Shown: piece by piece, positions 1 through 64,000 of the stretch
Numbering within the stretch: the first letter of the stretch is position 1
Layout of the letters: every line of letters starts with the position of its first letter
Assembly: GCA_035485275.1 (NCBI GenBank)
Contig: DATHOE010000034.1
Coordinates: 93,677-157,676 of the forward strand
DNA: 64,000 bases
Source of the DNA: a bacterium
GTDB lineage: Bacteria; Oederibacteriota; JAJYGY01; DAIDJD01
Direction: 5' to 3'
Notes under the pieces: generated by a model
What the model was told of the DNA's origin: nothing
Databases searched by the model: none
The model's input: only the letters and a program-made list of their open reading frames with translations
Position numbers and translations under genes: made by a program

Positions 1-1122
1 CCGGTGGTGCGTTCCACCACGCACGGCTCCGAGGCCTGGTCCGAGGAGGCCGACGCGGAGTTCCAGTGGAGCGTGCCGCCCGACGCCTCCAAGATCGCCG
101 GCTACTACTGGCTGGTGGACCAGGCGCCCGCGACCGTGCCCGGCCCCCCGGCCGCGGCCGGGGGCAGCCGCTACAGCACGAGCCCGGCGGCCTCGGTGAA
201 GGGCCTGGCGGACGGCGTCTGGTGGTTCCACGTGGCGGCCATGGACCGCGCCGGGAACGCGGGCGTCCAGGCCGGCCATTACTGCGTGCGTGTCACCCAC
301 GGCCCGCCGCCGCCGCCATTGAGCTCGCCCACCCATCCGCGGCCGGAGGAGGGCTACGCCAACCGCACGGCCGTGTTCCATTGGTCCACGCCCCAGTCCC
401 GCACGCCCGTCTCCGCCTGGCACTACTGCCTGGACCAGATCCCGGACACGGTGCCCGACCAGCGCGCCGCGCGCACCACCGAGCTGCGCGCGGAATTCAA
501 CGATCTGGCCGCGGGCGACTGGTGGTTCCACATCGTCAGCGTTGGTCCCGACGGCGGCCTGGGCCGCCTCGCCTCGCACTTCCCGGCGCGCGTGCGTAGC
601 GCCGGCTCCCTGCAGGGCCAGGTGACCAAGCCCAACGGCATGCTGCCCCAGGAGGGCGCGCTGCTGGAGGTCTTCCGCCAGGGGAAAAGCGTGGCCAAGA
701 CCGCCGCGGGCAAGGACGGGCGCTTCCGTTTCGACGGCCTGGATCCGGGCGAGGTCCTGGTGAAGCTGGACTTGGCGGGCCTGCCTTCGCTCCTGGTCGA
801 CGGCGTCAAGCTCGACGGCGCCTCCTCCACCCTGAACCTGAGCTGCGAATGCATGGCCTGGCCCTCGCCCACCGAAGGGGCGGCCCAGATCCGCTTCGCG
901 GTGCTGGCCAGGGAGCCGGGCAAGGTGGGCCTGAAGCTGTACACCGAGACCGGGCAGGGCCTGGGGGAGATGGAGGCCGCCGCCCCCCGCGCGGGCTACG
1001 TGAAGCTGACCTGGAACTGCTCCGAGGCCCCCGCCGGGAGCCTGCTGTGGCAGGCCACGGTGACGTCCGCGGACGGCAAAGCCGTCAAATTTCCCATCCG
1101 CAAGCTCAGGATCAGCCGCTGA
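1..1122 (+). CDS. 5'-truncated secreted/surface repeat protein (tandem repeats ending in WWFH motif, carboxypeptidase-regulatory-like beta-sandwich segment, C-terminal sorting-like domain)
   Basis: Frame of ORF 4..1122 is open to the window edge, so the N-terminus lies upstream. Two ~110-aa repeats each contain ...DGVWWFHVAAMDRAGN / ...AGDWWFHIVSVGPDGG. Segment GQVTKPNGMLPQEGALLEVF...DGRFRFDGLDPGEV resembles a CarboxypepD_reg fold. Confidence 0.55.
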   Translation, partial: PVVRSTTHGSEAWSEEADAEFQWSVPPDASKIAGYYWLVDQAPATVPGPPAAAGGSRYSTSPAASVKGLADGVWWFHVAAMDRAGNAGVQAGHYCVRVTHGPPPPPLSSPTHPRPEEGYANRTAVFHWSTPQSRTPVSAWHYCLDQIPDTVPDQRAARTTELRAEFNDLAAGDWWFHIVSVGPDGGLGRLASHFPARVRSAGSLQGQVTKPNGMLPQEGALLEVFRQGKSVAKTAAGKDGRFRFDGLDPGEVLVKLDLAGLPSLLVDGVKLDGASSTLNLSCECMAWPSPTEGAAQIRFAVLAREPGKVGLKLYTETGQGLGEMEAAAPRAGYVKLTWNCSEAPAGSLLWQATVTSADGKAVKFPIRKLRISR

Positions 1123-1151
1123 TTTGGGCATCCCAGGCGGGGCGCGATGCG

Positions 1152-1159
1152 TATATAAT
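1152..1159 (+). promoter_or_regulatory. candidate -10 element (TATATAAT) upstream of trxA
   Basis: TATAAT-containing octamer about 60 nt upstream of the trxA ATG, with GGAGGAAG ribosome-binding site just before the start; no convincing -35. Confidence 0.3.
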
Positions 1160-1219
1160 CTGCGGACGGTAAAAAGGTTCATAGGGGCCGCTTTCGTGGC
1201 CCCGCACAGCGGAGGAAGT

Positions 1220-1546
1220 ATGGGAAAGGCGATGACCATCACGCAAGCGAACTTCAAAACCGAGGTTCTTGATTCCAAGCAGCCTGTCTTGATCGATTTT
1301 TGGGCCGAGTGGTGCGGGCCCTGCCGCATGGTGGGCCCCATGGTCGAGGAACTGGCCGGGGAATACGCGGGCAAGGCCAAGGTGGGCAAGATCGACGTGG
1401 ACCACGAGCAGGACCTGGCCCAGAATTTCTCGGTGAGCTCGATCCCGACCCTGCTGGTCATCAAGGGCGGCAAGGTCGTGGGCAGCCGGGTCGGCGTCGG
1501 CAGCAAGGCCGACCTGTCCAAGATGCTGGATGAGGCTTTGCGCTGA
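1220..1546 (+). CDS. trxA: thioredoxin
   Basis: WCGPC active site within VLIDFWAEWCGPCRMVGP; 108 aa; RBS GGAGGAAG precedes ATG at 1220 (ORF 1124 upstream extension has no homology). Confidence 0.9.
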   Translation: MGKAMTITQANFKTEVLDSKQPVLIDFWAEWCGPCRMVGPMVEELAGEYAGKAKVGKIDVDHEQDLAQNFSVSSIPTLLVIKGGKVVGSRVGVGSKADLSKMLDEALR

Positions 1547-1560
1547 ACGAAGCGTCTTTT

Positions 1561-2283
1561 TTGGTGACGGGCGCCACTTCCGTGCTGGGAAGGGCGCTTT
1601 TGCGCCGGCTCTGGGCGGACCCCGCCTGGGCCGGCTTTGTTTTTTACCTGGTGGGGAGGGATGGCTCCGCGCTGGAGGCCCTGTGCCTGGAGGCCGGGGC
1701 CGCCGGACGCGGGGCCGAGGCCCTGGCGCTGGACCTGGCCGAGCCCTCCGCCGGGGAAGCCTGCGCCCGCGCCCTGGCCGCGGCCCCTCCGCTGGGAGGC
1801 TTCGTGTTCGCGGCCGGAAGCGCCCAGGACCAGGTCCTGCCGCTGATGGCCGAAGCCGCCTTTGAGCGGGTGCTCAGGGTGAACCTGGGCTTCCACGCCG
1901 GACTGCTGAAATTTTTCCGCGGACCCGGCCGCCTGGCCCCCGGCGCCCGCGGCCTGCTGGTTGGGTCCAACTCCGGCTTGCGCGGCCAAAAAGGCCAGGG
2001 CGCCTATGCCGCGGCCAAGGGAGGCCTGGTGGACCTGCTGGCCCTGGCCCCCCCCGGCCTGAGGATCAACGTGCTCCTGCCGCCCCTGATGCCCTCGCCC
2101 TTCCTGGACGCGCTCAAGCCCGCGGCCCGCGCGGAACTCTACGGGGCGCGCCTCATGGAGGACCCCGACCCGGCGGCCTCCTGCGCCGAGGCGGCGCTCT
2201 TCCTCCTGTCCGACCGCGCTTCCTACATACACCGCCAGGTCATCCACGCCGACAGCCGCGTGGGCGCCCTGGGCTGGGACTGA
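1561..2283 (+). CDS. SDR-family oxidoreductase (FabG-like ketoreductase)
   Basis: Rossmann N-terminus VTGATSVLGRAL, catalytic YxxxK in GAYAAAKGG, about 240 aa; TTG/GTG start 14 nt after trxA stop. Confidence 0.75.
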   Translation: MVTGATSVLGRALLRRLWADPAWAGFVFYLVGRDGSALEALCLEAGAAGRGAEALALDLAEPSAGEACARALAAAPPLGGFVFAAGSAQDQVLPLMAEAAFERVLRVNLGFHAGLLKFFRGPGRLAPGARGLLVGSNSGLRGQKGQGAYAAAKGGLVDLLALAPPGLRINVLLPPLMPSPFLDALKPAARAELYGARLMEDPDPAASCAEAALFLLSDRASYIHRQVIHADSRVGALGWD

Positions 2284-2289
2284 GGCGGC

Positions 2290-3408
2290 ATGCCCGTGCG
2301 CGTTTTCATCACGGCGCTGGGGCGCGTCAGCGCCCCCTTGGACGGCTCCGGGCTGGCCCCGGACCCGCGCCTGCAGGGCCGTTTGAGCGCGCGCCTGGAT
2401 GTGGAGGCCCGCCCGGGCGAACCCCGTTTGCACGCCCTGGCCCGCCTGGCGGCGGAAGCGGCCCTGGAAGGGGCTCCGGGGATCGGGCGCCTGGCCGCGG
2501 AGGAGAAGGGCGTTTTCCTGTCCTCCAGCAAAGGGGGCATGGAGATCTTCGATACGGCCCATCCGGACCCGGGCCCAGCCCTGTGGCGTTTTTTGAGCTC
2601 CAGCCCCGGCCAGGCGGTGCGCGACGCGCTGGGCTGGCGCGGCGGCGGGCGCAACAGCCCCCTGGCCTGCGCCACCGGCGCCTACGCCATCGGGCTGGCC
2701 TTTGAGGACATCCGCGCCGGGCGCCTGAGCGCGGCCCTGGCCGGCGCGGCCGAGGCCTCCTTGACCCCCTTGGTGGCGGCTTCCTTCGCCAGGCTGGGCG
2801 CGCTGTCCCCGGCGCGGGATCCGGCCGGCCTGCGCGGCCCCTTCGACCGCCGGCGTTCGGGCTTCGTGCTGGGCGAGGCCGGGGCGGCCCTGCTGCTGGA
2901 AAGCGAGGCAAGCCTGGCCCGCACGGGGCATAGGCCCCTGGCGGAGTTCAAGGGATGGGCCTGCACCTGCGACGCCTGGCACCTGACCTCGCCCCTGCCC
3001 TCGGGCCGCCAGGCCGCCCGTTGCATGCGCCTGGCCCTGGAGCGCGCGGGCCTGGCCCCCAGCGACATCGCCTACGTCAACGCCCACGGCAGCGGCACCC
3101 CGGCCGGCGACCTGGCCGAAGCCGCGGCCCTGCGCCAGGTCTTCGACGCCGCATCCGGTCCGAGGCTCAGCTCCATCAAGGGGGCCACGGGCCACACCTT
3201 GGGGGCTTCGGGCGCCCTGGAAGCCCTGGTCACGGTGCGGTCCCTGGAGCGCGGGACGCTGCCCGCGAACAGCTTTTGCCGCGACCCCATGCCCGAGCTG
3301 GCGCCCTGGCTGGCCCTGGAAGCCGAGGCCCTGCGCCCGGGCTCCGCGCTGTCCCTGAGCATGGGCTTCGGCGGGCACAATGTGGCGCTGGTCTTTTCCC
3401 GCGCCTGA
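2290..3408 (+). CDS. beta-ketoacyl-[ACP] synthase, elongating FabF/FabB-like (compact, 372 aa)
   Basis: Cys-His-His triad contexts PLACATGAYAIG, NAHGSGTPAGD, GATGHTLGASGALEA; C-terminal GFGGHNVALVF. Confidence 0.85.
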   Translation: MPVRVFITALGRVSAPLDGSGLAPDPRLQGRLSARLDVEARPGEPRLHALARLAAEAALEGAPGIGRLAAEEKGVFLSSSKGGMEIFDTAHPDPGPALWRFLSSSPGQAVRDALGWRGGGRNSPLACATGAYAIGLAFEDIRAGRLSAALAGAAEASLTPLVAASFARLGALSPARDPAGLRGPFDRRRSGFVLGEAGAALLLESEASLARTGHRPLAEFKGWACTCDAWHLTSPLPSGRQAARCMRLALERAGLAPSDIAYVNAHGSGTPAGDLAEAAALRQVFDAASGPRLSSIKGATGHTLGASGALEALVTVRSLERGTLPANSFCRDPMPELAPWLALEAEALRPGSALSLSMGFGGHNVALVFSRA

Positions 3409-3421
3409 AGCGGAGCTTGCG

Positions 3422-4588
3422 ATGTCCTGGACCGAAGAACTCGAGCTCGACCTTGAGGAGACCCAGTCCAAGGGGCTGCGCCGCAGCCTGCGCGTGTGCG
3501 CGCATCCTGAGGGCCCGCGCATCCGCCTCGATGGAAGGGAACTGGTCCAGTTCGCCAGCAACAACTACCTCGGCCTCAGCGCGCATCCCCAGGTCCTCGC
3601 CGCGGCCAAGGCGGCCCTGGACGAATACGGGGCCGGCGCCGGCGCATCGCGCCTGGTGGGCGGCGGCAGCCTGATGATCCACGCCGCGCTGGAGCGCGAA
3701 TTGGCGCGCTTCAAGGGCATGCCCTCCGCGCTCGTCTTCGCCACCGGCTCCTTGGCCAACCTCGGCCTGCTGGGGACCCTGGCCGGGCCCGAGGATGTCG
3801 TGGTCCTGGACAAGGCCTGCCACGCCACGCTCTACGACGGCGCCCGCCTGTCCGGGGCCGGGCTGGCGCGTTTTCCGCACCAGGACCTGGCCCGTTTGGA
3901 CGCCCTGCTGGCCGAAAAAAGCAAGGGGGCCCGGCGGACCATCGTGGTCGTGGAGGGCGTCTATTCCATGGACGGGGACATCGCGCCCCTGCCCGAGCTC
4001 CTGGAGCTTACGGCGCGCCACCGGGCCCTGCTGGTCGTGGACGAGGCCCATTCCACGGGGGTGCTGGGCGCTGGCGGCCACGGCATCCTGGAGCACTACG
4101 GCTTGGCCGCCCCCGAAAACCTGATCCTGAGCGGCACGCTGAGCAAAGCCCTCGGGAGCCTGGGGGGCTATGTGGCCGGGCCCCAGGTCCTGGTCGACAC
4201 CCTGGTCAACCACAGCCGCGCCTTCATCTACGCCACCGCCTTGCCGGCCTCCTGCGCCGCGGCCGCGCTGGAGGCCCTGCGCCTGATCGAGAAGGAGCCC
4301 GGGCACCTGCAGCGGCTGCGTGTCGTGCGCAAGGCCTTGGCCGAGGGTTTGACGGGCTTGGGCTGGGACTTCGGCCGTTCCCAGAGCCCCATACTCCCCA
4401 TTTTGGTGGGCAGGGCCGCGGCCGCGCTGGCCCTGGAACAAAGGCTTTTGGGGCAGGGATTTTATGTGCCGGCCATGCGGCCGCCGACCGTGCCCGCGGC
4501 CGCCTGCCGCCTGCGCCTGAGCGTGGGCGCCGCCCACGACCTGGGGCAGGTCGAGGCCTTGCTGGCCGTCCTGGGGAAAAAACCATGA
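3422..4588 (+). CDS. bioF: 8-amino-7-oxononanoate synthase-like alpha-oxoamine synthase (BioF-like)
   Basis: PLP-dependent AOS motifs NNYLGL, VDEAHSTGVLG, PLP-lysine in GTLSKALGSLGGYVAG; ATG at 3422 is residue 15 of ORF 3380; adjacent to bioD. Confidence 0.75.
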   Translation: MSWTEELELDLEETQSKGLRRSLRVCAHPEGPRIRLDGRELVQFASNNYLGLSAHPQVLAAAKAALDEYGAGAGASRLVGGGSLMIHAALERELARFKGMPSALVFATGSLANLGLLGTLAGPEDVVVLDKACHATLYDGARLSGAGLARFPHQDLARLDALLAEKSKGARRTIVVVEGVYSMDGDIAPLPELLELTARHRALLVVDEAHSTGVLGAGGHGILEHYGLAAPENLILSGTLSKALGSLGGYVAGPQVLVDTLVNHSRAFIYATALPASCAAAALEALRLIEKEPGHLQRLRVVRKALAEGLTGLGWDFGRSQSPILPILVGRAAAALALEQRLLGQGFYVPAMRPPTVPAAACRLRLSVGAAHDLGQVEALLAVLGKKP

Positions 4589-5208
4589 GCCCGGCAGCGC
4601 TGGCCTCCCTGGTCCGGGGCCCCGGTTATTTCGTCACGGGGACGGACACGGGCGTGGGCAAGACCTGGGTGGCCTGCCGTCTGGCGGAAACGGCGAGGGC
4701 GCGCGGGCTGCGTGTGGGCGTGTTGAAGCCCGCGGAGAGCGGCGGAGGCGGCGACGCGGCGGCCCTGAAAAAAGCGTCGTCCTGCCCGCTGCCCCTGGAG
4801 CTCATCCGGCCCTACGCCTTCGGCGCGGCGCTGGCCCCCTCGGCCGCGGCGGCGCTGGAGGGGAGGCGGGTCGCGCTCAAGCCCATCCTGAAGGCCTACA
4901 GGGCCGTGGAGGGCGTCTCGGATTTCACGCTGGTGGAGGGCGCGGGGGGGCTGCTGGTGCCCTACGGACCCGGTCTCGACGGCGCCTCCATTGCCAAGGC
5001 CATGGGCCTGCCCCTGCTCATCGTGGCGCGGCGGGGGCTGGGGACCATCAACCACAGCCTGCTGACTTTGGAGGCCGCGCGCGCGCGGGGCCTGAATGTG
5101 GCGGCGCTGGTGCTCAGCGCCCCGGGCCGCAAGGGCGATAGGTCCGTGGCCGGCAACGCGCGGCAGATCGCGCGTTTGGGCAAGGTGCGGGTGGTGGAAG
5201 CGGGATGA
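4585..5208 (+). CDS. bioD: dethiobiotin synthetase
   Basis: P-loop YFVTGTDTGVGKT, LKPAESG, LVEGAGG, TINH motifs; start overlaps bioF stop (ATGA). Confidence 0.85.
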   Translation: MSPAALASLVRGPGYFVTGTDTGVGKTWVACRLAETARARGLRVGVLKPAESGGGGDAAALKKASSCPLPLELIRPYAFGAALAPSAAAALEGRRVALKPILKAYRAVEGVSDFTLVEGAGGLLVPYGPGLDGASIAKAMGLPLLIVARRGLGTINHSLLTLEAARARGLNVAALVLSAPGRKGDRSVAGNARQIARLGKVRVVEAG

Positions 5209-5222
5209 ACAAAGGGACCATC

Positions 5223-5250
5223 GGCCGCCCTTAGGGGCGGCCCTTTTTAT
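5223..5250 (+). terminator. rho-independent terminator after bioD
   Basis: Perfect 8-bp inverted repeat GGCCGCCC-TTAG-GGGCGGCC followed by CTTTTTAT, between convergent bioD and uppP. Confidence 0.7.
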
Positions 5251-5266
5251 TCGCGCAGGGTCCGCT

Positions 5267-6070
5267 TCAGGACTGGAAGAAAAACCACAGCAGCGGGCTC
5301 AGGGCCAGGCGGTACCAACCGAAGGGTTTGAACGAAATCCTGGACAGCAGGCGCATGAACTGGCTGACGCTGAGCAGGGCCAGCACAAAGGCCGTGGCGA
5401 AGGCCAGGCCGAAGGCGAGAGGGAAGGCCCGCACCGCCTCGGACTTGTGGAGCTCCAGCAGGGAGGCGGCCAGGAGCACGGGCACTCCCGCCAAAAAGGA
5501 GAATTCCGCGGCCGTTTTGCGGTTCAGGCCCAGGAGCAGGGCGCCGATGATGGTGGCGCCGGAGCGCGAGACGCCCGGCCACAGCGCCAGGCACTGGAAG
5601 AGGCCCACGCCCAGAGCCTGAAGCAGGGTCACGGCGTCGACGCTGGCGCTGGTGACCACTTTCGGACGGAATTCCACGCCCAGGATGGCGGCCCCGCCCA
5701 GGGCCAGGCCGGCCACGGAGGGCAGCGGCCCCAGCATCTGGCTGTAGAAGTATTTTTTGAAGAGCAGGCCGCAGACCAGCACCGGGACGGTGACCAGGGC
5801 CATCAGCTGCCAGGCCCGCGCGCCCTGGAAGCCCGTCCCCTGGTCCAGGCCGGTGCGGCCGGGGCGGAAGAGGGCCTCGAAACGGTTCCAGTACAGGAAC
5901 AGCACGGCCAGGGCCGGCGCGCCCTGCAGGGCCACCCCGAAACTCCGGGTTAGCTCCGGATTGTCCTTGAGCAGGCTCCCCAGGATGATGATATGGGCGT
6001 TGGCGCTCACCGGAAGGAATTCCGTGACGCCTTCAGTGAGTCCGAACAAGAGTGCGTGGAGGATGTTCAT
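5267..6070 (-). CDS. uppP: undecaprenyl-diphosphatase (BacA/UppP)
   Basis: MNILHALLFGLTEGVTEFLPVSANAHIIILGSLL and polytopic membrane profile; ATG at 6070 (residue 37 of ORF 5267..6178; upstream extension non-homologous). Confidence 0.85.
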   Translation of the reverse strand: MNILHALLFGLTEGVTEFLPVSANAHIIILGSLLKDNPELTRSFGVALQGAPALAVLFLYWNRFEALFRPGRTGLDQGTGFQGARAWQLMALVTVPVLVCGLLFKKYFYSQMLGPLPSVAGLALGGAAILGVEFRPKVVTSASVDAVTLLQALGVGLFQCLALWPGVSRSGATIIGALLLGLNRKTAAEFSFLAGVPVLLAASLLELHKSEAVRAFPLAFGLAFATAFVLALLSVSQFMRLLSRISFKPFGWYRLALSPLLWFFFQS

Positions 6071-6226
6071 GCCGCGGCTCCAGGGGAGGTAATAATCGAA
6101 GGAGCTTACACGGAGCCGCCCTGGGAAGGAAAGCCAAACCGGGGTAAATTTCCCCAGGGGGCCGGGCCGCTTAGGCAAGTTTTTTTGTATAAAAGGCTTG
6201 GTTTAAAAGGCCATATTTTTTTAGTT

Positions 6227-6260
6227 TGTGCATTTATTCACAAGGCAATCTGTGTATAAT
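6227..6260 (+). promoter_or_regulatory. candidate act operon promoter: CRP/FNR-family-like palindrome TGTGC-N6-TCACA (6227..6242) plus -10 TATAAT (6255..6260)
   Basis: Read directly: tgtgcatttattcaca matches CRP consensus TGTGA-N6-TCACA with one mismatch; TATAAT 12 nt downstream; sits in the most AT-rich stretch of the window, about 105 nt upstream of actA ATG. Confidence 0.45.
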
Positions 6261-6365
6261 CGTTGGGTTTTCAGGAATCATCGGCCCGGGCCATGAAGGT
6301 CCGGACCAGGAACGGCGTCCCGCTGTCCAAAGCCGGGACGAACTTCGCACTTAGGCAGACCGCAC

Positions 6366-6965
6366 ATGCCTGTGAATAGCCCGCGCCTGACGGCGTTTTT
6401 GATGATCCTCATCTTGGCCGCCCTGTGCCTGTTCCTCACCCCCTTTGTCCAGACCCCGGGGCGTAACAACGGCTACTCACCCCAACAGCCCATAGCTTTT
6501 TCGCACCGCCTGCACGCGGGAATGCTGCAGATCAACTGCCAGTACTGCCACTTCACGGCCGAACGCGGCCCCCACGCCGGTTTCCCGGCCGTGGCCACCT
6601 GCCTGAACTGCCACCGTTTCGTCAAGGGAAGCACCCCCTTCAACCAGGGCGAGATCCAGAAGCTCTACAAGTACGCGGGCCTGGACGCCGACGGGAACCC
6701 CGATCCCAAAGGCAATCCGCAGCCCATCCCCTGGGTCAAGATCCACGTGCTCCCGGCCTTTGTGCGTTTCGACCACAGCCGCCACATCACCCAGGGCGTG
6801 ACCTGCCAGACCTGCCACGGGCCCATCCAGACCATGGACCAGGTGACCCAATATTCGTCGCTGGCGATGGGCTTCTGCGTCAATTGCCACAGGGACGTCG
6901 ACGCCAACGGCCTGCACGGCAAGAAGGTACACGCGTCCCTCGACTGCGCGGTCTGCCACTACTAG
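6366..6965 (+). CDS. actA: Alternative Complex III subunit ActA (membrane-anchored pentaheme cytochrome c)
   Basis: N-terminal TM helix; five CxxCH motifs (CQYCH, CLNCH, CQTCH, CVNCH, CAVCH); first gene of act cluster. Confidence 0.85.
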   Translation: MPVNSPRLTAFLMILILAALCLFLTPFVQTPGRNNGYSPQQPIAFSHRLHAGMLQINCQYCHFTAERGPHAGFPAVATCLNCHRFVKGSTPFNQGEIQKLYKYAGLDADGNPDPKGNPQPIPWVKIHVLPAFVRFDHSRHITQGVTCQTCHGPIQTMDQVTQYSSLAMGFCVNCHRDVDANGLHGKKVHASLDCAVCHY

Positions 6966-6976
6966 AGACTCCAACC

Positions 6977-9900
6977 ATGCCCGATACAAAAAAAACCTAC
7001 TACAAGTCCCAGGCCGAGCGCGAGGCGCTGCTGGATCCGTCCCTGCCGATGCCGGCGCAGATGCAGGAATCCGGCGTCATGGAGGAGAGCCTGGCGGGCG
7101 GGCTGGCCGGGCTCCTGGAGCAGTCCAACGAGCTGCGCATGGACCGGGCCGCCTTCCTCAAGCTGACGGGCTTCAGCTTCGCGGCCGCGGCCCTGGCCGG
7201 CTGCGGCAAGGCCGCTGAAAAGGCCCTGCCCTACCTGGTCCAGCCCGAGGAGGCCATCCCCGGCGTCCCGGTCTTCTACGCGTCGGTCTGCGGCGGCTGC
7301 TCGGCCGGCTGCGGCGTGCTGGCCAAGGACCGCGACGGGCGGCCCATCAAGCTGGAAGGAAACCCCAAGCACCCCCTCAACCACGGCGCCCTCTGCGGCA
7401 TGGGCCAGGCCTCGGTGCTGGGCCTCTACGACACGCACCGGCTGAAGGTCCCGCAGATCGGCGGCCAGGACACGGACTGGGCCTCCCTGGACGCGGCCGT
7501 CATGGGCGCCCTGAAGGACCTGCGCGCCAAGCGCGGCAAACTGCGCATCCTCAGCCGCAGCCTCATCAGCCCAGCCCTGAACGCCCAGATCGCGTCCTTC
7601 GTGGCCGCCCACCCGGGCGCCAAGCACGTGGTCTACGACCCCCTGTCCGCCTCGGCCATCCTCGACGCCCACCAGGAGACCCACGGCCGCCGGGTCCTGC
7701 CCCACTACCGCTTCGATCAGGCCGAGGTGATCGTCGGCTTTGACGCGGACTTCCTGGGCACCTGGATTTCGCCCGTGGAATTCGCCGGCGCCTACCAGAG
7801 CGGCCGCAAACTGCGCGGGCACGAGGGCCGCTTCTCCAAGCATTTCCAGGTCGAATCCGGGCTCACCGTGACGGGCAGCAAGGCCGACGAGCGGGCCACG
7901 GTGCGGCCCAGCGAGATGACCCTGGCTTTGGCCCACCTGGCCGTGAAGCTGGGCGCGCCCTCGGACTGGACCGGCAGGGGGGCCAACCCCATCGGCGCGG
8001 TCAATGCCGTGGACTCCGGCCGCCTGGACGCCATGGCCAAGGCCCTCAAGGCCGCGGGTTCCAAGGGCCTGGTGGTCTGCGGATCCCAGGATCTCAAGGC
8101 CCAGCTGATCACGAACTGGATCAACCACCGCCTGGGCGCCTACGGCACCACGCTGGACGTCAAGCGCCCCTCGCTGCAGCGCCAGGGCGACGACCTGGCC
8201 GTGGCCGCCCTGATCGAGGAGATGGGCAAGGGCCAGGTGCAGGGCCTCATCGTGCTCGACGGCGATCCCGTGGCGGAACTGCCCCAGGGGCAGGCCTTCG
8301 CCGACGGGATGAAGAAGGTCCCCTTCACGGTCAGCCTGGCATTGGCGGACGACGACACCGCCTCGCTGTGCGGCTTCCGCGCGCCGGACAACCATTGGCT
8401 GGAATCCTGGTCCGACGCCGAACCCATCGCGGGCATGGTGGGCCTGGCCCAGCCGGCCATACGGCCCTTGTACAAGACCCGGCAGGCGCTGGAAAGCCTG
8501 GCCGCCTGGCAGGGGAAGGACGGCCTGGCCCTCGACCTGCTGAAGGCCTTCTGGAAGTCCCACGTGTTCCCGGCGGCGGGCAAGGGCCTCTTCTTCGACG
8601 CCTTCTGGGACAGCACGCTTCAGGCCGGCTTTGTGGACAAGGCCGGCGACGCGCAGGGCGCCTCCGGGGATTTCCGCGAGCCGAAGATCGGCGGCCTGAA
8701 GGCCTCCTCCGACGGCATGGAAGTCGCCTTCTACCCCAAGATCGCCCTCCAGGACGGCCGCCACGCGGTCAATCCCTGGATCCAGGAGCTGCCCGACCCG
8801 ATCAACAAGATCTCCTGGGACCAGACCGTCGCGGTGAACGCGGACACGGCCAAGAACCTGGGCCTGGAGGAGGGCGACACGGTCCGCCTCAGCGCGCAGG
8901 GCACGGGCACGGTCCTGGAGCTGCCGGTGCACGTGCAGCCCGGGCAGGATCCGCGCACCTTCAGCGTGCCCATGGGATACGGCCGCGCCGGCACCGAGCG
9001 CTTCCACGACATCGGCCCGCGCTGGCTCCTGAACGTGCCCGTGGTGGACAAGGGCCAGCGCCTGGGCGTGAACGTGGCCGCCCTGGCCGACCCCTCCGAC
9101 GGCCGGCCCAAGTGGCACCGCTCCGGCGCCTCCGTCTCCAAGACCGGCGACAACGTCATGCTGGCCTGCACCCAGATCCACCAGACCCTCGACCTCCCGG
9201 CCTACATGGTCCCCCAGGCCGGCCCGCGCGTGCCGGCCGTCCAGGAGATGACCCTGGAGGAGTTCCGCAAGGGCGCCGAGGCCGAGCGCATGGATCCCGC
9301 GGGCAGCCTTTACAAGGACAGGGAATTCACCGGCCGCCGCTGGGCCATGGCGGTGGACCTGACCGCCTGCAACGGCTGCTCCGCCTGCGTGATCGCCTGC
9401 CAGATCGAGAACAACGTCCCGGTGGTGGGCCGCGAAGAGGTGCGCCGCGCCCACGAAATGCACTGGATACGCATCGACCGCTACTACCACGACGGCCCGG
9501 ACGGGCTGGAGACCATCAGCCAGCCCATGATGTGCCAGCAGTGCGGGCACGCCCCCTGCGAGCCGGTCTGCCCGGTGGCCGCGACCACGACCAACGCCGA
9601 AGGGATTAACCAGCAGGTGTACAACCGGTGCGTTGGCACGCGCTATTGCGCCAACAACTGCCCCTACAAGGTGCGGCGCTTCAACTGGTTCGACTATCCC
9701 GCCGTGTCCGGCTCCGAGACCTTGACCCTGAACCCGGACGTCACGGTGCGTTCGCGCGGCGTGATGGAGAAGTGCAACTTCTGCGTCCAGCGCGTGCAGG
9801 AGCAGAAGGCGGAGGCCAAGCGCGCCGGCCGCGGGGACGCCATGGACGACGGCGAGATCAAGACCGCCTGCCAGCAGACCTGCCCGGCCCAGGCCATCAC

Positions 9901-10033
9901 CTTCGGCGACATCAACGATCCCAAGAGCGCGGTCTCCCTGCTGGCCGGCGACGTGCGGGCCTTCAAGGTGCTGGAGGACCTCAACACCCGGCCCGCGGTG
10001 AGCTACCTGGCCCAAGTCCGAAACAAGAGCTGA
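6977..10033 (+). CDS. actB: Alternative Complex III subunit ActB (molybdopterin-oxidoreductase-like domain fused to 4-cluster FeS domain)
   Basis: About 1019 aa; C-terminal Cys clusters CNGCSACVIAC, CQQCGHAPCEPVCP, CVGTRYCANNCP, CNFCVQRV; Tat-like segment DRAAFLKL followed by LAGC. Start taken at first ATG (6977); true start uncertain. Confidence 0.85.
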   Translation: MPDTKKTYYKSQAEREALLDPSLPMPAQMQESGVMEESLAGGLAGLLEQSNELRMDRAAFLKLTGFSFAAAALAGCGKAAEKALPYLVQPEEAIPGVPVFYASVCGGCSAGCGVLAKDRDGRPIKLEGNPKHPLNHGALCGMGQASVLGLYDTHRLKVPQIGGQDTDWASLDAAVMGALKDLRAKRGKLRILSRSLISPALNAQIASFVAAHPGAKHVVYDPLSASAILDAHQETHGRRVLPHYRFDQAEVIVGFDADFLGTWISPVEFAGAYQSGRKLRGHEGRFSKHFQVESGLTVTGSKADERATVRPSEMTLALAHLAVKLGAPSDWTGRGANPIGAVNAVDSGRLDAMAKALKAAGSKGLVVCGSQDLKAQLITNWINHRLGAYGTTLDVKRPSLQRQGDDLAVAALIEEMGKGQVQGLIVLDGDPVAELPQGQAFADGMKKVPFTVSLALADDDTASLCGFRAPDNHWLESWSDAEPIAGMVGLAQPAIRPLYKTRQALESLAAWQGKDGLALDLLKAFWKSHVFPAAGKGLFFDAFWDSTLQAGFVDKAGDAQGASGDFREPKIGGLKASSDGMEVAFYPKIALQDGRHAVNPWIQELPDPINKISWDQTVAVNADTAKNLGLEEGDTVRLSAQGTGTVLELPVHVQPGQDPRTFSVPMGYGRAGTERFHDIGPRWLLNVPVVDKGQRLGVNVAALADPSDGRPKWHRSGASVSKTGDNVMLACTQIHQTLDLPAYMVPQAGPRVPAVQEMTLEEFRKGAEAERMDPAGSLYKDREFTGRRWAMAVDLTACNGCSACVIACQIENNVPVVGREEVRRAHEMHWIRIDRYYHDGPDGLETISQPMMCQQCGHAPCEPVCPVAATTTNAEGINQQVYNRCVGTRYCANNCPYKVRRFNWFDYPAVSGSETLTLNPDVTVRSRGVMEKCNFCVQRVQEQKAEAKRAGRGDAMDDGEIKTACQQTCPAQAITFGDINDPKSAVSLLAGDVRAFKVLEDLNTRPAVSYLAQVRNKS

Positions 10034-10036
10034 GGA

Positions 10037-11485
10037 ATGAAACCCATGCAATCTAGCGCAGCGGCCGTGGACGTGGATCCGGCCGATCAATCCTGGGTGG
10101 AGGGGAACAAGACCCTCGGCCAAGTCACCAAGGACATCGGCGACCACCTCGACGGCAAGCCCGGCGAGTGGTGGTGGATCGGGTTCGGCATCTCGCTCCT
10201 GGCCCTGGGCCTGGGCGGCTTCTGCATCGTCTACCTCATGTTCACGGGCATCGGCTGTTTCGGCCTGAACAAGACCATCGGCTGGGCCTTTGAGATCACC
10301 AACTTCGTGTTCTGGGTGGGTATCGGCCACGCCGGCACGCTGATCAGCGCCATCCTCTACCTGCTGCGGCAGCGCTGGCGGACCGCGGTGAACCGTTCCG
10401 CCGAGGCCATGACGCTCATCGCGGTCATGTGCGCGGGCCTGTTCCCGCTCATGCACATGGGCCGGCCCTGGTTCTTCTTCTACCTGGCCCCCTACCCCAA
10501 CACCCGCGGCTCCCTGTGGATGAACTTCCGCTCGCCGCTGGTCTGGGACATGCTCGCCATCTCCACCTACTTCACGGTCTCGCTGGTCTTCTGGTACCTG
10601 GGCCTGATCCCCGACCTGGCCACGCTGCGCGACCGGGCCAAGGGCGTGAAGAAGTTCATCTACGGCATCTTCAGCTTCGGCTGGGACGGCTCCAGCCGGA
10701 CCTGGAAGCACTACGAGCTGGTCTACCTGATCCTGGCCGGCCTGGCCACGCCCCTGGTGCTGTCCGTGCACTCGGTGGTGAGCTCGGACTTCGCCACCTC
10801 GCTGATCCCGGGCTGGCACACCACCATCTTCCCGCCCTACTTCGTGGCCGGCGCCATCTTCTCCGGCTTCGCCATGGTCCTGACCCTCATGCTGGTCGCC
10901 CGCAAGACCATGCACTTCGAGGAGTACATCACCCTGCGCCACATCGAGGCCATGACCAAGGTGATGCTCCTGACCTCCATGATCGTGGGCCTGGCCTACA
11001 TGACAGAGTTCTTCATCGCCTGGTACTCCGGCGACCGCTACGAGCAGCAGCACTTCCTGGTCCGCTTCCTGGGCCCATACGGCTGGTGGGCCTTCATCAT
11101 GTACGGCTGCAACATGGTCATCCCCCAGGTGCTCTGGTTCAAGGCGGTCCGGCGCAACCTGCTCCTGGTCTTCATCATCACGCTCAGCACGAACGTGGGC
11201 ATGTGGTTCGAGCGCTGGGTGATCATCGTCAGCTCCCTGCAGACGGACTTCCTGCCCTCCAGCTGGGAGCACTACCACCCCACGCCCTTCGACTACGGCG
11301 TCACGCTGGGCAGCTTCGGGCTCTTCTTCACCGTGTTCCTGCTCTTCGCGCGCTTCCTGCCCATGATCGCCATCGCGGAGATCAAGCACGAGGTCGCCCA
11401 CGGCGGCGCCCCCCACGGCGAGCATGAGGCCCACGGGGCCCACGCCGCAGCCGCGCTGCCGCGCGCCGAAGCGGAGGCCGTATGA
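10037..11485 (+). CDS. actC: Alternative Complex III subunit ActC (NrfD/PsrC-like quinol-interacting membrane subunit)
   Basis: Polytopic membrane protein with NrfD-like helices (FEITNFVFWVGIGHAGTLISAILYL...); ATG 3 nt after actB stop. Confidence 0.8.
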   Translation: MKPMQSSAAAVDVDPADQSWVEGNKTLGQVTKDIGDHLDGKPGEWWWIGFGISLLALGLGGFCIVYLMFTGIGCFGLNKTIGWAFEITNFVFWVGIGHAGTLISAILYLLRQRWRTAVNRSAEAMTLIAVMCAGLFPLMHMGRPWFFFYLAPYPNTRGSLWMNFRSPLVWDMLAISTYFTVSLVFWYLGLIPDLATLRDRAKGVKKFIYGIFSFGWDGSSRTWKHYELVYLILAGLATPLVLSVHSVVSSDFATSLIPGWHTTIFPPYFVAGAIFSGFAMVLTLMLVARKTMHFEEYITLRHIEAMTKVMLLTSMIVGLAYMTEFFIAWYSGDRYEQQHFLVRFLGPYGWWAFIMYGCNMVIPQVLWFKAVRRNLLLVFIITLSTNVGMWFERWVIIVSSLQTDFLPSSWEHYHPTPFDYGVTLGSFGLFFTVFLLFARFLPMIAIAEIKHEVAHGGAPHGEHEAHGAHAAAALPRAEAEAV

Positions 11486-12012
11486 CGCGCCGTTTCGTGG
11501 TCGGCTACTTCGAGGCGGACTCCGCGGCGATCAAGGCCGTCAAGGCCCTGCGCGCGGAAGGCTGGCAGATCTACGACGTCTTCACGCCCTACCCCGTGCC
11601 GGGCATGGACGAGGCCATGGACCTGCCCCATTCCTTCCTGGGCTGGGTGGCCTTCATCAACGGCATGGGCGGGGCCCTGGGCATGCTGGCCCTGGCGCTC
11701 TTCGTGTCCGTGATCGCCTGGCCGCTGAACGTCGGCGGCCGCCCCGACGCGTCCATACCCGCCTTCTTCCCGCCGGTCTTCGAGGCGGGGGTCCTGAGCG
11801 CGGGGGTGACCGTGGTCCTGGCCCTGTTCTGGGTCTGCGACCTCTGGCCGGGGAAGACCGCCAAGCTGGACCTGCCCCGCAGCACGGACGACCGTTTCGC
11901 GGTGGTGCTGGACGCCGACCAGTCCCCCCACGCGGGCGACAGGATCATCGGCGCGCTGAAAGCCCAAGGCGCGGTCGAAGTGGGTGAACAATCCGTCCGG
12001 GAGGCGCTGTGA
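11482..12012 (+). CDS. actD: Alternative Complex III subunit ActD (DUF3341-like)
   Basis: MTRRFVVGYFEADSAAIKAVKALRAEGWQIYDVFTPYPV N-terminus and two C-terminal TM helices; start overlaps actC stop. Confidence 0.75.
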   Translation: MTRRFVVGYFEADSAAIKAVKALRAEGWQIYDVFTPYPVPGMDEAMDLPHSFLGWVAFINGMGGALGMLALALFVSVIAWPLNVGGRPDASIPAFFPPVFEAGVLSAGVTVVLALFWVCDLWPGKTAKLDLPRSTDDRFAVVLDADQSPHAGDRIIGALKAQGAVEVGEQSVREAL

Positions 12013-13319
12013 ACAAGTGGGGCTTCCTGAACATACTCTTGGCGGGCGCTCTGGCTTTCGTGCTGCTGCTGCTGGCGGCCATGCACACCAACCCCAACAA
12101 GCGCAACCATTACTGGCTCCAGGGCATGGACGAGAGCCCGGCGCCGGCGGACTTCTCGGACAACCCCAATTTCGCCAACGGCCAGACCCTGCAGATGCCC
12201 CCGGACGGGACCCTGGCGCAGGGGGAGCAGCGCTATCCCTACGCCGGCGGCATGGACGAAGCCATCCGCGCGGGCAAGGCCCTCAAGAACCCCCTCGACC
12301 CCAACGACCCGCAGGTCCTGCTGAGGGGCAAGATCCTGTTCGAGCGCAACTGCATGCCCTGCCACGGCGTGGCCGGGCGCGGGGACGGCCTGGTCACGGC
12401 CGCCCGCCGCGCGGGCGGCTTCCCGCCGCCCCCCAGCCTGCTGGCGGCCCACGCCAAGGGGCTTCCGGACGGCTACATCTACAACTACATCTCCCGCGGC
12501 GGCATCCTGATGCCCTCCTACGGTGCCCAGATCAACCCCCAGGAGCGCTGGAAGGTGGTCTCCTGGGTCCGGCACATGCAGAAGAGCTTCCCCGAGGCCC
12601 TGCCCGCCACGGGCACGGCGCAGGCCAACGACGAGGCGGGACTGGTGCCCTCCACGACCCCCGGCTTTGACTACGACGGCCAGCCTCCGGTCGACGAGAT
12701 CGAGGCCAACGAGGCCCTGCAGCAGGCCACCATCGAGAACCGGGGCGAAGCCTCGGAGACCGACATGCCCCCGGCCATGGTGGCAGCGGCGGCGGCCGCC
12801 GCCGCGGCGTCAGCCGGGGCCGGAGGGGGCACCCCCTGGCAGCAGGCCCTCGTGGTCATCAACAAGAACGACTGCTTCACCTGCCACAACCCGGACCACA
12901 AGGTCATCGGGCCGGCCTTCAAGGACGTGGCCAAGCGCTACTACAGCCGGCAGCCCGGCATCATCCCGATCCTGGTGGCGAAGGTCAAAGCGGGAGGCGC
13001 GGGCAACTGGGGCCAGGTGCCCATGGCGGCGCACCCCAACACCTCGGACGCGGACCTGACGACCATCGTGAAGGGCATCCTTTATCTGGCCGACCCCAAG
13101 GGCAAGGGGACCAGCTCCATGGCCCCGAGCATGAAGCGGGTCATGGAACTGGTCCATTCCGGGGCGCCCATCCACTGCCCCGCCCTGGGCGCCGAAGCCA
13201 TCAACGGCCCGGCCTTCCTGACCGAGCGCGAGCCCCTGCAGGCCGAAGTGCGGCGCGTCAGCGGCCCGGACCTGGCCGCCCTGGGCCCAGGATCCGTTGA
13301 CCAGGAGACGAAACCATGA
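12009..13319 (+). CDS. actE: Alternative Complex III subunit ActE, extended diheme form (two c-type cytochrome domains joined by a poly-Ala linker)
   Basis: N-terminal TM helix; CMPCH with downstream ILMPSYG (Met ligand); poly-Ala linker AMVAAAAAAAAASAGAGGG; second domain CFTCHNPDHKVIGPAFKDVAKRYY...WGQVPMAAHPN; GTG start overlapping actD stop. Confidence 0.75.
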   Translation: MNKWGFLNILLAGALAFVLLLLAAMHTNPNKRNHYWLQGMDESPAPADFSDNPNFANGQTLQMPPDGTLAQGEQRYPYAGGMDEAIRAGKALKNPLDPNDPQVLLRGKILFERNCMPCHGVAGRGDGLVTAARRAGGFPPPPSLLAAHAKGLPDGYIYNYISRGGILMPSYGAQINPQERWKVVSWVRHMQKSFPEALPATGTAQANDEAGLVPSTTPGFDYDGQPPVDEIEANEALQQATIENRGEASETDMPPAMVAAAAAAAAASAGAGGGTPWQQALVVINKNDCFTCHNPDHKVIGPAFKDVAKRYYSRQPGIIPILVAKVKAGGAGNWGQVPMAAHPNTSDADLTTIVKGILYLADPKGKGTSSMAPSMKRVMELVHSGAPIHCPALGAEAINGPAFLTEREPLQAEVRRVSGPDLAALGPGSVDQETKP

Positions 13320-14482
13320 GCGAGGCCGCCTTGCCTAAAGATCTGCTTTCCCCGGGCCGGAAGCGCGGCCTCCTGGCCCTGGTGGTCCTGGGGGTCGTGA
13401 CCCTGCTGATTGGGGCCGCCATGGACTGCGCCGGGGTCTATTCCGGGGTCCTGATCGGCTTCCTGTTCATCATCGACCTGGGCCTCGGCGGGGTCCTCTT
13501 CGTCGTGATCAACAACGCCGCGGCCGCGCGCTGGGACGCCGTTTTTCGGCGCGTCCCGGAGGCCATGGCCACCACCCTGCTGGGCAGCGCCGGCCTGGTC
13601 CTGGTCTTCCTGTGGGCCGTCAGCCACGTCTATCCCTGGGCCCGGCCGGGCTTCATGGACAACCCGATCCCGGAGCTGGCCGGCAAGAAGGACTGGCTGA
13701 GCGTGGGCTCCTTCTCCTCGCGCGCCCTGGTCTACGTGGCCATCTGGACGGGCATGCTGTGCGTCATCCTGCGCAAGTACTGGGCCCAGGACCGCGACGG
13801 CGTCGACCGCACCACGATCATCCGCAGGCTGTCCATGCTCTTCCTGGTCCTCTTCGCCTACAGCTTCTCGCTGGCCTGCTTCGACTGGCTCATGTCCCTG
13901 GAGCCGACCTGGTACAGCGCCATCTTCGCCGTCTATTGCTTCGGCGGCGTCATGCAATGCGGGCTGGCGGTCACGCTCCTCCTGGTCCTGTACCTGGACG
14001 CGAAGGGCGTCTTCCAGGACAAGCTGCGGGAACAGCACCTGCACGACCTGGGCAAGTGGATGTTCGCCTGGAGCGTCTTCTGGGCCTACATCTGGTTCTT
14101 CCAGTACATGCTCACCTGGTACGCGGACCTGCCCGGCGAGAACCAGTATTACCTTTTGCGCTCCGGGCACTGGGCGTGGATGATGGTGGCGGTGGTGGTC
14201 GGGCGCTTCGCGGTGCCCTTCTTCGGGCTGGCCTCCCAGCGGGTGAAGAAGGACCGGCGGGTGCTGGCGACGGTGGCCGCGGTCGTGATCTTCGCGCAGT
14301 GGCTGGACCTGGTCCTGATGGTCCTGCCCTCCCAGGGCACGATGCGCAACCCTTTCGCCCTGCTGCTGCCCCTCGCGACGGGGGCCGGCTTCGTGCTGCT
14401 GTTCTTCAGGGCCTTCCGCGGCCGGCCCGCCCTGCGCCCGGCGGACGCGGCCATGGCATACAGCAGCCGCTATCTGACCTAG
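13316..14482 (+). CDS. actF: Alternative Complex III subunit ActF (NrfD-like membrane subunit)
   Basis: Polytopic membrane protein after actE with overlapping start; hydrophobic helices throughout. Confidence 0.75.
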   Translation: MSEAALPKDLLSPGRKRGLLALVVLGVVTLLIGAAMDCAGVYSGVLIGFLFIIDLGLGGVLFVVINNAAAARWDAVFRRVPEAMATTLLGSAGLVLVFLWAVSHVYPWARPGFMDNPIPELAGKKDWLSVGSFSSRALVYVAIWTGMLCVILRKYWAQDRDGVDRTTIIRRLSMLFLVLFAYSFSLACFDWLMSLEPTWYSAIFAVYCFGGVMQCGLAVTLLLVLYLDAKGVFQDKLREQHLHDLGKWMFAWSVFWAYIWFFQYMLTWYADLPGENQYYLLRSGHWAWMMVAVVVGRFAVPFFGLASQRVKKDRRVLATVAAVVIFAQWLDLVLMVLPSQGTMRNPFALLLPLATGAGFVLLFFRAFRGRPALRPADAAMAYSSRYLT

Positions 14483-14516
14483 AATGGGCTGTGAGGCCCC
14501 TTTTTAAGAGGTTGTC

Positions 14517-14744
14517 ATGGGAGACATAGGTTTTCCGGAATTGATGGTCATCTTGGTGATCGCCCTGGTGCTCTTCGGGGGCGGGAAGCTGCCCGAGGTG
14601 GGCCGCTCCCTGGGATCGGCGATCCGCGAGTTCAAGAACGCCATGCGGGACGTGGATCCGACCAAGGACGTGAAGGCGGACGCCAAGCTGGTGGACGCCA
14701 AGGTCGTGGACAAGGACAGTGGTTCAAAAGACCAGCACGCCTGA
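14517..14744 (+). CDS. tatA: twin-arginine translocase subunit TatA/E
   Basis: 75 aa; N-terminal TM helix MVILVIALVLFGGGKLPE followed by amphipathic helix SLGSAIREFKNAMRD. Confidence 0.85.
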   Translation: MGDIGFPELMVILVIALVLFGGGKLPEVGRSLGSAIREFKNAMRDVDPTKDVKADAKLVDAKVVDKDSGSKDQHA

Positions 14745-15456
14745 GGATCCCACCCTCTTTGAGCACCTGTTCGAGATACGCACCCGGCTGATCCGCTGCC
14801 TGGCGGTCTTCCTCGGCGCGAGCCTTGTTTGTTACCTGCGCGCCGGGGACATGTTCGACTTCCTTGCCGCGCCTGCGGAGGGCCATCTGGTCTTCACCCA
14901 CCCGGTGGGCGCCATGATGGCCTACATGAAGCTCGGCTTCATGGCGGGCCTGATCGTCTCCTCCCCCTATATTTTCTACCAGGTCTTCGCCTTCCTGCAG
15001 CCGGCCATGAACCCGGCCTGGCGCCGCACCGTGACCCTCAGCCTCGTGGTCGGCTACCTCCTGTTCGGCCTGGGGGTGGCCTTCTCCCTCAAGACCCTGC
15101 CCCTGGCCATGCATTTCCTGCTGTCCTACGCCCGTCCCGGCCTGCAGGCCATGATCAACGTGGACCAGTACTTCAGCTTCGTCTTCCTGATCACCTTCGG
15201 CAGCGGCTTCGCCTTCGAGATGCCCCTATTGATGTATTTCCTGGCCGCGGGAGGCTTCATCAGCAGCGCCACCCTGGTCAAGCAGTGGCGCATGGCAATC
15301 ATGGCCTGCCTGATCCTGGGGGCCGTGATCTGCCCCACGCCGGACCTGGTGACCTGGGCCCTGGTGTGCCTGCCCCTCTTCGGGCTCTACCTGGTCAGCA
15401 TCGGGGTGGTGCGCTGGGCCGAGGGGGCGCGGAGGAAGCGCGTGGAGACGGCCTAG
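14719..15456 (+). CDS. tatC: twin-arginine translocase subunit TatC
   Basis: LFEHLFEIRTRLIRCLAVFL..., six predicted TM helices, about 245 aa; GTG start overlapping tatA 3' end. Confidence 0.85.
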   Translation: MVQKTSTPEDPTLFEHLFEIRTRLIRCLAVFLGASLVCYLRAGDMFDFLAAPAEGHLVFTHPVGAMMAYMKLGFMAGLIVSSPYIFYQVFAFLQPAMNPAWRRTVTLSLVVGYLLFGLGVAFSLKTLPLAMHFLLSYARPGLQAMINVDQYFSFVFLITFGSGFAFEMPLLMYFLAAGGFISSATLVKQWRMAIMACLILGAVICPTPDLVTWALVCLPLFGLYLVSIGVVRWAEGARRKRVETA

Positions 15457-15543
15457 GCAAACGTTTTTCCGGCGTGCATCAAGCGGGACGGAACTTGTGC
15501 GTAATGTGGTTTGGGACGGTAGCGGTGACGGCGGAAGCTTGCG

Positions 15544-16650
15544 CTAAGGGAAGACGGTTTTTGCGAACCATTTTTTGAACTCATCGGTGCGCCTCTCAAA
15601 GAGCCACCAAACCAATGTCGCGTAGCATAGGACCACGCCGCAGACAGCGGCGTAGCCCAGGTAGCCTTCCAGCGTCGGCTGGCTCTTGTGGGGCAGCCTG
15701 AAGGCGTAGAAATAGAACGCCAGCAAAGGGAAATGGACCGTATAGAGGGTGTAGGAAACATTGGAGAGGTGCGCCGAAACTTGTTGGTACAGGGAAGGCC
15801 CTTTTTTCGCCGACGACAGGAAAGGCAGGGTGCACGCGAAGGTCAGCCCCAGGCAGTAGTCGCCGTAGGGAAGGGCGCCGCGCCGGCATAGGATCAGTAC
15901 GACAAGGAACGCGCCCAATAAGAGCATGAAAAAAGCTGGGCGCCGCATCAGCGAACTTATGGGGCTTTTTTCCGCGCTAAAGGAGAAAAATCCCATAAGC
16001 CAGATGAGGCCCATGAGCACCAAACCGGGAGGAAGGACAAATACGCCGACGCAAAACAGAAGAAAATAGACGGTTCTTAGGCTTGGACGGTATTTTGTTT
16101 GGAAGGCCAAATAAGCCAAGGGAAACAGCAGATAGTACCAAAATTCGTTGGCCAAGCTCCATAAGGGCACGTTGCTGCCGAAAACCGGACCGGTGATATT
16201 TTGCAGAAAAAACAGGGTCCTGAGGAACGCAGTGGCGCTGAGGTCGAAGGAGGTTTGGTCGCCGCTATTCACGAGCCGCGTATACTCCCCCAGATAGCCC
16301 TTCGGCCCCAGGGAAAGGCCCGTTCGATCCCAGAAAAAGGTCAGGACGAGGGCAGGAACGAGGACCATCCACAGGCGGCACATCCGGTTTAGGCCGTATT
16401 GACGCCATGTCCAACGGTCGGCGGCGACCGAATTCGCCACCGCCCCACCCACAAAGTACCCGCTCAATACGAAGAAAACGATGACCGCCTGGTGCCCGAG
16501 CCCGGTGAGGAAATAAAAAAAGGCGGTGAACGCATTGGGGGCGCCGATTTCCGGATAATCCACGAAGAAAAATCCCCGGGCATGGCCAAAGGCCACCGCC
16601 AAGGCTGCCCCTCCCCTGATCAGATCCAGATGAGAATTTCTCTCGGCCAT
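15544..16650 (-). CDS. acyltransferase family 3 membrane O-acyltransferase
   Basis: LDLIRGGAALAVAFGH...AVIVFFVLSGYFVG signature and about 10 TM helices. Confidence 0.8.
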   Translation of the reverse strand: MAERNSHLDLIRGGAALAVAFGHARGFFFVDYPEIGAPNAFTAFFYFLTGLGHQAVIVFFVLSGYFVGGAVANSVAADRWTWRQYGLNRMCRLWMVLVPALVLTFFWDRTGLSLGPKGYLGEYTRLVNSGDQTSFDLSATAFLRTLFFLQNITGPVFGSNVPLWSLANEFWYYLLFPLAYLAFQTKYRPSLRTVYFLLFCVGVFVLPPGLVLMGLIWLMGFFSFSAEKSPISSLMRRPAFFMLLLGAFLVVLILCRRGALPYGDYCLGLTFACTLPFLSSAKKGPSLYQQVSAHLSNVSYTLYTVHFPLLAFYFYAFRLPHKSQPTLEGYLGYAAVCGVVLCYATLVWWLFERRTDEFKKWFAKTVFP

Positions 16651-16788
16651 CGGTTTTCAGCTCGATAATTTTTTAAAAACCTTCGCCATAAAGATCATCG
16701 GAGATCGGATAATCCGACAGATATTGAGGTCAGGTTCAAGGGGGGTCAACTTGTAATTTAACGCCCAGCGGAGGCCCCGGGCTCGGCG

Positions 16789-16817
16789 TTGACAGCGGGG
16801 GGGAGGGGCGCAAAAAT
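16789..16817 (+). promoter_or_regulatory. candidate sigma70-type promoter (TTGACA - 17 nt - AAAAAT) upstream of the FkbM methyltransferase gene
   Basis: TTGACA at 16789..16794, 17-nt GC-rich spacer, A/T-rich hexamer at 16812..16817; located in divergent intergenic region. Confidence 0.35.
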
Positions 16818-16872
16818 ATACTGGTACTTTGGCCCTCAGATCGGGCTGCTTTGATGCATTGGAGCGGGGACA

Positions 16873-17772
16873 ATGGGATTTTTTGGAAGCCTGAATTTTG
16901 TCGTGAAACATCCGTTCAACCAGGGACATTCCTTTTCTGCGGTCAAAAGATACATAAACTGGCAGATCGCCTGCCGCTTGGCGCCCGGCGCCTTGGTTTG
17001 CCCGTGGGTGAACGGCACCAAACTGGTGGCCGGCCCGGGCGACCATGGCGTCACGGGCAACATCTATTGCGGACTGCATGATTTCGAGGACATGGCCTTC
17101 GTGCTCCACGCGCTGCGTCCCGACGACCTGTTCCTGGACATCGGAGCCAACGCCGGCAGTTACACCGTCCTGGCCTGCGGAGCCGTCGGCGCCAGGGGGA
17201 TCTGCATCGAGCCGGTCCCCGCCACCTTCTCGAAACTGCTCCTGAATATCAGGGTCAACGACCTCGGCGGACGGGTGCGAGCATTGAATGTGGGCGTGTC
17301 CGACAAGGCCGGAGTCCTGCTCTTCAGCACCGCGGAAGACGCGATGAACCATGTGGTCGAGGGGACCAAGGAGGGCACGGTCAGCGTCGAAACTCGGACC
17401 CTGGACGCGATCCTGGGCGAAGAGACTCCGGCCATCATCAAATTGGACATTGAAGGCTTCGAACTTCCGGCCTTGCGCGGAGGGAGCGCACTGTTTTCCC
17501 GTACGGGCCTGCAGGCCGTGATCATGGAGCTGAACGGGAGCGGCGAGCGTTACGGCTTCGACGAGAAGGACATCCTGCGCATGATGTCTGAATTCGGCTT
17601 TGAACCGGGCCTTTATGTCCCTGAAACGCGGCGGATAGCGGCCTTGGCGACGCCGAACAGAAAAGGGAACACGCTCTTCGTCCGCGACCGGGACAGGCTC
17701 GCCGGCCTGTGCCGGCAGGCCCCGGCTGTGGAGATATTCGGCGGGACCTATTTACGCCCGCCCAACGCGTAA
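16873..17772 (+). CDS. FkbM-family methyltransferase
   Basis: LFLDIGANAGSYTVLA ... IIKLDIEGFELPAL motifs typical of FkbM family. Confidence 0.8.
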   Translation: MGFFGSLNFVVKHPFNQGHSFSAVKRYINWQIACRLAPGALVCPWVNGTKLVAGPGDHGVTGNIYCGLHDFEDMAFVLHALRPDDLFLDIGANAGSYTVLACGAVGARGICIEPVPATFSKLLLNIRVNDLGGRVRALNVGVSDKAGVLLFSTAEDAMNHVVEGTKEGTVSVETRTLDAILGEETPAIIKLDIEGFELPALRGGSALFSRTGLQAVIMELNGSGERYGFDEKDILRMMSEFGFEPGLYVPETRRIAALATPNRKGNTLFVRDRDRLAGLCRQAPAVEIFGGTYLRPPNA

Positions 17773-17814
17773 ACGAGTTTTTGGGCGGGCGATTAGCGGA
17801 ACGCCGTGAAAGGG

Positions 17815-17843
17815 CTTTGAATATCCGGGTCGGCCAATATAAT
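17815..17843 (+). promoter_or_regulatory. candidate promoter (-10 TATAAT at 17838..17843) upstream of the metallophosphoesterase gene
   Basis: TATAAT about 57 nt upstream of GTG 17901, weak -35 CTTTGA 17 nt upstream; followed by small inverted repeat CTCCGG-N8-CCGGAG. Confidence 0.3.
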
Positions 17844-17900
17844 AAGGCTCCGGGACGCCGGCCGGAGTCCTGACAAAAACGTCGGCAAAGGACTTGGGTT

Positions 17901-18590
17901 GTGCCTGCAGAAGACAAACGCGACATCATCGTGATTCCGGACGTGCATGGCAGGGAGGACGTGCTTGAAGCCATGCTGCGCGCCACCAACTTCGTCGATG
18001 GCGAGGGAAGGCTGACGCCGTCCGACACATGGCTGGTGCAGCTGGGGGACATCCTGGACCGCGGCCCCCGTCCGCGGGCCTGCGTGGAACGGCTGATGTC
18101 CATTCAGCAGCAGGCGCCGTCCCGGGTGACAGTCCTTAAGGGCAACCATGAGGAGATGGCCCTGCACGCCGACGACCCGGCGGTGAAGCGCCTGTGGCTG
18201 CTCAACGGCGGCGGAAGCACCTTGGACGACTATGAGGGCGAGTTCGAACGCTTTCTTTTGCCAGGCGGGAAACATTATCAATGGCTCGACGGCCTGCCAC
18301 TTTTTTTCGAGTTCAAGAACGTCCTGTTTTGCCACGCCGGATTGGGGAAAAAACGGAAGGGGCGCCTGGAGGCCGATGGAGTGCTCTGGGACCGTCCGCC
18401 CCTTGAACGAGGACCTTACCGGGCCGTTGTTTGCGGGCACACGCCCACCGCCAGCGGCCACATTGAGGAGGTCGCGGGGGTCTGGCGCTGCGATCTGGGC
18501 TTGGGTCACGGCACGGAAAAGGCCCTGGAGGTCCTGGTCTTGACCGTGGGCGATTCGACCTTGGCGTCCCGGATAGTGCATTTCACCTAG
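17901..18590 (+). CDS. calcineurin-like metallophosphoesterase (PPP-family Ser/Thr-type phosphatase / ApaH-like)
   Basis: Metal-binding motifs PDVHGRE (GDxHG-like), LGDILDRG (GDxxDRG), LKGNHEE (GNHE), CGHT. Confidence 0.75.
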   Translation: MPAEDKRDIIVIPDVHGREDVLEAMLRATNFVDGEGRLTPSDTWLVQLGDILDRGPRPRACVERLMSIQQQAPSRVTVLKGNHEEMALHADDPAVKRLWLLNGGGSTLDDYEGEFERFLLPGGKHYQWLDGLPLFFEFKNVLFCHAGLGKKRKGRLEADGVLWDRPPLERGPYRAVVCGHTPTASGHIEEVAGVWRCDLGLGHGTEKALEVLVLTVGDSTLASRIVHFT

Positions 18591-18659
18591 TCCTACCGTA
18601 TAATTGCCCCCGATTTTCCTTGGTACCTAAGGTTTTTGAACCGTTCAGGAGATCGAATC

Positions 18660-19847
18660 GTGCCCAATTCCAGGTCCCTTTCTCGGTTCAGCGGCAAAGC
18701 GGGCCAGGACATTTCGGTATTGCATGTGATCGGCAGCCTCTCCGGCGCGGCCGGAGGCCCAAGCCGATGTGTTCCGGATCTATGCCTCGGCAGCTCCGCA
18801 GCCGGCATAAGGGTCGGGATCGCGTTCATGGACGGGGCAGGTGAGCTGTCCATGGAGGCCAAGCGCCTGCCAGGCCACGGCGTCCGGTGCCATCCCCTGC
18901 GTCTTTGGGACGCGCCTTGGGCTCTATGGCGGATTGCGCGGGATTACGACGTCGTGCACGTCAACGGCGTCTGGAGTTTTTTGCCCACCTTGGGCTGCCT
19001 GATCGCCCGGCTGCGGCATAAACCGCTGGTGGTGGCCCCACACGGCATGCTGGAACCCTGGTCCTTGGCCAAAAAAAGGCTGAAAAAAAAGTTGGGACTC
19101 TGGCTTTACCAGGGCAGGGTGCTGCGTATGGCCTCGGTATTGCAGGCCACGGCCGCGAGCGAAGCGACCAATATCCGGGACCTTGGACTCGGGAACCCGG
19201 TGGCGGTCATCGCCAACGGCGTCCAAATTCCGGCCATCAAGGGCAGCCTTGCGCGGCTTAAGGGGAAGGCGCGGCGCCTGCTCTTCCTTTCGCGCATCCA
19301 TCCCAAGAAAGGCGTCTTGGAATTGGTGCGGGCTGTGGCGGCCCTGCGCACGATCATAGGGGACGGGCATTGGATCGTGACCGTCGCCGGGCCCGACGAG
19401 GGTGGCCATCTAGCCGAAGTGCAGGCGGAGGCGCAGAGGCTCGGCGTCCTATCTTTCTTTGAGTTTCCCGGTTCCGTCGAGGACGAGGAAAAATGGTCCC
19501 TTTACCGCTCCGCGGACCTTTTTGTGCTTCCCACTTACAGCGAGAATTTCGGCTTGGTGATCGCCGAAGCCCTGGGCTGCGGCGTGCCGGTGGTGACGAC
19601 GCAGGGGGCTCCGTGGAGCGAATTGGAGAGCCATCACTGCGGCTGGTGGCACCCTATCGGCCAGAAGAACCTGGAAGCGGCGCTCAAAGAGGCGCTGCTT
19701 TGCCCTCCCCGGACCCTGAAGGCGATGGGCGGACGGGGCCGTAAACTGGTCCAAAAACGCTACGGATGGGACCTGGTGGTGGCCCAGCTGGAGCAGCTAT
19801 ACCTGTGGGTATTGGGAAGGCGGGGCAGGCCAGAGGGGCTTCATTAA
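18660..19847 (+). CDS. glycosyltransferase family 4 (GT-B)
   Basis: VLHVIGSLSGAAGG N-terminus, C-terminal VLPTYSENFGLVIAEALGCGVPVV (EX7E-type motif); GTG at 18660 preceded by AGGAGA. Confidence 0.8.
   Translation: MPNSRSLSRFSGKAGQDISVLHVIGSLSGAAGGPSRCVPDLCLGSSAAGIRVGIAFMDGAGELSMEAKRLPGHGVRCHPLRLWDAPWALWRIARDYDVVHVNGVWSFLPTLGCLIARLRHKPLVVAPHGMLEPWSLAKKRLKKKLGLWLYQGRVLRMASVLQATAASEATNIRDLGLGNPVAVIANGVQIPAIKGSLARLKGKARRLLFLSRIHPKKGVLELVRAVAALRTIIGDGHWIVTVAGPDEGGHLAEVQAEAQRLGVLSFFEFPGSVEDEEKWSLYRSADLFVLPTYSENFGLVIAEALGCGVPVVTTQGAPWSELESHHCGWWHPIGQKNLEAALKEALLCPPRTLKAMGGRGRKLVQKRYGWDLVVAQLEQLYLWVLGRRGRPEGLH
19071..19090 (+). repeat. A7 and A8 homopolymeric tracts inside GT4 coding sequence
   Basis: gccAAAAAAAggctgAAAAAAAAgttg read directly; encodes KKRLKKK. 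Confidence 0.85.
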
Positions 19848-19994
19848 AAGAAGGCAAGCTGGGGGGCTAGACTGGGATACCCGCTTAAAGTAAAATTACG
19901 CCCAGCTCGTTTTTGTTTCACAATCCCTGCCTGTTCTTCCGCGGCCTTCTTGTTCCACAAGAACCTGCGTGAAAAGGCTGAAAAGGCGACTACG

Positions 19995-20717
19995 ATGTTT
20001 CTTGGCGGGAGAATAAAGGCCCGGCTCGGATCGCGGGTTTGGTTTTGCATGTGTGCGGCGGCCGTTTTGATCATAAGCACCACGCCTGGCTTCGCCTCCG
20101 GCTTTTCCCAATCATCGAATGACTTTACGCTGTTCAACGGCGCGGATTATCCGCCCTTTCTTATCGGCCCCGGGGACATTTTGACCGTGTCGGTCTATGG
20201 GGAGAAGGATTTTCCAGACAGGTATCTGGTCGAGTCCTCAGGCAAGATCGTTTTGCCGCTTGCAGGCGAGGTCAAGGTGGCGGGCCTCACCCAAGCCCAG
20301 GCCGGCGCCGCCCTTGCGCGCCACCTTTTGCCCTTTGAGAGAAATCCCCAGGTCACGGTCCTGATCGCCGAATCCAACAACTATAACGTGTCGATCCTGG
20401 GGGCTGTGGCCCACCCGGGGAAATACCCCATCCATGGGAAAGCGGATTTACTGGATATTTTGGCTGATTCGGGCGGACCGACGGACCAAGCGGCCCTGAA
20501 CAATGCCGTTTTGATCCGACGTAACAGGCGCATTTCTTTACCCCTCAAGCAGTACCTTTTGGATACGGACTCCACCGTGTCACAGCCCCTGTTGTACCCC
20601 GGAGATGTCATAGTGGTGCCGGAAACCATCTGGCCGAGCCTGGCCGAATGGGGCATCATCGCGAGCATCATCACCAGCGGAGTGCTTGTATACGCCGCCA
20701 TTGAGAATCGCCCGTGA
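19995..20717 (+). CDS. polysaccharide export protein, OPX/Wza-like (short form)
   Basis: Signal peptide, PGDILTVSVYGEKDF (Poly_export motif), SLBB-like segment, C-terminal TM helix; ATG at 19995 (residue 16 of ORF 19950). Confidence 0.75.
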   Translation: MFLGGRIKARLGSRVWFCMCAAAVLIISTTPGFASGFSQSSNDFTLFNGADYPPFLIGPGDILTVSVYGEKDFPDRYLVESSGKIVLPLAGEVKVAGLTQAQAGAALARHLLPFERNPQVTVLIAESNNYNVSILGAVAHPGKYPIHGKADLLDILADSGGPTDQAALNNAVLIRRNRRISLPLKQYLLDTDSTVSQPLLYPGDVIVVPETIWPSLAEWGIIASIITSGVLVYAAIENRP

Positions 20718-22684
20718 ACAATCCCTCCCCCGGATTTACGCCCGCCGATCACAAGGGAATACGTCCCAATACGCGGTCATCCGTTCAGGCCGACGGCGCA
20801 CATCTTGGTTCGGAGTTGGCCGACATCCTTCGCTTGGTCCTCAAACATTGGAAGCTGATGTTGTTGGTCCTGCTGGCGGTGGCCTTGTCGGCGCTGGCCT
20901 ACGTGGAGACCGCGGTCCCCATGTGGCAATCCACGGCGACGGTCAAACTGCCGGTGGCGGACACGACCGGCGACCCGATGGAACAGCTGCTGCAGATGAA
21001 TTCCGCCAACGACCCCGTTGAAACCTATATGGAGGTCGCGAAGAGCCTCAATGTCGCTCTTCGCGTTGCACGGGATCTGGATTTGACGAATACGGCCCAG
21101 TTCGGGGGGGCCAAGGATTTGACCGCGGTCGCCGGGGCCCTTATCAACTCATTCTCGGTCACGACCGTGGAAGGGAGCAACATCCTCTCCTTCCGGGTGC
21201 AGGCCAGCGACCGGAGGTTGGCGGCGAGGCTCGCGAACGCGTGGGCGCAGGCGTTCATAGACGTCAACCTCGATTTCAACCGCACAGGGGCCGACAGCCG
21301 CCGTAATTTCATCGAGTCCCAAATGGCCGCGCTGAAGGTGACCCTAACCAACGGGGAAGAGGCCTTGACGAAGCTCGCCCAGCATCAGGGCGTTCTCCAT
21401 CAGGCGGGCGGCGAAACCCAGGATCAAGGCGAATCCCTGATCGCCGAGCTGCAGATGAAGGCCGAGGATCTGGAGATTGAGCGTAGCACGCTGGCGACCC
21501 GCTATAGTCCGAATAATCCTCGCTACAAGGAAGTGGACGCGGAGTACCGTGAAGCCGAGAGGGAGCTGCAACGACGGATGCTCCAAATGCCGACCCAGGA
21601 GATGGATTATTCCCGCTTGGCCCGGGAAGTCAAAGCGAACGAAGCGATGTACGACCTGCTTCTTGAAAAAGACCAGGAAACCAGGATTTCCGAGAATGTG
21701 GACGACAGCGGGATTGTGGTCGTGGACACGGCCCTCCCGGCCAACACCCCTTTTAGTCCGCAAAAAAAGCGGATCGTTTTGTTGGGCCTGCTGGTCGGGC
21801 TTCTGCTGAGTTTTTCCGCGGCATGGAGCCTGGAGCGCTGGCTCGACCAAGTCGGAGGCGAGGCGGAGCTCTTCCGTTTGAGCGGCCTGCCGGCCCTGGC
21901 CATGATCCCGAATTGGCGTTATGAGCTCAAAAGCACCCAGGCGGCCGGCGCGAAGCAGAAAGCCGGAGGCCCCTCCGAAGAAGGGCTTCCCCAGCAGGAA
22001 ATGGAAGGCTTGATCATCATGCCGTCCCTGAAGAACACCTACTACAGCGAGTCCTTCAAGATGCTGCGGACCAATCTGGCCTTCAGCCAGGTCGACAGGC
22101 CCATCAAGACTTTTTGTGTCCTGTCCGCGAACGCCTCCGAAGGCAAGACGACAATAAACTCCAATCTGGCGCTGACGCTGGCAGCGACCGGCAAAAAGGT
22201 GCTGCTGGTGGACGGCGACCTTCGCAAACCGAGGCTGCACAAGCTTTTCGGTCTGAAGGTCGGTTCGGACGTCGGGCTGCCTTTTTTGCTGAACGGGCAG
22301 GCCACCTTGGAGTCCCAGCTGCGCCAGGGTCCGGTTCCGGAATTGTCGATACTGCCCTGCGGGGTGATCGTCCCGAACCCGTCCGAACTCATGGCGTCCG
22401 CCATCCTTGAGAAGATCCTGCAGACTATGCGTGAGCGCTTCGATTACGTGATATTCGACGCCGCGCCTATTCTGCCCGTGACGGACGGCGTGGTGTTGGC
22501 GACGCGTTTGGACGGCGTCGCCCTCGTCGTGAAGCACGAGGGCACCCGCCGCCTCGAGTTGCGGGTGGCCTTGGAGCACTTGGCTTCGGCCAAGGCCCCG
22601 GTCTTGGGCACGATCTTGAATTCGGTGGATATGAGGAAATATTCCTACACCTACGGATACAAAAGCCAATCTTATGGGGATTAG
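20714..22684 (+). CDS. wzc: polysaccharide co-polymerase / BY-type tyrosine autokinase (Wzc-like)
   Basis: N-terminal TM plus coiled-coil chain-length domain; Walker A SANASEGKTT, A' VLLVDGDLRKP, Walker B DYVIFDAAP; C-terminal tyrosine cluster KYSYTYGYKSQSYGD. Confidence 0.85.
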   Translation: MNNPSPGFTPADHKGIRPNTRSSVQADGAHLGSELADILRLVLKHWKLMLLVLLAVALSALAYVETAVPMWQSTATVKLPVADTTGDPMEQLLQMNSANDPVETYMEVAKSLNVALRVARDLDLTNTAQFGGAKDLTAVAGALINSFSVTTVEGSNILSFRVQASDRRLAARLANAWAQAFIDVNLDFNRTGADSRRNFIESQMAALKVTLTNGEEALTKLAQHQGVLHQAGGETQDQGESLIAELQMKAEDLEIERSTLATRYSPNNPRYKEVDAEYREAERELQRRMLQMPTQEMDYSRLAREVKANEAMYDLLLEKDQETRISENVDDSGIVVVDTALPANTPFSPQKKRIVLLGLLVGLLLSFSAAWSLERWLDQVGGEAELFRLSGLPALAMIPNWRYELKSTQAAGAKQKAGGPSEEGLPQQEMEGLIIMPSLKNTYYSESFKMLRTNLAFSQVDRPIKTFCVLSANASEGKTTINSNLALTLAATGKKVLLVDGDLRKPRLHKLFGLKVGSDVGLPFLLNGQATLESQLRQGPVPELSILPCGVIVPNPSELMASAILEKILQTMRERFDYVIFDAAPILPVTDGVVLATRLDGVALVVKHEGTRRLELRVALEHLASAKAPVLGTILNSVDMRKYSYTYGYKSQSYGD

Positions 22685-22758
22685 CGACAAGTGTCGCGGG
22701 CGCAACCCGGTGGCGCCCGTCGACAAGGAGCATTTACAGTTAAGACGAAGGGGCGGCG

Positions 22759-24069
22759 ATGGGATTGTTGTCAAAAAGTGAGATTGGGCCGGCCGGAGTT
22801 TCCAAAAAAAAGAAAATCAGGCCACCTCACTTGAGTTCGGCGGCGGGCAGCGCGGGGCACGCCAGGGAAAAGGCGCTGGTCGTCACCTACAATCACGGGC
22901 TCAACGACCCGCCCATCAAGCAAGCCGCCGAAAGTCTCGCTGCCGAAGCTTACCAGGTCACGCTTTTGCAATCCCCCGTGCGACGGGCTTTTCCGACCGA
23001 GGCCCCGAAGGGGGTGTCGGTCGTGGAGTACTGGATGCCACGGCGCGGCGGGGGATTGAACAGTCTGGTTCGCTGGCTCAGTTTCTGGCTGTCCGTCAAA
23101 CGGGCCCTAAAGGACCTGAAGCCCGACGTCGTGGTCGCGTTCATGCCCCCGAGTTTGGCGGCGATGCCCGGCTTCCTGAAGCGCGGGAATGTGGTCGCCT
23201 GCATCTACGACGTCCCCGCCCTGAACACAATGGGGAGGCTGGACCGATGGATCTTCACGCGCGGGTTCCGCTTTTTGAAGAACGCCGGCGTTACCTGGTG
23301 CAGCGACTATTTCAGGGCGGTATTGACCAAGGATCTGGCCGACCTGAAAACGCTGCCGCTGGTCTGCCATAATTGCCCCCCGAAGGACTACTTCCACGCC
23401 CTACCGGCGGCCAGGGATCCCTGGCTCAGGAGGGAGCTCATCAAACTGGGGGCCCCCCTGAATCCCAAAGGCGGCGGCTGCATCCTGTTGAGGGCTGGCG
23501 CCATCGGCGAGTCCTGCGGGCTGGATGAGACGCTGGAGGCCATGTCCGGACTTCCCAAGGATTACGTTTTTCTCATGATGGGACGCCCGGATCCCGGCTT
23601 TTTGGAAGCGCTCAAAGCCAGGATCAAGGGGATGGGACTGCAGAACCGCGCCTTCGTCTGGAACCTGCCTTCGGATGAAGTGTGGAAGAAAGCCCTGATA
23701 GGGGCCGACATCGGGCATGTGATCCACGGCCCCTTCCAGTCGGCGGCCCTTCAGGAACAGTTTAAGTTGAATTCCAGCCTCTCCAATAACCGGATCTTCC
23801 AGTACATGGCCGCCGGGCTTCCTGTTCTCGCCTATGACGACCCCAGAATGTCGGGCCTGTACAAGGAAGTGGGCTGCTTTCGTTCGGCCCGGATCCTGAA
23901 TCTGCGCGAGGACCTGGAGGCCCATTGGAGGGAACTCGGCGCCTCGGCGGCCCTGCGCCGCCGGCTTGGACTCCGGGCGAGGCGCGCCCACCTGAAAAAG
24001 TATTGCTGGGAATATCAGTTCGCGCCGGTGCTGCAGGCCGTCCACGGACGCGCCGTGGAGCCCGCGTGA
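22759..24069 (+). CDS. glycosyltransferase (GT-B fold, family 1/4-like)
   Basis: C-terminal NRIFQYMAAGLPVLAYDDP-type motif and GT-B organisation; weaker N-terminal similarity. Confidence 0.6.
   Translation: MGLLSKSEIGPAGVSKKKKIRPPHLSSAAGSAGHAREKALVVTYNHGLNDPPIKQAAESLAAEAYQVTLLQSPVRRAFPTEAPKGVSVVEYWMPRRGGGLNSLVRWLSFWLSVKRALKDLKPDVVVAFMPPSLAAMPGFLKRGNVVACIYDVPALNTMGRLDRWIFTRGFRFLKNAGVTWCSDYFRAVLTKDLADLKTLPLVCHNCPPKDYFHALPAARDPWLRRELIKLGAPLNPKGGGCILLRAGAIGESCGLDETLEAMSGLPKDYVFLMMGRPDPGFLEALKARIKGMGLQNRAFVWNLPSDEVWKKALIGADIGHVIHGPFQSAALQEQFKLNSSLSNNRIFQYMAAGLPVLAYDDPRMSGLYKEVGCFRSARILNLREDLEAHWRELGASAALRRRLGLRARRAHLKKYCWEYQFAPVLQAVHGRAVEPA
22804..22811 (+). repeat. A8 homopolymeric tract near the 5' end of the glycosyltransferase gene
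   Basis: tccAAAAAAAAgaaaatc read directly, codons 15-18 (KKKK) of ORF 22759. Confidence 0.85.
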
Positions 24070-24097
24070 CGGCCAGCCGTTCGCTCCCCAGGGGCGC

Positions 24098-25603
24098 ATG
24101 AGAAGCCGCCGCATCTTGTCGGCCTATGGCAGCAGTTTGCTGGGGCTATTCTCCGGCATCCTGACCAATTTTTGGTTCCTCAAGGTCCTGACATCCCAAC
24201 TGTCGAAAAACGAATTCGGCCTTTACGCCTATGTACTGCAAATCACCGCCTATTTCGGTTTTTTGCTGCTCGGCATCGATTTCGCCGCCTCTCGCGACAT
24301 AGCCAAGAATCTGGCGCTGGGGCGCCAGGATGAGGCCTTCAGCGCCTACCAGGTGCTGGGACGTTTCAACAGGATCGCCGGGGCCGTATGCGCCGCCGGA
24401 ACCGTCATCCTGGCCCTGGTGATCCCCCGCCTGGGCTTGCGCGGCTGGGACCAGCCTTCGGTGCTTGTCGGTTTGACCCTGTTGGTGGGGTTCTCCCAGG
24501 TCCTCGGTTTTTTCCAGGTCACGCCCTCCGCGGCGCTCATCGGATCGCAACAGCAATGGATCGTCAACCTCCTGACCACGCTCAGGAGCGTCGCAACCAC
24601 ACTGCTGGCCTACGCGCTGCTTGAGGGCGGGGCCGGGATCTACTGCATCGCGATCGCGGGCGTGGTGACCGCGGCCCTGCACCTTTTGTGTTCCGACATT
24701 CTTTGCCGCAAATATTGCCCGTGGACCGTGGACCCGTCCCGGAAGACGCTGTCGCGCGAGAAGTTCAAGGAGCTGTTCCAGTTCGGGGGCCTGAACCATC
24801 TCGGCTATATGGCCTGGACCGTGGAGTCCACCAGCGACGTCTTCCTGCTGGGCGCCTACGGCGGGCCCGAGGCCGTAGCGATATACGTGCTTTGGTGGCG
24901 CTTTCCGTCCATGCTCATCAGCTTTTGCACCAGGCTGAGCGACGCTGCCTTTCCGACCTGGGTCGAAAGCAGCACCGATCCCGGAAACTCCTCCGCCCGT
25001 CTTTTGGAAAAGGTGGGTATGCTCAGCCTCGGGCTCGGCACCTTGGCCCTTCTCGGGACCGGCCTGTGGCTTCCGAATTTCGTGCGCCTGTGGCTCGGGC
25101 ACGACTATCTGGCCCTGCATCCGCGCTTTTTGGCCCTGGAGATGGGGGCCCTTGTGCTGGTGCGGGTGTTTGGGAACCTGTTCAGCATGTTCTGGCTCTC
25201 CCAGGGCAAGGTGCGCCTCACCACCGGTTTGAGCATCGTGCTCATGGTGACCAAACTGGGGCTGGGCATCGTCTTGACCCGCCTTTATGGCGTGGACGGC
25301 CTCCTGGGTGCCTCGATCATCAACGGCGTCGCCCAGTGCGCCGGCTTGGGCATACCCTTGTACCTGAAAAAGCACTTCAACGTTAAGACGCTGATTTCGG
25401 GCCTGGCGCTCACCGCAGGCGCGCTCCTGCTGGCGATTTGGATCGGCGGGGCCTTCATCCACGACGTTGGACCCTTTGGATTCGGGCTCGGCGTGGCCGC
25501 GACGGCCCTCTTTTGGGGTCTGGTGTGGACCGGGGCCGCCTGGAAGAGCGCGCTCAACAGCAATTTGCGGCAACTTAAGGTGTTCCGGTCCTGGCCCGCC
25601 TAA
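24098..25603 (+). CDS. wzx: Wzx-like oligosaccharide flippase (MOP/polysaccharide biosynthesis protein family)
   Basis: About 500 aa, 12+ TM helices, organisation typical of Wzx/PST family. Confidence 0.7.
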   Translation: MRSRRILSAYGSSLLGLFSGILTNFWFLKVLTSQLSKNEFGLYAYVLQITAYFGFLLLGIDFAASRDIAKNLALGRQDEAFSAYQVLGRFNRIAGAVCAAGTVILALVIPRLGLRGWDQPSVLVGLTLLVGFSQVLGFFQVTPSAALIGSQQQWIVNLLTTLRSVATTLLAYALLEGGAGIYCIAIAGVVTAALHLLCSDILCRKYCPWTVDPSRKTLSREKFKELFQFGGLNHLGYMAWTVESTSDVFLLGAYGGPEAVAIYVLWWRFPSMLISFCTRLSDAAFPTWVESSTDPGNSSARLLEKVGMLSLGLGTLALLGTGLWLPNFVRLWLGHDYLALHPRFLALEMGALVLVRVFGNLFSMFWLSQGKVRLTTGLSIVLMVTKLGLGIVLTRLYGVDGLLGASIINGVAQCAGLGIPLYLKKHFNVKTLISGLALTAGALLLAIWIGGAFIHDVGPFGFGLGVAATALFWGLVWTGAAWKSALNSNLRQLKVFRSWPA

Positions 25604-25775
25604 GGGCCGGCCGGTCCCATAGGTACCCGCGGTTCCCGCGCCCCCCTGAGGCCCCTGGCGACCCGTTTGACCCTATGCTATCGTGTGTGGGTTGCGGTTC
25701 CCGGCGGTGTTTTGTCCGGCCCGCGCGGGGACGGCGGACCGACAGTCCGCATATTTTGGACAGATATGGGAGCAG

Positions 25776-26918
25776 ATGGTGAGAATCGCAATCGCGAGTC
25801 CGGGGCGTTTTCATGTCCTGGATTTAGCGCGGGAATTGCATTCGCTGGGCCACGAGGTGCGTTTCTATTCCTATGTCCCGGGATTTCGTTCAAAACGTTT
25901 TGGACTGCCGGAGGCCTGCGGCCGGTCGATATTCTGGTGGGGCGCTCCCTTGCTCGCGCTGAACAGGGTTCTGGGTTTCCTGGGACTGGGGGCCCCCTTG
26001 AACTCGGTGCAGCGGGCCTGGTGCGACTGGGTCACCTCAACGCGTCTTGAGCCCTGCGACGTGATGATCGCCATGTCCGGTTGTTTCAGCCTGAGCATTG
26101 CCAAAGCGAAAAAACGTTGGAACGCGGTCATTTTGGTCGAGCGCGCCAGCCGCCACATCAACTCCCAGAAGGAGATCCTGGACGAGGTCCACGCCCTCCA
26201 TCCGGGCGCCGCGACCGTGCCCGACGTCGACGTGCACAGGGAACTGAGGGACTACGCCTTGGCGGACCGAATCGTGGTGCCCTCCAGGCACGTGGTGGAG
26301 AGCTTCGTCGAAAATGGGGTTCCGCGGGAACGTCTGTTCCGAAATCCGTTCGGGGTGGACCTTTCGATGTTCTCCCCCACGCCCGTTCCCGCAGGGCCGC
26401 CCACGGTATTGATGGTCGGGACTTGGTGCTACCGCAAAGGCTGCGACCTGCTGGTGGAGGCCTTGCGGGGCCTCGATTTCAGGCTTTTGCACGCCGGCCC
26501 GCTCGGCGACTGCCCTTTCCCCAGCGGGGCAGGCTTTGAGACATTGGGGATTTTGGACCAGACGAAGCTGAAAGAGGTCTATGCCCGGGGCCATATCATG
26601 GCCCTTCCGTCCAGGGAGGAGGGCTTGGCCTTTGTGCAGGCCCAGGCTCTGGCCTGCGGACTGGGCTTGGTCTGCTCCGACCGAACGGGCGGGGACGATC
26701 TAAGGGAGATACTGGAAGATCCCGGCCTGGTGACCGTGGTCAAGACCGGCGACGTCGGGGGACTGAGAGAGGGCCTTCGGCAGGCGATGCGCCTGGCGCA
26801 GTCGAAGAAGGGCCTACGGGACAGCTCCGGGGCTTCCTTGGAAAAGTTGTCGTGGAAGGCCTACGGGCTGCGCTATGACGCTTTTTTGCGGGGCCTGGTT
26901 CCTGCAAAGGCCTTATGA
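25776..26918 (+). CDS. glycosyltransferase family 4 (GT-B)
   Basis: MVRIAIASPGRFHVLDLARELHSLGHEV N-terminus; C-terminal IMALPSREEGLAFVQAQALACGLGLV motif; ATG at 25776. Confidence 0.8.
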   Translation: MVRIAIASPGRFHVLDLARELHSLGHEVRFYSYVPGFRSKRFGLPEACGRSIFWWGAPLLALNRVLGFLGLGAPLNSVQRAWCDWVTSTRLEPCDVMIAMSGCFSLSIAKAKKRWNAVILVERASRHINSQKEILDEVHALHPGAATVPDVDVHRELRDYALADRIVVPSRHVVESFVENGVPRERLFRNPFGVDLSMFSPTPVPAGPPTVLMVGTWCYRKGCDLLVEALRGLDFRLLHAGPLGDCPFPSGAGFETLGILDQTKLKEVYARGHIMALPSREEGLAFVQAQALACGLGLVCSDRTGGDDLREILEDPGLVTVVKTGDVGGLREGLRQAMRLAQSKKGLRDSSGASLEKLSWKAYGLRYDAFLRGLVPAKAL

Positions 26919-27982
26919 AGAAGGGTCCGCTGAATATCCTTTATCTGGGGGATTCCGCGCAGGGCACCACGTCCCTGCAACGGTGCATGGCGCTGCGCTC
27001 GCTCGGGCACCGGGTGACCATGGCGGACAGCGCTCCGCGGAGCATTGGGCTCCTCCATCGCGTCGATGACTGGCTGTACCGAAAGGGTTTTTCGGGGATG
27101 GGCCATCGCAGCCCGGCCACCAACCGGCAAATCCGACAGGAACTAGGGCGTAGGGTTTTCGACCTGCTTTGGATCGATAAGGGAATCTACATCACCCCCG
27201 AGACCATCGCCGCAGCCAAGGCCGCCAATCCCGGTCTGCTGGTTTTGGGCTATTCGCCGGACTACATGGCCGCGCGGCACAACAACAGCCGCTGGTTCAT
27301 CGCCCATTCCGCTTCGTACGACCTCTTCGTGACCACCAAATCTTATGCGGTGGAGTGGCACAAGGCGATCGGGACAAAAGACGTACTTTTTGTCGGCAAC
27401 GCCTACGACCCCGCGACGCACAGGCCGATGCGGATCGCCGCGGCGACGCGAAAGGCGCTGGGCGGGCCGGTTGGTTTCATCGGCTTTTATGAGGCGCCCC
27501 GCGCGGAGGCGGTCGCGTATCTGGGGGCGCACGGTGTTCCGACGAAGGTGTATTCCCCGGGATGGGACACCAGTTCGCCGGCCCCGGGGGTGACCGTCGT
27601 GGCGCGTCCCCTGTTCGGCGACGACTACGCGAAAGCAATCAACGCCTTCGACATCAACCTTTGCTTCCTTCGCGCCATGAACTTGGACGTGCAGACCCAG
27701 CGCAGCGTCGAAATTCCGGCTTGCGGGGCCTTCATGCTGGCCGAGCGGACGGCCGAGCACCAGGGACTTTTTAAAGAGGGTATCGAGGCGGATTTTTTCA
27801 GCAGCAAGGAAGAACTTCTGTCGAAATGCCGTTTCTATCTCGCGAATCCGGCAGTGAGGAAAAGGGTCGCCCTGGCCGGGTACCGGCGTTGCCTCCGTTC
27901 GGGTTACAGCAACCAGGCCAGGATGGAAAAGATGATTGAACACCTTTTGGGGTCCGTGCGGGGACGCGGGAAGGGAAGATGA
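26915..27982 (+). CDS. CgeB-like glycosyltransferase family protein
   Basis: C-terminal RSVEIPACGAFMLAERTAEHQGLFKEG...FFSSKEELLSKCRFYLANPAVRKRVALAGY resembles CgeB/GT1-like domain. Confidence 0.6.
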   Translation: MKKGPLNILYLGDSAQGTTSLQRCMALRSLGHRVTMADSAPRSIGLLHRVDDWLYRKGFSGMGHRSPATNRQIRQELGRRVFDLLWIDKGIYITPETIAAAKAANPGLLVLGYSPDYMAARHNNSRWFIAHSASYDLFVTTKSYAVEWHKAIGTKDVLFVGNAYDPATHRPMRIAAATRKALGGPVGFIGFYEAPRAEAVAYLGAHGVPTKVYSPGWDTSSPAPGVTVVARPLFGDDYAKAINAFDINLCFLRAMNLDVQTQRSVEIPACGAFMLAERTAEHQGLFKEGIEADFFSSKEELLSKCRFYLANPAVRKRVALAGYRRCLRSGYSNQARMEKMIEHLLGSVRGRGKGR

Positions 27983-29415
27983 GCTCGGCCACTTTGATGG
28001 GGGACACGCCCTTATTGCAGGTTCCCGCCGATACCCGGTATTTTAGGCGGATAGGATTCGGCCTCATCGCGGCCTGGGTCCTGGTTCTTTTGGCCGTCCT
28101 ATTCGTGAGCAATTGGTGCACGGAGAAAAACCTCCTGGCCGCGTTGGTTCTGAGTCTCGGTTTGAGCCCTATGGCGGCGTGGTTTTTGGAGGGCCAGGGC
28201 GGCGATTTCCCGATTTTCCAGTTGCATACACTATACTACGGCATGAATTACGGGCTTGCGTCGCTGTACGCCAATCCTCAATTGACCGCGGTGTCGGAAT
28301 CGGACCGCGTTGTCGCGCTGCAGGCGACCGCCATGGGCTTGGGGGTGATGCTGTGGGCGTATTACTTCATCGGGGTACGGTTGTTCCGGCGGATACGGCC
28401 GCTGAAGGTGACAACTCCCGTGCCCTATGAAAATTTTCTCAGATGGGCCTGGGTCATAGCCTTCATCAGCGCCATAAAAAAAATCACCGGAGTGGATTTT
28501 GGGCCCCTGGAGATGCTGGTTTACCAGCCTCTCCTGTACCTGGGGTGGATGGCCAACACTTTTATCCTTGTCGACTTGCTTGTCTACAAAAGGGGGAAGA
28601 AACTGCGGTCGATGTTTTTTTTCGGTTTGTTGATGTTCTTTCAGTTTTTTTCCGCCATCGGATCCGGCCTATTCTCCAACATCCTGATCCTCGTTTTTTT
28701 CATGATCTTCGTTTATTTGAACGTGAAAAAGCGGGTACTCATGAAGGTCATCGTCTTGAGCGTGGTGTTTTTCGTCATTTTGGAGCCGCTGAAAAACGAA
28801 TTTCGCCTGCTGACTTGGGGGCCCAAGAATACGTCCGTCAGCGCGGTTCAAAGGGCGTCGATTTTCGCGGAATTGCTCGTGTCGAAGTACAGCGCCTATT
28901 CTTCCGTCGCATCCACCTCCGTGAACCAGGTCGTCAGCAGGATAGACGACGCCTATACGTTGGCGCGAGTGATGCAGCAGACACCCGACTATGTCCCTTA
29001 TTCGAACGGCAGCACTTACTTATCCTTGCTCACCATTTGGATTCCACGCGCTATTTGGCCCGATAAACCACAAGGGAACATTGGAAATACGTGGGCCCAC
29101 TGGTACGGCCTATTGGACCAGGACGATTTCACGACCTCCTACAACCTGCCTTGGATCGTGGAGTTTTATATCAACTTCGGCTGGGCGGGGATCATCGTCG
29201 GCATGTTTTTGTCCGGAATCCTGTTTGCCTGGCTTGCCGCATTTTTTTGTTTCCCCGGGGCGAGCGCGTTGGAGTATTCGGCGGCGGTTCCCCTGCTTCT
29301 TAACCTTTGGTACGCCGAATCGAATTTCGCCCTGGTTGCCGGCGGGCTCATCATAGGGCTGGTCGTGCTCCGGGTGTACATGAAAGCCATGCCCTACCTC
29401 GCTTTCAAGTTTTGA
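27979..29415 (+). CDS. polytopic membrane protein, putative Wzy-type polymerase / O-antigen ligase-like
   Basis: 478 aa, about 10-12 TM helices with large loop; lower GC than neighbours; position between GT genes. Confidence 0.55.
   Translation: MSSATLMGDTPLLQVPADTRYFRRIGFGLIAAWVLVLLAVLFVSNWCTEKNLLAALVLSLGLSPMAAWFLEGQGGDFPIFQLHTLYYGMNYGLASLYANPQLTAVSESDRVVALQATAMGLGVMLWAYYFIGVRLFRRIRPLKVTTPVPYENFLRWAWVIAFISAIKKITGVDFGPLEMLVYQPLLYLGWMANTFILVDLLVYKRGKKLRSMFFFGLLMFFQFFSAIGSGLFSNILILVFFMIFVYLNVKKRVLMKVIVLSVVFFVILEPLKNEFRLLTWGPKNTSVSAVQRASIFAELLVSKYSAYSSVASTSVNQVVSRIDDAYTLARVMQQTPDYVPYSNGSTYLSLLTIWIPRAIWPDKPQGNIGNTWAHWYGLLDQDDFTTSYNLPWIVEFYINFGWAGIIVGMFLSGILFAWLAAFFCFPGASALEYSAAVPLLLNLWYAESNFALVAGGLIIGLVVLRVYMKAMPYLAFKF
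28476..28483 (+). repeat. A8 homopolymeric tract inside Wzy-like gene
   Basis: gccatAAAAAAAAtcacc read directly (encodes AIKKIT). Confidence 0.85.
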
Positions 29416-29416
29416 C

Positions 29417-30511
29417 ATGAAGATACTCGTCTTCCGGATTGGCCAATTGGGGGACGCCTTGGTGTCGGTGCCCGTCGTCCGGGCGGTCAGGGCCCTGTAC
29501 CCGCAAGCCCGGATGGACCTTTTGACCGACATGAAACGCGATCCCAACAGCGTCTCCGTGGACAAGGTTTTCGACGGATGCGGAATCTTCGAAAACGTTT
29601 TTTTCTACGGGTCGAAGGAGCGTTTCTTGAGGAATCCCCTTGCGCTGGCGGGGACCTGGCTGTCATTGCGGAAAAACGGCTATGACGGCCTGGTATACCT
29701 GGCGCCGAACCAGCGCTCGGGTTTCCAGATGCGCCGGGACGCCCTTGTCTTCCGATCCCTGGGGATCAAACGCATCTGGGGGCTGTCGTCCTCGGGCCGT
29801 ATTCTGCCCTCCTCCAGGCCCTTGCCGCGCCTGCCGGCCGAGGGCCGGACCCTTGCGGACAGGCTCATTCACGACGGATTGCCGATCAGCGTCGATGATT
29901 TCCGCTTCGATTTGGGGATCAGCGACGGCGAATATGGGGCCCTGCGCGGGAAGTTGGGGCAGGCCTGGCCCGGGGAGGGGGTCCGCGTCTACGCGGCCTG
30001 TCCCTTCACGGCCATGCCGGCGAAAAAATGGCCCTTGGGCCGTTACATCGAGGTATTCCGCCGCCTCCACAAGGAACAGGGCTTGAGCCCGATATTTTTG
30101 GGGTCGAAGGCGGATGGCGCGGAGGCTGAGGAATTGCGTCGCGCCATCGGAATCGGTTACAATTTCACTGGAATGAGCATCCGGGAGTCGGCGGCGATCA
30201 TGCGCCGCTGCGATTTTTACCTCGGCAACGACACGGGCACCATGCACTTGGCCGCCGCCGAGGGGCTCCGGTGCGTGGCGGTCTTCTCCGCGCGCACATA
30301 CCCCGGGATCTGGGAGCCACCGGGATCCGGTCACCGGATTCTCCGCACGGCGGTTCCGTGCGAAGGCTGCGAGCTTACCCACTGCGTCGAGCACAAGATG
30401 CAGTGCCTCGACCTCATCGGCGCCGACGCCGTCTATGAGGCCTGTGAGAGCCTTCTTGGAACGGCGGGTTACCCCCCGGGGGCTCAGGGACCTATAGCGG
30501 CAGGCAATTAG
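29417..30511 (+). CDS. glycosyltransferase family 9 (heptosyltransferase-like)
   Basis: MKILVFRIGQLGDAL N-terminus and YLGNDTGTMHLAAA motif typical of GT9. Confidence 0.8.
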   Translation: MKILVFRIGQLGDALVSVPVVRAVRALYPQARMDLLTDMKRDPNSVSVDKVFDGCGIFENVFFYGSKERFLRNPLALAGTWLSLRKNGYDGLVYLAPNQRSGFQMRRDALVFRSLGIKRIWGLSSSGRILPSSRPLPRLPAEGRTLADRLIHDGLPISVDDFRFDLGISDGEYGALRGKLGQAWPGEGVRVYAACPFTAMPAKKWPLGRYIEVFRRLHKEQGLSPIFLGSKADGAEAEELRRAIGIGYNFTGMSIRESAAIMRRCDFYLGNDTGTMHLAAAEGLRCVAVFSARTYPGIWEPPGSGHRILRTAVPCEGCELTHCVEHKMQCLDLIGADAVYEACESLLGTAGYPPGAQGPIAAGN

Positions 30512-30567
30512 CGTTTCATCGCCCCTTCCGCGGATGGATGGGGCGAGCTCCGTTTTTAAGGCGTCCG

Positions 30568-31428
30568 ATGACCAAGCTTCCGATCACCGTTCTCTTGGCC
30601 GTCAAGAACGAGGCGCTGAACCTGCCGAAATGCCTGGATTCCCTCGGGCCGGCCGTGAAGGTCTATGTCCTGGATTCGCAGAGCACCGACGATTCGGCCA
30701 AGATCTGCCGCCGCCGGGGAGCCGAGGTCGTACAGTTCCGCTACAAGAACAGCTATCCGAAAAAAAGGCAGTGGGCCCTGGAGCACTTGAGGATCACCAC
30801 GCCGTGGGTTTTTCTCCTGGACGCGGACGAGATCATAACCGAGGCCCTGTGGTCGGAAATCCGAGAGGTCATCTCGTCGCCGTCGAAGGTCAACGCCTTC
30901 CTCATCAAAAAACAGTTCCATTTTCTGGGGCGGCGCTTCACCCACGGCGGTTTTTCCCACGCAGCCATCCTTCTTTTCAGGAACGGGACGGCCCGTTTTG
31001 AAAGGCTCTTCGACGACGATTCGTCGGATCTGGACATGGAGGTCCATGAGCGTCTGATCGTGGATGGCGCCATCCGCCCCTTAAAAAACCCCGTCAGGCA
31101 CGAGGATTTCAAGAATTTGTCGGCCTATCTCGAGCGGCACAACAAGTATTCCTCCTGGGAAAGCGCGCTGCGCCTTCAATTCATGAAGACGGGGAAATAC
31201 GGGAACGACAGCATCCGAGCGAAGTTCTTCGGCAACGCCCAGGAACGCCGGCGTTTCCTGAAGAAACTCGTCATCCGGGCCCCTTTTGAGCCGTGGATTT
31301 GGTTCATCTACCATTACCTGATCAGGCTCGGTTTTCTTGAGGGAAGGCCCGGGTTTATCGCCTGCGTCATTCGGTCGAATTATATTTCGGACACCAGGGC
31401 CAAAATGTACGAGATGGCGAACAAATGA
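30568..31428 (+). CDS. glycosyltransferase family 2
   Basis: ITVLLAVKNEALNLPKCLDS ... VFLLDADEI (DxD) GT-A motifs; ATG at 30568. Confidence 0.8.
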   Translation: MTKLPITVLLAVKNEALNLPKCLDSLGPAVKVYVLDSQSTDDSAKICRRRGAEVVQFRYKNSYPKKRQWALEHLRITTPWVFLLDADEIITEALWSEIREVISSPSKVNAFLIKKQFHFLGRRFTHGGFSHAAILLFRNGTARFERLFDDDSSDLDMEVHERLIVDGAIRPLKNPVRHEDFKNLSAYLERHNKYSSWESALRLQFMKTGKYGNDSIRAKFFGNAQERRRFLKKLVIRAPFEPWIWFIYHYLIRLGFLEGRPGFIACVIRSNYISDTRAKMYEMANK

Positions 31429-31438
31429 AACCGAGCCG

Positions 31439-32659
31439 TCAGGAGGGCCAGGGTTTCCCGGCCAGCGCGACGCTCAAGCGGGCCGCCTGGGCTATGCCCT
31501 TGGCCGACGCGGCTGTGCTGTAGAGTTTGATGCGTTCGGATGCTTCGGTCGAGTAACGACGCCTGCGGCTTTTGTCGAGGAAAAGGTTCCGGAGGTGTTC
31601 GGCGAGTTTTTTCGCGTCCCCCGCGGCGAATAGTTCCCCTGTTTTTCCCGGCGACACCAAGTCCTGGGCGCAGCCGCATTGCTCGGTGGCGATGACGGGC
31701 AGCCCCATCTGCATGGCTTCGTTCACCACCAGACCCCAGGTCTCAAAGAGCGATGGCAGGACGAAAAGGTCCGCGGCCGCGAAGTAGTCGGCTAGGCGGC
31801 TTTGGTTCACGAAACCCGCCAGGACCGCCCGGCCCGGGGCCAGCCGCCGCGCCTGGGCCCGCAAATCGGGGGCCAGGGGCCCGTCGCCGACGAAAACGGC
31901 CTTCAGTTGGGGTAAATCCGGCAGGAGCGCCAGGGCGTCCAGCAGGGTTTGGGGCGCCTTCCGGTCGATGAGCTTTCCGGAAAAGAGGGCCACCACGTCC
32001 TTGGGGCCGATGCCCAAGGCGCTCCTCAGCGCGGCGGAGCGGGGGCGCCGATTGAAAAGGGCGGAGTCCACGGAATAGGGCGAAAAAACGAGGCGGTCTG
32101 GATCCACGCCGAGCCCGGAAAGATGGGTTCTTGCCCCCTTGCCGATCACCGCGAACGCGTCCACGGACGAATAAATCCGTTTCAAGATCCGGTTTCTCGC
32201 CCAGGATTTCAACGCATAGGCGGCCTTTCCCGGCCCGGAGGAGGCGTCCGCGCCGGGGGAGGGCCCGAATTCCCCACGCATCACCACACCCAGGCCCAGC
32301 CTGTGCGCGGCCCACAGCGTCTGCCATTCAAAGGGCCGCATGTAACCCGGCACCAGCACGCACTGGAAGCCGCCCCGCAGCAGCAAGTCCAGGGGGTGCC
32401 TCAGGCGCATCTGCCAGCGCCGCGTGGGGTCCCTGTCGCGGGACAGAAAGACGCTGGAGTAGCCTTCCAAAAGCGGCACGTCCCAGGTTACGCCGCGGCC
32501 GAAATCCGGGTCCTTCCCGTCGCGCAGGCTGGAGTCGCTGAGGTAGAAAACCGTCGCGTCGATGTCGCGTTCACGGCCAAGCTGCCGCCATACCGGGGCG
32601 AAATACTGAATAGGATGGGTTTGGAATATGGCGAGCTTGATCCGCAAGTTTGCCCTCAC
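31439..32659 (-). CDS. glycosyltransferase family 4 (GT-B)
   Basis: FVLPSLFETWGLVVNEAMQMGLPVIATEQCGCAQDLV motif; probable GTG start at about 32659 (GAAAGG RBS), overlapping upstream stop. Confidence 0.8.
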   Translation of the reverse strand: MRANLRIKLAIFQTHPIQYFAPVWRQLGRERDIDATVFYLSDSSLRDGKDPDFGRGVTWDVPLLEGYSSVFLSRDRDPTRRWQMRLRHPLDLLLRGGFQCVLVPGYMRPFEWQTLWAAHRLGLGVVMRGEFGPSPGADASSGPGKAAYALKSWARNRILKRIYSSVDAFAVIGKGARTHLSGLGVDPDRLVFSPYSVDSALFNRRPRSAALRSALGIGPKDVVALFSGKLIDRKAPQTLLDALALLPDLPQLKAVFVGDGPLAPDLRAQARRLAPGRAVLAGFVNQSRLADYFAAADLFVLPSLFETWGLVVNEAMQMGLPVIATEQCGCAQDLVSPGKTGELFAAGDAKKLAEHLRNLFLDKSRRRRYSTEASERIKLYSTAASAKGIAQAARLSVALAGKPWPS

Positions 32660-34401
32660 GAACCTTTCACGCTGAGGAAATTCCCGAGGCAAAGCGCGTC
32701 GATGTCGTTGCGCAAGTAGCAGGCGACCGCCTGCCGGGGAGTGTCCACCACGGGCTCATTCTCGTTGAAACTCGTGTTGAGGACTACGGGTGTCCCGCTT
32801 AAGCGTCCGAAACGCTCGATCAATGCGTAGTACCGCGGGTTCAGTTCGCTGGTCACCGTCTGCAGGCGTCCGGTGGAGTCCTCGTGGGTCACCGCGGCCA
32901 GCGCCCCGCGTTTCGCTTCCCGGATCCGGACGACATGCATCATGAAGGGGCTGGAAACGTCCTGCTCAAAATATTCGTGCACGGATTCGGCAAGGATGCT
33001 GGGGGCGAAAGGACGGAAGCCTTCCCGGCGCTTGATACGCCGGTTGATGGTGTCCTTCATGCCCGGCCATCCTGGATGCGCCAGGATGGACCGGTTCCCC
33101 AAAGCCCGCGGTCCCCATTCGCTGCGCCCCTGGTACCAGCCCACGATCTTGCCCTGGTTCAGCAGGCCGGCGACCGAGTCGAATAGGGCGTCGTCGTCCA
33201 GGCGTTTGTAGGCCAGGCCCCCCTCACGCAGCGCCGCTTCGATTTCATTTTCCGGGTATTCCGGGCCGAGGTAGGCCTGCATTTGGGCCGGGACCCTGGG
33301 ATTTCCGAGCACCTGGTGCCAGACATGGTAGGCGGCGCCGACGGCGGTGCCGTCGTCGGAGGCCGCGCATTGGATATAGGTCCGGCGGAAGGGGGTGTCC
33401 CGCAGTATCCGGGCGTTGCAGACGCCGTTGAGGGCGCAGCCGCCGGCGGTCACCAGGGCGTCTACCGGAACCCGGCCCGCGAGCCATCCGAGGCTCTGCA
33501 GCACGACCTCTTCAAAACGGGTTTGGCAGGAACGGGCCAGGTCCATCTCGCGCTGGGTGATCGGGTCGCCGCGGCGCCGGGGCGCACCCAATTCCGCCAC
33601 CAAGCGGTCGGTATAAAGGCGCGACAACACCGGGTTTGCGCCGGCGACGGTCGTCGGCATGCGGCCGTCGGTGCCGAGGGCGCTGATATAGCTTTGATCG
33701 AGCTTGAAATCGCCGTTCTTGCCGGCATCTAGGACTTTCCGCATGAACGGCGCGTAGACGTCCTGGCCGTAGGCCGACAGGCCCATGACCTTGTATTCCT
33801 CGCCCACCTGGTCGAATCCGATGAACTGGCAGATTGCGGTGTAAAAGATCCCCAATGAATGGGGCAAGTGCACCCGCTTGAGCACATCGATTTTCGTCCC
33901 ATGGCAATGGGCGTACATCGCCGATACGAAGTCCCCGGAACCGTCGTAGGAAAAACCCGCCGCCTCCTCGAATGGGCTGCAATAGAAGGCGCTGGCGATA
34001 TGGGCCAGATGGTGTTCAACGGGCACCACTTTGAAGCGGCAGGAGCTTTCAGGCTCCCCCAGGGCCTCCGCGACCATGCTTTTCAAGCTGAGGGTGTTTT
34101 TCCTGCGCGCCAGGTTCGCCCGCACATAGTCGAGCGCGCCGGCGGGATGCCCAAGCAGATAGGCCAGCTTGGCGGCCCCATTCGCGCTGTTGTCGTGGCC
34201 GAGGGCGATATAGTCGATGTCCTTGAGCTTGAGCCCCTCCATATCCAATACGCGCCGTAGGGCATGGGCAGGGAAGCAGGAGGCGTGTTTGATCCTTTCG
34301 CCCAGGCGCTCCTCCGCGATGGCGGCCGTGAGGCGTCCGTCCCGCACCAGACAGGCGGACGAATCGAGGTGGAAGAGGTTCAATCCGACGATCGCGGGCA
34401 T
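32656..34401 (-). CDS. carbamoyltransferase (NodU/CmcH family)
   Basis: MPAIVGLNLFHLDSSACLVRDGRLTAAIAEERLGERIKH N-terminal signature and HHLAHIASAF; about 581 aa; start at ATG 34401. Confidence 0.85.
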   Translation of the reverse strand: MPAIVGLNLFHLDSSACLVRDGRLTAAIAEERLGERIKHASCFPAHALRRVLDMEGLKLKDIDYIALGHDNSANGAAKLAYLLGHPAGALDYVRANLARRKNTLSLKSMVAEALGEPESSCRFKVVPVEHHLAHIASAFYCSPFEEAAGFSYDGSGDFVSAMYAHCHGTKIDVLKRVHLPHSLGIFYTAICQFIGFDQVGEEYKVMGLSAYGQDVYAPFMRKVLDAGKNGDFKLDQSYISALGTDGRMPTTVAGANPVLSRLYTDRLVAELGAPRRRGDPITQREMDLARSCQTRFEEVVLQSLGWLAGRVPVDALVTAGGCALNGVCNARILRDTPFRRTYIQCAASDDGTAVGAAYHVWHQVLGNPRVPAQMQAYLGPEYPENEIEAALREGGLAYKRLDDDALFDSVAGLLNQGKIVGWYQGRSEWGPRALGNRSILAHPGWPGMKDTINRRIKRREGFRPFAPSILAESVHEYFEQDVSSPFMMHVVRIREAKRGALAAVTHEDSTGRLQTVTSELNPRYYALIERFGRLSGTPVVLNTSFNENEPVVDTPRQAVACYLRNDIDALCLGNFLSVKGS

Positions 34402-34739
34402 AGTTACTCTTTTTTTGGAGGCCGGGCCCCCAGGCATGGGCGGGGCGTCGCGATAAAAACAGGGGATCCGGGGCTCCGGAAACGAGCGGAGTTCACCCGT
34501 AAACTCGGCGGGGAGCCTGAAAAACAGCCAAACCGCGGGCAGCCGGAATTGGGAGGGTCTCTATGGCGTGTATTTTCGGTTATGGGCCATTTCAATGTCA
34601 ACACCGACTCTGGGCCCTCGCTGGAGGGTCCCCTGGGAAGCCCTTTTTGCCATAGCGCCAGGCGCCTTTGGAAGCTAGGCGTTTTTGTTTCAAGCGCGGA
34701 TGAAACGGACTAGAAGCCCCGACCCATCTTGCGGAGTGC

Positions 34740-35894
34740 TCACGCAGCCGGCCCTCTAACGGGGGCTGCCGGCCGCCTTTGTGGCATAGAAAGCATGCAT
34801 ACGAACATCAGGAGGATCGTGGGAAAATTCTGGAGGATGATCGTTCTGTCATAGTCGCTGAACCAGCCCAAGCGATACAGGGCTATTTGGGCGTAACACA
34901 ATCCCGTCAGGGCCAGCGCCAGCGCCGCATGCCATTTGGAAGCGATGCCGTCGCGGAACAATAGCGCCAAAGGGAAGATGAAGCTAAGCATGTCATATTC
35001 CCCGTGGTAGACCACCAGCAGCGTCCAAATGACGAAAATCGAGAAAGTCGCGAGGTCGTCGAGATCGCCCCTCCGCACCCGCCGTACCATCGCGACAAAG
35101 GTGCCCGCCTGAAAGAGCAAGACAAGCGCTTTGGACTGCCATAGCCGGGGGTAGAGCGATAAAACGGCGTTGACGTCGGTGTCCCCCAATGCCGAGGCAT
35201 TTCTCAAGGTGTGAACATATTCCGTCACGAGGTTCCAGGGCGTCGTGGCGAGCCAGGTACTTGAAAATACGATGAGAATCCCATGGAGGGTCAAAGCAAG
35301 ACCCACCGGGGCATATAGCCCCAGGCACGCCATCCATAAAAGTCCGGGCAATGTGAAGGTCCATTTCAGCAGCGAGAACTGGAGCGCGATGGCGGCCCAT
35401 AACGGATGTTTTTTCAGCGCCAGCTCGTATCCCATCAAAAATAAGCCCAAGGCGAACAGGGTTTGCTGCCCATCCCCAATGTCCTCACGCCAGGGCCTCG
35501 AGGCGTAGACGAGCAATGAGAAAACCAGGAATTTGTCCAAGGGAATGCGGTTCAGCCAGCGTCTTCGGATCATCCAAAAAATGTATACGGTCATGCATAA
35601 TTTAGAGAAGAGCCAGATCATTTTTGCGGGCGTCCAATCCAAGGCCGCCAGCGGCCACAGACAAACTAGGCTGGCCGGCGAGTAATAGTGGAGACCGTCA
35701 CCCCCCCATTCCGTTTCGATCTTCAACCACGCCGGCCCAGAATGGTACGGATCTATGTGCTGGAGCAATAGACGGGATTCACACCAGGCTGAATCGTGGC
35801 TGAAAGCTACGGCATTCTTGACGTTCCAAACCGTTACGGCCAGAAAAAGAACCGCGAGCAAGGCCCGCGTTGGGGTCCAATGAAATCGAAGCAA
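34740..35894 (-). CDS. polytopic membrane protein, putative GT-C-type glycosyltransferase (DUF2029/GT87-like)
   Basis: 384 aa, about 10 TM helices; assignment from hydrophobicity pattern and context only. Confidence 0.45.
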   Translation of the reverse strand: MLRFHWTPTRALLAVLFLAVTVWNVKNAVAFSHDSAWCESRLLLQHIDPYHSGPAWLKIETEWGGDGLHYYSPASLVCLWPLAALDWTPAKMIWLFSKLCMTVYIFWMIRRRWLNRIPLDKFLVFSLLVYASRPWREDIGDGQQTLFALGLFLMGYELALKKHPLWAAIALQFSLLKWTFTLPGLLWMACLGLYAPVGLALTLHGILIVFSSTWLATTPWNLVTEYVHTLRNASALGDTDVNAVLSLYPRLWQSKALVLLFQAGTFVAMVRRVRRGDLDDLATFSIFVIWTLLVVYHGEYDMLSFIFPLALLFRDGIASKWHAALALALTGLCYAQIALYRLGWFSDYDRTIILQNFPTILLMFVCMLSMPQRRPAAPVRGPAA

Positions 35895-36093
35895 TTCAAA
35901 TCTCCCGGACGGAACCCGGGACCTAGTCTCGGGTAAACAATGGGGCGGATACGCGCCAAAAATGATTTTCCCTCTGTATTATTTCATTGTGTCTTAAAGG
36001 TAGCTCAGAGGCAAGAGGCCCAACCCTCGTGGGCACTCCTTAGGCCATTATGCTGCGCTTAATGCTTGGATCCAGGGATTGTAAGGGCTCGAC

Positions 36094-37170
36094 CTAAGTT
36101 TGTGTTAGGAGCTTCCCGGACCTGTCCCCCCAGAAATGCTTGAGCCAGAGCCTAGCCGGTCGATCGAAATAGGTGTCTAGGTATGCACATAAAACGAGCA
36201 AACCGGCAATGAACCCGATGCCAGACCACGGAGCCCAACTCTCGACTGGAACATTGAGGTGTTTGAAGAGCATGTGGACAAAAAATTCGCACGTAAGATG
36301 AAGCACATACACCGCATAGCTGGTCGCGCCCAAAAAGGCGTAGATCCGGGATTCCCGACCCGGCGCGGAATCCGCAGCTGCCCCGAGGTAGATCAGCGTC
36401 GGCGAAAGGATCAGAACGAAAAGCAGCTCATAGGTGCAACGGAATGCCTTGCTGGGTTCCAGGCCCAAAAATAAGAGCAGGCCGGCCAGCAGAAGTGGGG
36501 GATAGATTTTCAGCCCGGACCGCGGCAGCCGTTGCAGAAGAAGCCCCGCGCAAAAAGAAAAACATACGCGGGAGGCCGCTATCCATACGTCGTTCAGGCT
36601 CCAGGAGTCTCCCGCGATCATTGAGCCCGTTCTCCGCTGCGCGATGTACAACCCCATCGCACCCACTCCGGCTAGCGCCAGAAGCAGGCGCCGGTTTAGT
36701 CTCCGCCAAAAGGCGCCGTAAAAAGCGTTTGCAATCAATTCCCAAAAGAGGGTCCAGGCCACAAGCATTAGTGGATAAAACTCAGGAGAAATGTTGAGTG
36801 AAAATGGCGACGGCAGCATGATCAGGCCGAGAAGCAGAGACGCAACCATGCCTGTGATGCTAATGTGCAGCGGGTTCCCCATGAAAAAGTTTCCGATCCA
36901 GGGGATCAATCCGAGCAGCGTGCCCAGCAGGTAAAGCGGATAGAAACGGATCAAACGCAGGCGCATGAATTCCGCCCAGGTCATTGTTTGAGCCAGGCGC
37001 CCCGAATAAGCTTCGGACACCACAAAACCGCTGAGCGCGAAAAAGAAATCCACCGCCAAAGAGCCTTCCGGAAAATTGAAAGCGCCGAAAAATGTTCCGC
37101 CGTGGACTACTATAATCGCGATGGCCGCCACGCCGCGCATACCATCCAGGGTTAGGTAACGCTTTTTCAT
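36094..37170 (-). CDS. acyltransferase family 3 membrane O-acyltransferase
   Basis: YLTLDGMRGVAAIAIIVVHG...DFFFALSGFVVSEAY signature. Confidence 0.8.
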   Translation of the reverse strand: MKKRYLTLDGMRGVAAIAIIVVHGGTFFGAFNFPEGSLAVDFFFALSGFVVSEAYSGRLAQTMTWAEFMRLRLIRFYPLYLLGTLLGLIPWIGNFFMGNPLHISITGMVASLLLGLIMLPSPFSLNISPEFYPLMLVAWTLFWELIANAFYGAFWRRLNRRLLLALAGVGAMGLYIAQRRTGSMIAGDSWSLNDVWIAASRVCFSFCAGLLLQRLPRSGLKIYPPLLLAGLLLFLGLEPSKAFRCTYELLFVLILSPTLIYLGAAADSAPGRESRIYAFLGATSYAVYVLHLTCEFFVHMLFKHLNVPVESWAPWSGIGFIAGLLVLCAYLDTYFDRPARLWLKHFWGDRSGKLLTQT

Positions 37171-37430
37171 TGAGGATCCTTGGCGCTATTGATGAAGCCC
37201 TGCTGTGCTTGAGATGCCGGAGCGGACTGTCTTCAACGAAGCCACATTTTGGATCATGGGACGCGACAATGGAAGGGCACGAAGCGTGCACAAATGGGGA
37301 AGGGGAGGCATTTTCGCCATAGCCTGGGGGATTTTTTAACGGTATGTTCTGACCGCAGGGGCCAAGCCGTCTCCTATTGCCGCCTATGGCTTCGGCTCAT
37401 AAAAAACTTGTCTTACCCCCCGACACTTAG

Positions 37431-38549
37431 ATGGCCATGGCCAGCGAGGTTCATAAACGGCGTTTTTTGACCTTGGACGGATTACGCGGGCTAGGCGCGC
37501 TACTCATCATGGTCTTCCATTTTGGTTCGTACGGAATTTCTCCGGTGCCCATGTTCTGCAAGGGCTACCTCGCGGTCGATCTTTTTTTCATTTTAAGTGG
37601 AGTGGTGCTCGCTGAGGCCTATTCGGCACGCCTGGCCGCGGGTTTGTCCCTGGCGGAGTTCCTGAAAATACGCTGGATTCGTCTCTATCCCTTTTACGCG
37701 CTGGCCTTGGTTTCTTCCGTAGCGATGCTTTTATTGTACTTTTTGGCAAAATCCTCAAACATGGATTTTATCCACTGGGCGCCAACAAGGTTTGTGGCCG
37801 GGTTCACTCCCGGCAGCTTTTTGGTCGCGTTTTCTTTCTCGGCCTTCATGGTCCCGGCCCCCATCGCCGGAGCGCTATTTCCATTCGTGGTACAGGCCTG
37901 GTCCTTGTTTTACGAGCTCTTGGTGAACCTGGGATGGGCGCTGACGCGGGCAGGGCTCGGGCGCTTTCGGCTTGGGATCGTAATAGCCATCGCGGCCTGC
38001 GGATTGTGCATGTTCGGACACAACGATGGCATCGCCGCCGGGGGTGAATGGACTTGCTCGGACCTCGCGACGGGATGCTGCCGCGTCTCTTTTTCCTTCG
38101 GCGTCGGACTCATGATTCACGACATCGACAAGGCCCGCGTGCCCCGGGTGAACCCTTGGATCATTTTTTTGGTCGTCGTAGCCTTGCTTGCTGCGAATCC
38201 GCCGGAGGCCTGGTGGGGTCTGTTCGATTTGGCGGCCGTATGGGTCTTTTTGCCGGCCTGCGTTCTGCTCGCTACGGTGAGTGAGCCCAGGCACGCCTGG
38301 GAGGCACAGACGTTCACGTTCATGGGCAACGCCAGTTACGGTATTTATATGATCCACGGTCGTTTTCTTTCGGTCCTACATTGGGCCGTGGATAGGTTCG
38401 CCCTCAGCCCTTATCTTGGCGAGGTGTTGGTGACGGTGGGGGTTGTATTTTTGGCGCACTGGCTGGAGCGGGTTTGGGATAGGCCTGCCCGTTCGTGGCT
38501 GGCCGGGTTTATCGGCGGGGAATCCGCACCCAAACTAAAAAAACGCTGA
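37431..38549 (+). CDS. acyltransferase family 3 membrane O-acyltransferase
   Basis: FLTLDGLRGLGALLIMVFHF...DLFFILSGVVLAEAY signature. Confidence 0.8.
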   Translation: MAMASEVHKRRFLTLDGLRGLGALLIMVFHFGSYGISPVPMFCKGYLAVDLFFILSGVVLAEAYSARLAAGLSLAEFLKIRWIRLYPFYALALVSSVAMLLLYFLAKSSNMDFIHWAPTRFVAGFTPGSFLVAFSFSAFMVPAPIAGALFPFVVQAWSLFYELLVNLGWALTRAGLGRFRLGIVIAIAACGLCMFGHNDGIAAGGEWTCSDLATGCCRVSFSFGVGLMIHDIDKARVPRVNPWIIFLVVVALLAANPPEAWWGLFDLAAVWVFLPACVLLATVSEPRHAWEAQTFTFMGNASYGIYMIHGRFLSVLHWAVDRFALSPYLGEVLVTVGVVFLAHWLERVWDRPARSWLAGFIGGESAPKLKKR

Positions 38550-38740
38550 TTTTACGGATTTTTTGGGGAGCCTTGGTTGGGAACTCCGCCTCTAATGGGT
38601 TACAATTGACCTTGGAACCGGCTTGGCCGACAGCGGACGACGCGAATAGCGGCATTAAGATCGTCGACACCGTTTGGTGCCGTGGCTGAAGACCGGTACT
38701 GGCCCCAGGATCGTTTACAGTGTATTATAGCCGGTAATCT

Positions 38741-40330
38741 ATGCTGTTCTTGGACAAGCAAATGAACTTTGGTTGCGGAAAAATCGCCTTTGTGATGGCT
38801 GCCATCCTGGCCCTGGGTTTCGGCTGGGTATGCATGGTTTTGGCCAAGCGTTTACGTTGGGTTGACCGTCCCGGACACAGGAAGAGTCAGAAGCGGTCGG
38901 TGCCCTATCTGGGGGGGCTGGCTCTTTTTCTCGCCCTTGGCACGACCCTGTTTGTCCTTTATCAGGTGGGTTATTTTGTTGCGGAGCCGGGTTTCAGCAT
39001 TCCCTCTCTCCTAGCGTGTTTATCCCCGGCTTTGGCCGCCTGCGGATTGGGGCTCTGGGACGATATTTATGAAATGCCGGCCAGATACAAATTCGCCTTC
39101 CAAGGCCTCATCGCGCTCGGGTTCAGCCAGTTCGCGTACCGATTTTCCGTTTTCCACATTCCCGGTTTTTCGCCCCTAATTTTGGACCCTGAAGTAGCCG
39201 TCCTGGTCACCACGTTTTTCATGGTCGCGGTTGTAAACGGATTCAACATGATCGACGGCTCGGACGCCCTCTGCCTCGGTTCAAGCACGGTGACCTTGGC
39301 GCTTGTGTCCGCCGTGGCTGAGCTTGACGGACAGCCCCAATTCGCGATATTGGGCCTGGCGACCTGCGGCGCCTGCCTGGGTTTGCTGTACTGGAATCGG
39401 CCCCCCGCACGCATTTATATCGGGGACGCCGGCAGCCTGGGCTTGGGCTTCCTTGTGGCGGGTCTTGTGGTCGCACTGGGAGCGGGCGCCCCCGGACATT
39501 TCCTGCTGGGGCCGAAGGGTCTTCCGCGGGAGGCTTTCGCCTATCAGATCGTGGTGGCGTCACTATTGGTCGGCATTCCGGCCCTGGAGGTGCTGTTGAC
39601 GGTGGCGCGGCGGGGCCTGCAGGGAAGGAGCTTGGGCCGCGGCGACCAGGGACACCTGCACCATCGATTGGCCCAGCGCGGATGGCGGCCGGCCTCGATC
39701 GCCGGCGGAGCCATGGGGGTGAATCTCCTGTGTGGAAGCATAGCGTTGGCTTTTTTGTCCGGTGAAAAAGGCATGGCCGTGATGTGCGCGTTCATGCTGG
39801 CGATACTGTTGGGGTTGGGGCTGCAGTATTTGGACTATTTCCGGATGCTTCGATCGGATTGGCTGGACAAACGGCGCCCCCATTATGCGGTGGCGACCCA
39901 CTTTGCCGCCATGCAGGCCTCAAAACTGAAGTTGGCCAGCCATCGTGAGGAGGTTTTGGCCCTGGTGAAGCAGGCGTGCCACGAATTTGGGGCCCATGAA
40001 TGTCGCGTCAGCGTGCGGGACTCGTCGGACAGGCGATGGATTTGGAAATGGTCCGAACCGGCACCCGCGCAGGCGGGCCCCCGGGTGAAGGACAGGGTGC
40101 GCATCGCGGACACGCGCAACCATGCGTCCTGGACGATGGAAAACGACGACAGAGAACCGGACTTGAACATGAATCTTCGCGTGATCATGACCGAATTCAT
40201 GCGCGACGCGCTTGAACGTTTGGTTGAACTCATGGCGGGCCAGGAGAACGTCGTTCCAGAACGGGATGCCGGAAAGACGGACACACTGGACCTGGTTCTG
40301 AGTATCAAGGGTTTCAAAAACAGGCTCTGA
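38741..40330 (+). CDS. undecaprenyl-phosphate sugar-1-phosphate transferase, MraY/WecA (GT4-PNPT) family, with about 190-aa C-terminal extension
   Basis: LGLWDDIYE (DD motif), VNGFNMIDGSDAL, IYIGDAGSLGLGF; typical family length about 340-370 aa, this is 529 aa. Confidence 0.8.
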   Translation: MLFLDKQMNFGCGKIAFVMAAILALGFGWVCMVLAKRLRWVDRPGHRKSQKRSVPYLGGLALFLALGTTLFVLYQVGYFVAEPGFSIPSLLACLSPALAACGLGLWDDIYEMPARYKFAFQGLIALGFSQFAYRFSVFHIPGFSPLILDPEVAVLVTTFFMVAVVNGFNMIDGSDALCLGSSTVTLALVSAVAELDGQPQFAILGLATCGACLGLLYWNRPPARIYIGDAGSLGLGFLVAGLVVALGAGAPGHFLLGPKGLPREAFAYQIVVASLLVGIPALEVLLTVARRGLQGRSLGRGDQGHLHHRLAQRGWRPASIAGGAMGVNLLCGSIALAFLSGEKGMAVMCAFMLAILLGLGLQYLDYFRMLRSDWLDKRRPHYAVATHFAAMQASKLKLASHREEVLALVKQACHEFGAHECRVSVRDSSDRRWIWKWSEPAPAQAGPRVKDRVRIADTRNHASWTMENDDREPDLNMNLRVIMTEFMRDALERLVELMAGQENVVPERDAGKTDTLDLVLSIKGFKNRL

Positions 40331-40370
40331 GCCTGCTCAGGAATGCCTTCGTGAGACGCTGAGCTGCGGG

Positions 40371-41108
40371 TCAGCCTTTGGAAGTCGCCCCGCCTATTGG
40401 TTTGGATGCCTGTGCGACAACATTGCAATAGGAGTCGTATTTTTTTGGAAGCATGCGGTCCAGCGCTAGGCCGCTCAGATTCATCGATGGAATAAATAGG
40501 TAAGGCGTCCCGAAACGGAGATACCGCACAAGGCACATGGTCAGGTGTTGCCAGGACGCGAGAAAACTCGATGTGGTCTTGTCGGTGACGACGTTATCGA
40601 AGCCGTGTTTCCGCAACAATAACGCGAAGCCGGCCGCCGTATATCGGGCAAGGTCCTCCGGGCCGTCCTCTTCCCAAGTGAACGGGGTTACGATGAGGAG
40701 GCGTCCGCCCGGCCTAAGCACCCTTTTGAATTCGTCGAGCACTTGGTCTATATTTGGAACGTACATCATCACCTCGGTACTGAACACTCCGTCAAAGCTT
40801 CCGTCCGCGAAGGGCAGGGTTTTACCGTCGTAGAAGGCGTCAATGTCGCTGCGTTTGTCGTAGAAATCCATCTGCAATTCCAGGCCTACGTAGGTCCTCG
40901 CGTTATTGAACAAGGATCGATAGGGTTTGGTTCCACAGCCGAAGTCCAAAATATCGCCGTGAAAGCCCTCGGCGCGAGCGGCGACGGCGCGGTAGATCCC
41001 GCGGTGGATGATGTAGCTGGAGTTCACGAAAATTCCAACGGGTCCTGGCAGAAACTTGTGCTTTTGCACCACCGTTTCTCTGAATTTTTTCCTGAGCTTT
41101 TCTAGCAT
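40371..41108 (-). CDS. class I SAM-dependent methyltransferase
   Basis: ILDFGCGTKPY (motif I), FDGVFSTEVMMYVPN, LRPGGRLLI; start taken at internal ATG (residue 46 of ORF to 41243), uncertain. Confidence 0.65.
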   Translation of the reverse strand: MLEKLRKKFRETVVQKHKFLPGPVGIFVNSSYIIHRGIYRAVAARAEGFHGDILDFGCGTKPYRSLFNNARTYVGLELQMDFYDKRSDIDAFYDGKTLPFADGSFDGVFSTEVMMYVPNIDQVLDEFKRVLRPGGRLLIVTPFTWEEDGPEDLARYTAAGFALLLRKHGFDNVVTDKTTSSFLASWQHLTMCLVRYLRFGTPYLFIPSMNLSGLALDRMLPKKYDSYCNVVAQASKPIGGATSKG

Positions 41109-41223
41109 TAGGCCCCTCAAAAAACGGCGACGGCTTATATCCAAGGTCCATTTTGGAGGGCCGTTCCTAAAACGCCGGAACAGGACCGGGCCCTGGATCG
41201 GTCCGAACTCCAGAAACCGAGCT

Positions 41224-42186
41224 TCATCTCCAGCCTCGGACAAAGGCCCGCCGGACGTAGCCCTTGAAATCGCCGAGGGTCCACGATCCGACGAGCATGC
41301 GCGGGAGCTCCCAAGGGGAGGTGGATCTCCGTACCGCGCAGGAACGGGTGGTGAAGGCGAAGCGATAGCCGGAATCCTTCAGGGCCAAAATGCTGGCCTG
41401 GTCGTATTGCCCGTTGGGATAGGCGAAGTAGGGGCTCTCCAGGCCCCAGCGCCTCAAATCCAGGTAGGATCCCCGTACTTCGGACCTTTGTGACGCGGGA
41501 GGGCGGCCCGCGAGGATGAAGTGACTCCTTGTGTGTCCGCCGACGGACATCCCGGGAGTGGAGGCCCAGGAACGCACTTCTCCCAGGGACATTATCCGGT
41601 GGCTGGGCCGGGGCCTGGCGGGTACTCCGGCCTTCCCCGATATCTCGCGAAGGGCCCGGGCCTGCGCGCTGGGGGACATCGCTTGAAGGAGGTCCCAAAG
41701 GCGGTCGAAGGTGTCCATCCAGTTTCGGCCCGGTTCCGGGAGGAGGCGGATCCCGCGGTACACAAGGGGAGCCCGGCGGCCGGCGTTCCCGTCTGAGAGG
41801 ATCCGTTCCAGGGCGTCCCAAAGGAATTCCCGTTTCCGGTTCACGTACCCGGTGGCCAGAAAAAGGAGGGCGGGTAGCCTCATTTGGTGCAAGACCGGGA
41901 GTGCCCCGGTCACGTTATCCGAGTATCCGTCGTCGAAGGTCAACATGATCGCCGGACGCCGGCGGGGCTTCATGATGTCCTCGGCTCCTATGACGTCGAA
42001 ATTCTCCGCCAGCCAAACCAACTGGCGCCGGAAGGCTTCCGGCGTCACTGTGATCCCGAAGGGATCCGTTTCGAAGTTCGCGATTCGGTGGTAGCCGAGC
42101 ACCAGGAGGGGAGCTTCCCAGAGGTTCCTGAGGGCGTTCACCGGAAAATGCGAGACACCTTTGATGCGATCCATGGACCAAGACAT
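41224..42186 (-). CDS. polysaccharide deacetylase (NodB-like)
   Basis: AIMLTFDDGYSDN motif and NodB-like organisation. Confidence 0.75.
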   Translation of the reverse strand: MSWSMDRIKGVSHFPVNALRNLWEAPLLVLGYHRIANFETDPFGITVTPEAFRRQLVWLAENFDVIGAEDIMKPRRRPAIMLTFDDGYSDNVTGALPVLHQMRLPALLFLATGYVNRKREFLWDALERILSDGNAGRRAPLVYRGIRLLPEPGRNWMDTFDRLWDLLQAMSPSAQARALREISGKAGVPARPRPSHRIMSLGEVRSWASTPGMSVGGHTRSHFILAGRPPASQRSEVRGSYLDLRRWGLESPYFAYPNGQYDQASILALKDSGYRFAFTTRSCAVRRSTSPWELPRMLVGSWTLGDFKGYVRRAFVRGWR

Positions 42187-42227
42187 GCGTTTCCCCTGTC
42201 CCCTTGCGGACGTTCCTCCGGCCCGCG

Positions 42228-43619
42228 TCAGCGTGCGGGCCCGGGGGCCAAGATGGCGTCGTAGATCGCGTCCACGCGCCGGACGTAGTCGCCGGATGAC
42301 TGCACGGTCGGCATAGCGGCGCCGTAACGGGTCAAGGCTCCCGGCTCGCTGCGCATCCGATCTATCGCGCGCGCGAGGGAGGCGACTGAACCGATCTCGA
42401 ACACTCGCCCGAAGCGGTCCTCAATGTCATAGTCCCTCAGGGTCGGGATATCGGGCGCTATAACCGGGCGTTTGTGGGCGAAGGACTCGAGCAGGGTCAG
42501 CGGCAGGTTCTCCATGCACTGCGAAGGAATCAGTGTGGCATCGATCCTGGAGAAAAAGGATGCGATGTCGCGGTGCGGAAGCCACCCCAGCCATTCGACG
42601 GTGTGCATGCCCACGTGCCCGGGATAGCGGGCGCGTAGTTCCTTAGCGAAATCGCCGTCCAGGCTGCCCGCGACCACGAGGCGCACCGGCGACGAGACCA
42701 CGCCGCTTTCAAGCGCCTGAAAGACCTCCCCCAAACCCTTGTCCGGCGCGATCCTTCCAATATAGCCGAAGGTGACTTCTCCCGACGCTTTGCATTTTGC
42801 GCCGGCATCCTGCACCGGATCGTAGTACCAGGGGATGACGTGGACCATCTTCCTATCTATGCCGAACTGGGAGAAGAACTCCGCGCCGAATGAATTGGCG
42901 ACGATCAGGGCCCCCAAAGCGGGGAGGGCGAGCCTGGCCCTCTCCAGATTCAGGGAAACCCTCCGCTTCAGGCCGACACGGAGGATTCCGCGCTCGCTGA
43001 GGGACCGGTCGAAGGGGAAGAGGCTCGTCGCCTCCAGGAGTCGTTCGCCGAAAAGCGTCGAAACGAGCATCTCGTTGAGCCTTCCGGCCGTTCGCCTGCC
43101 GGCCCAGACGCAGCGGGCGCATTTGTCGAGTTCCGCGGTCCCGTCGCAGAGCCCGCCTTCGCCCTTCACGAGATGCGACCGCAGGCAACCCAGGCCCCAG
43201 TCGTGGGCGGAGAAGACGGCCGGGATAGAGGAACGCCTCGCGGCCTCGAAGATCCACCACATTCCCGCGCCATGGTGCATATGGACGATGTCCGGCTTGA
43301 TTCTGCCGAGCAGTTCGCGGCCGATCCCAACCGCCTCCTCCCACCTCGCCTCGTTCAGCACTTGGCCCGAGTAGAGGTGGTTCAGATTCACGACATGGTA
43401 AGGGAGGCCCTGGAAGGTGTATTCCAGGCGCGAAACGATTTTAGGGGCGGCGGGGGCGGGCAGTGGGCCCTCCCATCCGTCCTGCCCCGGCCAGGTCAAT
43501 AGCTCCACGTCCCGGCCATGGTTTTCGCGCAGGGCCCGGGCTTGGCGGAAGACGTTGTTGTTGTATCCGACCGGATCGGGCCAGGCGTATTTGCTGACGA
43601 AAAGGATACGACCTGGCAT
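42228..43619 (-). CDS. glycosyltransferase family 4 (GT-B)
   Basis: MPGRILFVSKYAWPDP N-terminus, GT-B organisation. Confidence 0.8.
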   Translation of the reverse strand: MPGRILFVSKYAWPDPVGYNNNVFRQARALRENHGRDVELLTWPGQDGWEGPLPAPAAPKIVSRLEYTFQGLPYHVVNLNHLYSGQVLNEARWEEAVGIGRELLGRIKPDIVHMHHGAGMWWIFEAARRSSIPAVFSAHDWGLGCLRSHLVKGEGGLCDGTAELDKCARCVWAGRRTAGRLNEMLVSTLFGERLLEATSLFPFDRSLSERGILRVGLKRRVSLNLERARLALPALGALIVANSFGAEFFSQFGIDRKMVHVIPWYYDPVQDAGAKCKASGEVTFGYIGRIAPDKGLGEVFQALESGVVSSPVRLVVAGSLDGDFAKELRARYPGHVGMHTVEWLGWLPHRDIASFFSRIDATLIPSQCMENLPLTLLESFAHKRPVIAPDIPTLRDYDIEDRFGRVFEIGSVASLARAIDRMRSEPGALTRYGAAMPTVQSSGDYVRRVDAIYDAILAPGPAR

Positions 43620-43683
43620 CAGAGGCGTCCATTCAGCGGAGCTTCTTAAAGACCGGCCGAAGGCGGCGCCGGCAGACTCCTGT

Positions 43684-44796
43684 CTACTTAAAGAACTCGT
43701 TCACCGCCTGAATCACCCGCTCCTGGTCTTCCGCTTTGAGGTCCGCGTAGAAGGGCAGGCTCAGGATCTCCTCATATAGCCCCTCGGTGACCGGCAGAGG
43801 GATGCTGTAGGGGGCGAATTGTGGCTGAAGGTGGTTGGGGATGTAATTGACGCCGCTGTCCACTCCCCGTTCCCGCAGCCAGGCCATCAGGCCGGCCCTG
43901 CGGCCGCGCAGAACCCTGACGACATAAGTGAAAGGGAAGACATCATCTATAGGCCATTTCAACAGACGGAGTCCCGTCAGGGGCCGGAAGGCCTGGTTGT
44001 ACCGGGCGAGGATTTCGAGTTTCCGCGCCTTGAATTGTTCCATGCGGTCCAGTTGGACCAGGCCAATGGCCGCGCTGATGTTGCTCATATGGTAGCGCCA
44101 TCCGACCGTCTCCACCTGGTATCTCCACTCGTCCTGGGCCCCCATGCGCTGCCAGCGGTCCCGGCTGATTCCCAACACCCTTTTTTTGCGGGCCAATGCG
44201 GCCACCGCGGGGTCCGAGGTGACGATCGCCCCGCCCTCACCGCAGGTGATGTTCTTGATCGGGTCGAAGCTGAAGCAAGTGATCTGCCCGAACGAGCCGA
44301 TACGACGGCCGCGGTGGGTGGATCCGAAGGCATGGGCGGCGTCCTCAACCAGAACGGTTCCGTGCCGCTCGGACAGCTCCAGGAGCCGGTCCATGTCCGC
44401 GGGGATGCCGCAGTAGTGGACCGGGACGATGGCACGGGTGCGGGCGGTCACCTTGCGGGCGACATCTCCGACGTCCAGATTCAGGGTTTCCGGTTCCACC
44501 TCGCAAAAGACCGGGGTGGCTCCGGCCGCACGGATGGCCTGGATCGTGGCGCAAAAAGTGAGGGAGGGTACGATCACCTCCGCGCCGGCCGTGATGCCGG
44601 CGGACTCCAAGGCCAGATGCAGTGCGGCGGTGCCTGAAGAGACCGCCACGGTTTCGCGTCCGTCGAACAAGCTCCGCAGGCGCTCCTCGAAATTCAGCAC
44701 CTGTTTGCCGAAGCCCAGCCATCCGCTGGAAAGTACTTCGGCGACGGCCCCGGCCTCAAGCGCGCCGGTGCTTGGTTTGGAAACTGGAATCGTCAT
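43684..44796 (-). CDS. DegT/DnrJ/EryC1/StrS-family PLP-dependent sugar aminotransferase
   Basis: PLP-lysine context SFDPIKNITCGEGGAI, about 370 aa. Confidence 0.85.
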   Translation of the reverse strand: MTIPVSKPSTGALEAGAVAEVLSSGWLGFGKQVLNFEERLRSLFDGRETVAVSSGTAALHLALESAGITAGAEVIVPSLTFCATIQAIRAAGATPVFCEVEPETLNLDVGDVARKVTARTRAIVPVHYCGIPADMDRLLELSERHGTVLVEDAAHAFGSTHRGRRIGSFGQITCFSFDPIKNITCGEGGAIVTSDPAVAALARKKRVLGISRDRWQRMGAQDEWRYQVETVGWRYHMSNISAAIGLVQLDRMEQFKARKLEILARYNQAFRPLTGLRLLKWPIDDVFPFTYVVRVLRGRRAGLMAWLRERGVDSGVNYIPNHLQPQFAPYSIPLPVTEGLYEEILSLPFYADLKAEDQERVIQAVNEFFK

Positions 44797-45824
44797 CCCT
44801 TACGCCTCTTGATATCCATGGATGCCGCAGCCTGAAAACCGCTCGCCATCCAGTTCTGGGCCAAAATCTCCGCCAGGTCCGGCGAGAAGTGGCGGCGCCA
44901 CAGCAGGACGGAGGCCTCCGCCGGCCTCGCCAGCCAGGAGAGCCTGGCGCCCCATTTTTCCGCGAAACTGCCGTCCAAACCATAAAAGGCCGCCCTCAAT
45001 CCGTAGGTATAACGCAGCGCGCGCAGGTACGCCGAAACCCTGCTTTGGGCGGCCAGCCACTTGGTGAATGCCTCCCGTTCCGAGCCGGGCCGAAGAAGGT
45101 CCTGCGCACAGCCGTGCCGCTCGCGGAGCAGATAGACGACGGTCACCAGCACGTCCTCAAATCCTTGCTGATCCCCGCTTTCGGCCCGCGATGTCTGGCC
45201 GGGGTGCTTCCTTAGCATGATCAGGGGCCGTTTCATGCAGGCCAAGCGCCCCACGGCCGCAAGGTTCAGCCAGAGATCCTTGTCCTGGACGCTCAAAAGC
45301 GAGAGCTTGTATCCGCCTAGAGCCAAAGCCTTTTCCCGGGAAAAGACCACGGATGAATGCGGAATAGTGCGGCGCATTTCCAGCATGTCCGCCATCAGGG
45401 CATCGTGCTGCGACGCATAACGATGCCGCCGGACCTCCCTGCCTTCAGCGTCAATTTCCACGCAGCTCGTGCCCAGCAACACGAGGTCCGGTTCGCGAAG
45501 CAGCTGGTCGATTTGCTCGCTTAATTTTTCCGGAAGCCAGAGGTCGTCCTGGTCGATGCGTGCGATCCACGAGCCCTTGGCGAGCCGCAAACCCCGGTTG
45601 AGCGTATCGGATAGGCCGCTGTGTTTTTTGGCGACGACCTTTATGCGGCGGTCTTTTTTGGCGAGGGATCGGGCCAGGGGGAGCGAACCGTCCGTGGAGG
45701 CGTCGTCCAGGATGATGAGTTCCAGGTTTGCATGGGTTTGGGCGAGCACGCTGGAGACTGCCGTGGCTAGCCAACGGGACCCATTGTAGACTGGCAACAG
45801 CACCGACACCAAAGGAGGTTTCAA
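44793..45824 (-). CDS. glycosyltransferase family 2
   Basis: VSVLLPVYNGSRWL ... LIILDDASTDGS ... RIDQDD GT-A motifs. Confidence 0.8.
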   Translation of the reverse strand: MKPPLVSVLLPVYNGSRWLATAVSSVLAQTHANLELIILDDASTDGSLPLARSLAKKDRRIKVVAKKHSGLSDTLNRGLRLAKGSWIARIDQDDLWLPEKLSEQIDQLLREPDLVLLGTSCVEIDAEGREVRRHRYASQHDALMADMLEMRRTIPHSSVVFSREKALALGGYKLSLLSVQDKDLWLNLAAVGRLACMKRPLIMLRKHPGQTSRAESGDQQGFEDVLVTVVYLLRERHGCAQDLLRPGSEREAFTKWLAAQSRVSAYLRALRYTYGLRAAFYGLDGSFAEKWGARLSWLARPAEASVLLWRRHFSPDLAEILAQNWMASGFQAAASMDIKRRKG

Positions 45825-46169
45825 AATTCAACCCGCTCCGAACATGCCCCGATCCGGGGCGTAAGGGTTTCCTTGGCCCGGCGTCATTGCCGTATTTTGG
45901 CCCAAATGGCGGGCAAAGGGGCAGGCCCCCTCTTGCCTTAATCGCCCAAGCCAAGCCCGGCCGAACACAAGGTGCCGCTATTCTTGGCTGAACCGGCCTA
46001 GCTTAACACGTGGCCCAGTCCGAATCCTCTAGTTTTTTTCGTGGATTCGGCGAACCGTTGCAGGTCCCAACTACGTTGCATCCGAACTAGGATACGCATA
46101 TTGAGATTGAAATCCCGGACTGCGCCTGAGATAAAAGCCGCAAGCCCCGCGCACGGAGGACCACCGATC

Positions 46170-47045
46170 ATGCCGAAACTTAAATTCGTCCGGGAGTTCC
46201 TTAAGAAAATCTCACCAGTCTGGAGCTTCTTTCGATTCCTCAAACACAGGGTTTTCCTGCCGCTAGTGCAGCGCAGCACTTTGAACGTCCTCGAAACGTT
46301 TCCGGTCTGTGCGCCGGCTGGGGCGGGGGGCTACGGGCCGAGGGCCGAGATCACGATCCGAGGCATTAACCAGCTTCTTCCGGGCTTATATTCGTTAGCG
46401 ATTTTGAACGGGGCAAAAGGGATAGAGCCGCGGTCTGCGGAAGGATGGCCGTTTCCTGAGGGAGATTTGGAAACCATAAAGGCTTTGGAGGCCTGCCTGG
46501 CGAAATTTGGAACAAGAAAGGATCCGCCGTACCTCAGGCTTTACGGGCACATTTTTAAAGACAGGGAACAAATAGAAACGGTTCTGGAAATCGGGATCGG
46601 ATCGAATAACCCCAGCATCGTCTCAAATAACCTGGGGAGCGCGGCGCCCGGCTCCACGCTTCGTGGCCTCAGGGATTTCCTTGGCGGCGCCCGGATTTAT
46701 GGGGTGGATGTGGATACCGACATTCTATTCACAGAGGACCGCATTCAAACCTATTTTGTAGACCAGACGGATCGGGCCTCCCTGGAGGCTCTGGGCCGGG
46801 AGCTGCCTGACGCCTTTGACCTGATCATCGACGACGGACTACTTGCGCCTGTGGCGGATCTGCCAACATTGAATTTCTCACTCGCGCGCCTCCGGATTGG
46901 GGGATGGCTGGTGGTGGAGGAAATTCCTGGTCGGGCCCTTGTTTTCTGGAAGGTCGTAGCCACGATGCTGGCTTTGTCGTTTAAAGCGACCATTCTCTCC
47001 AATGATGATGACAGTCTTATTTTTGTGGTCGAAAGAAAATACTAA
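46170..47045 (+). CDS. hypothetical protein, methyltransferase-like Rossmann fold (lower-GC gene)
   Basis: VLEIGIGSN ... RIYGVDVD ... LIIDDG pattern; ATG at 46170 (residue 44 of ORF 46041). Confidence 0.5.
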   Translation: MPKLKFVREFLKKISPVWSFFRFLKHRVFLPLVQRSTLNVLETFPVCAPAGAGGYGPRAEITIRGINQLLPGLYSLAILNGAKGIEPRSAEGWPFPEGDLETIKALEACLAKFGTRKDPPYLRLYGHIFKDREQIETVLEIGIGSNNPSIVSNNLGSAAPGSTLRGLRDFLGGARIYGVDVDTDILFTEDRIQTYFVDQTDRASLEALGRELPDAFDLIIDDGLLAPVADLPTLNFSLARLRIGGWLVVEEIPGRALVFWKVVATMLALSFKATILSNDDDSLIFVVERKY

Positions 47046-47108
47046 ATCAGGTATTGGGGCGGGGCCTGTTCCGCCAGGGGAGTCACCGTAAATGGCCCCG
47101 GTACCTTG

Positions 47109-48491
47109 TTAAGCCGGCCACCTTTTTGATCCACTCGAAGTCAAAATTTTCCAAATGAACGCGGTGAGTAAAAACAAAAAAAGAGGATAGTAAATACCTG
47201 AGCCATAGAAATATGGCACCGGAATACCAATCATCTCAATGCAAATAACACATATCGTAAAATAAAATTTGAGTCTCTTGTCGGAAAGGCTCAACATATT
47301 CTTCAATACCCACGGCAGCAACGCGATGACCCAGAACAGTCTGATCATCCAGGTGAACGGTGCGCAAAAAAGCGTGATGAGTATTCCGAAGTAATAGAAA
47401 GTCAATGTGGGATCCAGGAAATCCGGAGATGTTCCACGTGCGAAAAAAAAAGTCAGAGCCCACAATAGCAGCGGGGTGAAAATCATAATTAATAGTCTGG
47501 AGATATGTAAACGCGATGCCATTTCTCGGGTGCCTGATCCGTTTGAGTTCTGGTCCATGAGCCCGCTGTCGTCATATATAACTCCATCGATGGTGTTTAT
47601 GGAGTCGGGCCAAGCCCGGGAATATATTTGGATTTCCCTGGAGCTTAACGACTGATTTTCACTCCCCAATTCTTCCGATTGGAAAATACGGCCCAAACGA
47701 TGCATGAAATAATCTTGGTTTACCGAAATGCCGTCCAAAGCGAGGCTGCTTCCAAAAAGCACGGCTACACCTAACAGGAATCCAACTAAAGTTGGACGCC
47801 AGCGCGTTAAGAATATTCCGGGCATGAACAAAAGGGTGTCCAGTTTTAGGAAGGTGGCCACCGCAAGGCAGGCCCCTAATGCGCAATGAGCCCAATTTTC
47901 TTTGAATCGACAGGCCAGAAAAAAACCCATGGTAATGACAAAAAATGTAATTCCGTCGATATTTGCTGCTTCGATCTGGGAGACTGTGGGGTAAAACCAA
48001 AAAGCGGTACCCAATACCGCGAACATCGGAAACAAAAATATGTCCAGCCACACGACATAGGTTGCCGCCGCAATCGACGCGACAATGCATGAAAAAATTA
48101 AAAGCGTCCAAATCAACTTGGCGCGGGCATACCTAAAATAAGTGAAAGGAACAAACAGTCTTGCCGTCAATGGGGGCAATAAAAAACCGCTGTTGGCGAA
48201 CGAGCTATAATCCCAGGTGCGGATGTCTTTCGCCATATTGTTGTCATAGGGAGAATATCCATCCCTCACGGAGAATCCGGTGCTATAGAAATCAAAAAAA
48301 TCACCTTGTGGGCCATGGGCGACTAGATGGCAGGTCCAGCCGGAAATCCAGATAAGTCCGCTCAAAAAATAGAGCATCATTAAGATTTTAAGTTTTCGTG
48401 GCGCTCTTTCCACTGATACTCCCTGTCGCGTATGTTTTTCCTTCCTTAGACCTTGGACCCAGTGCCGGATGCTCGGGTTGGCGTCACGCAT
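47109..48491 (-). CDS. polytopic membrane protein (lower-GC), putative GT-C/DUF2029-like or polymerase
   Basis: 460 aa, many TM helices, Phe/Trp/Tyr-rich; visibly AT-richer than flanking genes; start uncertain. Confidence 0.5.
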   Translation of the reverse strand: MRDANPSIRHWVQGLRKEKHTRQGVSVERAPRKLKILMMLYFLSGLIWISGWTCHLVAHGPQGDFFDFYSTGFSVRDGYSPYDNNMAKDIRTWDYSSFANSGFLLPPLTARLFVPFTYFRYARAKLIWTLLIFSCIVASIAAATYVVWLDIFLFPMFAVLGTAFWFYPTVSQIEAANIDGITFFVITMGFFLACRFKENWAHCALGACLAVATFLKLDTLLFMPGIFLTRWRPTLVGFLLGVAVLFGSSLALDGISVNQDYFMHRLGRIFQSEELGSENQSLSSREIQIYSRAWPDSINTIDGVIYDDSGLMDQNSNGSGTREMASRLHISRLLIMIFTPLLLWALTFFFARGTSPDFLDPTLTFYYFGILITLFCAPFTWMIRLFWVIALLPWVLKNMLSLSDKRLKFYFTICVICIEMIGIPVPYFYGSGIYYPLFLFLLTAFIWKILTSSGSKRWPA

Positions 48492-48725
48492 ACTGTGTTC
48501 TAATTTTTTGATTTTGCGGATGCCTGAAAAACGAGGTGCCGGATTATAATTCCCGCTGCCATAAGAAGCAACGGGCCGGGGCGAAAGGCTGCGGAATGAT
48601 CCCCCGGGCTGGCGCCAATTGGATCGCGTTCCGAATGGATTTGACCCAGCATTTGCTATACACTTTGCGCTTTCAGGAGCCGGTCCGTTAGGGGGACTCG
48701 GCTTACCGTCTAGCCAGGTTGTCGC

Positions 48726-49484
48726 ATGAAGCTTTCAGTGGTCACTGTGGTCCGGAACGACCCGGCGGTGGCGTCCACGGTATCCAGCGTTTTGGCCCAG
48801 AAAGGCCTGGACGTGGAATGCGTCGTCATCGACGGCGCGAGTACGGACGGCACTTTGGCGGCCCTGAAACCCATGCGCCGGCGGATACGCCTTTTCAGCG
48901 AGCCTGACAGCGGCATCTACGACGCCATGAACAAGGGGCTGCATAGGGCGCGAGGTCGGGTGGTGGGCTTCCTGAACGCGGGGGACGTTTTTTTGGGGGA
49001 CCACAATTTGGCGGAGGTTTCCCGGGCTTTCAGCTCGGACAAGGGCCTGGGCGCCTGTTTTTCCGGGCTGGAAATCTCCGATCCCCAAGGGAAGCGGAAG
49101 CGCTGGTGGCCCGCCTCGGAGTACCAGCCCGGGGCCTTTGCCGCAGGGTGGATGCCCAGCCACCCGACTTTTTACGCCCTGCGCCGGCCCCTGCTCGATT
49201 TGGGCGGCTTTGACCTGCGTTACCGTCTGGCAGCGGATTACGACCTGATGCTCAGGGCCTTGGAACAGGCTCAGCTTCGTTCCGTGGCCCTGCCGCTTTG
49301 CCTGGTGCGCATGCGCAGCGGCGGCGCCAGCCAGGCTTCTCTGGGCGCCCTTTGGCGCCACAATAGGGAAGCCTGGTCCGCGGCCACCGCCGCGGGAACC
49401 GTGAGGTGCTCCTTTGGGCGCTTTTTGGCCCGCAAATGGAGCCATAAATGGCGCCAGGTCCTGGATGCGCGGTTTGCGCCCTGA
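48726..49484 (+). CDS. glycosyltransferase family 2
   Basis: LSVVTVVRNDP ... VVIDGASTDGT ... FLNAGD GT-A motifs. Confidence 0.8.
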   Translation: MKLSVVTVVRNDPAVASTVSSVLAQKGLDVECVVIDGASTDGTLAALKPMRRRIRLFSEPDSGIYDAMNKGLHRARGRVVGFLNAGDVFLGDHNLAEVSRAFSSDKGLGACFSGLEISDPQGKRKRWWPASEYQPGAFAAGWMPSHPTFYALRRPLLDLGGFDLRYRLAADYDLMLRALEQAQLRSVALPLCLVRMRSGGASQASLGALWRHNREAWSAATAAGTVRCSFGRFLARKWSHKWRQVLDARFAP

Positions 49485-49551
49485 CGGCGGAATCGCGTTT
49501 TTTGTCCAGTTAAGGCGGCCCTGACAGCCCGTTCAGAACTCAAGGGAAACC

Positions 49552-50607
<1,056 letters not shown>

Positions 50608-50608
50608 G

Positions 50609-52114
50609 GTGGCCCAGCAGGCCCCGGTCACTGGCATGCGCGGCGCGGCGGTCCAGGGCGCGTTCTGGAGCATCGCCTTGGCCGTCGGCAATAAGGCCGT
50701 GACCACAGTGGGGCAGGTCGCGCTGGCTTGGTACCTTTTCCCGCGGGACATGGGGATCGTCGCGATGGCGGCCTCGGTGGTGGCGCTGGCCACTTTCTTC
50801 ACGGCCAGCGGCATCGACGACCTGCTGGTGCAGCGCCACGACTCCTATGAGCAGGACGCAACCCAGGTATTTTGGCTGTCCCTTTGTTTCAATGTCGTCG
50901 CGATGGCGGTCGCCGTGGCCTTGATCCCCTTCGCGGTCCGGCATTTCGGGGACGGGCGGGTGGGCCGCCTGATGCTCATCCAGGCGGCGAGTTGGCCGGT
51001 CTCCACCGTCACGCTGGTGCTCCGCCCGCAATTGGCCAATGTCCTGCGCTTCAAGGCCATCGCCGCGATCCGGCTCGGGGAGGGCGTGGTATTCACCGGC
51101 TGCGCGGTTTTTCTGGCCGCCCAGGGTTGGGGGCCCTACGCGCTCGTGTGGCCGACCCTCTTCTCGGCGATCTTTTCCGCCGCGGCTTTTTGGTGCCTGG
51201 CGGACAGGCCGCCCATGGGCTGGCCCAAGCCGGTTTCCTGGCCGGCCTACATCACCCCCGGCCTTCTGTTGATGGTGGGCAACTTCGTGGGGGTGATGGC
51301 GATCCAGATGCCGAACTTCATCATCGGAAGCCTGATGGACGCCCGCGGGACCGGCCTCTACGCCTGGGGCTACCTGGTGGCATCCCAGGCGATCTTCTTG
51401 CTGGTCCTCAATCTCCGCGGTTTGTTCACGCCGTTGTTTTCAAAACTGAAATCCGAGCCGGAGCGCCTGGCCAAGGCCACCGCGCAGGCCGCGTACGCCA
51501 TCACCGCGGTGGTCGCCCCGATATGCGTCCTGCAGGCGTTTTTCGCCCGTCCCCTGATCGAGACTTTTTTTCCGGCGCGCTGGACGGACGCGGTGCTGGT
51601 GGTGTACTGGCTGAGCCTGGGCTTTTGCGCCCAGCCGGTCGCCTTGATCACGCAGGCCGCCCTGATCGCGAAGGCCAGGTTCGGCCTGGCCTTGAGGCTG
51701 GCCCTGCTGCAGGCCGTCCTGGGGGCCCTGGGGGTGGCCTGGGGATGCCTCAAGAGCGGCATCGAGGGCGCGGCCGTGGGCGCGGCGGTTAGCGCCGTCC
51801 TATGCCTCCCGCTCAACCTGTGGATACTGCGCGGCGAGGTGGGCTGTTCCTGGCTCCGCTTGTTGGACGCGCCCAAAGCCATCCTATTCGGCGCCCTGGC
51901 TTTCCTTCCGTCGTGGGGGATCTTTTGGGCCTTCGGCGGCGCCTACCATTGGTGGTCCAACGCGGCGGAGGGCGTCGCCTACTGCGCGGTCCTGGCCCTG
52001 GTCTACAGGCTTTTCGACCCAGGCATGTTCGATGAACTCTCCGGATTGAGGTCCCTGATGCGGGGCGCCCCGGGGAAGCTTCCAGACCTTTCAAGGGGGG
52101 AGCAGTGCCCCTGA
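50609..52114 (+). CDS. Wzx-like flippase / polysaccharide biosynthesis protein (MOP family), second copy
   Basis: About 500 aa, 12-14 TM helices; GTG start 2 nt after gmd stop. Confidence 0.7.
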   Translation: MAQQAPVTGMRGAAVQGAFWSIALAVGNKAVTTVGQVALAWYLFPRDMGIVAMAASVVALATFFTASGIDDLLVQRHDSYEQDATQVFWLSLCFNVVAMAVAVALIPFAVRHFGDGRVGRLMLIQAASWPVSTVTLVLRPQLANVLRFKAIAAIRLGEGVVFTGCAVFLAAQGWGPYALVWPTLFSAIFSAAAFWCLADRPPMGWPKPVSWPAYITPGLLLMVGNFVGVMAIQMPNFIIGSLMDARGTGLYAWGYLVASQAIFLLVLNLRGLFTPLFSKLKSEPERLAKATAQAAYAITAVVAPICVLQAFFARPLIETFFPARWTDAVLVVYWLSLGFCAQPVALITQAALIAKARFGLALRLALLQAVLGALGVAWGCLKSGIEGAAVGAAVSAVLCLPLNLWILRGEVGCSWLRLLDAPKAILFGALAFLPSWGIFWAFGGAYHWWSNAAEGVAYCAVLALVYRLFDPGMFDELSGLRSLMRGAPGKLPDLSRGEQCP

Positions 52115-53370
52115 GAATATCCGCGGCCCTGCTGTACGCGGTCGCTTTCATGGCCCAATACCATTTTTTGATGGTCCCCCATTTCGGCTATTGGGGCTTC
52201 GGGGACCTCAGCGGCGTCCTGGAGTGCCTTTATCTTCTGCCTTTGATGGTGGCGCCGGCCCTGTGCATGCCCGAGCGGATCGACCGCCCGTCGGCGCTGT
52301 TCGCGTTTTTGAACTACACGATCATCTATGTGCCCGTCTGCGTGCTGCTGTTCCATTCCACGCTGACGTCGATCAGCCTCGCGGACCAATGGGCGATATT
52401 GATCGCCTTGGCCGCCAGCACTGCCTTGCTCTTTGAGGTCCCGCGTTTGCCCTCCATCCCCCTGCGCCGGGGCAGGCTGAGCGGGGGCGCGATTCTGGCT
52501 GCCTGCTGGTGCGTGCTGGGCGCGGTGGTGCTGATGACCCTCGCCGTCAACAGGATCGGGTTCTTCGGGTTCAAGGGGATCGGAGCCGCCAGGGCCGCCT
52601 ACACGGAAAATATCCGCCCTCTGGGCCCCTATTTCGGGTACTTCGACGCCTGGTGCGGCCTGGCGATCATCCCTTTCCTGTTCGTGGTCTGTTTAAGGAA
52701 AGACCGCCGCTGGGGCTGGCTGCTCCTGAGCGCGGTGTGCGTGCTGCTGTTCATGACCTCGGGGCGCAAGACCGCCCTGCTCACGCCCTTGGCGGTTTTG
52801 GGCAGCTATTTCGGGGTGAAGAAGGGTCTCAGGACCCCGGCGCTTTTGTTCGTGTTTTCGGGCCTCTTGCTGGTCCCCTTCGTCTTCGGGGCCCTCGGGC
52901 TCTCGGGCCCCCGCGACCTATACTACAATGTCATCAATTTCAGGATCTTCGCGGTGCCACAGATCCTTATCCCGCAGTATTACAGCTATTACCTGGCCAA
53001 CGGATTCACCCACTTCCGCAGCATCAATGTGGTCAACCGGTTTTTCTTTGGAGGGGCGGCGTTCGAGCAGCCCTGGGCCGCCATCGCCCGCTTCTATTAC
53101 AAGAAAAAATTCACGGCCGATGCCGTGTTCTATGCGACCGACGGCCTGGCGGCCTTGGGCATCGTGGGGATCCCCTGCGTGACCGCGGCTTGCGTTTTGG
53201 TTTTTTGGATCTTTGATTCCCTGCAAAAGGGGCATTCCGCGCTGTTGATGCTCCCCTGCATGATGCCCTTCCTTTTTTCGTTGTTCAACAATTCGCTGTT
53301 TACTACGATGCTCACCGGCGGTGGCTTCGTGCTGATGGCGCTGTTCTATCTGCTTCCGGATACCGCGTGA
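52105..53370 (+). CDS. polytopic membrane protein, putative Wzy-type polymerase
   Basis: 421 aa, about 10 TM helices, follows Wzx-like gene with overlapping start. Confidence 0.5.
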   Translation: MPLRISAALLYAVAFMAQYHFLMVPHFGYWGFGDLSGVLECLYLLPLMVAPALCMPERIDRPSALFAFLNYTIIYVPVCVLLFHSTLTSISLADQWAILIALAASTALLFEVPRLPSIPLRRGRLSGGAILAACWCVLGAVVLMTLAVNRIGFFGFKGIGAARAAYTENIRPLGPYFGYFDAWCGLAIIPFLFVVCLRKDRRWGWLLLSAVCVLLFMTSGRKTALLTPLAVLGSYFGVKKGLRTPALLFVFSGLLLVPFVFGALGLSGPRDLYYNVINFRIFAVPQILIPQYYSYYLANGFTHFRSINVVNRFFFGGAAFEQPWAAIARFYYKKKFTADAVFYATDGLAALGIVGIPCVTAACVLVFWIFDSLQKGHSALLMLPCMMPFLFSLFNNSLFTTMLTGGGFVLMALFYLLPDTA

Positions 53371-53410
53371 AAGCCGCGCCCATCCGTTGTTTTAGGAGTC
53401 CGGGATTCCA

Positions 53411-53983
53411 GTGAAGTCGGCCGTACGGAAATGGTGGGGACGTTGCGCCGCTTTGGCGGTGTGTCTCCTTTTGATGCAAGTGGCCTGGTTCGAGTATGTG
53501 TTCAGTTGCCCGGCCCCCGCGCTCCAGGCGGACATGCTGGCGGTCTATGGCGGGGATCCCCCGCGCTACGCCCTGGGCTGGGCCGTCGAGCGGCAGGGCC
53601 GCTTCAATTTTCTGGTCTTTTCCGACGCCCACGCCGATTTTTTGGCCCAGATGAAGGGCCAATATGGTCCGCCGCGCGCCGCGCGCTTGCTGCTCGAACC
53701 GCGGGCCCGGTCCACCGCCCAGAACGCGCGTTATGTGGCCGTGCTCATCCGCGACCATGGGTGCAGGAGCGTGCTGGTCATCACGTCCTGGTGGCACCTG
53801 CCCAGGGCTCTCTTTTTGACCCACCTTGCGTTGCTGGGCAGCGGCGTGGAAATTTCCGGCCTGGGCTCGGAGCTGCGTCCCTCGGTGGCGTGGAACGATC
53901 GCCGCGTGTGGGAGGAGCTGATCCGGTTCTGGGGCTCGTTGCTGACGTTCACGTCGGACACCCACAACACCTCTTTTCTTTAG
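53411..53983 (+). CDS. DUF218 (YdcF/ElyC/SanA-like) family protein
   Basis: STAQNARYVAVLIRDHGCRSVLVITSWWHLPRA pattern typical of DUF218. Confidence 0.6.
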   Translation: MKSAVRKWWGRCAALAVCLLLMQVAWFEYVFSCPAPALQADMLAVYGGDPPRYALGWAVERQGRFNFLVFSDAHADFLAQMKGQYGPPRAARLLLEPRARSTAQNARYVAVLIRDHGCRSVLVITSWWHLPRALFLTHLALLGSGVEISGLGSELRPSVAWNDRRVWEELIRFWGSLLTFTSDTHNTSFL

Positions 53984-54000
53984 CGTTCCAGGGACAGGGC

Positions 54001-55917
54001 GTGGCCAAAGTGCGTATCTCATTTTTGGGAAAAGGCGGCGCGTTTTGCGCGCTCCTGGTTTTGGCGGCCTGTGTTCAGGCCCACGATTATTTTGTCGCCC
54101 CCTCTGGGATGGACAGCAACCCCGGCACCCTGGACCAGCCCTTCCGGACCCTTGCCTGGGCGGTCCCCTATGTCCGCGCGGGGGATACCCTGTATCTTCG
54201 CGCCGGGGTGTACCGTCAGGCCGTCAGCGTCGAACACGGCGGCACCGCGTCGGCGCCGGCCGTGTTCAGCGCCTACGGGGCGGAAGCCGCGGTTTTAGCG
54301 GGTAGCGATCCCCTTGTCGGAACCTGGAAAAAATACGACGGGAAGATATGGTGCCTGGACGGCGTGTCACGCACCTCGGACCTTTTCGTGGACGGCCAGG
54401 AGATGTCCATAGCCCGATGGCCGACTGCGGGTCCCGGTGCGCCCATGGACCAGGGATGGGCCCTCACCGGCGCCGGAACCAACGCGGCGGTCGTCGCAGA
54501 TCCCCATTTACCGGACCTTCCCCTGGTCGGGGCCCGGGTGCACATCGTCCCCGGCTTGGCCTGGGTCAGCTTCACCCGGTCGATCAAGGAATACGGGCGG
54601 GGAAGGCTCACCCTGTCGAGCCCGGTTTGCGGCGCGACGCCCGCCTATTGCCCCAGGCCCGGAAACCGCTATTTCCTTTACGGGAGCCTGGCCCTCTTGG
54701 GCGGCCCCGGCGAGTGGTACCAGGACCCGGCGACACTGCGGATCTACCTCTGGGCCCCGGACGGCCGCGACCCCGCCGACCACCTGGTTGAGGTGGCGCG
54801 GCGCAAGGCGGTCATCCGGGACGACGGCTATTCCCACGTCGAATTCCGGAATCTGCACACCTTCAGCGGGGGCATCAAGATCAGCCGCTGTGTGGGATGC
54901 AGGGTGATCGGGGTGGACCAGCGTTACGTGCAGCGCTATACGGAGGTGGAGGGATATTCCGCCGAAAATCCCACGAATTCGCTCTACGCCGGAAGCGACT
55001 GCGAATGGGCGGACGGATCCATTGAGGGAAGCAGCGGCGACGGTCTGGCGGTTTCCGGCACGCACCAGCACGTGCACGACATGCTCATCCACGACGTGTG
55101 CCGGGAAGCCAGCTACTCGGGGGCCCTGGCCCTGCTCGGAAGCGGGCAGGTCATCGAGAACAACACCCTCTATGACAGCGGTCGCTATCTCATCAACCTG
55201 GGGACAACCCACGGCGGACGCATCGCCCACAACGACCTGTACAATTCCGGCTTGCTGACGAACGACTCGGGGGCCATCTATTCATATGACACCGACGGCG
55301 CCGGCATGGTCATTGCCTTCAACGACGTGCACCATGCGCCCGGCACCCGCGGTGTCGGGATCTACCTCGACAACGGCGACTCCGACTACGTGGTGCTTCA
55401 CAATCTTGTCCATGACTGCGCCTGGGCCGGGGTCGAATTGAACCTGCCGAGCAACTGCAATGTCGTCTGCAACAACACGCTTTGGAATTGCAAGCATTGG
55501 GTTTGGGCCGACGGCAACATCCATTACCACTCGATGACCGGCACGGTGCTGGCGAACAATGTGGTCAACGGGACCGAATTGCTGGTGAGGGACCGTTTGG
55601 CGCCCGTCCAGGTGCGCAACGCCGCCCTGCTCCAGCCGCCGCAGCTCTTCGCGCCGGGCGGCTTCTCACTGGCCGCGGGCTCCTGGGCCATCGCTTCGGG
55701 GGTTTCGATCCCGCCCTATACCGACGGCGGATGCGGCGCGGCCCCGGACCTGGGGGCCATCAATTACGGCTGCGGCCAGGATTGGAGCGCGGGTTGCGCC
55801 CGCAGGCCGGCGGCCTTCCCGTATCCGGCGCTGGAAATGCTCGGCATGGGTCCGTCCCCGGGCCCGGACCCCCGGACGGAGCACCCTTCGGCCGGCGGAG
55901 CTGCGCCGTGGAACTAG
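54001..55917 (+). CDS. secreted right-handed parallel beta-helix repeat protein (pectate-lyase-like fold; candidate polysaccharide lyase/hydrolase)
   Basis: Signal peptide ISFLGKGGAFCALLVLAACVQA; repetitive NN/ND-rich beta-helix pattern (NNTLYDSG, AHNDLYNSG, AFNDVHHAPG, LHNLVHDC, CNNTLWNC); GTG start 54001 or 54010; upstream part of ORF 53431 is an off-frame artefact. Confidence 0.65.
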   Translation: MAKVRISFLGKGGAFCALLVLAACVQAHDYFVAPSGMDSNPGTLDQPFRTLAWAVPYVRAGDTLYLRAGVYRQAVSVEHGGTASAPAVFSAYGAEAAVLAGSDPLVGTWKKYDGKIWCLDGVSRTSDLFVDGQEMSIARWPTAGPGAPMDQGWALTGAGTNAAVVADPHLPDLPLVGARVHIVPGLAWVSFTRSIKEYGRGRLTLSSPVCGATPAYCPRPGNRYFLYGSLALLGGPGEWYQDPATLRIYLWAPDGRDPADHLVEVARRKAVIRDDGYSHVEFRNLHTFSGGIKISRCVGCRVIGVDQRYVQRYTEVEGYSAENPTNSLYAGSDCEWADGSIEGSSGDGLAVSGTHQHVHDMLIHDVCREASYSGALALLGSGQVIENNTLYDSGRYLINLGTTHGGRIAHNDLYNSGLLTNDSGAIYSYDTDGAGMVIAFNDVHHAPGTRGVGIYLDNGDSDYVVLHNLVHDCAWAGVELNLPSNCNVVCNNTLWNCKHWVWADGNIHYHSMTGTVLANNVVNGTELLVRDRLAPVQVRNAALLQPPQLFAPGGFSLAAGSWAIASGVSIPPYTDGGCGAAPDLGAINYGCGQDWSAGCARRPAAFPYPALEMLGMGPSPGPDPRTEHPSAGGAAPWN

Positions 55918-55940
55918 GGCGTCCGGCAAGGCAGGGGCGG

Positions 55941-57149
55941 GTTTGCCTTCTTTGGCATCGTTTTGGGCCATACCATCACGCCCGCTTGAAGGCCGTCCAG
56001 GCCTTGCGGGACTGCGTCGGGGTCGAGTTCTCCTCCGTTGATCCGACCTACGCCTGGGACAAGGTGGCCGCGAAATCCGGCTCCAAGATGGTGACCTTGT
56101 TTTCCGACAGCTTTTCGCAGGACATCCCGGTCCGGAGGATCGAACGCAGGCTCGGGGAGGTCTTCGCCGCCATCCGCCCCGCGGCGGTCGTCATCCCCGG
56201 TTGGTCCGACCGGGTTCCGCTGGCGGCCCTCGAATGGTGCGTCAGGCAGCGTGTCCCCGCGGTGCTGATGTCGCCGAGCCAGCGGGGCGATGCGCCCCGG
56301 GTCTGGTACAAGGAGTGGCCGAAAAGGCGGATCGTGAGCCTCTTCAGCGCGGCCTTGGTCGGCGGTGCGCCCCAGAAACGCTATTTGACGGAGCTGGGCT
56401 TTCCCGGCGAAAGGGTCTTTTTCGGTTACAACGTCGTCGATAACGCCCATTTCTCCAAAGGGGCGAGGAAGGCGCGCAATTCCGGGGAGGCGCTCCGCAT
56501 GCGGCTGGGGCTTCCAAAGGATTACTTCCTGGTCTCGACCCGCTTTGTTCCGAAAAAAAACCTGGAGAGATTCCTGGCGGCCTACGCCGCCTATACACGG
56601 AAGGTTTCAGGGCGACCCTGGAGCCTAATCCTCCTGGGCGACGGACCCCTGCGGCCCAAGCTGGAAAGCATGGTCGACGCGCTGGGTTTGCGGAATTTTG
56701 TGGGCATGCCTGGCTTCAAACAATACAATGACTTGCCCGTCTATTATGGATTGGCGAAAGCCATGGTGTTGCCGAGCGCGTCTGAGCAGTGGGGCTTGGT
56801 CGTGAATGAGGCCATGGCGGCCGGCCTGCCGGTGCTGGTGTCCGGCGCTTGCGGCTGCGCGGAAGACCTTGTTCGTGACGGGGTGAACGGTTTTTTGCTG
56901 GACCCCTTGGACACGGAGCAAATGGCTGAAGCCCTTCTCAGGACCAGCCGGGCGAAGAAAAAATTGGCCCACATGGGCGCGCTGGGCGCCCGGATCATAG
57001 GGCAGTGGAGTCCGCGGACCTTTGCCGAAGGCCTGTCGCGGGCCTTAGAGTCGGCGCTGAGGGCCCCGTCGGCCGGATTCGGGCCCCTCGACAGGATGAT
57101 TCTCGGCGTGGTCCAGCGCCAGAATCTAAAAGGTTACCGGGATCAATGA
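55941..57149 (+). CDS. glycosyltransferase family 4 (GT-B); start codon unresolved
   Basis: SASEQWGLVVNEAMAAGLPVLVSGACGCAEDLV motif; no canonical start found just upstream of the homologous region. Confidence 0.7.
   Translation, partial: VCLLWHRFGPYHHARLKAVQALRDCVGVEFSSVDPTYAWDKVAAKSGSKMVTLFSDSFSQDIPVRRIERRLGEVFAAIRPAAVVIPGWSDRVPLAALEWCVRQRVPAVLMSPSQRGDAPRVWYKEWPKRRIVSLFSAALVGGAPQKRYLTELGFPGERVFFGYNVVDNAHFSKGARKARNSGEALRMRLGLPKDYFLVSTRFVPKKNLERFLAAYAAYTRKVSGRPWSLILLGDGPLRPKLESMVDALGLRNFVGMPGFKQYNDLPVYYGLAKAMVLPSASEQWGLVVNEAMAAGLPVLVSGACGCAEDLVRDGVNGFLLDPLDTEQMAEALLRTSRAKKKLAHMGALGARIIGQWSPRTFAEGLSRALESALRAPSAGFGPLDRMILGVVQRQNLKGYRDQ
56553..56560 (+). repeat. A8 homopolymeric tract inside GT4 coding sequence
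   Basis: ttccgAAAAAAAAcctgg read directly (encodes PKKNL). Confidence 0.85.
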
Positions 57150-57185
57150 TGTCATTCGGTCAATTAGCGGGCGTCGGGTTGAAAC

Positions 57186-58472
57186 GTGGGTAGGCCGAAA
57201 ATAGGCATCGTCTCCGGAATTCTGAACCCCAGATACGGCGGACCACCGGCGGTGATACGCGGCCACATCCGCGGGCTCGGCTCGCGGGCCGAAGTGAAGG
57301 TCTTCGGCGTGCAGGATCCCGGGGACGAGGCGGAGTTGCGCGGCCTCTATCCGGGATGCGAGCTGTTTCCGAGGGCCTTTCCGAAGCGCTGGTTCAGGGG
57401 CCAGGGCCTGCGCCAGGCTCTGGTCGAGCAGGCGCCGGGCCTGGATCTCCTCCACGCCCACATGCTTTGGGACCACACCGTGTGGGCGACGGCCCACGCC
57501 GCGCGCAGCGCCAAGGTGCCCTTCATCGTTTCGCCCCACGGCAACATTTTGAACGTCGAACCGTGGTGGCCGCCGCACAAGGTCGCCTACCGTGAAATCG
57601 TCCTCAAACCCCTGCTGAAAAATTGCGCCTTCGTGCACGCCCTGAGCGAGCGCGAGGCCGAAGGCTGCCGGCGCTTCGGGGTCGTCTGCCCCATCCGCGT
57701 GATCCCCAACGGCCTGCCGCTGTCCGACTACTCCCTGCGCAGGGATCCGGAGCTGGCGCTGGAGACCTGGCCCGCCCTGAGGGGACGGAGGGTCCTGCTG
57801 TTCATAGGTCGCCTGGCGCCGCTCAAGGGCCTGGACATGCTGTTGAACGCGTGGAGCCGCTGCCTGCACGACCCGAGTTTGCGCGACTGGATTTTGGTGA
57901 TCGCCGGCCACGACTACCGTGGCTACGCCCAGCAGGTCGCGCTCCAGGTGAAGGCGCTGGGTCTGGAGGGAAGCGTGATCCTTCCGGGACCCGTGCTGGG
58001 GGCCCTGAAACAGTCCCTGCTGGGCCATGCCGAGGCCTTCGCCCTGCCCTCCCGCACGGAAGGCTTCAGCGTCGCCCTCCTGGAGGCCCTGTCGGCGTCC
58101 CTGCCCTGCGTGTACACGACCGAATGCCATTTCAGCGACCTGGCCAAGAAGGGCGGGGGCTGGGAGGTCCAGCCCAACGCCGGCGACCTTTCCGAGGCCC
58201 TCGAGCTCGCGTTGCGGCAGACGCCGGAACGCTTGAAGAGCATGGGCGCGGCCGGGAACGCCCTGGGCCGGGCCAAGTACAGCCTTGAACGGGTGGCGGA
58301 CCAGCTGCTGGACATGTATAGGACGGCGCTGGGGCGGCGGGGGCTTCCGCCGCCGCGGAACGCCGGCCTGGCATACCATAAAAACGGGGCCCAAAAAGGG
58401 CGCGGGCCGGCGCAGACGGCCGTGCAATTCAGCTGGCGCAGGACCGGAGGCGGATGGGCTCGTCCGGCCTAG
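57186..58472 (+). CDS. glycosyltransferase family 4 (GT-B)
   Basis: KIGIVSGILNPRYGGPPAV N-terminus; FALPSRTEGFSVALLEALSASLPCV motif; GTG start. Confidence 0.8.
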   Translation: MGRPKIGIVSGILNPRYGGPPAVIRGHIRGLGSRAEVKVFGVQDPGDEAELRGLYPGCELFPRAFPKRWFRGQGLRQALVEQAPGLDLLHAHMLWDHTVWATAHAARSAKVPFIVSPHGNILNVEPWWPPHKVAYREIVLKPLLKNCAFVHALSEREAEGCRRFGVVCPIRVIPNGLPLSDYSLRRDPELALETWPALRGRRVLLFIGRLAPLKGLDMLLNAWSRCLHDPSLRDWILVIAGHDYRGYAQQVALQVKALGLEGSVILPGPVLGALKQSLLGHAEAFALPSRTEGFSVALLEALSASLPCVYTTECHFSDLAKKGGGWEVQPNAGDLSEALELALRQTPERLKSMGAAGNALGRAKYSLERVADQLLDMYRTALGRRGLPPPRNAGLAYHKNGAQKGRGPAQTAVQFSWRRTGGGWARPA

Positions 58473-59569
58473 GCCGCGATTTTTTTGCGCAAATCCATGA
58501 AGGGCTTTTCGACCAGCAGGTAGGACGCCGCACCCAATACCAGCGAAAAGACGATACAAAAAAATTGGGACTCCAACGATTCGCCTCCGAACAAGATCAC
58601 GGCCGCCAAGAGGCCGACCGTATGAAGCAGGTACAGCGAATAGGAGATGGTCCCCAGCCAGTGGAACGCTAAAAAACCCGGGGTCCTTCCTTGTTTCGTC
58701 TCCGTGGGCGCAAGTTCCAGCATCACCAGCGTCAGGATCAGGAACGCGCAAGCATAGGGCATGATCCATCGGTTCAGTTCGGATCCGTGAAACCTGAGGT
58801 TGAGGACCGGGACCAGGAAATTCAAGGCTATCGCCAGGAAAAGAAAGCCGAGCGTCCGGCCCCGGGGCCCGTAAAAATTTTTCAGCTTTTCGAAACTCGC
58901 CTTTTTGACGGTCCATTCCGCGAGCAGGGCCCCGAGGTACCAGGACCAGAATGTGGTGATGAAAACTTCCTGCGCGACAATCCGCCAGGGATTCGCCTCG
59001 GCGATGAAACGGCTCACGAAAAAATACCAGACGAGCGCGGCCATGAAGGCCAGGGTGAGCTGCTTCAGGGAGAAATCCAGCGCTTTGAAAGCCAGGGCGT
59101 AACAGAGATAAAACTGGGCCTCGAGAGCGATGGTCCAAAACGGGCCGTTGATCGTGCGCCAGCCGAGGGGATAGAAATTGTGCGCAAAAATGAAGTGGAA
59201 GAAAACGTCGTAGGCGCCCAGCGGGGGGCTGATGTCCCCCGTGGTCCGGAAACAGCCGGCAATCAGGCAAACGACGATCGCGAAGTAGTAAGCGGGCACG
59301 ATCCTGAATATGCGGTTCAGCGCGAACGGCCGCAAGGCCAAGCCCCCCTGCCCCCGTTCCGCCCGTATGGCCTGGGGGCGATGGATGCAAAAACCGCTCA
59401 ACACGAAGAAAATGCTCACCCCCCAGAAGCCCAAATTACGCAGTATGGGGTGGTAGCCGTTCAGGTGGTCGTAATATTGGCGGTACATATGGAAAACCAA
59501 CACGGCGAAGGCGGCAATTCCACGCAACACATCCAAGGAATCCAGGCGTTGTTTTGGCGCTGATTGCAT
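58469..59569 (-). CDS. acyltransferase family 3 membrane O-acyltransferase
   Basis: LDVLRGIAAFAVLVFH ... SIFFVLSGFCI signature. Confidence 0.8.
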   Translation of the reverse strand: MQSAPKQRLDSLDVLRGIAAFAVLVFHMYRQYYDHLNGYHPILRNLGFWGVSIFFVLSGFCIHRPQAIRAERGQGGLALRPFALNRIFRIVPAYYFAIVVCLIAGCFRTTGDISPPLGAYDVFFHFIFAHNFYPLGWRTINGPFWTIALEAQFYLCYALAFKALDFSLKQLTLAFMAALVWYFFVSRFIAEANPWRIVAQEVFITTFWSWYLGALLAEWTVKKASFEKLKNFYGPRGRTLGFLFLAIALNFLVPVLNLRFHGSELNRWIMPYACAFLILTLVMLELAPTETKQGRTPGFLAFHWLGTISYSLYLLHTVGLLAAVILFGGESLESQFFCIVFSLVLGAASYLLVEKPFMDLRKKIAA

Positions 59570-59763
59570 ATTATTTTTTACTGATTTCGATGGGGGCGAT
59601 CATCGGGCGGGACATCCATCACCTTATCTGGCATGACGCTGAAAAAATGTTTTCAGGCCGCGTTTTCCAACCGAGATTTTGAATAAGCCTCTTGTTCGTG
59701 AATGATAGTCCCCGTATTTCTTGGTGTCCACCGGTATCGGGGAAGCCGCGCCGTGGAGGCGAT

Positions 59764-60498
59764 TTACGAGGCGGTCAGCGCCGCGTTTTCCCCCAGGAAG
59801 CCTTCGGCCTCGGCGCCGGCCCGTTCCAGCCCTTCCTGGAGCCGTCGCAGGTCCCCGTTTTGGTCCCCGTTGTCCCGGTTGAAACGCAGCTCCTCCCCGA
59901 ACCAGAAGACTCCATGGGCAAAGGGCGGCGCCACGACCATCCGGTCCCAGCTCTTCAGCCTCGGGGCCGGCCGGCAGGCGAACGCGACGGGGACGACGGA
60001 GCAGCCGCTGAGGCGGGCCAGCTTGACGGCCCCGTCTTTCGCCTCGCGGCGGGGTCCCTTCGGGCCGTCCACGGTGAGCAGGACGTGTTCGCCGCGTCCG
60101 AGGAAGCTTTGCAGCTCCAGCAGGCCGGTGCTGCCGCCCCGTGTGGAGGAGCCGCGCGCCGGTTCGAGCCAGCCCAGGCGCACCAGGGCCCGGCTGATCA
60201 GCTCGCCGTCGAAACTTTGGCTGGCCAGGGCGTGCAGTGGCTGGCCGCGGTAAAAACCGGCGATCAGGGAGTTTTCGTGCCAGACGGCGTAGATGAAGGG
60301 TTTTTCGGGGGCTGCAAAGGGCGACAGGGAGGTCTGGCCGGCCTCCTTGATCTTCCAGGTGGCGGCAAGGCCCCTCAAGGTCCAGGCCCCCAGGCGTGGA
60401 ACCGTGGAAAGGATCAATTTTTCCTTCAAATTTCTGGGCTGCATATTTTTTTTATCCCCAAATTGAAAGCAATTGTCCAGCGCCTTTAGATCGGGCAA
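59764..60498 (-). CDS. DUF374-like lysophospholipid-acyltransferase-family protein
   Basis: FIYAVWHENSLIAGFY ... LASQSFDGELISRAL ... LLTVDGPKGPRREAKDGAVKLARLSGCSVVPV pattern; start (60498 or 60444) uncertain. Confidence 0.55.
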   Translation of the reverse strand: MPDLKALDNCFQFGDKKNMQPRNLKEKLILSTVPRLGAWTLRGLAATWKIKEAGQTSLSPFAAPEKPFIYAVWHENSLIAGFYRGQPLHALASQSFDGELISRALVRLGWLEPARGSSTRGGSTGLLELQSFLGRGEHVLLTVDGPKGPRREAKDGAVKLARLSGCSVVPVAFACRPAPRLKSWDRMVVAPPFAHGVFWFGEELRFNRDNGDQNGDLRRLQEGLERAGAEAEGFLGENAALTAS

Positions 60499-60578
60499 CT
60501 TTGGGCCGTTTTCGCCGTATCCTTAAGGTGGGTGAAGAAAAGACTTTGGACGTCGGGCAAGGCCTTTGGGGGAAAACC

Positions 60579-61889
60579 ATGACCATGATGCGAGCCACGA
60601 TTCTGGGCCTCCTTTTGGCGGGCCTGCCTCCCCTGTGCGCGCAGGGCGCCCAGCACGCTTGGGGAGGCGTCCAAAGCGGGGGCGCCCCCCGCCAGGCGGC
60701 CCCCGCGCGGCAGCCCCTGGTCATCAATATGGGCCGGCCCAGCAGCGGCTACGCCCGCAATTTCCCCTCCCAACAACGGGCCCAGGCGGCCCCTGCGGCG
60801 CGGCCCTCCTGGGGCCACGTCAACTGGTCGGCGTCGGTCTCCGGCCGGGGGGCGATGCCCGGCCGCTCATACGGCGCGGCGCAGCCTCGCACAGCCCGGC
60901 CCTCCGCCTCGTCCTGGGCCGGTTCGGCCTTCGGCGGGCTGCGCCCGGCAGCGGGAACGCGCATGGCCGTCGCCCGCCACCACCATCCTTACACCCAGGG
61001 CTATGTGCGCCACAAACTGCGCACCCTGGGCGTGACCGCGGAACCCAGCCTGATCACCGACCGCTCGGAGATGCTCCACACCGACGCGGCGCATTCGACC
61101 ATCCGCTACCCCACACGGGGGCCCCAGGGCGCGGCCCTGCCCACGCGGCGCCTGAATCCGGCCCAGGCCTCGGACGCGGCGCTGGTGCGCGCGCACATGG
61201 GCAGGGTGGACGATCCCGGCTGGCGGGCCAACGTGGAAAGCTACAACAGCATCGAGAACAGGCCGGGACACTACTATTGGCACAAGGACAACGGCTTCAA
61301 CTATTGCCATTACCTCGACGCTTCCGGCTATCAATGGTACGGATGGTACCTGGGGGACGGATTCTTTTGGACCCGGGATTTCAACGGCCGCTGGTGGTGG
61401 TATGACCAGGCGGACGCGCGCTGGGACTTCTATAACGACAATTTTTGGTGGTGGCAGGACCCGGACCACGTCGGCGACCTGTATTGCTACAACGACGGGG
61501 CCTACATACCCGTCAATTCGGCCGAGGACCAGATCGTCGTGAGCCAGCCCGACACCACGGACTACCAGACCTTCACCAGCCCGGACGGCAGCCGCGAGGT
61601 GAAGCTGGTCGCCGGAGGCTCGGACGCCTTCCTGTACGACACCGCGGTGCCGCCCTCATTCGACCCCGTGTACCTGGCCTCAGGCGTGCAGAGCGTGCAG
61701 TTCTCGGACACCAGCAACGGCCGGCCTTTGGAGATCGTGCTCAGGCTCGACGACGGTTCCTTCGACCTCTTCGACGCCCAGGGCCAGGCCTATGGCCCGG
61801 GCAACAACGACACGGACGCCGCGAACTATGAAAGCGGCGACGGCTCGGCCCCGGGGGACACCATCCCCTCCCAGCCGGTCAATCCCTGA
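60579..61889 (+). CDS. secreted hypothetical protein with disordered Ala/Pro/Arg-rich region and Trp/Tyr-rich repeat domain
   Basis: ATG at 60579 preceded by GGGGGA; signal peptide MTMMRATILGLLLAGLPPLCAQGA; aromatic block with RWWWYDQ / NFWWWQD. Confidence 0.6.
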   Translation: MTMMRATILGLLLAGLPPLCAQGAQHAWGGVQSGGAPRQAAPARQPLVINMGRPSSGYARNFPSQQRAQAAPAARPSWGHVNWSASVSGRGAMPGRSYGAAQPRTARPSASSWAGSAFGGLRPAAGTRMAVARHHHPYTQGYVRHKLRTLGVTAEPSLITDRSEMLHTDAAHSTIRYPTRGPQGAALPTRRLNPAQASDAALVRAHMGRVDDPGWRANVESYNSIENRPGHYYWHKDNGFNYCHYLDASGYQWYGWYLGDGFFWTRDFNGRWWWYDQADARWDFYNDNFWWWQDPDHVGDLYCYNDGAYIPVNSAEDQIVVSQPDTTDYQTFTSPDGSREVKLVAGGSDAFLYDTAVPPSFDPVYLASGVQSVQFSDTSNGRPLEIVLRLDDGSFDLFDAQGQAYGPGNNDTDAANYESGDGSAPGDTIPSQPVNP

Positions 61890-62775
61890 GGCGGGCGGGG
61901 TAGCGGCCCGCCCGGATGAGCTCCGCGAGGCCGGCGGCGACCAGGGCCTTGTCCTCGCGGTAGGTGATCCCGAACCAGGCGTCGCTTGAGGGCAGCACCG
62001 TGACCTCGGCCCGGCCGTCCTTGACCAGGCCGTCCACGACCCCGGGCACGTAGAGCTCGCCCTTCGCCAGGAGCTCCTCCCGCCGCAAAAAGGCGTCAAA
62101 GGCGCGGCCGAGGTGGCCGAAGATCGAGGGCGTGAAGCCGAAGAAGTTCATGGAGACGGTCTCGCGGCCGCTGAAGACGGCGCCGCTGACCTGGTCGCGC
62201 GCGCCTTCGGGCGTTTTCTCGATCTTGAGGGTTTCGACCACGCCGCGCAGCTTCCCGCCCTCCACCGCGCAGATGCCGCGCGACACGGTGCCGTGCTCGC
62301 TGAGCGTGGCCTTGAGTTCGTAGCCGACCATGCAATAGTCCGCCAGGGCCCCGTCCTTGGCCGCCCGGAGGCGCCGGGCCATGGCGTCGAAGCCCTGGCG
62401 TCCGTAGAAGTCGTCGGCGTTGACCATGGCGAAGGGCTCTTGGATGAGGCCCTCGGCCATGAGCACCGCGTGGCCCGTGCCCCAGGGTTTTTCCCGGCCC
62501 TCCGGCCGCTTGAACCAGGCCGGGGTCTTGTCCAGCTCCTGGTAGGCGTAGTCCACGGCTATTTTTTTCTCGAAGCGGCTCCCCAGATCCCTTTTGAAGG
62601 CCTCCGCGAAATCCGGGCGAACCACGAAAACGGCCTTGCCGAAGCCGGCCCCCACCGCGTCATGGAGCGAATAGTCCAGCAGGGTCTCGCCGCCGGGGCC
62701 CACGGGATCCATCTGTTTCAGGCCCCCGTAGCGGCTTCCCATGCCGGCTGCCAGGATCAGGAGGGTGGGCTTCAT
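61879..62775 (-). CDS. sugar-phosphate nucleotidyltransferase
   Basis: N-terminal LILAAGMGSRYGG nucleotide-binding motif; about 298 aa. Confidence 0.7.
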   Translation of the reverse strand: MKPTLLILAAGMGSRYGGLKQMDPVGPGGETLLDYSLHDAVGAGFGKAVFVVRPDFAEAFKRDLGSRFEKKIAVDYAYQELDKTPAWFKRPEGREKPWGTGHAVLMAEGLIQEPFAMVNADDFYGRQGFDAMARRLRAAKDGALADYCMVGYELKATLSEHGTVSRGICAVEGGKLRGVVETLKIEKTPEGARDQVSGAVFSGRETVSMNFFGFTPSIFGHLGRAFDAFLRREELLAKGELYVPGVVDGLVKDGRAEVTVLPSSDAWFGITYREDKALVAAGLAELIRAGRYPARLRD

Positions 62776-62829
62776 GGTCTCTCCGGTGAGAAAGCGTGGC
62801 GTTTTCCGTGCGCCGGGGGTTTAATGCGT

Positions 62830-62846
62830 CCTGGCTCGAAGCCAGG
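62830..62846. other. small perfect hairpin (CCTGGC-TCGAA-GCCAGG) in divergent intergenic region upstream of panD
   Basis: Inverted repeat read directly from sequence; no T-run. Confidence 0.5.
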
Positions 62847-62883
62847 CCCCCGGCCGTCCCTGAAGCTCAATGAAAGGCCATCC

Positions 62884-63294
62884 ATGTCCATCACCGTATG
62901 CACCGGCAAGCTCCACCGCGTCCGCGTCACCGGCGCGCGCCTCGACTACGAGGGAAGCATCACCATCGACAGCCGCCTCATGGCGGCGGCCGGCATCCTG
63001 CCCTTCCAGCTGCTGCACATCAACAGCATGGCCAACGCCGTCCATTGGGAGACCTACGCCATCGAGGGCGCCGCCGGCAAGGGGGAGATCCTCCTCAACG
63101 GCTGCCCGGCGCGCCTGTTCCAACCGGGCGACCAGGTGATCATACTGGCTTTGGAGCAGATGGAGCGGGCCCAGGCGGCCCGGGTGCGCCAGAAGGTGGT
63201 GCTGGTGGACGAGCACAACAGGATACGCAGCGTGGAACTGAAGGGCCTCAGGCGCAGGTCCGGGGCTCAGCCCCGGACGAGGCGCTCGGTCTGA
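62884..63294 (+). CDS. panD: aspartate 1-decarboxylase (pyruvoyl-dependent)
   Basis: GKLHRVRVTGARLDYEGSITID with Gly-Ser self-processing site; 136 aa with a C-terminal Arg-rich tail. Confidence 0.8.
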   Translation: MSITVCTGKLHRVRVTGARLDYEGSITIDSRLMAAAGILPFQLLHINSMANAVHWETYAIEGAAGKGEILLNGCPARLFQPGDQVIILALEQMERAQAARVRQKVVLVDEHNRIRSVELKGLRRRSGAQPRTRRSV

Positions 63295-64000
63295 TCGAGC
63301 AGCACCAGGGCCTCCTTGACCACGGCCTCCGTGCCGCGGCCCCCGGGTGCCAAGGCGTCGACGGCCAGGCGCATGCTGGCGCAGATGCGCAGGGCGCTGA
63401 CCTCGCGCCCCTGGCGCGCGCCGCAGCGGGCGGGCTGGCCGATGTGGCCGTGGCGCTCCAGAAGGGTCTCGTACACGGCGCGCGTCTCGGCGTGGTCCAG
63501 GTAGCCGTCGCGTTTCAACAGGAAGGGGAACAGGGAGGGGACGGCGTCCCAGCCGGGCTCCTGCGCGAAGGGGCCCCGGTCCAGGGGCCCCAGGGGAAGG
63601 GCTTCCAGGGCCCCGCCCGAGGCGAGCCTTTTTGTCACCGCAACGGCGAAGGCCCGCAGGAAGCCTTCCACGGCCTTGTCCGGCAGGAGCCGGAAGGCCT
63701 TCATTTCGGTCAAGGCGGCCTCCCATCGCAGAAGCAGGCCCAGGTTGCATTCGCGGACCATGGAGCCGCGCCCTTCCCAGCCTTTGGGCCAGTCCGAACG
63801 CGCCGAGTAGGCGGACAGGGAAGCCGGCAAGGACCTCCGCTGCCAAAGGGAGGCCAGGGCGGGCGGAACCAGCAGCGCCGCGCTGAAGGCGGGCCCGGTC
63901 ACGAATTTTGAGCCGGTGAGGGCGATCAGGAAGCCCTGCCCCAGGTAGGCGCGCAGCGTCGCCGGCGACAGGCGGAACTGGCAGGCGTCCACGAGCACGT
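63267..64000 (-). CDS. PLP-dependent enzyme, aminotransferase class V-like fold (C-terminal part; N-terminus beyond window)
   Basis: Frame open to window end; LTGSKFVTGPAFSAALLV resembles class-V PLP-lysine region; 3' end overlaps panD by about 28 nt. Confidence 0.4.
   Translation of the reverse strand, partial: VLVDACQFRLSPATLRAYLGQGFLIALTGSKFVTGPAFSAALLVPPALASLWQRRSLPASLSAYSARSDWPKGWEGRGSMVRECNLGLLLRWEAALTEMKAFRLLPDKAVEGFLRAFAVAVTKRLASGGALEALPLGPLDRGPFAQEPGWDAVPSLFPFLLKRDGYLDHAETRAVYETLLERHGHIGQPARCGARQGREVSALRICASMRLAVDALAPGGRGTEAVVKEALVLLDQTERLVRG

Follow-up and report, generated by a model that had tools for sequence, protein, structure and literature searches.

A PPP-family metallophosphoesterase at a Wzx/Wzy-type polysaccharide locus as a candidate partner phosphatase of a Wzc-type tyrosine autokinase

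The window analysed here, a stretch of bacterial DNA of 64 kb taken as a whole, contains a large sugar-polymer export locus headed by a gene (17901..18590, + strand) for a cytoplasmic metallophosphoesterase of 229 residues, which Pfam, NCBIfam, AF2 and Foldseek place in the PPP family as a lambda-phosphatase-like member. The enzyme probably functions within the polysaccharide system, and it may be the phosphatase of the neighbouring Wzc, doing the job of Wzb or CpsB, an assignment by analogy in which we place slightly less than even confidence. BY-kinase cycling is thought to require a counteracting phosphatase, and to our knowledge neither Wzb nor CpsB can be recognised in many BY-kinase loci, chiefly those outside the enterobacteria and Firmicutes, a gap that a PPP-type partner would, if real, fill in part. 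In the proposed mechanism, the PPP enzyme would dephosphorylate the tyrosines clustered at the C-terminus of the neighbouring Wzc, and it might also act on other targets of the kinase, for example the sugar-phosphate transferase that initiates synthesis or a UDP-sugar dehydrogenase. Wzc could then alternate between a phosphorylated, monomeric state and a dephosphorylated, oligomeric one, and this cycling would in turn allow polymerisation and export to proceed.

The protein matches Pfam PF00149 (Metallophos) with an E-value of 2.5e-11 and 44.8 bits (cutoff 21.5), and it carries the PPP signature including the three motifs and all ligands. A sequence-only reading of the same DNA had listed these motifs as GDxHG, GDxxDRG and GNHE. 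The latter two are indeed present as GDILDRG (residues 49-55, 18045-18065) and GNHE (residues 81-84, 18141-18152), whereas the first reads PDVHG (residues 13-17, 17937-17951), in which the first glycine is replaced by a proline that is almost invariant in the family, while the aspartate and the histidine are kept. They are followed on the same + strand by WLLNGG (18195-18212), CHAG with H145 (18330-18341), WDRPP with R165 (18387-18401), CGHT with H180 (18432-18443) and CDLGLG (18489-18506), where H145, R165 and H180 represent the further ligand and phosphate-binding residues. An alignment of 31 family members shows the metal and phosphate ligands to be invariant or nearly so. The AF2 model (pLDDT 96.6, pTM 0.93) adopts the alpha/beta-sandwich fold of lambda phosphatase and PP1, with Foldseek matches to 1g5b, 1v73/2z72 and PP1, all at probability 1.00, the best of them being lambda phosphatase 1g5b with a TM-score of about 0.7. 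No signal peptide or transmembrane segment was found in the protein, whose catalytic motif begins at residue 13, which places it in the same cytoplasm as the Wzc kinase domain, the compartment to be expected of a cognate phosphatase. Judged from sequence and model, it is predicted to be a soluble, catalytically competent two-metal enzyme with all catalytic residues intact.

On the same grounds, the enzyme is predicted to act on phosphoproteins and to belong, within the PPP family, to the bacterial lambda/PrpA/Shelph-like branch. A profile built from its family scores lambda phosphatase at 56 bits, PrpA at 47 and E. coli ApaH at 23, and finds as its top match in the PDB the Shewanella cold-active phosphatase 2z72/1v73 (E 2e-16), with RLPH2 (5vjv) also matched (E 1.8e-9). 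Against the NCBIfam ApaH model (NF001204) the protein reaches 25.9 bits where the cutoff is 176, and its GNHE and GDxxDRG motifs correspond to GNHD and GDLVARG in the E. coli enzyme. Clustering with ApaH, the outcome that had been named as speaking against a Wzc phosphatase, was thus not what the profile scores and motifs revealed, and an ApaH-like identity was rejected. The best NCBIfam matches are the Ser/Thr phosphatases PrpA and PrpB, which span the N-terminal 100 residues only and lie far under the equivalog cutoffs (NF008516, 49.9 bits versus 326; NF007425, 34 versus 332). The close family is tiny and known from metagenomes only, its nearest named genome being a MAG of candidate division FCPU426, and the best match in the genome collection is 64% identical.

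These comparisons also bear on the idea that the enzyme is no protein phosphatase and instead hydrolyses a small-molecule phosphate or pyrophosphate ester that the pathway uses. Candidate substrates would be nucleotides, Ap4A-like dinucleotides, by-products of nucleotide sugars, sugar phosphates and, on the cytoplasmic face, polyprenyl diphosphate. The PPP family does take in the dinucleotide hydrolases ApaH and PrpE (PMC535813), models of ApaH, PrpE and Pnkp give weak matches to the protein, a Rahnella homologue adjoins a nucleotide pyrophosphatase, and linkage to an initiating sugar-phosphate transferase is frequent. However, the lambda phosphatase and PrpA scores stand well above that of ApaH, the GNHE and GDxxDRG motifs differ from those of ApaH in E. 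coli, the protein has no membrane-binding segment, and the undecaprenyl-diphosphate phosphatase BacA is separately encoded in the window (5267-6202), all of which makes such an activity improbable.

Pfam, NCBIfam and gene calls show the phosphatase followed by a GT4 glycosyltransferase, OPX and Wzc on one strand, in line with the sequence-only reading, which had put it upstream of the OPX-Wzc pair. The GT4 glycosyltransferase (18636..19847, +; Glycos_transf_1 and Glyco_transf_4; start at 18660 according to public gene callers) lies between the phosphatase and the OPX/Wza-like outer-membrane polysaccharide export protein (19950..20717, +; Poly_export and SLBB; alternative called starts at 19995 and 20049), whose stop overlaps the start of the kinase gene by 4 bases. 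The kinase (20714..22684, +) is a Wzc-type PCP-2a/BY-kinase of 656 residues with two transmembrane segments and the domains Wzz, GNVR and AAA_31, scoring 170.5 bits against TIGR01007 (cutoff 108). It combines a Wzz/GNVR periplasmic domain with Walker A (22127-22153, +), Walker A' (22202-22225, +) and Walker B (22445-22468, +) motifs in a cytoplasmic kinase domain C-terminal to TM2, and ends in a cluster of five tyrosines (YSYTYGYKSQSYGD, 22640-22681, +). In Wzc and its orthologues, Walker A and A' are kept together with five to seven C-terminal tyrosines. Downstream, the Wzx/Wzy-dependent locus continues co-directionally (22759..31428, +) with GT4, Wzx (24098-25603, +), GT4, GT, a Wzy-like polymerase (27979-29415, +), GT9 and GT2. 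Further on, a polyprenyl-phosphate sugar-phosphate transferase of the WecA/MraY family (Glycos_transf_4; 38741..40330, +) is likely the initiating enzyme, and its orthologues directly adjoin the phosphatase in related loci. The phosphatase shares its locus with Wzx, Wzy, OPX, Wzc, an initiating transferase (PGT) and many glycosyltransferases. Upstream, the first co-directional gene encodes an FkbM-family methyltransferase (16873..17772, +), ahead of which lies a sigma-70-like site (16789-16817). Co-transcription of the phosphatase with OPX-Wzc is uncertain because a weak terminator-like hairpin (18618-18632) lies 3' of its gene. Rfam and tRNA scans of the 64-kb window returned no matches.

The absence of a Wzb or CpsB-type phosphatase from the locus, noted already from the sequence alone, was found to extend across the entire window. 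A Pfam scan of its approximately 55 ORFs detected no LMWPc or PHP/CpsB domain, and among six-frame ORFs of at least 50 residues phmmer found no match to E. coli Wzb (best E 2.4) and none better than E 2 to B. subtilis YwqE, the YwqE search being the weaker check of the two. The only regex matches to Wzb/PHP motifs in the window were shadow frames of GC-rich DNA. The same Wzb probe picked up an LMW-PTP of 26% identity in another locus (L122) with an E-value of 3e-13, so that the negative result in the window is meaningful for LMW-PTP. No LMW-PTP or PHP was found in 20 related loci either, and the combination of Pfam, six-frame phmmer and regex gave no sign of a hidden Wzb or PHP in the window or in related loci. 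This negative result concerns the 64 kb of the window, and a canonical LMW-PTP may be encoded at another place in the genome. Moreover, two related loci whose Wzc is 58% (L176) and 44% (L179) identical have no phosphatase of any kind within 10 kb, which shows that a missing adjacent Wzb is not unusual in itself.

Of six related BY-kinase loci in the phosphatase's own lineage, five (the window, L082, L162, L166 and L178) have its gene upstream of OPX-Wzc and on the same strand, so the phosphatase shares its locus with a BY-kinase in a linkage conserved in relatives. Both the upstream neighbours in these five loci (FkbM, an ABC transporter, a 794-aa protein or OMP/LysM) and the genes between phosphatase and OPX-Wzc (GT4, none, OMP, or toxin-antitoxin with OMP and PGT) vary. 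In three further loci (L083, L163, L167) the phosphatase adjoins the initiating transferase or glycosyltransferases. Of 14 distinct loci of the close family, about 10 have polysaccharide genes nearby, compared with about 6 of 140 for distant homologues drawn from genome and metagenome scans, which indicates that the linkage is not a general property of the superfamily. A superfamily-wide linkage to BY-kinases was likewise rejected, since only two of the approximately 140 distant loci (L037, L078) have a BY-kinase within 10 kb, about what chance would give; the association with BY-kinases is clade-specific. Members of the close family all stem from a single narrow lineage, so part of its synteny may have been inherited rather than selected.

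This distribution weighs on the explanation that the arrangement is coincidental, with a housekeeping or stress phosphatase sitting at the border between Tat/alternative complex III genes and the polysaccharide locus. TatC lies 2.4 kb upstream of the phosphatase in the window and a short way upstream of it in L086 and L163, one sub-clade (P0032/P0033, 45-47% identity) occurs in non-polysaccharide contexts with PIN/Fic genes and a sigma-54 regulator, and a possible terminator lies 3' of the gene. Yet the linkage to OPX-Wzc is kept in L162, L166 and L178, which lack TatC, polysaccharide genes are commoner around the close family than around distant homologues, and the association together with domain fusions is found independently in Alphaproteobacteria, so that coincidence appears very improbable.

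The linkage to BY-kinases recurs independently in Alphaproteobacteria, which are distant from the phosphatase's own lineage. There, a co-directional and adjacent triad of an O-antigen-ligase-family (Wzy-like) protein, a metallophosphoesterase and a tyrosine autokinase is present in Agrobacterium sp. MA01, Gemmobacter aquarius, Pontibrevibacter and Roseinatronobacter, while in Pseudosulfitobacter the phosphatase lies between OPX and the BY-kinase and in Allorhizobium it adjoins the BY-kinase operon. No LMW-PTP or PHP was found in these alphaproteobacterial loci. In addition, fusions of Wzy_C with Metallophos occur in at least seven protein clusters and a fusion of GT4 with Metallophos in one, and a rough application of the positive-inside rule puts the fused phosphatase domain on the cytoplasmic side; the long proteins of the representative search yielded no informative fusions, showing Metallophos only. 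On the profile of the window family, homologues from Alphaproteobacteria reach 85-100 bits, with an identity of about 29% in the single locus open to comparison (L037). Many proteins from unrelated contexts outscore them on that profile, so the association need not go back to a common ancestor. Taken together with the PPP-type identity and the cytoplasmic location, the recurrent linkage to OPX-Wzc lends partial support to the earlier suggestion of a Wzb analogue, tempered by L176 and L179, where the linkage is evidently not obligatory.

Around half of the contexts in Alphaproteobacteria place the gene beside OPX/YjbFH or glycosyltransferases and not beside the kinase itself, which is one of the points in favour of a Ser/Thr or broad phosphoprotein phosphatase that would act indirectly on polysaccharide production and not on the Wzc tyrosine cluster, its targets being regulators or biosynthetic enzymes phosphorylated by Hanks-type or other kinases. 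Source annotations of family members read 'serine/threonine protein phosphatase 1', and the leading NCBIfam matches to PrpA/PrpB point the same way. A comparable role has been proposed for PssZ, a PPP phosphatase of the Pss-I exopolysaccharide cluster of Rhizobium leguminosarum bv. trifolii whose mutant makes no exopolysaccharide and which its authors take to be a Ser/Thr phosphatase that partners Hanks-type kinases (PMC6071215); the mutant is pleiotropic and a partnership with Ser/Thr kinases was suggested (PMC6071215; PMC7020829). On the other hand, scans of the 64-kb window revealed no Ser/Thr kinase domain, whether of the Hanks type or any other, the adjacency to BY-kinases and the Wzy-like fusions point to a substrate within the assembly complex, and bacterial PPPs are not restricted to Ser/Thr, being of broad specificity or Tyr-specific (PMC535813). 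We regard this explanation as rather unlikely, though it is the strongest competitor of a Wzc-directed activity. For the latter, phosphotyrosine specificity and Wzc as substrate are suggested by the precedent of Tyr-active PPPs (PMC535813; PMC12817480), among them Arabidopsis RLPH2, a genuine Tyr phosphatase from the Rhizobiales-like ('bacterial-like') PPP group (PMC12817480).

PssZ itself resembles the window phosphatase in being a PPP of about 230-260 residues with a non-canonical motif 1 (SDVHG in PssZ, PDVHG in the window) and in residing within a Wzx/Wzy-dependent exopolysaccharide locus that also encodes a PCP/BY-kinase. It differs in that pssZ adjoins exo5, encoding UDP-glucose dehydrogenase, rather than the kinase, and belongs to another phylum, and the likeness is drawn from its published description. 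Its exopolysaccharide-minus phenotype is what losing a BY-kinase phosphatase would be expected to cause, and a PPP-type partner would, if real, explain the absence of exopolysaccharide in the mutant.

A review of BY-kinases lists only LMW-PTP and PHP enzymes as partner phosphatases (PMC9800525), and a literature search found no description of a BY-kinase or Wzc paired with a calcineurin-like metallophosphoesterase. That the pairing recurs in unrelated bacteria points to a possible third class beside these two, one not yet described. Somewhat more tentatively than for the window enzyme itself, we propose that lambda/Rhilph-like PPPs could form such a phylogenetically widespread class of cognate BY-kinase phosphotyrosine phosphatases. 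Recruitment would have taken place in two or more distant lineages, namely an FCPU426-like candidate lineage and the Alphaproteobacteria with Rhizobium PssZ, and in some members a fusion to a Wzy-like polymerase or a glycosyltransferase would anchor the phosphatase to the assembly machinery. If true, this would offer a handle on the regulation of capsule, exopolysaccharide and biofilm in Alphaproteobacteria such as rhizobia and roseobacters, and in lineages of soil and peat that have not been cultured.

Like Wzb/Etp (LMW-PTP) and CpsB/CapC/YwqE (PHP), the window enzyme is a small cytoplasmic phosphatase encoded in an OPX-Wzc polysaccharide locus, and it shares metal dependence with CpsB. In fold and catalytic chemistry it is unrelated to them, since its PPP two-metal beta-sandwich has neither the C-X5-R P-loop of LMW-PTP nor the PHP barrel. 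The Shewanella cold-active phosphatase (Shelph) and Arabidopsis RLPH2 (Rhilph) are PPP-family enzymes as well and are Tyr-specific, but they are larger (about 310-340 residues) with extra elements, and the Shewanella match covers profile positions 4-149 only; the comparison yielded no determinant of Tyr specificity that carries over to the window enzyme. Lambda phosphatase (1g5b) and E. coli PrpA/PrpB share with it a single domain of about 220 residues, the catalytic residues and WLxNGG after GNHE; they are about 23% identical to it, occur in other genomic contexts, and have IDTG at the C-terminal motif where the window family has CD[LIV]GLG.

The phosphatase in question, a 229-aa PPP-family metallophosphoesterase encoded at 17901-18590 on the forward strand (Pfam Metallophos, E 2.5e-11), has an intact active site with the PPP signature motifs PDVHG, GDILDRG and GNHE, the further ligands H145 and H180, and a second phosphate-binding Arg within WDRPP. 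The sequence-only reading had listed the signature as GDxHG, GDxxDRG and GNHE; the latter two are present, but motif 1 is PDVHG, whose Pro is nearly invariant across a 31-sequence family alignment (A1) in which all catalytic residues are invariant. Neither a transmembrane segment nor a signal peptide was found in the protein. AF2 models it with very high confidence (pLDDT 96.6), and the best Foldseek matches of the model are lambda phosphatase (TM ~0.7) and a cold-active protein-tyrosine phosphatase from Shewanella. The same two enzymes head the solved structures matched by the A1 profile (Shewanella enzyme, 2z72/1v73, E 2e-16; lambda phosphatase, 1g5b, 2.5e-14), with plant BSU1, Arabidopsis RLPH2 and an ApaH-like protein ranking lower, followed by PP2A, calcineurin and PP1. 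In NCBIfam the protein matches the PrpA/PrpB protein phosphatases best and Pnkp, ApaH and PrpE more weakly, every match falling far under its equivalog cutoff; a WLxNGG segment is common to the family, lambda phosphatase and PrpA. Clustering with ApaH, which the sequence-only reading had named as speaking against a kinase partner, was not seen, since among E. coli and lambda references the A1 profile gives 56 bits to lambda phosphatase and 47 to PrpA versus 23 to ApaH. A small-molecule phosphoesterase, to which the weaker ApaH matches could point and the protein phosphatases at the top of each ranking do not, is thus a rather improbable identity. Bacterial PPP enzymes are of broad specificity, some even being Tyr-specific (PMC535813), and RLPH2 is an accepted tyrosine phosphatase of this family (PMC12817480), so that phosphotyrosine activity is plausible by analogy, although sequence alone cannot predict specificity.

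The gene lies in a co-directional run spanning 16873-31428 and is followed by a GT4 glycosyltransferase gene, an outer-membrane polysaccharide export (OPX) gene with Poly_export and SLBB domains (19950-20717, +) and the gene for a 656-aa Wzc-type BY-kinase (20714-22684, +), the start of which overlaps the OPX stop. This kinase is intact, combining Wzz, GNVR and P-loop kinase domains (TIGR01007 170.5 bits against a cutoff of 108) with Walker A, A' and B motifs, a C-terminal cluster YSYTYGYKSQSYGD, and two transmembrane segments that leave the kinase domain cytoplasmic. Pfam scans of ~55 window ORFs outline a single very large polysaccharide region (~15.5 to 59.6 kb) with many GT4, GT2, GT9 and GT87 transferases, two Wzx flippases, one Wzy-like polymerase, a Glycos_transf_4 initiating transferase (38741-40330, +), a carbamoyltransferase, a DegT aminotransferase, a GDP-mannose dehydratase, a polysaccharide deacetylase, methyltransferases and four Acyl_transf_3 proteins; ahead of it lie an alternative complex III operon, TatA/TatC and BacA. 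The earlier observation that the locus has a metallophosphoesterase near the BY-kinase and no Wzb or CpsB holds for the 64-kb window, because the Pfam scans detected no LMWPc or PHP/CpsB domain there and a six-frame phmmer search with E. coli Wzb and B. subtilis YwqE (the latter the weaker check) gave a best E of ~2. The E. coli Wzb probe does find an LMW-PTP in an unrelated metagenome locus, L122 (26% identity, E 3e-13). At 2236-3324 of that contig the LMW-PTP-like gene immediately precedes a gene for a distant homologue of the PPP phosphatase, two phosphatase classes thereby adjoining. ExoP of S. meliloti is served by an unlinked LMW-PTP.

The window corresponds to part of a 268.5-kb ENA metagenome contig (ERZ27253678, k141_388256), and an NCBI TPA 'bacterium' MAG encodes the identical Wzc. 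The phosphatase family is a tiny branch within a very large group: when 1.84 billion cluster representatives were searched exhaustively with the profile, only ~5 clusters scored above 150 bits and 16 reached E <=1e-30, versus 27,433 at E <=1e-3. A word-indexed search found 34 close relatives at 45-100% identity, all from metagenomes, the next step down being 36%, and the sole close relative among species-representative genomes is in a 'candidate division FCPU426' MAG (64% identity). All fetched loci were scanned with purpose-built HMMs of Wzc, OPX, Wzx, Wzy_C, GT4 and the initiating transferase. Of the 14 distinct loci of the close family, ~10 had polysaccharide genes nearby, whereas this held for only ~6 of ~140 loci of distant homologues, and polysaccharide linkage was accordingly rejected as a general trait of such phosphatases.

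Within the window's own lineage, the phosphatase directly precedes OPX-Wzc in L082 (70% phosphatase identity) and in L162 (57%; there after an ABC transporter and a 169-aa protein), while in L166 (56%) the order is 794-aa protein, phosphatase, outer-membrane beta-barrel protein (OMP), OPX, Wzc and Glycos_transf_4. It is followed by an OMP and Glycos_transf_4 in L083 (70%), stands after TatC and Glycos_transf_4 at a contig end in L163/L164 (55%), overlaps by its start the end of a series of Glycos_transf_4, Wzx, Wzy and glycosyltransferase genes in L167/L168 (46%), adjoins a GT4 in L084, and is flanked by an OprB porin and a DUF218 protein in L003. Seen from the kinase, L178 (Wzc 60%) encodes a 66.5% identical phosphatase 4 kb upstream on the same strand, separated from Wzc by a toxin-antitoxin pair, an OMP and the initiating transferase. 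Every Wzc orthologue retains the Walker motifs and has 5-7 tyrosines at its C-terminal end. Homologues from a more distant sub-clade (P0032/P0033) lie in unrelated contexts, and in L176 (Wzc 58%) and L179/L180 (Wzc 44%) no phosphatase of any type was found within 10 kb. Of the six loci whose Wzc is at least 55% identical, five have the phosphatase upstream, with flanking and intervening genes that are hardly ever the same, a pattern that fits selection for linkage even though the lineage is narrow. We consider a merely coincidental neighbourhood very unlikely. Small predicted outer-membrane beta-barrel proteins (weak OMP_b-brl matches, some with LysM) occur in L083, L165, L166, L176, L178 and L179 immediately beside the phosphatase, initiating transferase and OPX-Wzc genes, a position held by GT4 in the window. 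In the 46-48% sub-clade (L168:2959-7418, L089:3407-7461), a glycosyltransferase operon ends with the phosphatase and is followed by an ORF of 130 aa (L168) or 180 aa (L089) lacking a Pfam match and then by a toxin-like protein of >1100 aa with RHS repeats and DUF6531.

A second, independent set of associations comes from Alphaproteobacteria. In one of the few distant hits, from an uncultured alphaproteobacterial MAG (L037, CAVONR010000004.1, 8254-12883), Wzy_C and a lambda-like Metallophos domain share one reading frame with no stop between them, immediately followed by a Wzz/BY-kinase. Within the Wzy part of L037, GC3 points to a frameshift near 9050-9150, and two overlapping ORFs make up the BY-kinase; both may be assembly errors. 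In a homology search with this protein, at least seven clusters shared its architecture, Cohaesibacter celericrescens C0081_16650 among them, and one GT4+Metallophos fusion came to light; the proteins recorded for these fusions are P0099, P0101-P0103, P0108, P0145, P0151 and P0201, Wzy_C being an O-antigen polymerase/ligase-like membrane domain. A crude analysis of hydropathy and the positive-inside rule assigns the phosphatase domain of the fusion to the cytoplasm. On annotated plasmids or chromids of cultured Alphaproteobacteria, namely Agrobacterium sp. MA01 (L181), Gemmobacter aquarius (L182), Pontibrevibacter nitratireducens (L183) and Roseinatronobacter sp. S2 (L188), genes for an O-antigen ligase family protein, a metallophosphoesterase and a polysaccharide biosynthesis tyrosine autokinase form an adjacent co-directional triad. 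In L181 and L183 a Ugd-type UDP-glucose/GDP-mannose dehydrogenase gene lies within a few kb; such enzymes may provide a link to BY-kinase substrate classes. Elsewhere the phosphatase is flanked by OPX and BY-kinase (Pseudosulfitobacter), adjoins a BY-kinase operon (Allorhizobium), is divergent from OPX-YjbF-YjbH (Phaeobacter, Sulfitobacter), lies 8 kb from Wzc (R. etli 8C-3) or is near sugar transferases, glycosyltransferases or O-antigen ligases (Salipiger, R. phaseoli, S. meliloti pSymB, R. tumorigenes, Bradyrhizobium). The context is weak in Sphingobium (glmS and a sugar epimerase few kb away), and among the annotated contexts surveyed a polysaccharide neighbour is absent solely in Rahnella. 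No LMW-PTP or PHP was detected in the 12 searched loci L181-L192; for L193-L196 the check covered the annotation. On the window family profile the enzymes of Alphaproteobacteria reach 85-100 bits, more than lambda phosphatase, and many proteins of unknown context score higher still, so the two associations may be convergent recruitments, which if anything would strengthen the functional argument.

A review of BY-kinases names only LMW-PTP and PHP enzymes as partner phosphatases (PMC9800525), and full-text literature searches turned up no publication in which a metallophosphoesterase is matched with a BY-kinase or Wzc. The one relevant precedent, and the nearest characterised relative, is PssZ of Rhizobium leguminosarum bv. 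trifolii, a 263-aa PPP enzyme with SDVHG, in place of PDVHG, as well as GDYVDRG and GNHE, encoded in the Pss-I EPS cluster beside the UDP-glucose dehydrogenase gene exo5; its Tn5 mutant is pleiotropic and makes no EPS (PMC6071215, PMC7020829). Its authors regarded PssZ as a Ser/Thr phosphatase whose substrate was not known to them and suggested Ser/Thr kinase partners (PMC6071215, PMC7020829). An indirect Ser/Thr regulatory role for the window enzyme would follow that view, but no Ser/Thr kinase domain was found among the ~55 window ORFs, and we consider such a role unlikely. By analogy, EPS loss is what one would expect if a BY-kinase phosphatase were lost, a putative link that would be new. 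The phosphatase is probably a functional part of the polysaccharide assembly/export system. More tentatively, and at somewhat less than even chances, it may be the Wzb-analogous phosphotyrosine phosphatase of the adjacent Wzc, whose tyrosines a PPP-fold enzyme would then dephosphorylate in Wzb's role. The cognate-phosphatase proposal of the sequence-only reading is partly supported. Recurrent linkage and fusions are established, and the alphaproteobacterial evidence makes the proposal stronger than it was from the sequence alone; for the substrate we still rely on inference. We would class the locus as a BY-kinase/phosphatase module whose phosphatase has the PPP fold. The hypothesis is of interest because it speaks to a genuine gap, that of BY-kinase loci lacking Wzb/CpsB, and lends itself to direct tests in cultured bacteria.

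Several further features of the window were recorded. The alternative complex III-like operon (6297-14482) encodes a multihaem cytochrome c, a molybdopterin/FeS subunit, NrfD, ActD, a cytochrome c and a 9-TM protein and is directly followed by TatA/TatC, reaching 15456; the same block precedes the phosphatase in L163/L164. A BacA/UppP undecaprenyl-diphosphate phosphatase gene (5267-6202, -) is located 12 kb upstream of the polysaccharide locus. Two low-GC islands within the polysaccharide region (34700-37200 and 46000-48500; GC 0.50-0.57 versus 0.60-0.70 around them) look like laterally acquired cassettes and carry GT87-family membrane glycosyltransferases (34740-35894, 47109-48491), an Acyl_transf_3 gene (36094-37170) and a 334-aa ORF without a Pfam match (46041-47045). 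An 848-aa right-handed beta-helix protein (53371-55917, +) within the locus is a possible polysaccharide lyase or epimerase. Finally, the true start of a 434-aa ORF (61990-63294, +) is probably far downstream, because its match to aspartate decarboxylase (PanD) is confined to the C-terminal 115 residues.

Follow-up and report, generated by a model that had tools for sequence, protein, structure and literature searches.

An intact class III carbamoyltransferase gene within a predicted polysaccharide export locus

Identification of the carbamoyltransferase gene

Our results suggest, with a probability of about 0.7, that the carbamoyltransferase encoded in the analysed 64,000-nt stretch of DNA (hereafter the window) decorates an exported polysaccharide by adding an O-carbamoyl group to a hydroxyl of a repeat-unit sugar, while the latter is bound to its lipid carrier and before export takes place. 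The gene (Table 1) encodes a genuine and intact TobZ/NodU/CmcH-type (class III) carbamoyltransferase. The original prediction of a NodU/CmcH-type enzyme is upheld here by Pfam domains, by full-length alignments (e.g. NovN, 3.4e-84) and by a structural model (TM 0.80-0.87 to solved enzymes). An identical 581-aa protein was found in NCBI/JGI/ENA/Logan, and its NCBI entry already names it a carbamoyltransferase. For this window our analysis bears out an automatic annotation and makes no discovery; as such genes are also widespread in the glycan clusters of bacterial phyla, the finding is sound but ordinary.

The coding sequence lies within a minus-strand ORF of 593 aa (32656..34437 in the ORF list), in which the ATG at 34401 corresponds to Met13. 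Initiation at an alternative ATG further upstream, at 34437, would lengthen the product by 12 residues. The former start is preferred because the Pfam N-domain profile starts there at position 2, and because the resulting 581-aa product is exactly the public-database protein. The Carbam_trans_N domain (PF02543) was matched at 2.3e-48 (165.9 bits versus a cutoff of 24; profile positions 2-345 of 346) and Carbam_trans_C (PF16861) at 2.2e-66 (223.1 bits versus a cutoff of 27; profile positions 1-168 of 170), scores which, set against their cutoffs, place both matches far beyond chance. The protein stops 4 residues past the latter match. The window carries one copy of the gene, and its product is a soluble protein with no predicted transmembrane-like segment.

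Table 1. Coordinates of the carbamoyltransferase, its junction with the neighbouring gene and the surrounding glycan genes in the window
Feature	Position	Strand	Basis or remark
Carbamoyltransferase CDS	32656..34401	-	581 aa, stop TGA 32658-32656; ORF list, Pfam, full-length alignments
Kae1-like N-terminal domain (residues 4-357)	33331..34392	-	Pfam PF02543; the acceptor hydroxyl is predicted to be carbamoylated here
YrdC-like C-terminal domain (residues 411-577)	32671..33171	-	Pfam PF16861; predicted carbamoyl-AMP formation from ATP and carbamoyl phosphate
H11-L12-D13, presumed catalytic-base histidine	34363..34371	-	alignment
H130, predicted metal ligand	34014-34012	-	codon checked
H134, predicted metal ligand	34002-34000	-	codon checked
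D153, predicted metal ligand	33945-33943	-	codon checked
D349, predicted metal ligand	33357-33355	-	codon checked
GT4 glycosyltransferase CDS, directly downstream of carbamoyltransferase	31439..32647	-	Pfam Glycos_transf_1 6.2e-32
GTGA overlap, candidate GT4 start	32656..32659	-	sequence
Promoter-like site TTGACA-18-GAAAAT	34572..34601	-	consensus scan
Glycan-biosynthesis region	15544..59569	.	about 44 kb; Pfam and NCBIfam scans
Acyl_transf_3	15544	-	
GT4	18636		
Wza	19950		PF02563 1.2e-20
Wzc	20714		Wzz/GNVR/AAA_31 domains; kinase domain passes TIGR01007, 170.5 vs cutoff 108
GT4	22759		
Wzx	24098		PF01943 4.4e-14
GT4	25683		
Glyco_trans_1_2	26915		
Wzy-like	27979		weak: PF14296 25.0 bits, just below 26.6 cutoff; NF046084 E 5e-18, below cutoff; 9 transmembrane-like segments predicted
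GT9-like	29417-30511		
GT2	30538		
GT87-like	34740	-	
Acyl_transf_3	36094	-	
Acyl_transf_3	37431		
WecA-like	38741		PF00953 8.1e-31
Methyltransferase	40371	-	
Polysaccharide deacetylase	41224-42186	-	
GT4	42228	-	
DegT aminotransferase	43684-44796	-	1.2e-107
GT2	44793	-	
GT87-like	47109	-	
GT2	48726		
gmd	49552		passes equivalog cutoff, 545 > 415
Second flippase	50609		
Beta-helix protein	53431		
GT4	55482		
GT4	57186		
Acyl_transf_3	58469	-	

Comparison with characterized carbamoyltransferases

End-to-end sequence matches were obtained with VtdB (4.8e-89), NovN, GdmN (1.7e-83) and TobZ (5.4e-75). The AlphaFold model of the protein (pLDDT 87.4, pTM 0.89) gave Foldseek TM values of 0.87 with VtdB, 0.84 with GdmN and 0.80 with TobZ, and the next tier, Kae1/TsaD, covered only half of the protein (TM 0.35). 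VtdB, the venturicidin O-carbamoyltransferase (PDB 7XB6/8HIU, of which 7XB6 was identified as VtdB via Foldseek), is the best match in both sequence and structure: residues 12-578 of the query align with residues 35-595 of 597 (TM 0.87/0.84, rmsd 3.3). It differs in that it tailors a macrolide glycoside, carries an H-D motif whose H35 stands opposite L12 of the window protein, and has no reported polysaccharide locus. TobZ, the tobramycin/nebramycin 6''-O-carbamoyltransferase (PDB 3VEN and others), shares the two-domain architecture without extra domains (576 versus 581 residues, TM 0.80-0.83, about 32% identity), as well as the metal-ligand tetrad and the motifs of the carbamoyl-AMP domain. 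However, TobZ belongs to a biosynthetic gene cluster and has an aminoglycoside antibiotic as its acceptor instead of a polymer; its motif is H-D (H14), in contrast to H-L-D in the window protein.

The homodimeric antibiotic carbamoyltransferases GdmN, NovN and Asm21 are likewise similar (TM 0.83-0.84, metal ligands corresponding one to one), but their acceptor class differs from that proposed here. Enzymes of the GdmN/NovN/NolO type dimerise through an additional C-terminal domain, some 100 residues long (D574-L674 in GdmN, PMC9633730), which is missing in the window protein: the latter ends at the YrdC-like domain, and its alignments end at residue 565 of 682 in GdmN and 566 of 687 in NovN.

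NodU and NolO, the Nod-factor 6-O and 3/4-O carbamoyltransferases, belong to the same family, and their target is likewise a sugar hydroxyl, in this case in an oligosaccharide. Over residues 8-579 the window protein is 37.9% identical to NolO of NGR234, which is extended at its C-terminus to 680 aa and has an H-D motif (FMHDGAA). In contrast to the gene studied here, which lies in a polymer export locus, the nodU and nolO genes are located in nod operons beside nodIJ, and Pfam/NCBIfam scans of the window found no nod genes near the carbamoyltransferase. The family assignment of the original prediction holds, but the protein is not NodU proper: orthology is ruled out by a score of 138.8 bits (E 2.5e-40) against the 1000-bit cutoff of the NCBIfam equivalog NF041651.

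In the LPS core of Pseudomonas a 7-O-carbamoyl group on HepII has been chemically demonstrated, and a carbamoyltransferase gene is located in the core cluster (PMC8005017). Its product WapO/PA5005 (PSPTO_4992), the Hep-II 7-O-carbamoyltransferase, still termed "putative" in that paper, is the closest functional analogue when likened by context and description, as it is a carbamoyltransferase-family gene placed among surface-glycan glycosyltransferase genes. wapO adjoins the glycosyltransferase gene wapH, just as the window gene adjoins a GT4 gene, but the former is set in a core-oligosaccharide cluster that also encodes heptose kinases and the latter in an exopolysaccharide- or capsule-type locus with Wzx/Wzy/Wza/Wzc. 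A GT9 (heptosyltransferase-like) gene is found nearby in the window and in four of eight close relatives; heptose-kinase or heptose-synthesis genes, which would link it to a heptose acceptor, were not found in the window scans.

Catalytic residues and the H-x-D motif

The four predicted metal ligands align one to one with H133, H137, D156 and D333, the iron ligands of GdmN (PMC9633730), and are invariant in 120 of 120 homologues. Conserved blocks of the C-terminal domain, namely EWGPRALGNRS (428-438), KRREGFRPFAP (457-467), THEDSTGRLQTV (505-516) and LNTSFNENEP (541-550), have counterparts in VtdB, NovN and GdmN (the latter two as THxDxTxRxQTV and NTSFN), and most of their positions are invariant in 74 homologues. 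The catalytic apparatus of the enzyme therefore appears intact. The original prediction had named a relationship to hydrolases as the finding that would speak against it; this was not borne out, as the metal ligands and the carbamoyl-AMP motifs are in place, and both a hydrolase and a pseudo-enzyme are ruled out by the presence and invariance of all catalytic motifs.

H11 and D13 are also invariant in all 120 homologues, within a clade motif N-x-(F/Y)-H-x-D-S-S-A-C. The catalytic histidine of GdmN, NovN and VtdB aligns opposite L12, so that H11 is placed one residue earlier. The window protein has H-L-D and most of its relatives H-P-D, in contrast to the H-D of GdmN (H27), NovN, VtdB, TobZ and NolO. 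The H-x-D/N form is present in relatives of 44-62% identity; a Paludisphaera enzyme has H-D, as NolO does. This one-residue offset is a mild, clade-wide oddity, with H11 assumed to serve as the base. We came across no biochemically characterised enzyme within the H-x-D clade; this and the displaced histidine were counted against the proposed function.

The surrounding glycan locus

Genes for an initiating transferase, a flippase, a polymerase (a weak assignment, see Table 1), an outer-membrane exporter, a tyrosine autokinase co-polymerase and glycosyltransferases are all present in the region, which is thus predicted to be a Wzx/Wzy-dependent, Wza/Wzc-exported polysaccharide locus. The placement of the enzyme within such a locus, as originally claimed, is well supported: Wza, Wzc, Wzx, Wzy-like, WecA-like, GT4/GT2, O-acyltransferase, DegT and gmd genes lie around it, and glycan genes extend from it over more than 15 kb in either direction. 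Scans of the window revealed neither PKS/NRPS nor nod or phage genes around it, and Pfam/NCBIfam scans of the locus did not turn up a dedicated N-acetyltransferase domain.

The junction with the GT4 gene

The carbamoyltransferase and the downstream GT4 gene are co-directional. The stop codon of the former overlaps a GTG (32659-32657) that shares the reading frame of the GT4 gene; the latter could start there (406 aa) or at the TTG at 32647 (402 aa). The public gene call on an identical contig uses the TTG, leaving an 8-nt gap after the carbamoyltransferase stop; the gap does not exceed 8 nt under either start. TTG 32647 is preceded by GAGG 5 nt upstream and GTG 32659 only by AAAGG 3 nt upstream, so the former has the better ribosome-binding site; both are candidate starts.

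Neither arrangement is kept in the closest relatives. In a relative with 82% identity a related GT4 gene is convergent to the carbamoyltransferase gene, and in another with 81% identity a further gene separates the two, which rules out a conserved, translationally coupled carbamoyltransferase-GT4 module. Both relatives nevertheless carry GT4s of the downstream type (44-46% identity) no more than two genes away from the carbamoyltransferase. As these same-type genes are nearby, yet convergent or separated by a gene, the association appears conserved and the coupling does not. Searches of 48 genome loci (tblastn and blastp) revealed no orthologue of the downstream GT4 beside a carbamoyltransferase, and a more sensitive comparison found the same type only in the two closest relatives. 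The translational coupling of the original prediction is therefore retained in part: the GTGA overlap exists and is in frame, but it is one of two possible starts and is not conserved. The loss of this tight junction in relatives was counted against the proposed function.

The 338-nt gap that separates the GT87-like gene from the carbamoyltransferase contains a promoter-like site. A consensus scan of 7 kb gave this single hit, which is no more than chance (1 versus a shuffle expectation of 1.9), and the site may, suggestively only, mark the start of a two-gene unit comprising the carbamoyltransferase and the GT4. No RNA element was detected in this gap, Rfam at gathering thresholds being empty across the whole window.

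Abundance and gene context of relatives

At least 8000 clusters at 90% identity match the carbamoyltransferase at E<=1e-20, and in many phyla such relatives are surrounded by genes of glycosyltransferases, flippases and NDP-sugar enzymes. All nine relatives for which called genes or records gave a context lie among glycan genes. On all seven contigs of about 60%-identical relatives with called-gene context GT4 genes are located around the carbamoyltransferase, accompanied variously by Wzy_C, Wzx, WecA-like or exosortase genes; one of the seven (L050, about 62% identity) has a mixed neighbourhood, including a halogenase-like gene upstream. Of 113 ORFs located beside relatives in 23 genomes from different lineages, Pfam identified 22 of GT4 type, 10 NDP-sugar dehydratases/epimerases, 8 AsnB-like, 4 GT2 and 4 flippases. 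A plasmid of a cultured Bradyrhizobium has the order glycosyltransferases, GT2, carbamoyltransferase, gmd, fcl, Wza, Wzc. In many phyla, carbamoyltransferase genes are a routine part of glycan loci.

The original prediction held O-carbamoylation of sugars to be uncommon except in Nod factors and antibiotics. This applies to chemically proven cases only; the number of clusters, their spread over phyla and the precedent of the Pseudomonas core contradict it at the genomic level. In the literature on carbamoylated O-polysaccharides and exopolysaccharides we found mainly work on the Pseudomonas core and on Nod factors. Papers on Xanthomonas and Cronobacter were dropped as precedents, since they concern arginine/pyrimidine carbamoyltransferases only.

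Proposed function

A carbamoylated residue in the exported polysaccharide, as originally suggested, is a reasonable expectation, because a class III enzyme is encoded inside an export locus, with a co-directional GT4 gene directly downstream. We infer that the acceptor is a sugar of this polymer, most likely a repeat-unit sugar linked to undecaprenyl diphosphate on the cytoplasmic side of the membrane. The YrdC-like domain of this soluble, cytoplasmic enzyme would convert ATP and carbamoyl phosphate into carbamoyl-AMP, and the Kae1-like domain, with its metal held by H130/H134/D153/D349, would move the carbamoyl group onto the sugar hydroxyl with H11 as the base. This step would come before flipping by Wzx, polymerisation by Wzy and export by Wza/Wzc, all encoded in the same locus, and would yield an O-carbamoyl-decorated polysaccharide. 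The enzyme and the downstream GT4 are probably co-transcribed and may catalyse neighbouring steps. Which polymer is modified is uncertain, since glycan genes extend over about 44 kb of the region and two of them encode flippases.

It is also conceivable, albeit unlikely, that an NDP-sugar (e.g. a GDP- or UDP-sugar produced through gmd, DegT or epimerases) is carbamoylated first and then transferred by the GT4, which would give the same end product by a different order of steps. The solubility of the enzyme and its lack of a membrane segment agree with this, as do the NDP-sugar dehydratases/epimerases that are often direct neighbours of relatives (L050 included), the adjoining gmd-fcl pair in Bradyrhizobium and the recurrence of GT4 just downstream. 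On the other hand, characterised members (Nod factor, tobramycin, novobiocin, ansamycins) act on assembled scaffolds (PMC9633730), and gmd of the window is 15 kb away from the carbamoyltransferase.

The Kae1/TsaD superfamily at large transfers to nitrogen (t6A synthesis). With this precedent, an amino sugar produced by DegT or the polysaccharide deacetylase could be N-carbamoylated to a ureido sugar, leaving no O-carbamate; both genes occur in the locus without a recognizable N-acetyltransferase domain, and the shifted histidine points to an acceptor site unlike that of the characterised enzymes. We consider this improbable: the solved class III enzymes that were recovered (VtdB, TobZ, NovN, GdmN) are all O-carbamoyltransferases, the amino-sugar genes are 7-10 kb away, and many relatives are found in loci without a noted aminotransferase. 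Finally, it is very improbable that the position of the gene is incidental and that its product tailors a secondary metabolite, a signalling lipo-oligosaccharide or a nucleic-acid base. In favour of this, the solved structures most similar to the protein are those of antibiotic-tailoring enzymes, a phage member of the family carbamoylates 5-hydroxymethylcytosine (PMC8670742) and L050 lies in a mixed neighbourhood, but the window has glycan genes on both sides and lacks PKS/NRPS, nod and phage genes around it, and relatives from several phyla share the glycan context.

Significance

Decoration of the lipid-linked repeat unit thus remains the preferred reading. The window protein belongs to what seems to be a broad, phylum-spanning H-x-D/N branch (N-x-F/Y-H-x-D/N versus H-D), found amid surface-glycan genes in the examined loci. 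It is a tentative and rather doubtful idea that this branch is dedicated to polysaccharides; if so, exopolysaccharides and O-antigens of environmental bacteria would be widely decorated by carbamoylation, and this would have been largely overlooked. With its altered acceptor pocket the branch might even carry out another chemistry, e.g. N-carbamoylation of amino sugars. As the genes are routine in glycan loci and few carbamoylated polysaccharides are chemically proven, structural glycobiology may under-report this modification. For the uncultured bacterium studied here, carbamoylation would, if true, place a neutral, hydrogen-bonding, nitrogen-containing substituent on the exported polysaccharide, which could affect recognition by phages and tailocins, hydration and resistance to glycanases.

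Classification of the carbamoyltransferase

The protein is a soluble class III carbamoyltransferase with an intact metal site and carbamoyl-AMP domain. It matches Carbam_trans_N (Pfam, 2.3e-48) and Carbam_trans_C (2.2e-66) over nearly the whole of both profiles. Comparison with all PDB sequences gave almost end-to-end alignments with the antibiotic O-carbamoyltransferases VtdB (7XB6; E 4.8e-89, residues 12-578 against 35-595 of 597), NovN (3.4e-84), GdmN (1.7e-83) and TobZ (5.4e-75), which confirms the predicted family. An AlphaFold2 model built from 74 homologues (mean pLDDT 87.4, pTM 0.89) retrieved the same enzymes from the PDB with Foldseek (TM 0.87 for VtdB, 0.84 for GdmN, 0.83 for NovN and 0.80 for TobZ); the next tier, i.e. 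Kae1/TsaD/HypF, matched the N-terminal half only, at TM about 0.35. No transmembrane-like segments were found in the protein. Unlike GdmN, NovN and NolO, it has no C-terminal dimerisation domain, and its architecture is therefore TobZ/VtdB-like. NodU in the strict sense was ruled out (138.8 bits versus a 1000-bit equivalog cutoff).

The start codon originally chosen is an internal ATG, Met13 of a 593-aa ORF. We regard it as the better start, because the Pfam N-domain match begins just past it, from profile position 2, and the public protein has the same 581 aa. This identical protein is present in NCBI, JGI, ENA and Logan, under the name 'MAG TPA: carbamoyltransferase C-terminal domain-containing protein [bacterium]'. 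The window carries one copy of the gene, whose GC3 (0.81) resembles that of the glycan locus, the housekeeping flanks being higher (0.89-0.96).

Catalytic residues

In GdmN, iron is bound by H133, H137, D156 and D333 and H27 is the catalytic base, while the YrdC-like domain forms carbamoyl-AMP and the Kae1-like domain transfers the carbamoyl group (PMC9633730). The four ligands map by alignment to H130, H134, D153 and D349 of the window protein, all invariant in 120 homologues. The C-terminal blocks EWGPRALGNRS, KRREGFRPFAP, THEDSTGRLQTV and LNTSFNENEP are common to the solved enzymes and largely invariant among the homologues.

The catalytic histidine of GdmN (H27), NovN and VtdB falls opposite L12, and the histidine of the window protein, H11, lies one residue before the aligned position, in the motif N-L-F-H-L-D-S-S-A-C. 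TobZ, GdmN, NovN, VtdB and NolO of NGR234 read H-D, whereas the window clade has one extra residue between His and Asp; the classical H-D is also found in a Paludisphaera plasmid enzyme and in an Omnitrophota relative. All 120 homologues retain H11, D13 and C17, and most of them read H-P-D. H-x-D or H-x-N occurs at 44-62% identity in Planctomycetota, Gemmatimonadota, Alpha- and Gammaproteobacteria, Acidobacteriota, Actinomycetes and Bacteroidota, as well as in the carbamoyltransferase of a cultured Bradyrhizobium plasmid, and the loci with this spacing include contigs L002-L053 and L054. Given this invariance and the spread over several phyla, the spacing marks a sub-branch and not an accident of one sequence. 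Judged from the alignments, the window protein is thus a member of a large sub-branch whose putative acceptor site contains one inserted residue.

The glycan locus and the junction with the GT4 gene

The gene was predicted to lie in a polysaccharide locus, and this is borne out by the surrounding Wza, Wzc (its kinase domain passes TIGR01007), Wzx and WecA-like initiating transferase genes and by the glycosyltransferases; Wzy is weakly supported. The transferases comprise nine GT4-type, four GT2, one Glyco_trans_1_2, one GT9-like and two polytopic GT87-like proteins. Four Acyl_transf_3 O-acyltransferases, a methyltransferase, a polysaccharide deacetylase, a DegT aminotransferase and gmd (passing the equivalog cutoff) would serve modification or precursor supply, and a second MOP flippase and a beta-helix protein are also encoded.

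The minus-strand order is Acyl_transf_3, GT87-like, a 338-nt gap, carbamoyltransferase and GT4. The gap contains a sigma-70-like match, the sole one in 7 kb, although chance alone also yields one. No Rfam matches were found in the window. A plus-strand operon (GT4 through GT2) converges with the carbamoyltransferase and GT4 unit, the stops being 10 nt apart, and no terminator-like hairpin was found between them.

Translational coupling of the two genes through an overlapping GTGA had been proposed. The coding strand reads GTGAAAGGTTCGTGAGGGCAAACTTG at the junction; a GTG in frame with the GT4 ORF overlaps the TGA stop, and the GTGA is therefore real. In the identical public contig, however, GT4 is called from a TTG, giving 402 aa and an 8-nt gap. 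GAGG lies 5 nt upstream of the TTG, and AAAGG only 3 nt upstream of the GTG. Tight linkage thus holds with either start, but the overlap itself is neither established nor conserved.

The two closest relatives (contigs L057 and L058; carbamoyltransferases 81-82% identical) both have an adjoining GT4 of the window's downstream type, 46% identical and convergent in L057, 44% identical and behind a Glyco_trans_1_2 gene in L058. In relatives at about 60% identity another GT4 type (29-68% identity among themselves) lies 1-3 genes downstream. The pairing of carbamoyltransferase and GT4 is therefore recurrent, which mildly supports consecutive steps.

The second GT87-like gene (PF09594) has a G+C of 0.458 and GC3 of 0.525. 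Elsewhere in the locus G+C is about 0.55-0.65, and in the flanks it is about 0.70; the much lower value suggests a recent foreign insertion. As a second glycan module is present (gmd, MOP flippase, beta-helix protein, two GT4 and the fourth Acyl_transf_3), the region may encode two different polymers. Outside it lie an alternative-complex-III-like set, with a 1493-aa ORF on the opposite strand that is most likely a high-GC artefact, and a housekeeping flank including the undecaprenyl-diphosphatase BacA/UppP, whose proximity to a large glycan region that depends on Und-P may be more than chance.

Positions of the features in the window and in related contigs
Feature	Contig	Position	Strand	Remark
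Carbamoyltransferase	window	32656-34401	-	581 aa
Full ORF	window	32656-34437	-	593 aa
H11-L12-D13	window	34363-34371	-
Stop TGA	window	32658-32656	-
Candidate GT4 start GTG	window	32659-32657	-
Candidate GT4 start TTG	window	32647	-	public call
Sigma-70-like match	window	34601-34572	-
Plus-strand operon	window	18636-31428	+
Convergent stops	window	31428-31439
Glycan region	window	about 15.5-59.6 kb
GT9-like	window	29417-30511	+
GT9-like	L002	3780-4883
GT9-like	L051	2569-3672
GT9-like	L052	3979-5025
Second GT87-like	window	47109-48491	-
Second glycan module	window	49552-59569
MOP flippase	window	50609-52114
8-TM protein	window	52105-53370		no family match; possibly polymerase or ligase
Right-handed beta-helix	window	53431-55917		828 aa
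Alternative-complex-III-like set	window	6884-14482	+	molybdopterin/4Fe-4S subunit (1049 aa), NrfD-type membrane subunit, cytochrome c protein
1493-aa ORF	window	6962-11443	-
Housekeeping flank	window	3380-6178, 14719-15456		bioF-like aminotransferase, bioD-like dethiobiotin synthetase (AAA_26), BacA/UppP, TatC
BacA/UppP	window	5267-6178	-
AsnB-like	L002	6081-7985
AsnB-like	L022	5967-7922
AsnB-like	L033	5998-7962
AsnB-like	L034	6011-7966
AsnB-like	L052	5103-7004
EpsH/EpsI	L051	13909-15510
EpsH/EpsI	L060	9850-11730
EpsH/EpsI	L056	1699-2682, 6835-7638
SxtJ-family, DUF5989	L056	9876-10560
H-x-D/N locus	L054	8995-10734

Context in relatives and carbamoylated glycans

The homologue search returned at least 8000 clusters at E<=1e-20, hundreds of them at about 60% identity. 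GT4 genes surround the carbamoyltransferase in all seven relatives at this level with called-gene context, variously accompanied by GT9, Wzy_C, Wzx, WecA/WbpL-like transferases, NDP-sugar epimerases and exosortase EpsH; one of the seven, L050, has a mixed neighbourhood that includes non-glycan genes, one of them halogenase-like. A scan of 23 species-level genomes covered 113 ORFs at most three genes away from the carbamoyltransferase; among these ORFs were 22 with GT4-type domains, 10 NDP-sugar dehydratases/epimerases, 8 AsnB-like amidotransferases, 5 Glyco_trans_1_2, 4 GT2 and 4 flippases. A plasmid of the cultured Bradyrhizobium sp. ISRA443 carries, in this order, seven GT genes, GT2, carbamoyltransferase (44.7% identical), gmd, fcl, Wza and Wzc. 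The glycan context thus recurs in relatives.

Many relatives have an AsnB-like glutamine amidotransferase (Asn_synthase + GATase) directly upstream on the same strand; no such gene adjoins the window carbamoyltransferase. Exosortase genes lie near several homologues. None was found in the window, where the best NCBIfam matches of the Wzy-like protein and the downstream GT4, both sub-threshold, are exosortase-associated families. On the Paludisphaera borealis plasmid (L056), the H-D-type carbamoyltransferase is followed by SxtJ-family membrane and DUF5989 proteins, as in saxitoxin clusters; it belongs to a different sub-branch, with other partners, yet still adjoins exosortase and tyrosine-kinase genes.

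In Pseudomonas, O-carbamoylation of HepII in the LPS core is chemically established, and wapO/PA5005 (PSPTO_4992), of the carbamoyltransferase family, lies in the core cluster adjoining the GT gene wapH (PMC8005017; PMC7168646). The carbamate of this core is reported to give a 13C signal at about 158-159 ppm (PMC8005017). A carbamoyltransferase gene has also been reported beside the rfb locus of Leptospira (bioRxiv 10.1101/771931). The heptosyltransferase setting of WapO is resembled by a GT9-like (heptosyltransferase-like) gene within 5 kb in five of nine close loci (window, L002, L051, L052 and ERZ1426829); the window yielded no genes for heptose synthesis or heptose kinases. Considering these cases and the typical glycan setting of the relatives, the premise that sugars are rarely O-carbamoylated outside Nod factors and antibiotics holds for proven chemistry alone and fails for gene content.

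Proposed role

The observation behind the original prediction is correct, and its core interpretation, a carbamoylated residue in the exported polysaccharide, is reasonable. By analogy with TobZ and GdmN, the C-terminal domain would form carbamoyl-AMP from ATP and carbamoyl phosphate, and the N-terminal domain would transfer the carbamoyl to a hydroxyl deprotonated by the N-terminal histidine. The gene context points to a sugar of the undecaprenyl-diphosphate-linked repeat unit as the probable acceptor, on the cytoplasmic side. A nucleotide sugar is an unlikely acceptor and would lead to the same end product; N-carbamoylation of an amino sugar is more improbable still, and an unrelated small molecule is hardly to be expected. 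Carbamoylation of the lipid-linked sugar would precede flipping by Wzx, with the GT4 step directly before or after it.

The gene already carries an annotation and is typical both of its very large family and in its genomic setting. Only the H-x-D sub-branch, which appears to be dedicated to glycan loci, may be of further interest.

Follow-up and report, generated by a model that had tools for sequence, protein, structure and literature searches.

Several envelope pathways compete for undecaprenyl phosphate, a scarce lipid carrier, and priming transferases commit it to one of them. Two of the best-known enzymes of the polyprenyl-phosphate N-acetylhexosamine-1-phosphate transferase (PNPT) superfamily are WecA and MraY. 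The topology that Lehrer et al. are said to have worked out for WecA in 2007 has 11 transmembrane (TM) helices and a cytoplasmic C-terminus. MraY has 10 TM helices, a periplasmic C-terminus and no cytoplasmic domain. In the literature that we searched, no description was found of a cytoplasmic accessory or C-terminal domain on a PNPT, nor of one on WecA or MraY. Post-translational control of the commitment of undecaprenyl phosphate is only beginning to be understood. In Myxococcus xanthus, EpsZ is the priming enzyme of a Wzx/Wzy pathway and EpsW is a separate receiver-domain protein; EpsW~P activates EpsZ, a precedent for a priming PGT that is regulated post-translationally through cytoplasmic contacts (PMC12802240).

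We analyzed a 64,000-nucleotide stretch of bacterial DNA (the window) in which a PNPT gene sits in a Wzx/Wzy/Wza/Wzc polysaccharide cluster, not in a dcw cluster. The encoded enzyme carries a long C-terminal tail. We infer that this tail is probably a module that is encoded in cis with the priming enzyme, lies in the cytoplasm and serves to regulate the enzyme or to bind a partner.

Catalytic core and membrane topology

The gene and the elements of its core are the following.

38741..40330, + strand: whole ORF, PNPT core plus C-terminal cytoplasmic domain, 529 aa plus stop
39014..39478, + strand: Pfam Glycos_transf_4 (PF00953), residues 92-246, E 8e-31, 107.6 bits against a cut-off of 27
39059-39064, + strand: DD motif, D107-D108, invariant in an alignment of 28 PNPTs
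39236-39265, + strand: NxxNxxDGxD motif, residues 166-175 (N166, N169, D172, G173, D175), invariant in the 28 PNPTs
39653..39664, + strand: HLHH motif of loop E, the last of the cytoplasmic loops, H305-H308; H305, H307 and H308 invariant in the 28 PNPTs
39689..39838, + strand: TM10 and TM11, residues about 317-366, hydropathy peaks centered at 327-332 and 347-358

Residues 1-366 form an 11-TM PNPT/GT4 core in which all catalytic motifs are present. The HLHH motif is the counterpart of 'HIHH' in WecA and 'HHH' in MraY, and the loop E region (residues 285-316) had the highest conservation of all segments, with 66% pairwise identity. Kyte-Doolittle analysis gave 10 strong hydrophobic peaks; the 11th helix, at about residues 118-134, is weakly hydrophobic and was read by eye. 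Two hydrophobic helices, at about 318-340 and 344-366, come after the HLHH loop. This TM10/TM11 hairpin brings the chain back to the cytoplasm, and the basic stretch RMLRSDWLDKRRPH comes after TM11. The motifs and the TM parity place the tail on the cytoplasmic side, the same side as the active site. The first-pass annotation had ended the core near residue 340 and counted an extension of about 190 aa. Both figures were revised on account of the two additional TM helices C-terminal to the HLHH loop: the membrane core runs to residue 366, and the soluble tail comprises residues 367-529, or about 163 aa.

The best-scoring named family was TIGR02380, the WecA equivalog (residues 23-317 against model positions 10-287 of 346), with a score of 90.1 bits that is below its cut-off of 326.05. 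TIGR00445, the MraY equivalog, was likewise below threshold (54.4 bits against a cut-off of 192.05). Among solved structures, sequence similarity was detectable only with MraY (PDB 4J72, 5JNQ and 9ZNO; E 8e-7 to 1e-5), in the catalytic loops. The sequence identifies the protein as an initiating transferase of the PNPT (WecA/MraY) superfamily, with the sugar specificity left unassigned. The initial description of a WecA/MraY-family initiating transferase was therefore kept for the superfamily, on PF00953 and the motifs, but the name WecA is unsuitable because the score is far under the equivalog cut-off (90 vs 326 bits).

Reading frame, occurrence and predicted fold of the tail

A tail of this kind could arise from a sequencing frameshift, from read-through fusion of two genes, or as a chance ORF in GC-rich DNA. 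The region is about 55-67% GC, the window contains many long spurious ORFs, and two related entries (P0043 and P0110) resemble fusion artifacts. However, the codon-phase order GC3>GC1>GC2 was kept along the ORF except at residues 241-320 of the window protein, where GC1 and GC3 were level, and each of the two remaining forward frames had 4-8 stops in the tail region. The same architecture was present in frame in more than 28 independent homologs from four sources (JGI, ENA, NCBI and Logan), at 32-59% identity and 88-99% coverage. An identical 529-aa protein, HTB22797.1, had been predicted by PGAP from a contig of 298 kb and annotated "MraY family glycosyltransferase". The protein sequence of the tail is conserved, its predicted fold is confident, and no standalone tail that could have fused turned up when 1.84 billion proteins were searched with its profile. 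Because the codon-phase composition persists and the homologs have the tail in frame, the ORF is intact and the extension is real; the frameshift raised as a possibility at first pass was not found, and an artifact, to which we assign a negligible probability, is effectively refuted. Translation may start at M8 (38762), giving 522 aa instead of 529, since this is where the alignment begins for P0001 (522 aa) and most homologs.

Comparison of the tail with Pfam and NCBIfam gave no convincing match at E<=1, PADLOC and PHROGs gave no match, and a tail profile found no relative among PDB sequences. The first-pass statement that the extension has no recognizable motif was thus upheld, and no catalogued domain was matched. 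We treated as noise the weak NCBIfam matches to the Rv0910 toxin (E 0.066) and SDR (E 0.14), as well as scattered Pfam DUF matches that were inconsistent and confined to single family members. A PDB match to 2-oxoglutarate carboxylase (E 0.078) was spurious, being aligned to the His-tag/N-terminus. Neither of the two fusion-like entries was used as an architecture clue: no additional domain is present in P0043 (779 aa), whose extension opens with a signal-peptide-like segment, and P0110, in which HAMP-HisKA-HATPase is joined to a PNPT, has the appearance of a frameshift fusion.

In the HMMER search of the 1.84 billion proteins, the tail profile gave 84 matches, all of them PNPT-sized C-termini or fragments. 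All full-length matches had the tail at about residues 355-530 of proteins of 470-620 aa. The short matches that were inspected begin within PNPT TM or loop segments and are therefore fragments. By these matches the tail is exclusive to the C-terminus of this PNPT clade, and the architecture is fixed in it. Only 3 proteins, each a fragment or a short entry, came from a word-indexed protein search with the tail alignment, and scans of GTDB genomes, one using the full protein and one a 6-sequence alignment of the tail, returned no relatives. The tail would represent a new, so far unannotated domain family whose proteins are labelled only 'MraY family glycosyltransferase'.

Mean pairwise identity among 17 homologs was 42% in the tail fold region, 48% in the core and 11% in the linker, which points to purifying selection on the tail nearly as strong as that on the core. 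Conserved tail positions in 91 sequences were R379, P380, H381, H387, Q392, K395, E404, Q411, C413, E415, G417, W437, D451, W464, E472, E478 and R480. Among the polar and charged residues, conservation reached 99% for E415, 91% for Q392, 90% for both K395 and R379, and 89% for R480. No conserved RxxD or PilZ-type c-di-GMP motif was seen by eye in the tail alignments.

The tail was divided into three parts.

39875..40240, + strand: folded C-terminal domain, residues about 379-500 (~120 aa), predicted PAS/GAF-like alpha/beta sandwich in the AlphaFold2 (AF2) model
40241..40282, + strand: variable linker, predicted disordered, residues about 501-514, pLDDT <50 at tail residues 137-146
40283..40327, + strand: short basic C-terminal helix, ending LVLSIKGFKNRL, helices at tail residues 150-153 and 156-162, pLDDT about 60

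The AF2 model of the tail (mbea8f9538c4c) gave the extension a confident fold, with a mean pLDDT of 81, a pTM of 0.75 and core blocks at 85-96. Predicted helices at 380-398 and 402-416 precede four predicted antiparallel strands (418-426, 432-438, 448-454 and 461-467), and a long helix (473-500) follows the sheet. In the basic C-terminal helix, the L525-equivalent is conserved in 79% and R528 in 78% of the family. All structural neighbors of the tail were ligand-binding modules of PAS/GAF type; the top Foldseek neighbors included LuxR-type ligand-binding domains (CepR2, 5L10; SdiA, 4Y15; RhlR, 7R3I; CviR, 3QP5; LasR, 2UV0) and GAF or PAS domains (KdpD GAF, 4QPR/4Y2F; Nlh1 GAF, 4G3K; Lcd1 GAF; DosP PAS, 9CMF/9BKV), with probabilities of 0.9-1.0. 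A Foldseek comparison with the viral BFVD gave no meaningful match, and the Pfam HMMs for PAS, GAF and Autoind_bind matched none of 15 family tails even at E<=10. The PAS/GAF-like fold is assigned tentatively, because no superposition reached E<=1e-3 and TM scores were only 0.45-0.55 (E 0.03-0.5, with the models of both tail types, the second of which is described below).

A second group of long PNPTs, of Verrucomicrobiota type (P0034, P0039, P0043, P0046, P0047, P0053, P0058, P0070 and P0116), likewise has a core, a TM hairpin and a cytoplasmic tail of about 150 aa. An independent model of this tail had the element order H-H-E-E-E-E-H, the same as the window tail, and the same Foldseek neighbors (DosP PAS, TM 0.54-0.55, rmsd 3.6 A). 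Several members have Cys-rich insertions between strands. Seven of these tails had no match in Pfam, including GAF, PAS and autoinducer-binding domains. By HMMER the two tail types were not detectably related and the groups were mutually exclusive. With hhalign, E was 0.006-0.018 at a probability below 7%, and homology of the two types is therefore not claimed. The extension, which the first-pass annotation had regarded as unusual, is not an isolated case: at least 84 clusters at 50% identity carry it, and this second PNPT group has the same predicted tail architecture.

Genomic context and proposed function of the tail

Two genes of the cluster bear on the pathway that the enzyme would serve.

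19950-20717, + strand: Wza (Poly_export/SLBB), same cluster; pathway context, separate gene
20714-22684, + strand: Wzc-like BY-kinase with Walker A/A'/B and a C-terminal Tyr cluster; candidate partner

The long PNPT and Wza/Wzc are 16 kb apart in the window. Gene order in homologous loci was PNPT>Wza>Wzc in P0016 (3-nt gap) and P0009 (2-nt gap), PNPT>Wza in P0011 (4-nt overlap), and Wza>Wzc>PNPT>Wzx in P0027; in the P0025/P0023 lineage, Wza/Wzc lie within about 1.5-5 kb of the PNPT. The most distant tail-bearing member, P0030, has no Wza/Wzc neighbors on its short contig. None of the conserved neighbor genes encodes an obvious signal-producing enzyme. Rfam gave no RNA element in the whole window, and a promoter and terminator scan gave nothing beyond shuffled expectation.

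Our best explanation, to which we give a probability of about 0.45, is a PNPT with a cis-regulatory PAS/GAF-like tail that gates the first committed step. The 11-TM enzyme (PNPT/GT4) would prime a polysaccharide that depends on Wzx/Wzy and is exported by Wza/Wzc. From the last TM helix the chain runs straight into the ~120-residue domain, followed by the flexible linker and the basic helix. In solved PNPTs, loop E (HLHH) forms the nucleotide-sugar pocket; the tail domain would lie next to TM10/TM11 and therefore beside loop E. A cytoplasmic signal, whether a small molecule or a partner protein, would bind the tail domain and alter either access to loop E/the active site or the enzyme's dimer state. 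As a consequence, the use of undecaprenyl phosphate from the common pool would be gated. Conserved polar residues of helix 1 (H381, Q392 and K395) and helix 2 (E404, Q411 and E415) are candidates for the surface that binds or makes contact; the polar residues of these helices are spaced i, i+4, i+7, i+11. Of the fused regulatory or partner-binding domain that had been suggested at first pass, the predicted cytoplasmic alpha/beta domain with PAS/GAF-type neighbors was found; its regulatory role is what we infer. A narrower version, which we regard as unlikely, is that the tail is a small-molecule (metabolite, second-messenger or metal) sensor in cis and that the Verrucomicrobiota-type tails represent a divergent lineage of this module.

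A domain used purely for protein docking or dimerization would be just as likely to show purifying selection and a conserved polar surface. The tail could serve to attach the priming enzyme to a partner, whether the BY-kinase domain of Wzc in the cytoplasm, the next glycosyltransferase or Wzx, so organizing an initiation-export complex and sensing no signal. Although the long PNPT directly adjoins Wza and/or Wzc in four homolog loci and is close to them in the P0025/P0023 lineage, such adjacency is common among initiating transferases in general and is thus not specific to the tail; moreover, the 16 kb between the genes in the window and the lack of such neighbors in P0030 do not favor docking. 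The polar helical faces and the basic C-terminal helix on its flexible linker do resemble protein-interaction features, and the Wzc of the window has both Walker motifs and a Tyr cluster. However, the single Tyr of the tail, Y382, is Phe in 66% of homologs, and a role for the tail as a conserved BY-kinase substrate was ruled out because this only Tyr is not conserved. Taken together, we find the docking function doubtful.

The tail could also be a constitutive structural or oligomerization module that just stabilizes the enzyme or its dimer without signaling. Some PNPTs, MraY among them, are dimers, and dimerization is a frequent role of PAS/GAF-like domains that have long helices at both ends. 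In the window protein, the long helices 380-398 and 473-500 could make a helical bundle. The large monoPGT WbaP dimerizes via a cytoplasmic element (as described in PMC12802240). In contrast, most PNPTs work without such a domain, including close-scoring short homologs of 310-380 aa, and the conserved charged or polar residues (E415, Q392, K395, R379 and R480) exceed the needs of a hydrophobic dimer interface. A purely structural role is, in our judgment, rather improbable.

A conserved PAS/GAF-like module fused to a PNPT would offer a compact example of regulation in cis, or of coupling within a complex, at the first committed step. As a sensor it would be, as far as we know, the first allosteric switch built into a PNPT to have been described, and it would directly gate the entry of undecaprenyl phosphate into an exopolysaccharide pathway. 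Should the module also be shared by the two tail types, PVC-like and other uncultured bacteria would have in it a widespread control point that has been overlooked. The practical value is modest at present, since the module is carried by environmental bacteria that have not been cultured and its function is still putative.

Comparison with known systems

E. coli WecA (TIGR02380), a UDP-GlcNAc:undecaprenyl-phosphate GlcNAc-1-P transferase, is of the same superfamily as the long PNPT and shares DD, NxxNxxDGxD and HxHH. Both have an odd number of TM helices (11) and a cytoplasmic C-terminus, and WecA also primes a Wzx/Wzy pathway. However, WecA stops a few residues past TM11, whereas the long PNPT continues for about 155 residues more with its cytoplasmic tail; unlike WecA, the long-PNPT clade also has some 18 additional residues inserted between TM8 and TM9. 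MraY has catalytic motifs in common with the long PNPT, but its substrate, UDP-MurNAc-pentapeptide, is different.

Like the predicted tail domain, PAS/GAF-type domains have an antiparallel sheet against which helices from both ends pack, and they are cytoplasmic accessory domains attached to an effector. In contrast, sequence identity is only 7-14%, and the predicted tail sheet has 4 strands compared to the canonical 5-6. For the mechanism that we propose, the closest functional analogy is with EpsZ-EpsW and the WbaP-type cytoplasmic domain, in which a cytoplasmic module affects the active or dimeric state. EpsZ and WbaP are monotopic PGTs and differ from the polytopic PNPT in superfamily, fold and mechanism. 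EpsW also acts in trans, whereas the PNPT tail is a fused, tentatively PAS/GAF-like domain.

The priming transferase and its C-terminal tail

The long polyprenyl-phosphate sugar-1-phosphate transferase (PNPT) is encoded by a single gene:

38741..40330, + strand, uninterrupted ORF of 529 aa

Residues 92-246 matched Pfam PF00953 (Glycos_transf_4) with E 8e-31 and 107.6 bits, the cut-off being 27. The top NCBIfam matches were WecA (TIGR02380; 90 bits, residues 23-317 on model positions 10-287 of 346) and MraY (54 bits), with scores far below the equivalog cut-offs of 326 and 192, respectively. The catalytic hallmarks D107-D108, N166xxN169xxD172-G173-x-D175, and H305-L-H-H308 were all found and were invariant in a 28-sequence alignment. 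The first-pass annotation named a WecA/MraY-family transferase; PF00953 and the motifs uphold the PNPT superfamily, but because of the low scores the enzyme is, judged by sequence, neither a WecA nor an MraY orthologue by curated criteria. Enzymes of this class are well known, and a record for the exact 529-aa protein already exists at NCBI under a generic name, "MAG TPA: MraY family glycosyltransferase [bacterium]" (HTB22797.1; contig of 298 kb). Two in-frame ATGs lie within 38741-38765, M1 at 38741 and M8 at 38762, neither with a clear Shine-Dalgarno sequence. The Logan assembly copy (P0001, 522 aa) begins at M8, and 38762 may be the real start since most homologs align from M8.

The catalytic core had been thought to end near residue 340. 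Hydropathy instead revealed two more hydrophobic helices after the HLHH loop (approximately 318-340 and 344-366), which leaves a soluble tail of 163 aa (residues 367-529). In solved PNPTs, such as the MraY structure 4J72, the detectable PDB relative, the DD, NxxNxxDGxD, and His-rich loops are all on the cytoplasmic face. Two TM helices past the cytoplasmic HLHH loop would bring the chain back into the cytoplasm, and a basic stretch directly past TM11, RMLRSDWLDKRRPH, fits the positive-inside rule. Because the catalytic loops are cytoplasmic and two TM helices follow the HLHH loop, the tail is predicted to share the membrane side of the active site, with its attachment point at TM10/TM11 adjoining loop E. 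This topology agrees with that of E. coli WecA, which reportedly has 11 TM helices and a cytoplasmic C-terminus.

Conservation and distribution of the tail

The long C-terminal extension was confirmed, and no frameshift was found. GC3>GC1>GC2 held in phase throughout the ORF, tail included (GC1 reached the GC3 level only across residues 241-320), and the other two forward frames contained 8 and 4 stops in the tail region. The tail was shared in frame by 28 long homologs (JGI, ENA, NCBI, and Logan; 32-59% identity, 88-99% coverage). Mean pairwise identity among 17 homologs was 0.48 for the core, 0.66 for loop E, and 0.42 for the folded tail (378-500), and fell to 0.11 in the linker (501-514) and 0.25 in the last 15 residues. 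Conservation near core level beside an unconserved linker is typical of a tethered functional module. Codon-phase GC, stops in the other frames, the in-frame homologs, and tail conservation effectively exclude an artefactual extension. A 217-aa antisense ORF (39883-40536, - strand) overlaps both the region encoding the tail and a convergent methyltransferase gene at its 3' end; in this GC-rich DNA it is probably a spurious ORF.

Conservation within the tail was scored in a 91-sequence alignment. Conserved polar positions were R379, H381, H387, Q392, K395, E404, Q411, C413, E415 (99%), D451, E472, E478, R480, and R493; W437 (strand 2), W464 (strand 4), and L525/R528 (terminal helix) were also conserved. 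Conserved positions of helices 1 and 2 are spaced i, i+4, i+7, i+11, which would align them on one face of each predicted helix and suggests a candidate binding or contact surface, not just a hydrophobic core. The tail was rejected as a conserved BY-kinase substrate, its single Tyr, Y382, being Phe in 66% of homologs.

A HMMER profile of 15 tails, searched against 1.84 billion representative proteins, matched 84 at E<=1e-3 and 65 at E<=1e-10. Full-length matches were all 470-620 aa with the match at approximately residues 355-530. All 12 of the shorter matches inspected start within the last TM helices of a PNPT or loop E and so appear to be contig-edge fragments, not standalone proteins. Since every full-length match is C-terminal and the shorter ones are fragments, the domain is known, by these searches, only at the C-terminus of this PNPT clade. 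Among short PNPTs (310-380 aa) in the full-length search, identity was at most 39% and covered no more than 65% of the query (E 5e-28 or weaker). The tail looks ancestral and fixed within the clade because these scored weaker than the most distant tail-bearing member (E 5.9e-71). Scans of GTDB genomes, one using the full-length protein and one an alignment of 6 tails, found no relatives; P0030, at 32% identity the most distant member, is labelled "[Planctomycetota bacterium]" at NCBI.

Of the 47 PNPTs in the full-length search with 450 aa or more, local HMMs assigned 28 to the same tail as the long PNPT and 9 to a second, Verrucomicrobiota-type tail, and 10 matched neither profile; those checked among the last had hydrophobic C-terminal extensions or a CoA_binding_3 domain. 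An insertion of approximately 18 residues (GAPGHFLLGPKGLPREAF...; 39485-39541, residues ~249-267) between TM8 and TM9, periplasmic by TM parity, co-occurs with the tail: in the alignment, all tail-bearing close homologs have it, and Verrucomicrobiota-type and short PNPTs lack it. Two apparent architectures were rejected as likely frameshift or read-through fusions: P0110 (809 aa; HAMP-HisKA-truncated HATPase, a low-complexity stretch, then a PNPT with its own Met) and P0043 (779 aa; a Verrucomicrobiota-type long PNPT plus ~280 residues opening with a signal-peptide-like segment).

Predicted fold

As the first-pass annotation had noted, the extension has no recognisable motif. No family matched it in Pfam or NCBIfam at E<=1 or, for all 15 family members, in Pfam at E<=10; PADLOC, PHROGs, and PDB sequences also gave no match, and no catalogued domain accounts for it. 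An AlphaFold2 model built with a 15-sequence alignment had a mean pLDDT of 81 and pTM of 0.75 (core blocks 85-96). Predicted elements, in tail numbering, were H14-32, H36-50, E52-60, E66-72, E82-88, E95-101, and H107-134, followed by a segment with pLDDT below 50 (137-146) and short low-confidence helices (150-162). Structure prediction, proposed as a check, gave a confident fold with PAS/GAF-type neighbours, but Foldseek returned nothing from the PDB at E<=1e-3. The top neighbours were coherent: LuxR-family autoinducer-binding domains (SdiA, CepR2, RhlR, CviR, LasR), GAF domains of KdpD, Nlh1, and Lcd1, and DosP (E 0.025-0.5; TM-scores 0.40-0.53; probabilities mostly 0.6-0.99, top matches 0.9 or above).

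Modelled independently, the Verrucomicrobiota-type tail (pLDDT 77; H2-30, H34-48, E52-57, E60-65, E74-83, E86-94, H100-126) had the same predicted element order and the same neighbours, including the DosP PAS domain (TM 0.54-0.55, rmsd 3.6 A). HMMER detected no similarity between the two tails, and profile-profile comparison was suggestive at most (E 0.006-0.018, probability below 7%). The tail is probably a PAS/GAF-like alpha/beta sandwich as a structural class, a weak assignment, and by sequence belongs to no Pfam PAS or GAF family.

The polysaccharide locus and possible roles of the tail

The window forms a single large polysaccharide locus, with many GT1/GT2/GT4/GT9 enzymes, a methyltransferase, a deacetylase, a DegT aminotransferase, and a GDP-mannose dehydratase.

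Selected genes of the locus
15544-16650, 36094-37170, and 37431-38549: three acyltransferase-3 genes
19950-20717, + strand: Wza (Poly_export + SLBB)
20714-22684, + strand: Wzc-like PCP/BY-kinase carrying Walker A, A', and B motifs plus a Tyr cluster at its C-terminus, YSYTYGYKSQSYGD; 4-nt overlap with Wza
24098-25603 and 50609-52114: two Wzx-type flippases, the former listed as Wzx
27979-29415: Wzy-like polymerase
32656-34437: NodU/CmcH-type carbamoyltransferase
34740-35894 and 47109-48491: two GT87-like membrane glycosyltransferases

The polysaccharide region is very large (15544-53370, ~38 kb), and this content suggests either that two loci have merged or that the polymer is heavily decorated (O-acylated, carbamoylated, methylated). 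At its edge, an 828-aa protein with right-handed beta-helix/Pel9A-like repeats (53431-55917, + strand) may be a cluster-associated polysaccharide lyase or depolymerase. Elsewhere, a 1493-aa antisense ORF (6962-11443, - strand) faces Alternative-Complex-III-like genes for a molybdopterin/Fe-S subunit (6884-10033) and an NrfD-like protein (10037-11485). Coordinate arithmetic put it in exact codon register with the two sense genes, and a mirror-frame artefact arising from codon bias against TTA, CTA, and TCA is therefore the most likely explanation.

Homolog loci often place the long PNPT in an operon with Wza and Wzc: P0016 and P0009 have PNPT>Wza>Wzc (gaps of 2-3 nt), P0011 has PNPT>Wza overlapping by 4 nt, and P0027 has Wza>Wzc>PNPT>Wzx. 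Wza/Wzc lie within ~1.5-5 kb in P0025/P0023 and were not seen on the short contig of P0030. The P0025/P0023 lineage has, immediately upstream of the long PNPT and on its strand, a hybrid histidine kinase (PocR-PAS-HATPase-receiver; 7756-9792 in loci L003/L004, 3757-5793 in L007), and in L005 a cNMP-binding-PAS-HATPase protein lies ~4 kb upstream on the opposite strand. These genes could be regulatory context; they are not conserved in other loci.

This intact priming PNPT bears a conserved cytoplasmic domain, PAS/GAF-like in predicted fold, directly after TM11, with a tethered basic helix. Because the domain is anchored beside loop E and the cytoplasmic active site, we infer that its most likely role, at a probability of roughly 45%, is modulation of the enzyme in cis. 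A cytoplasmic ligand or partner would trigger the tail, which could alter access to the active site, the conformation of loop E, or the dimer state, and commitment of undecaprenyl phosphate to this polysaccharide would be gated. The synteny with Wza/Wzc would also suit a tail that senses nothing and serves as a scaffold for Wzc, Wza, or downstream enzymes; however, such synteny is generic for initiating enzymes, and we regard this role as less likely. A constitutive stabilising or dimerising module seems somewhat less probable still.

The enzyme is best read as a PNPT bearing a lineage-restricted, sensor-like cytoplasmic domain, the new part being the tail domain, whose model is absent from Pfam (copy with models to 2025) and NCBIfam 20.0; no description of a PNPT C-terminal domain was found in the literature searched. 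The second PNPT group with a structurally equivalent predicted tail hints that accessory cytoplasmic domains on polytopic PGTs are commoner than annotation indicates. The tail would interest specialists in glycoconjugate biosynthesis and is directly testable, although the hosts are uncultured. A recent precedent for the concept is found in Myxococcus xanthus, in which the separate regulator EpsW, when phosphorylated, directly binds and activates the priming PGT EpsZ (PMC12802240), although EpsZ is monotopic and belongs to a different PGT superfamily.
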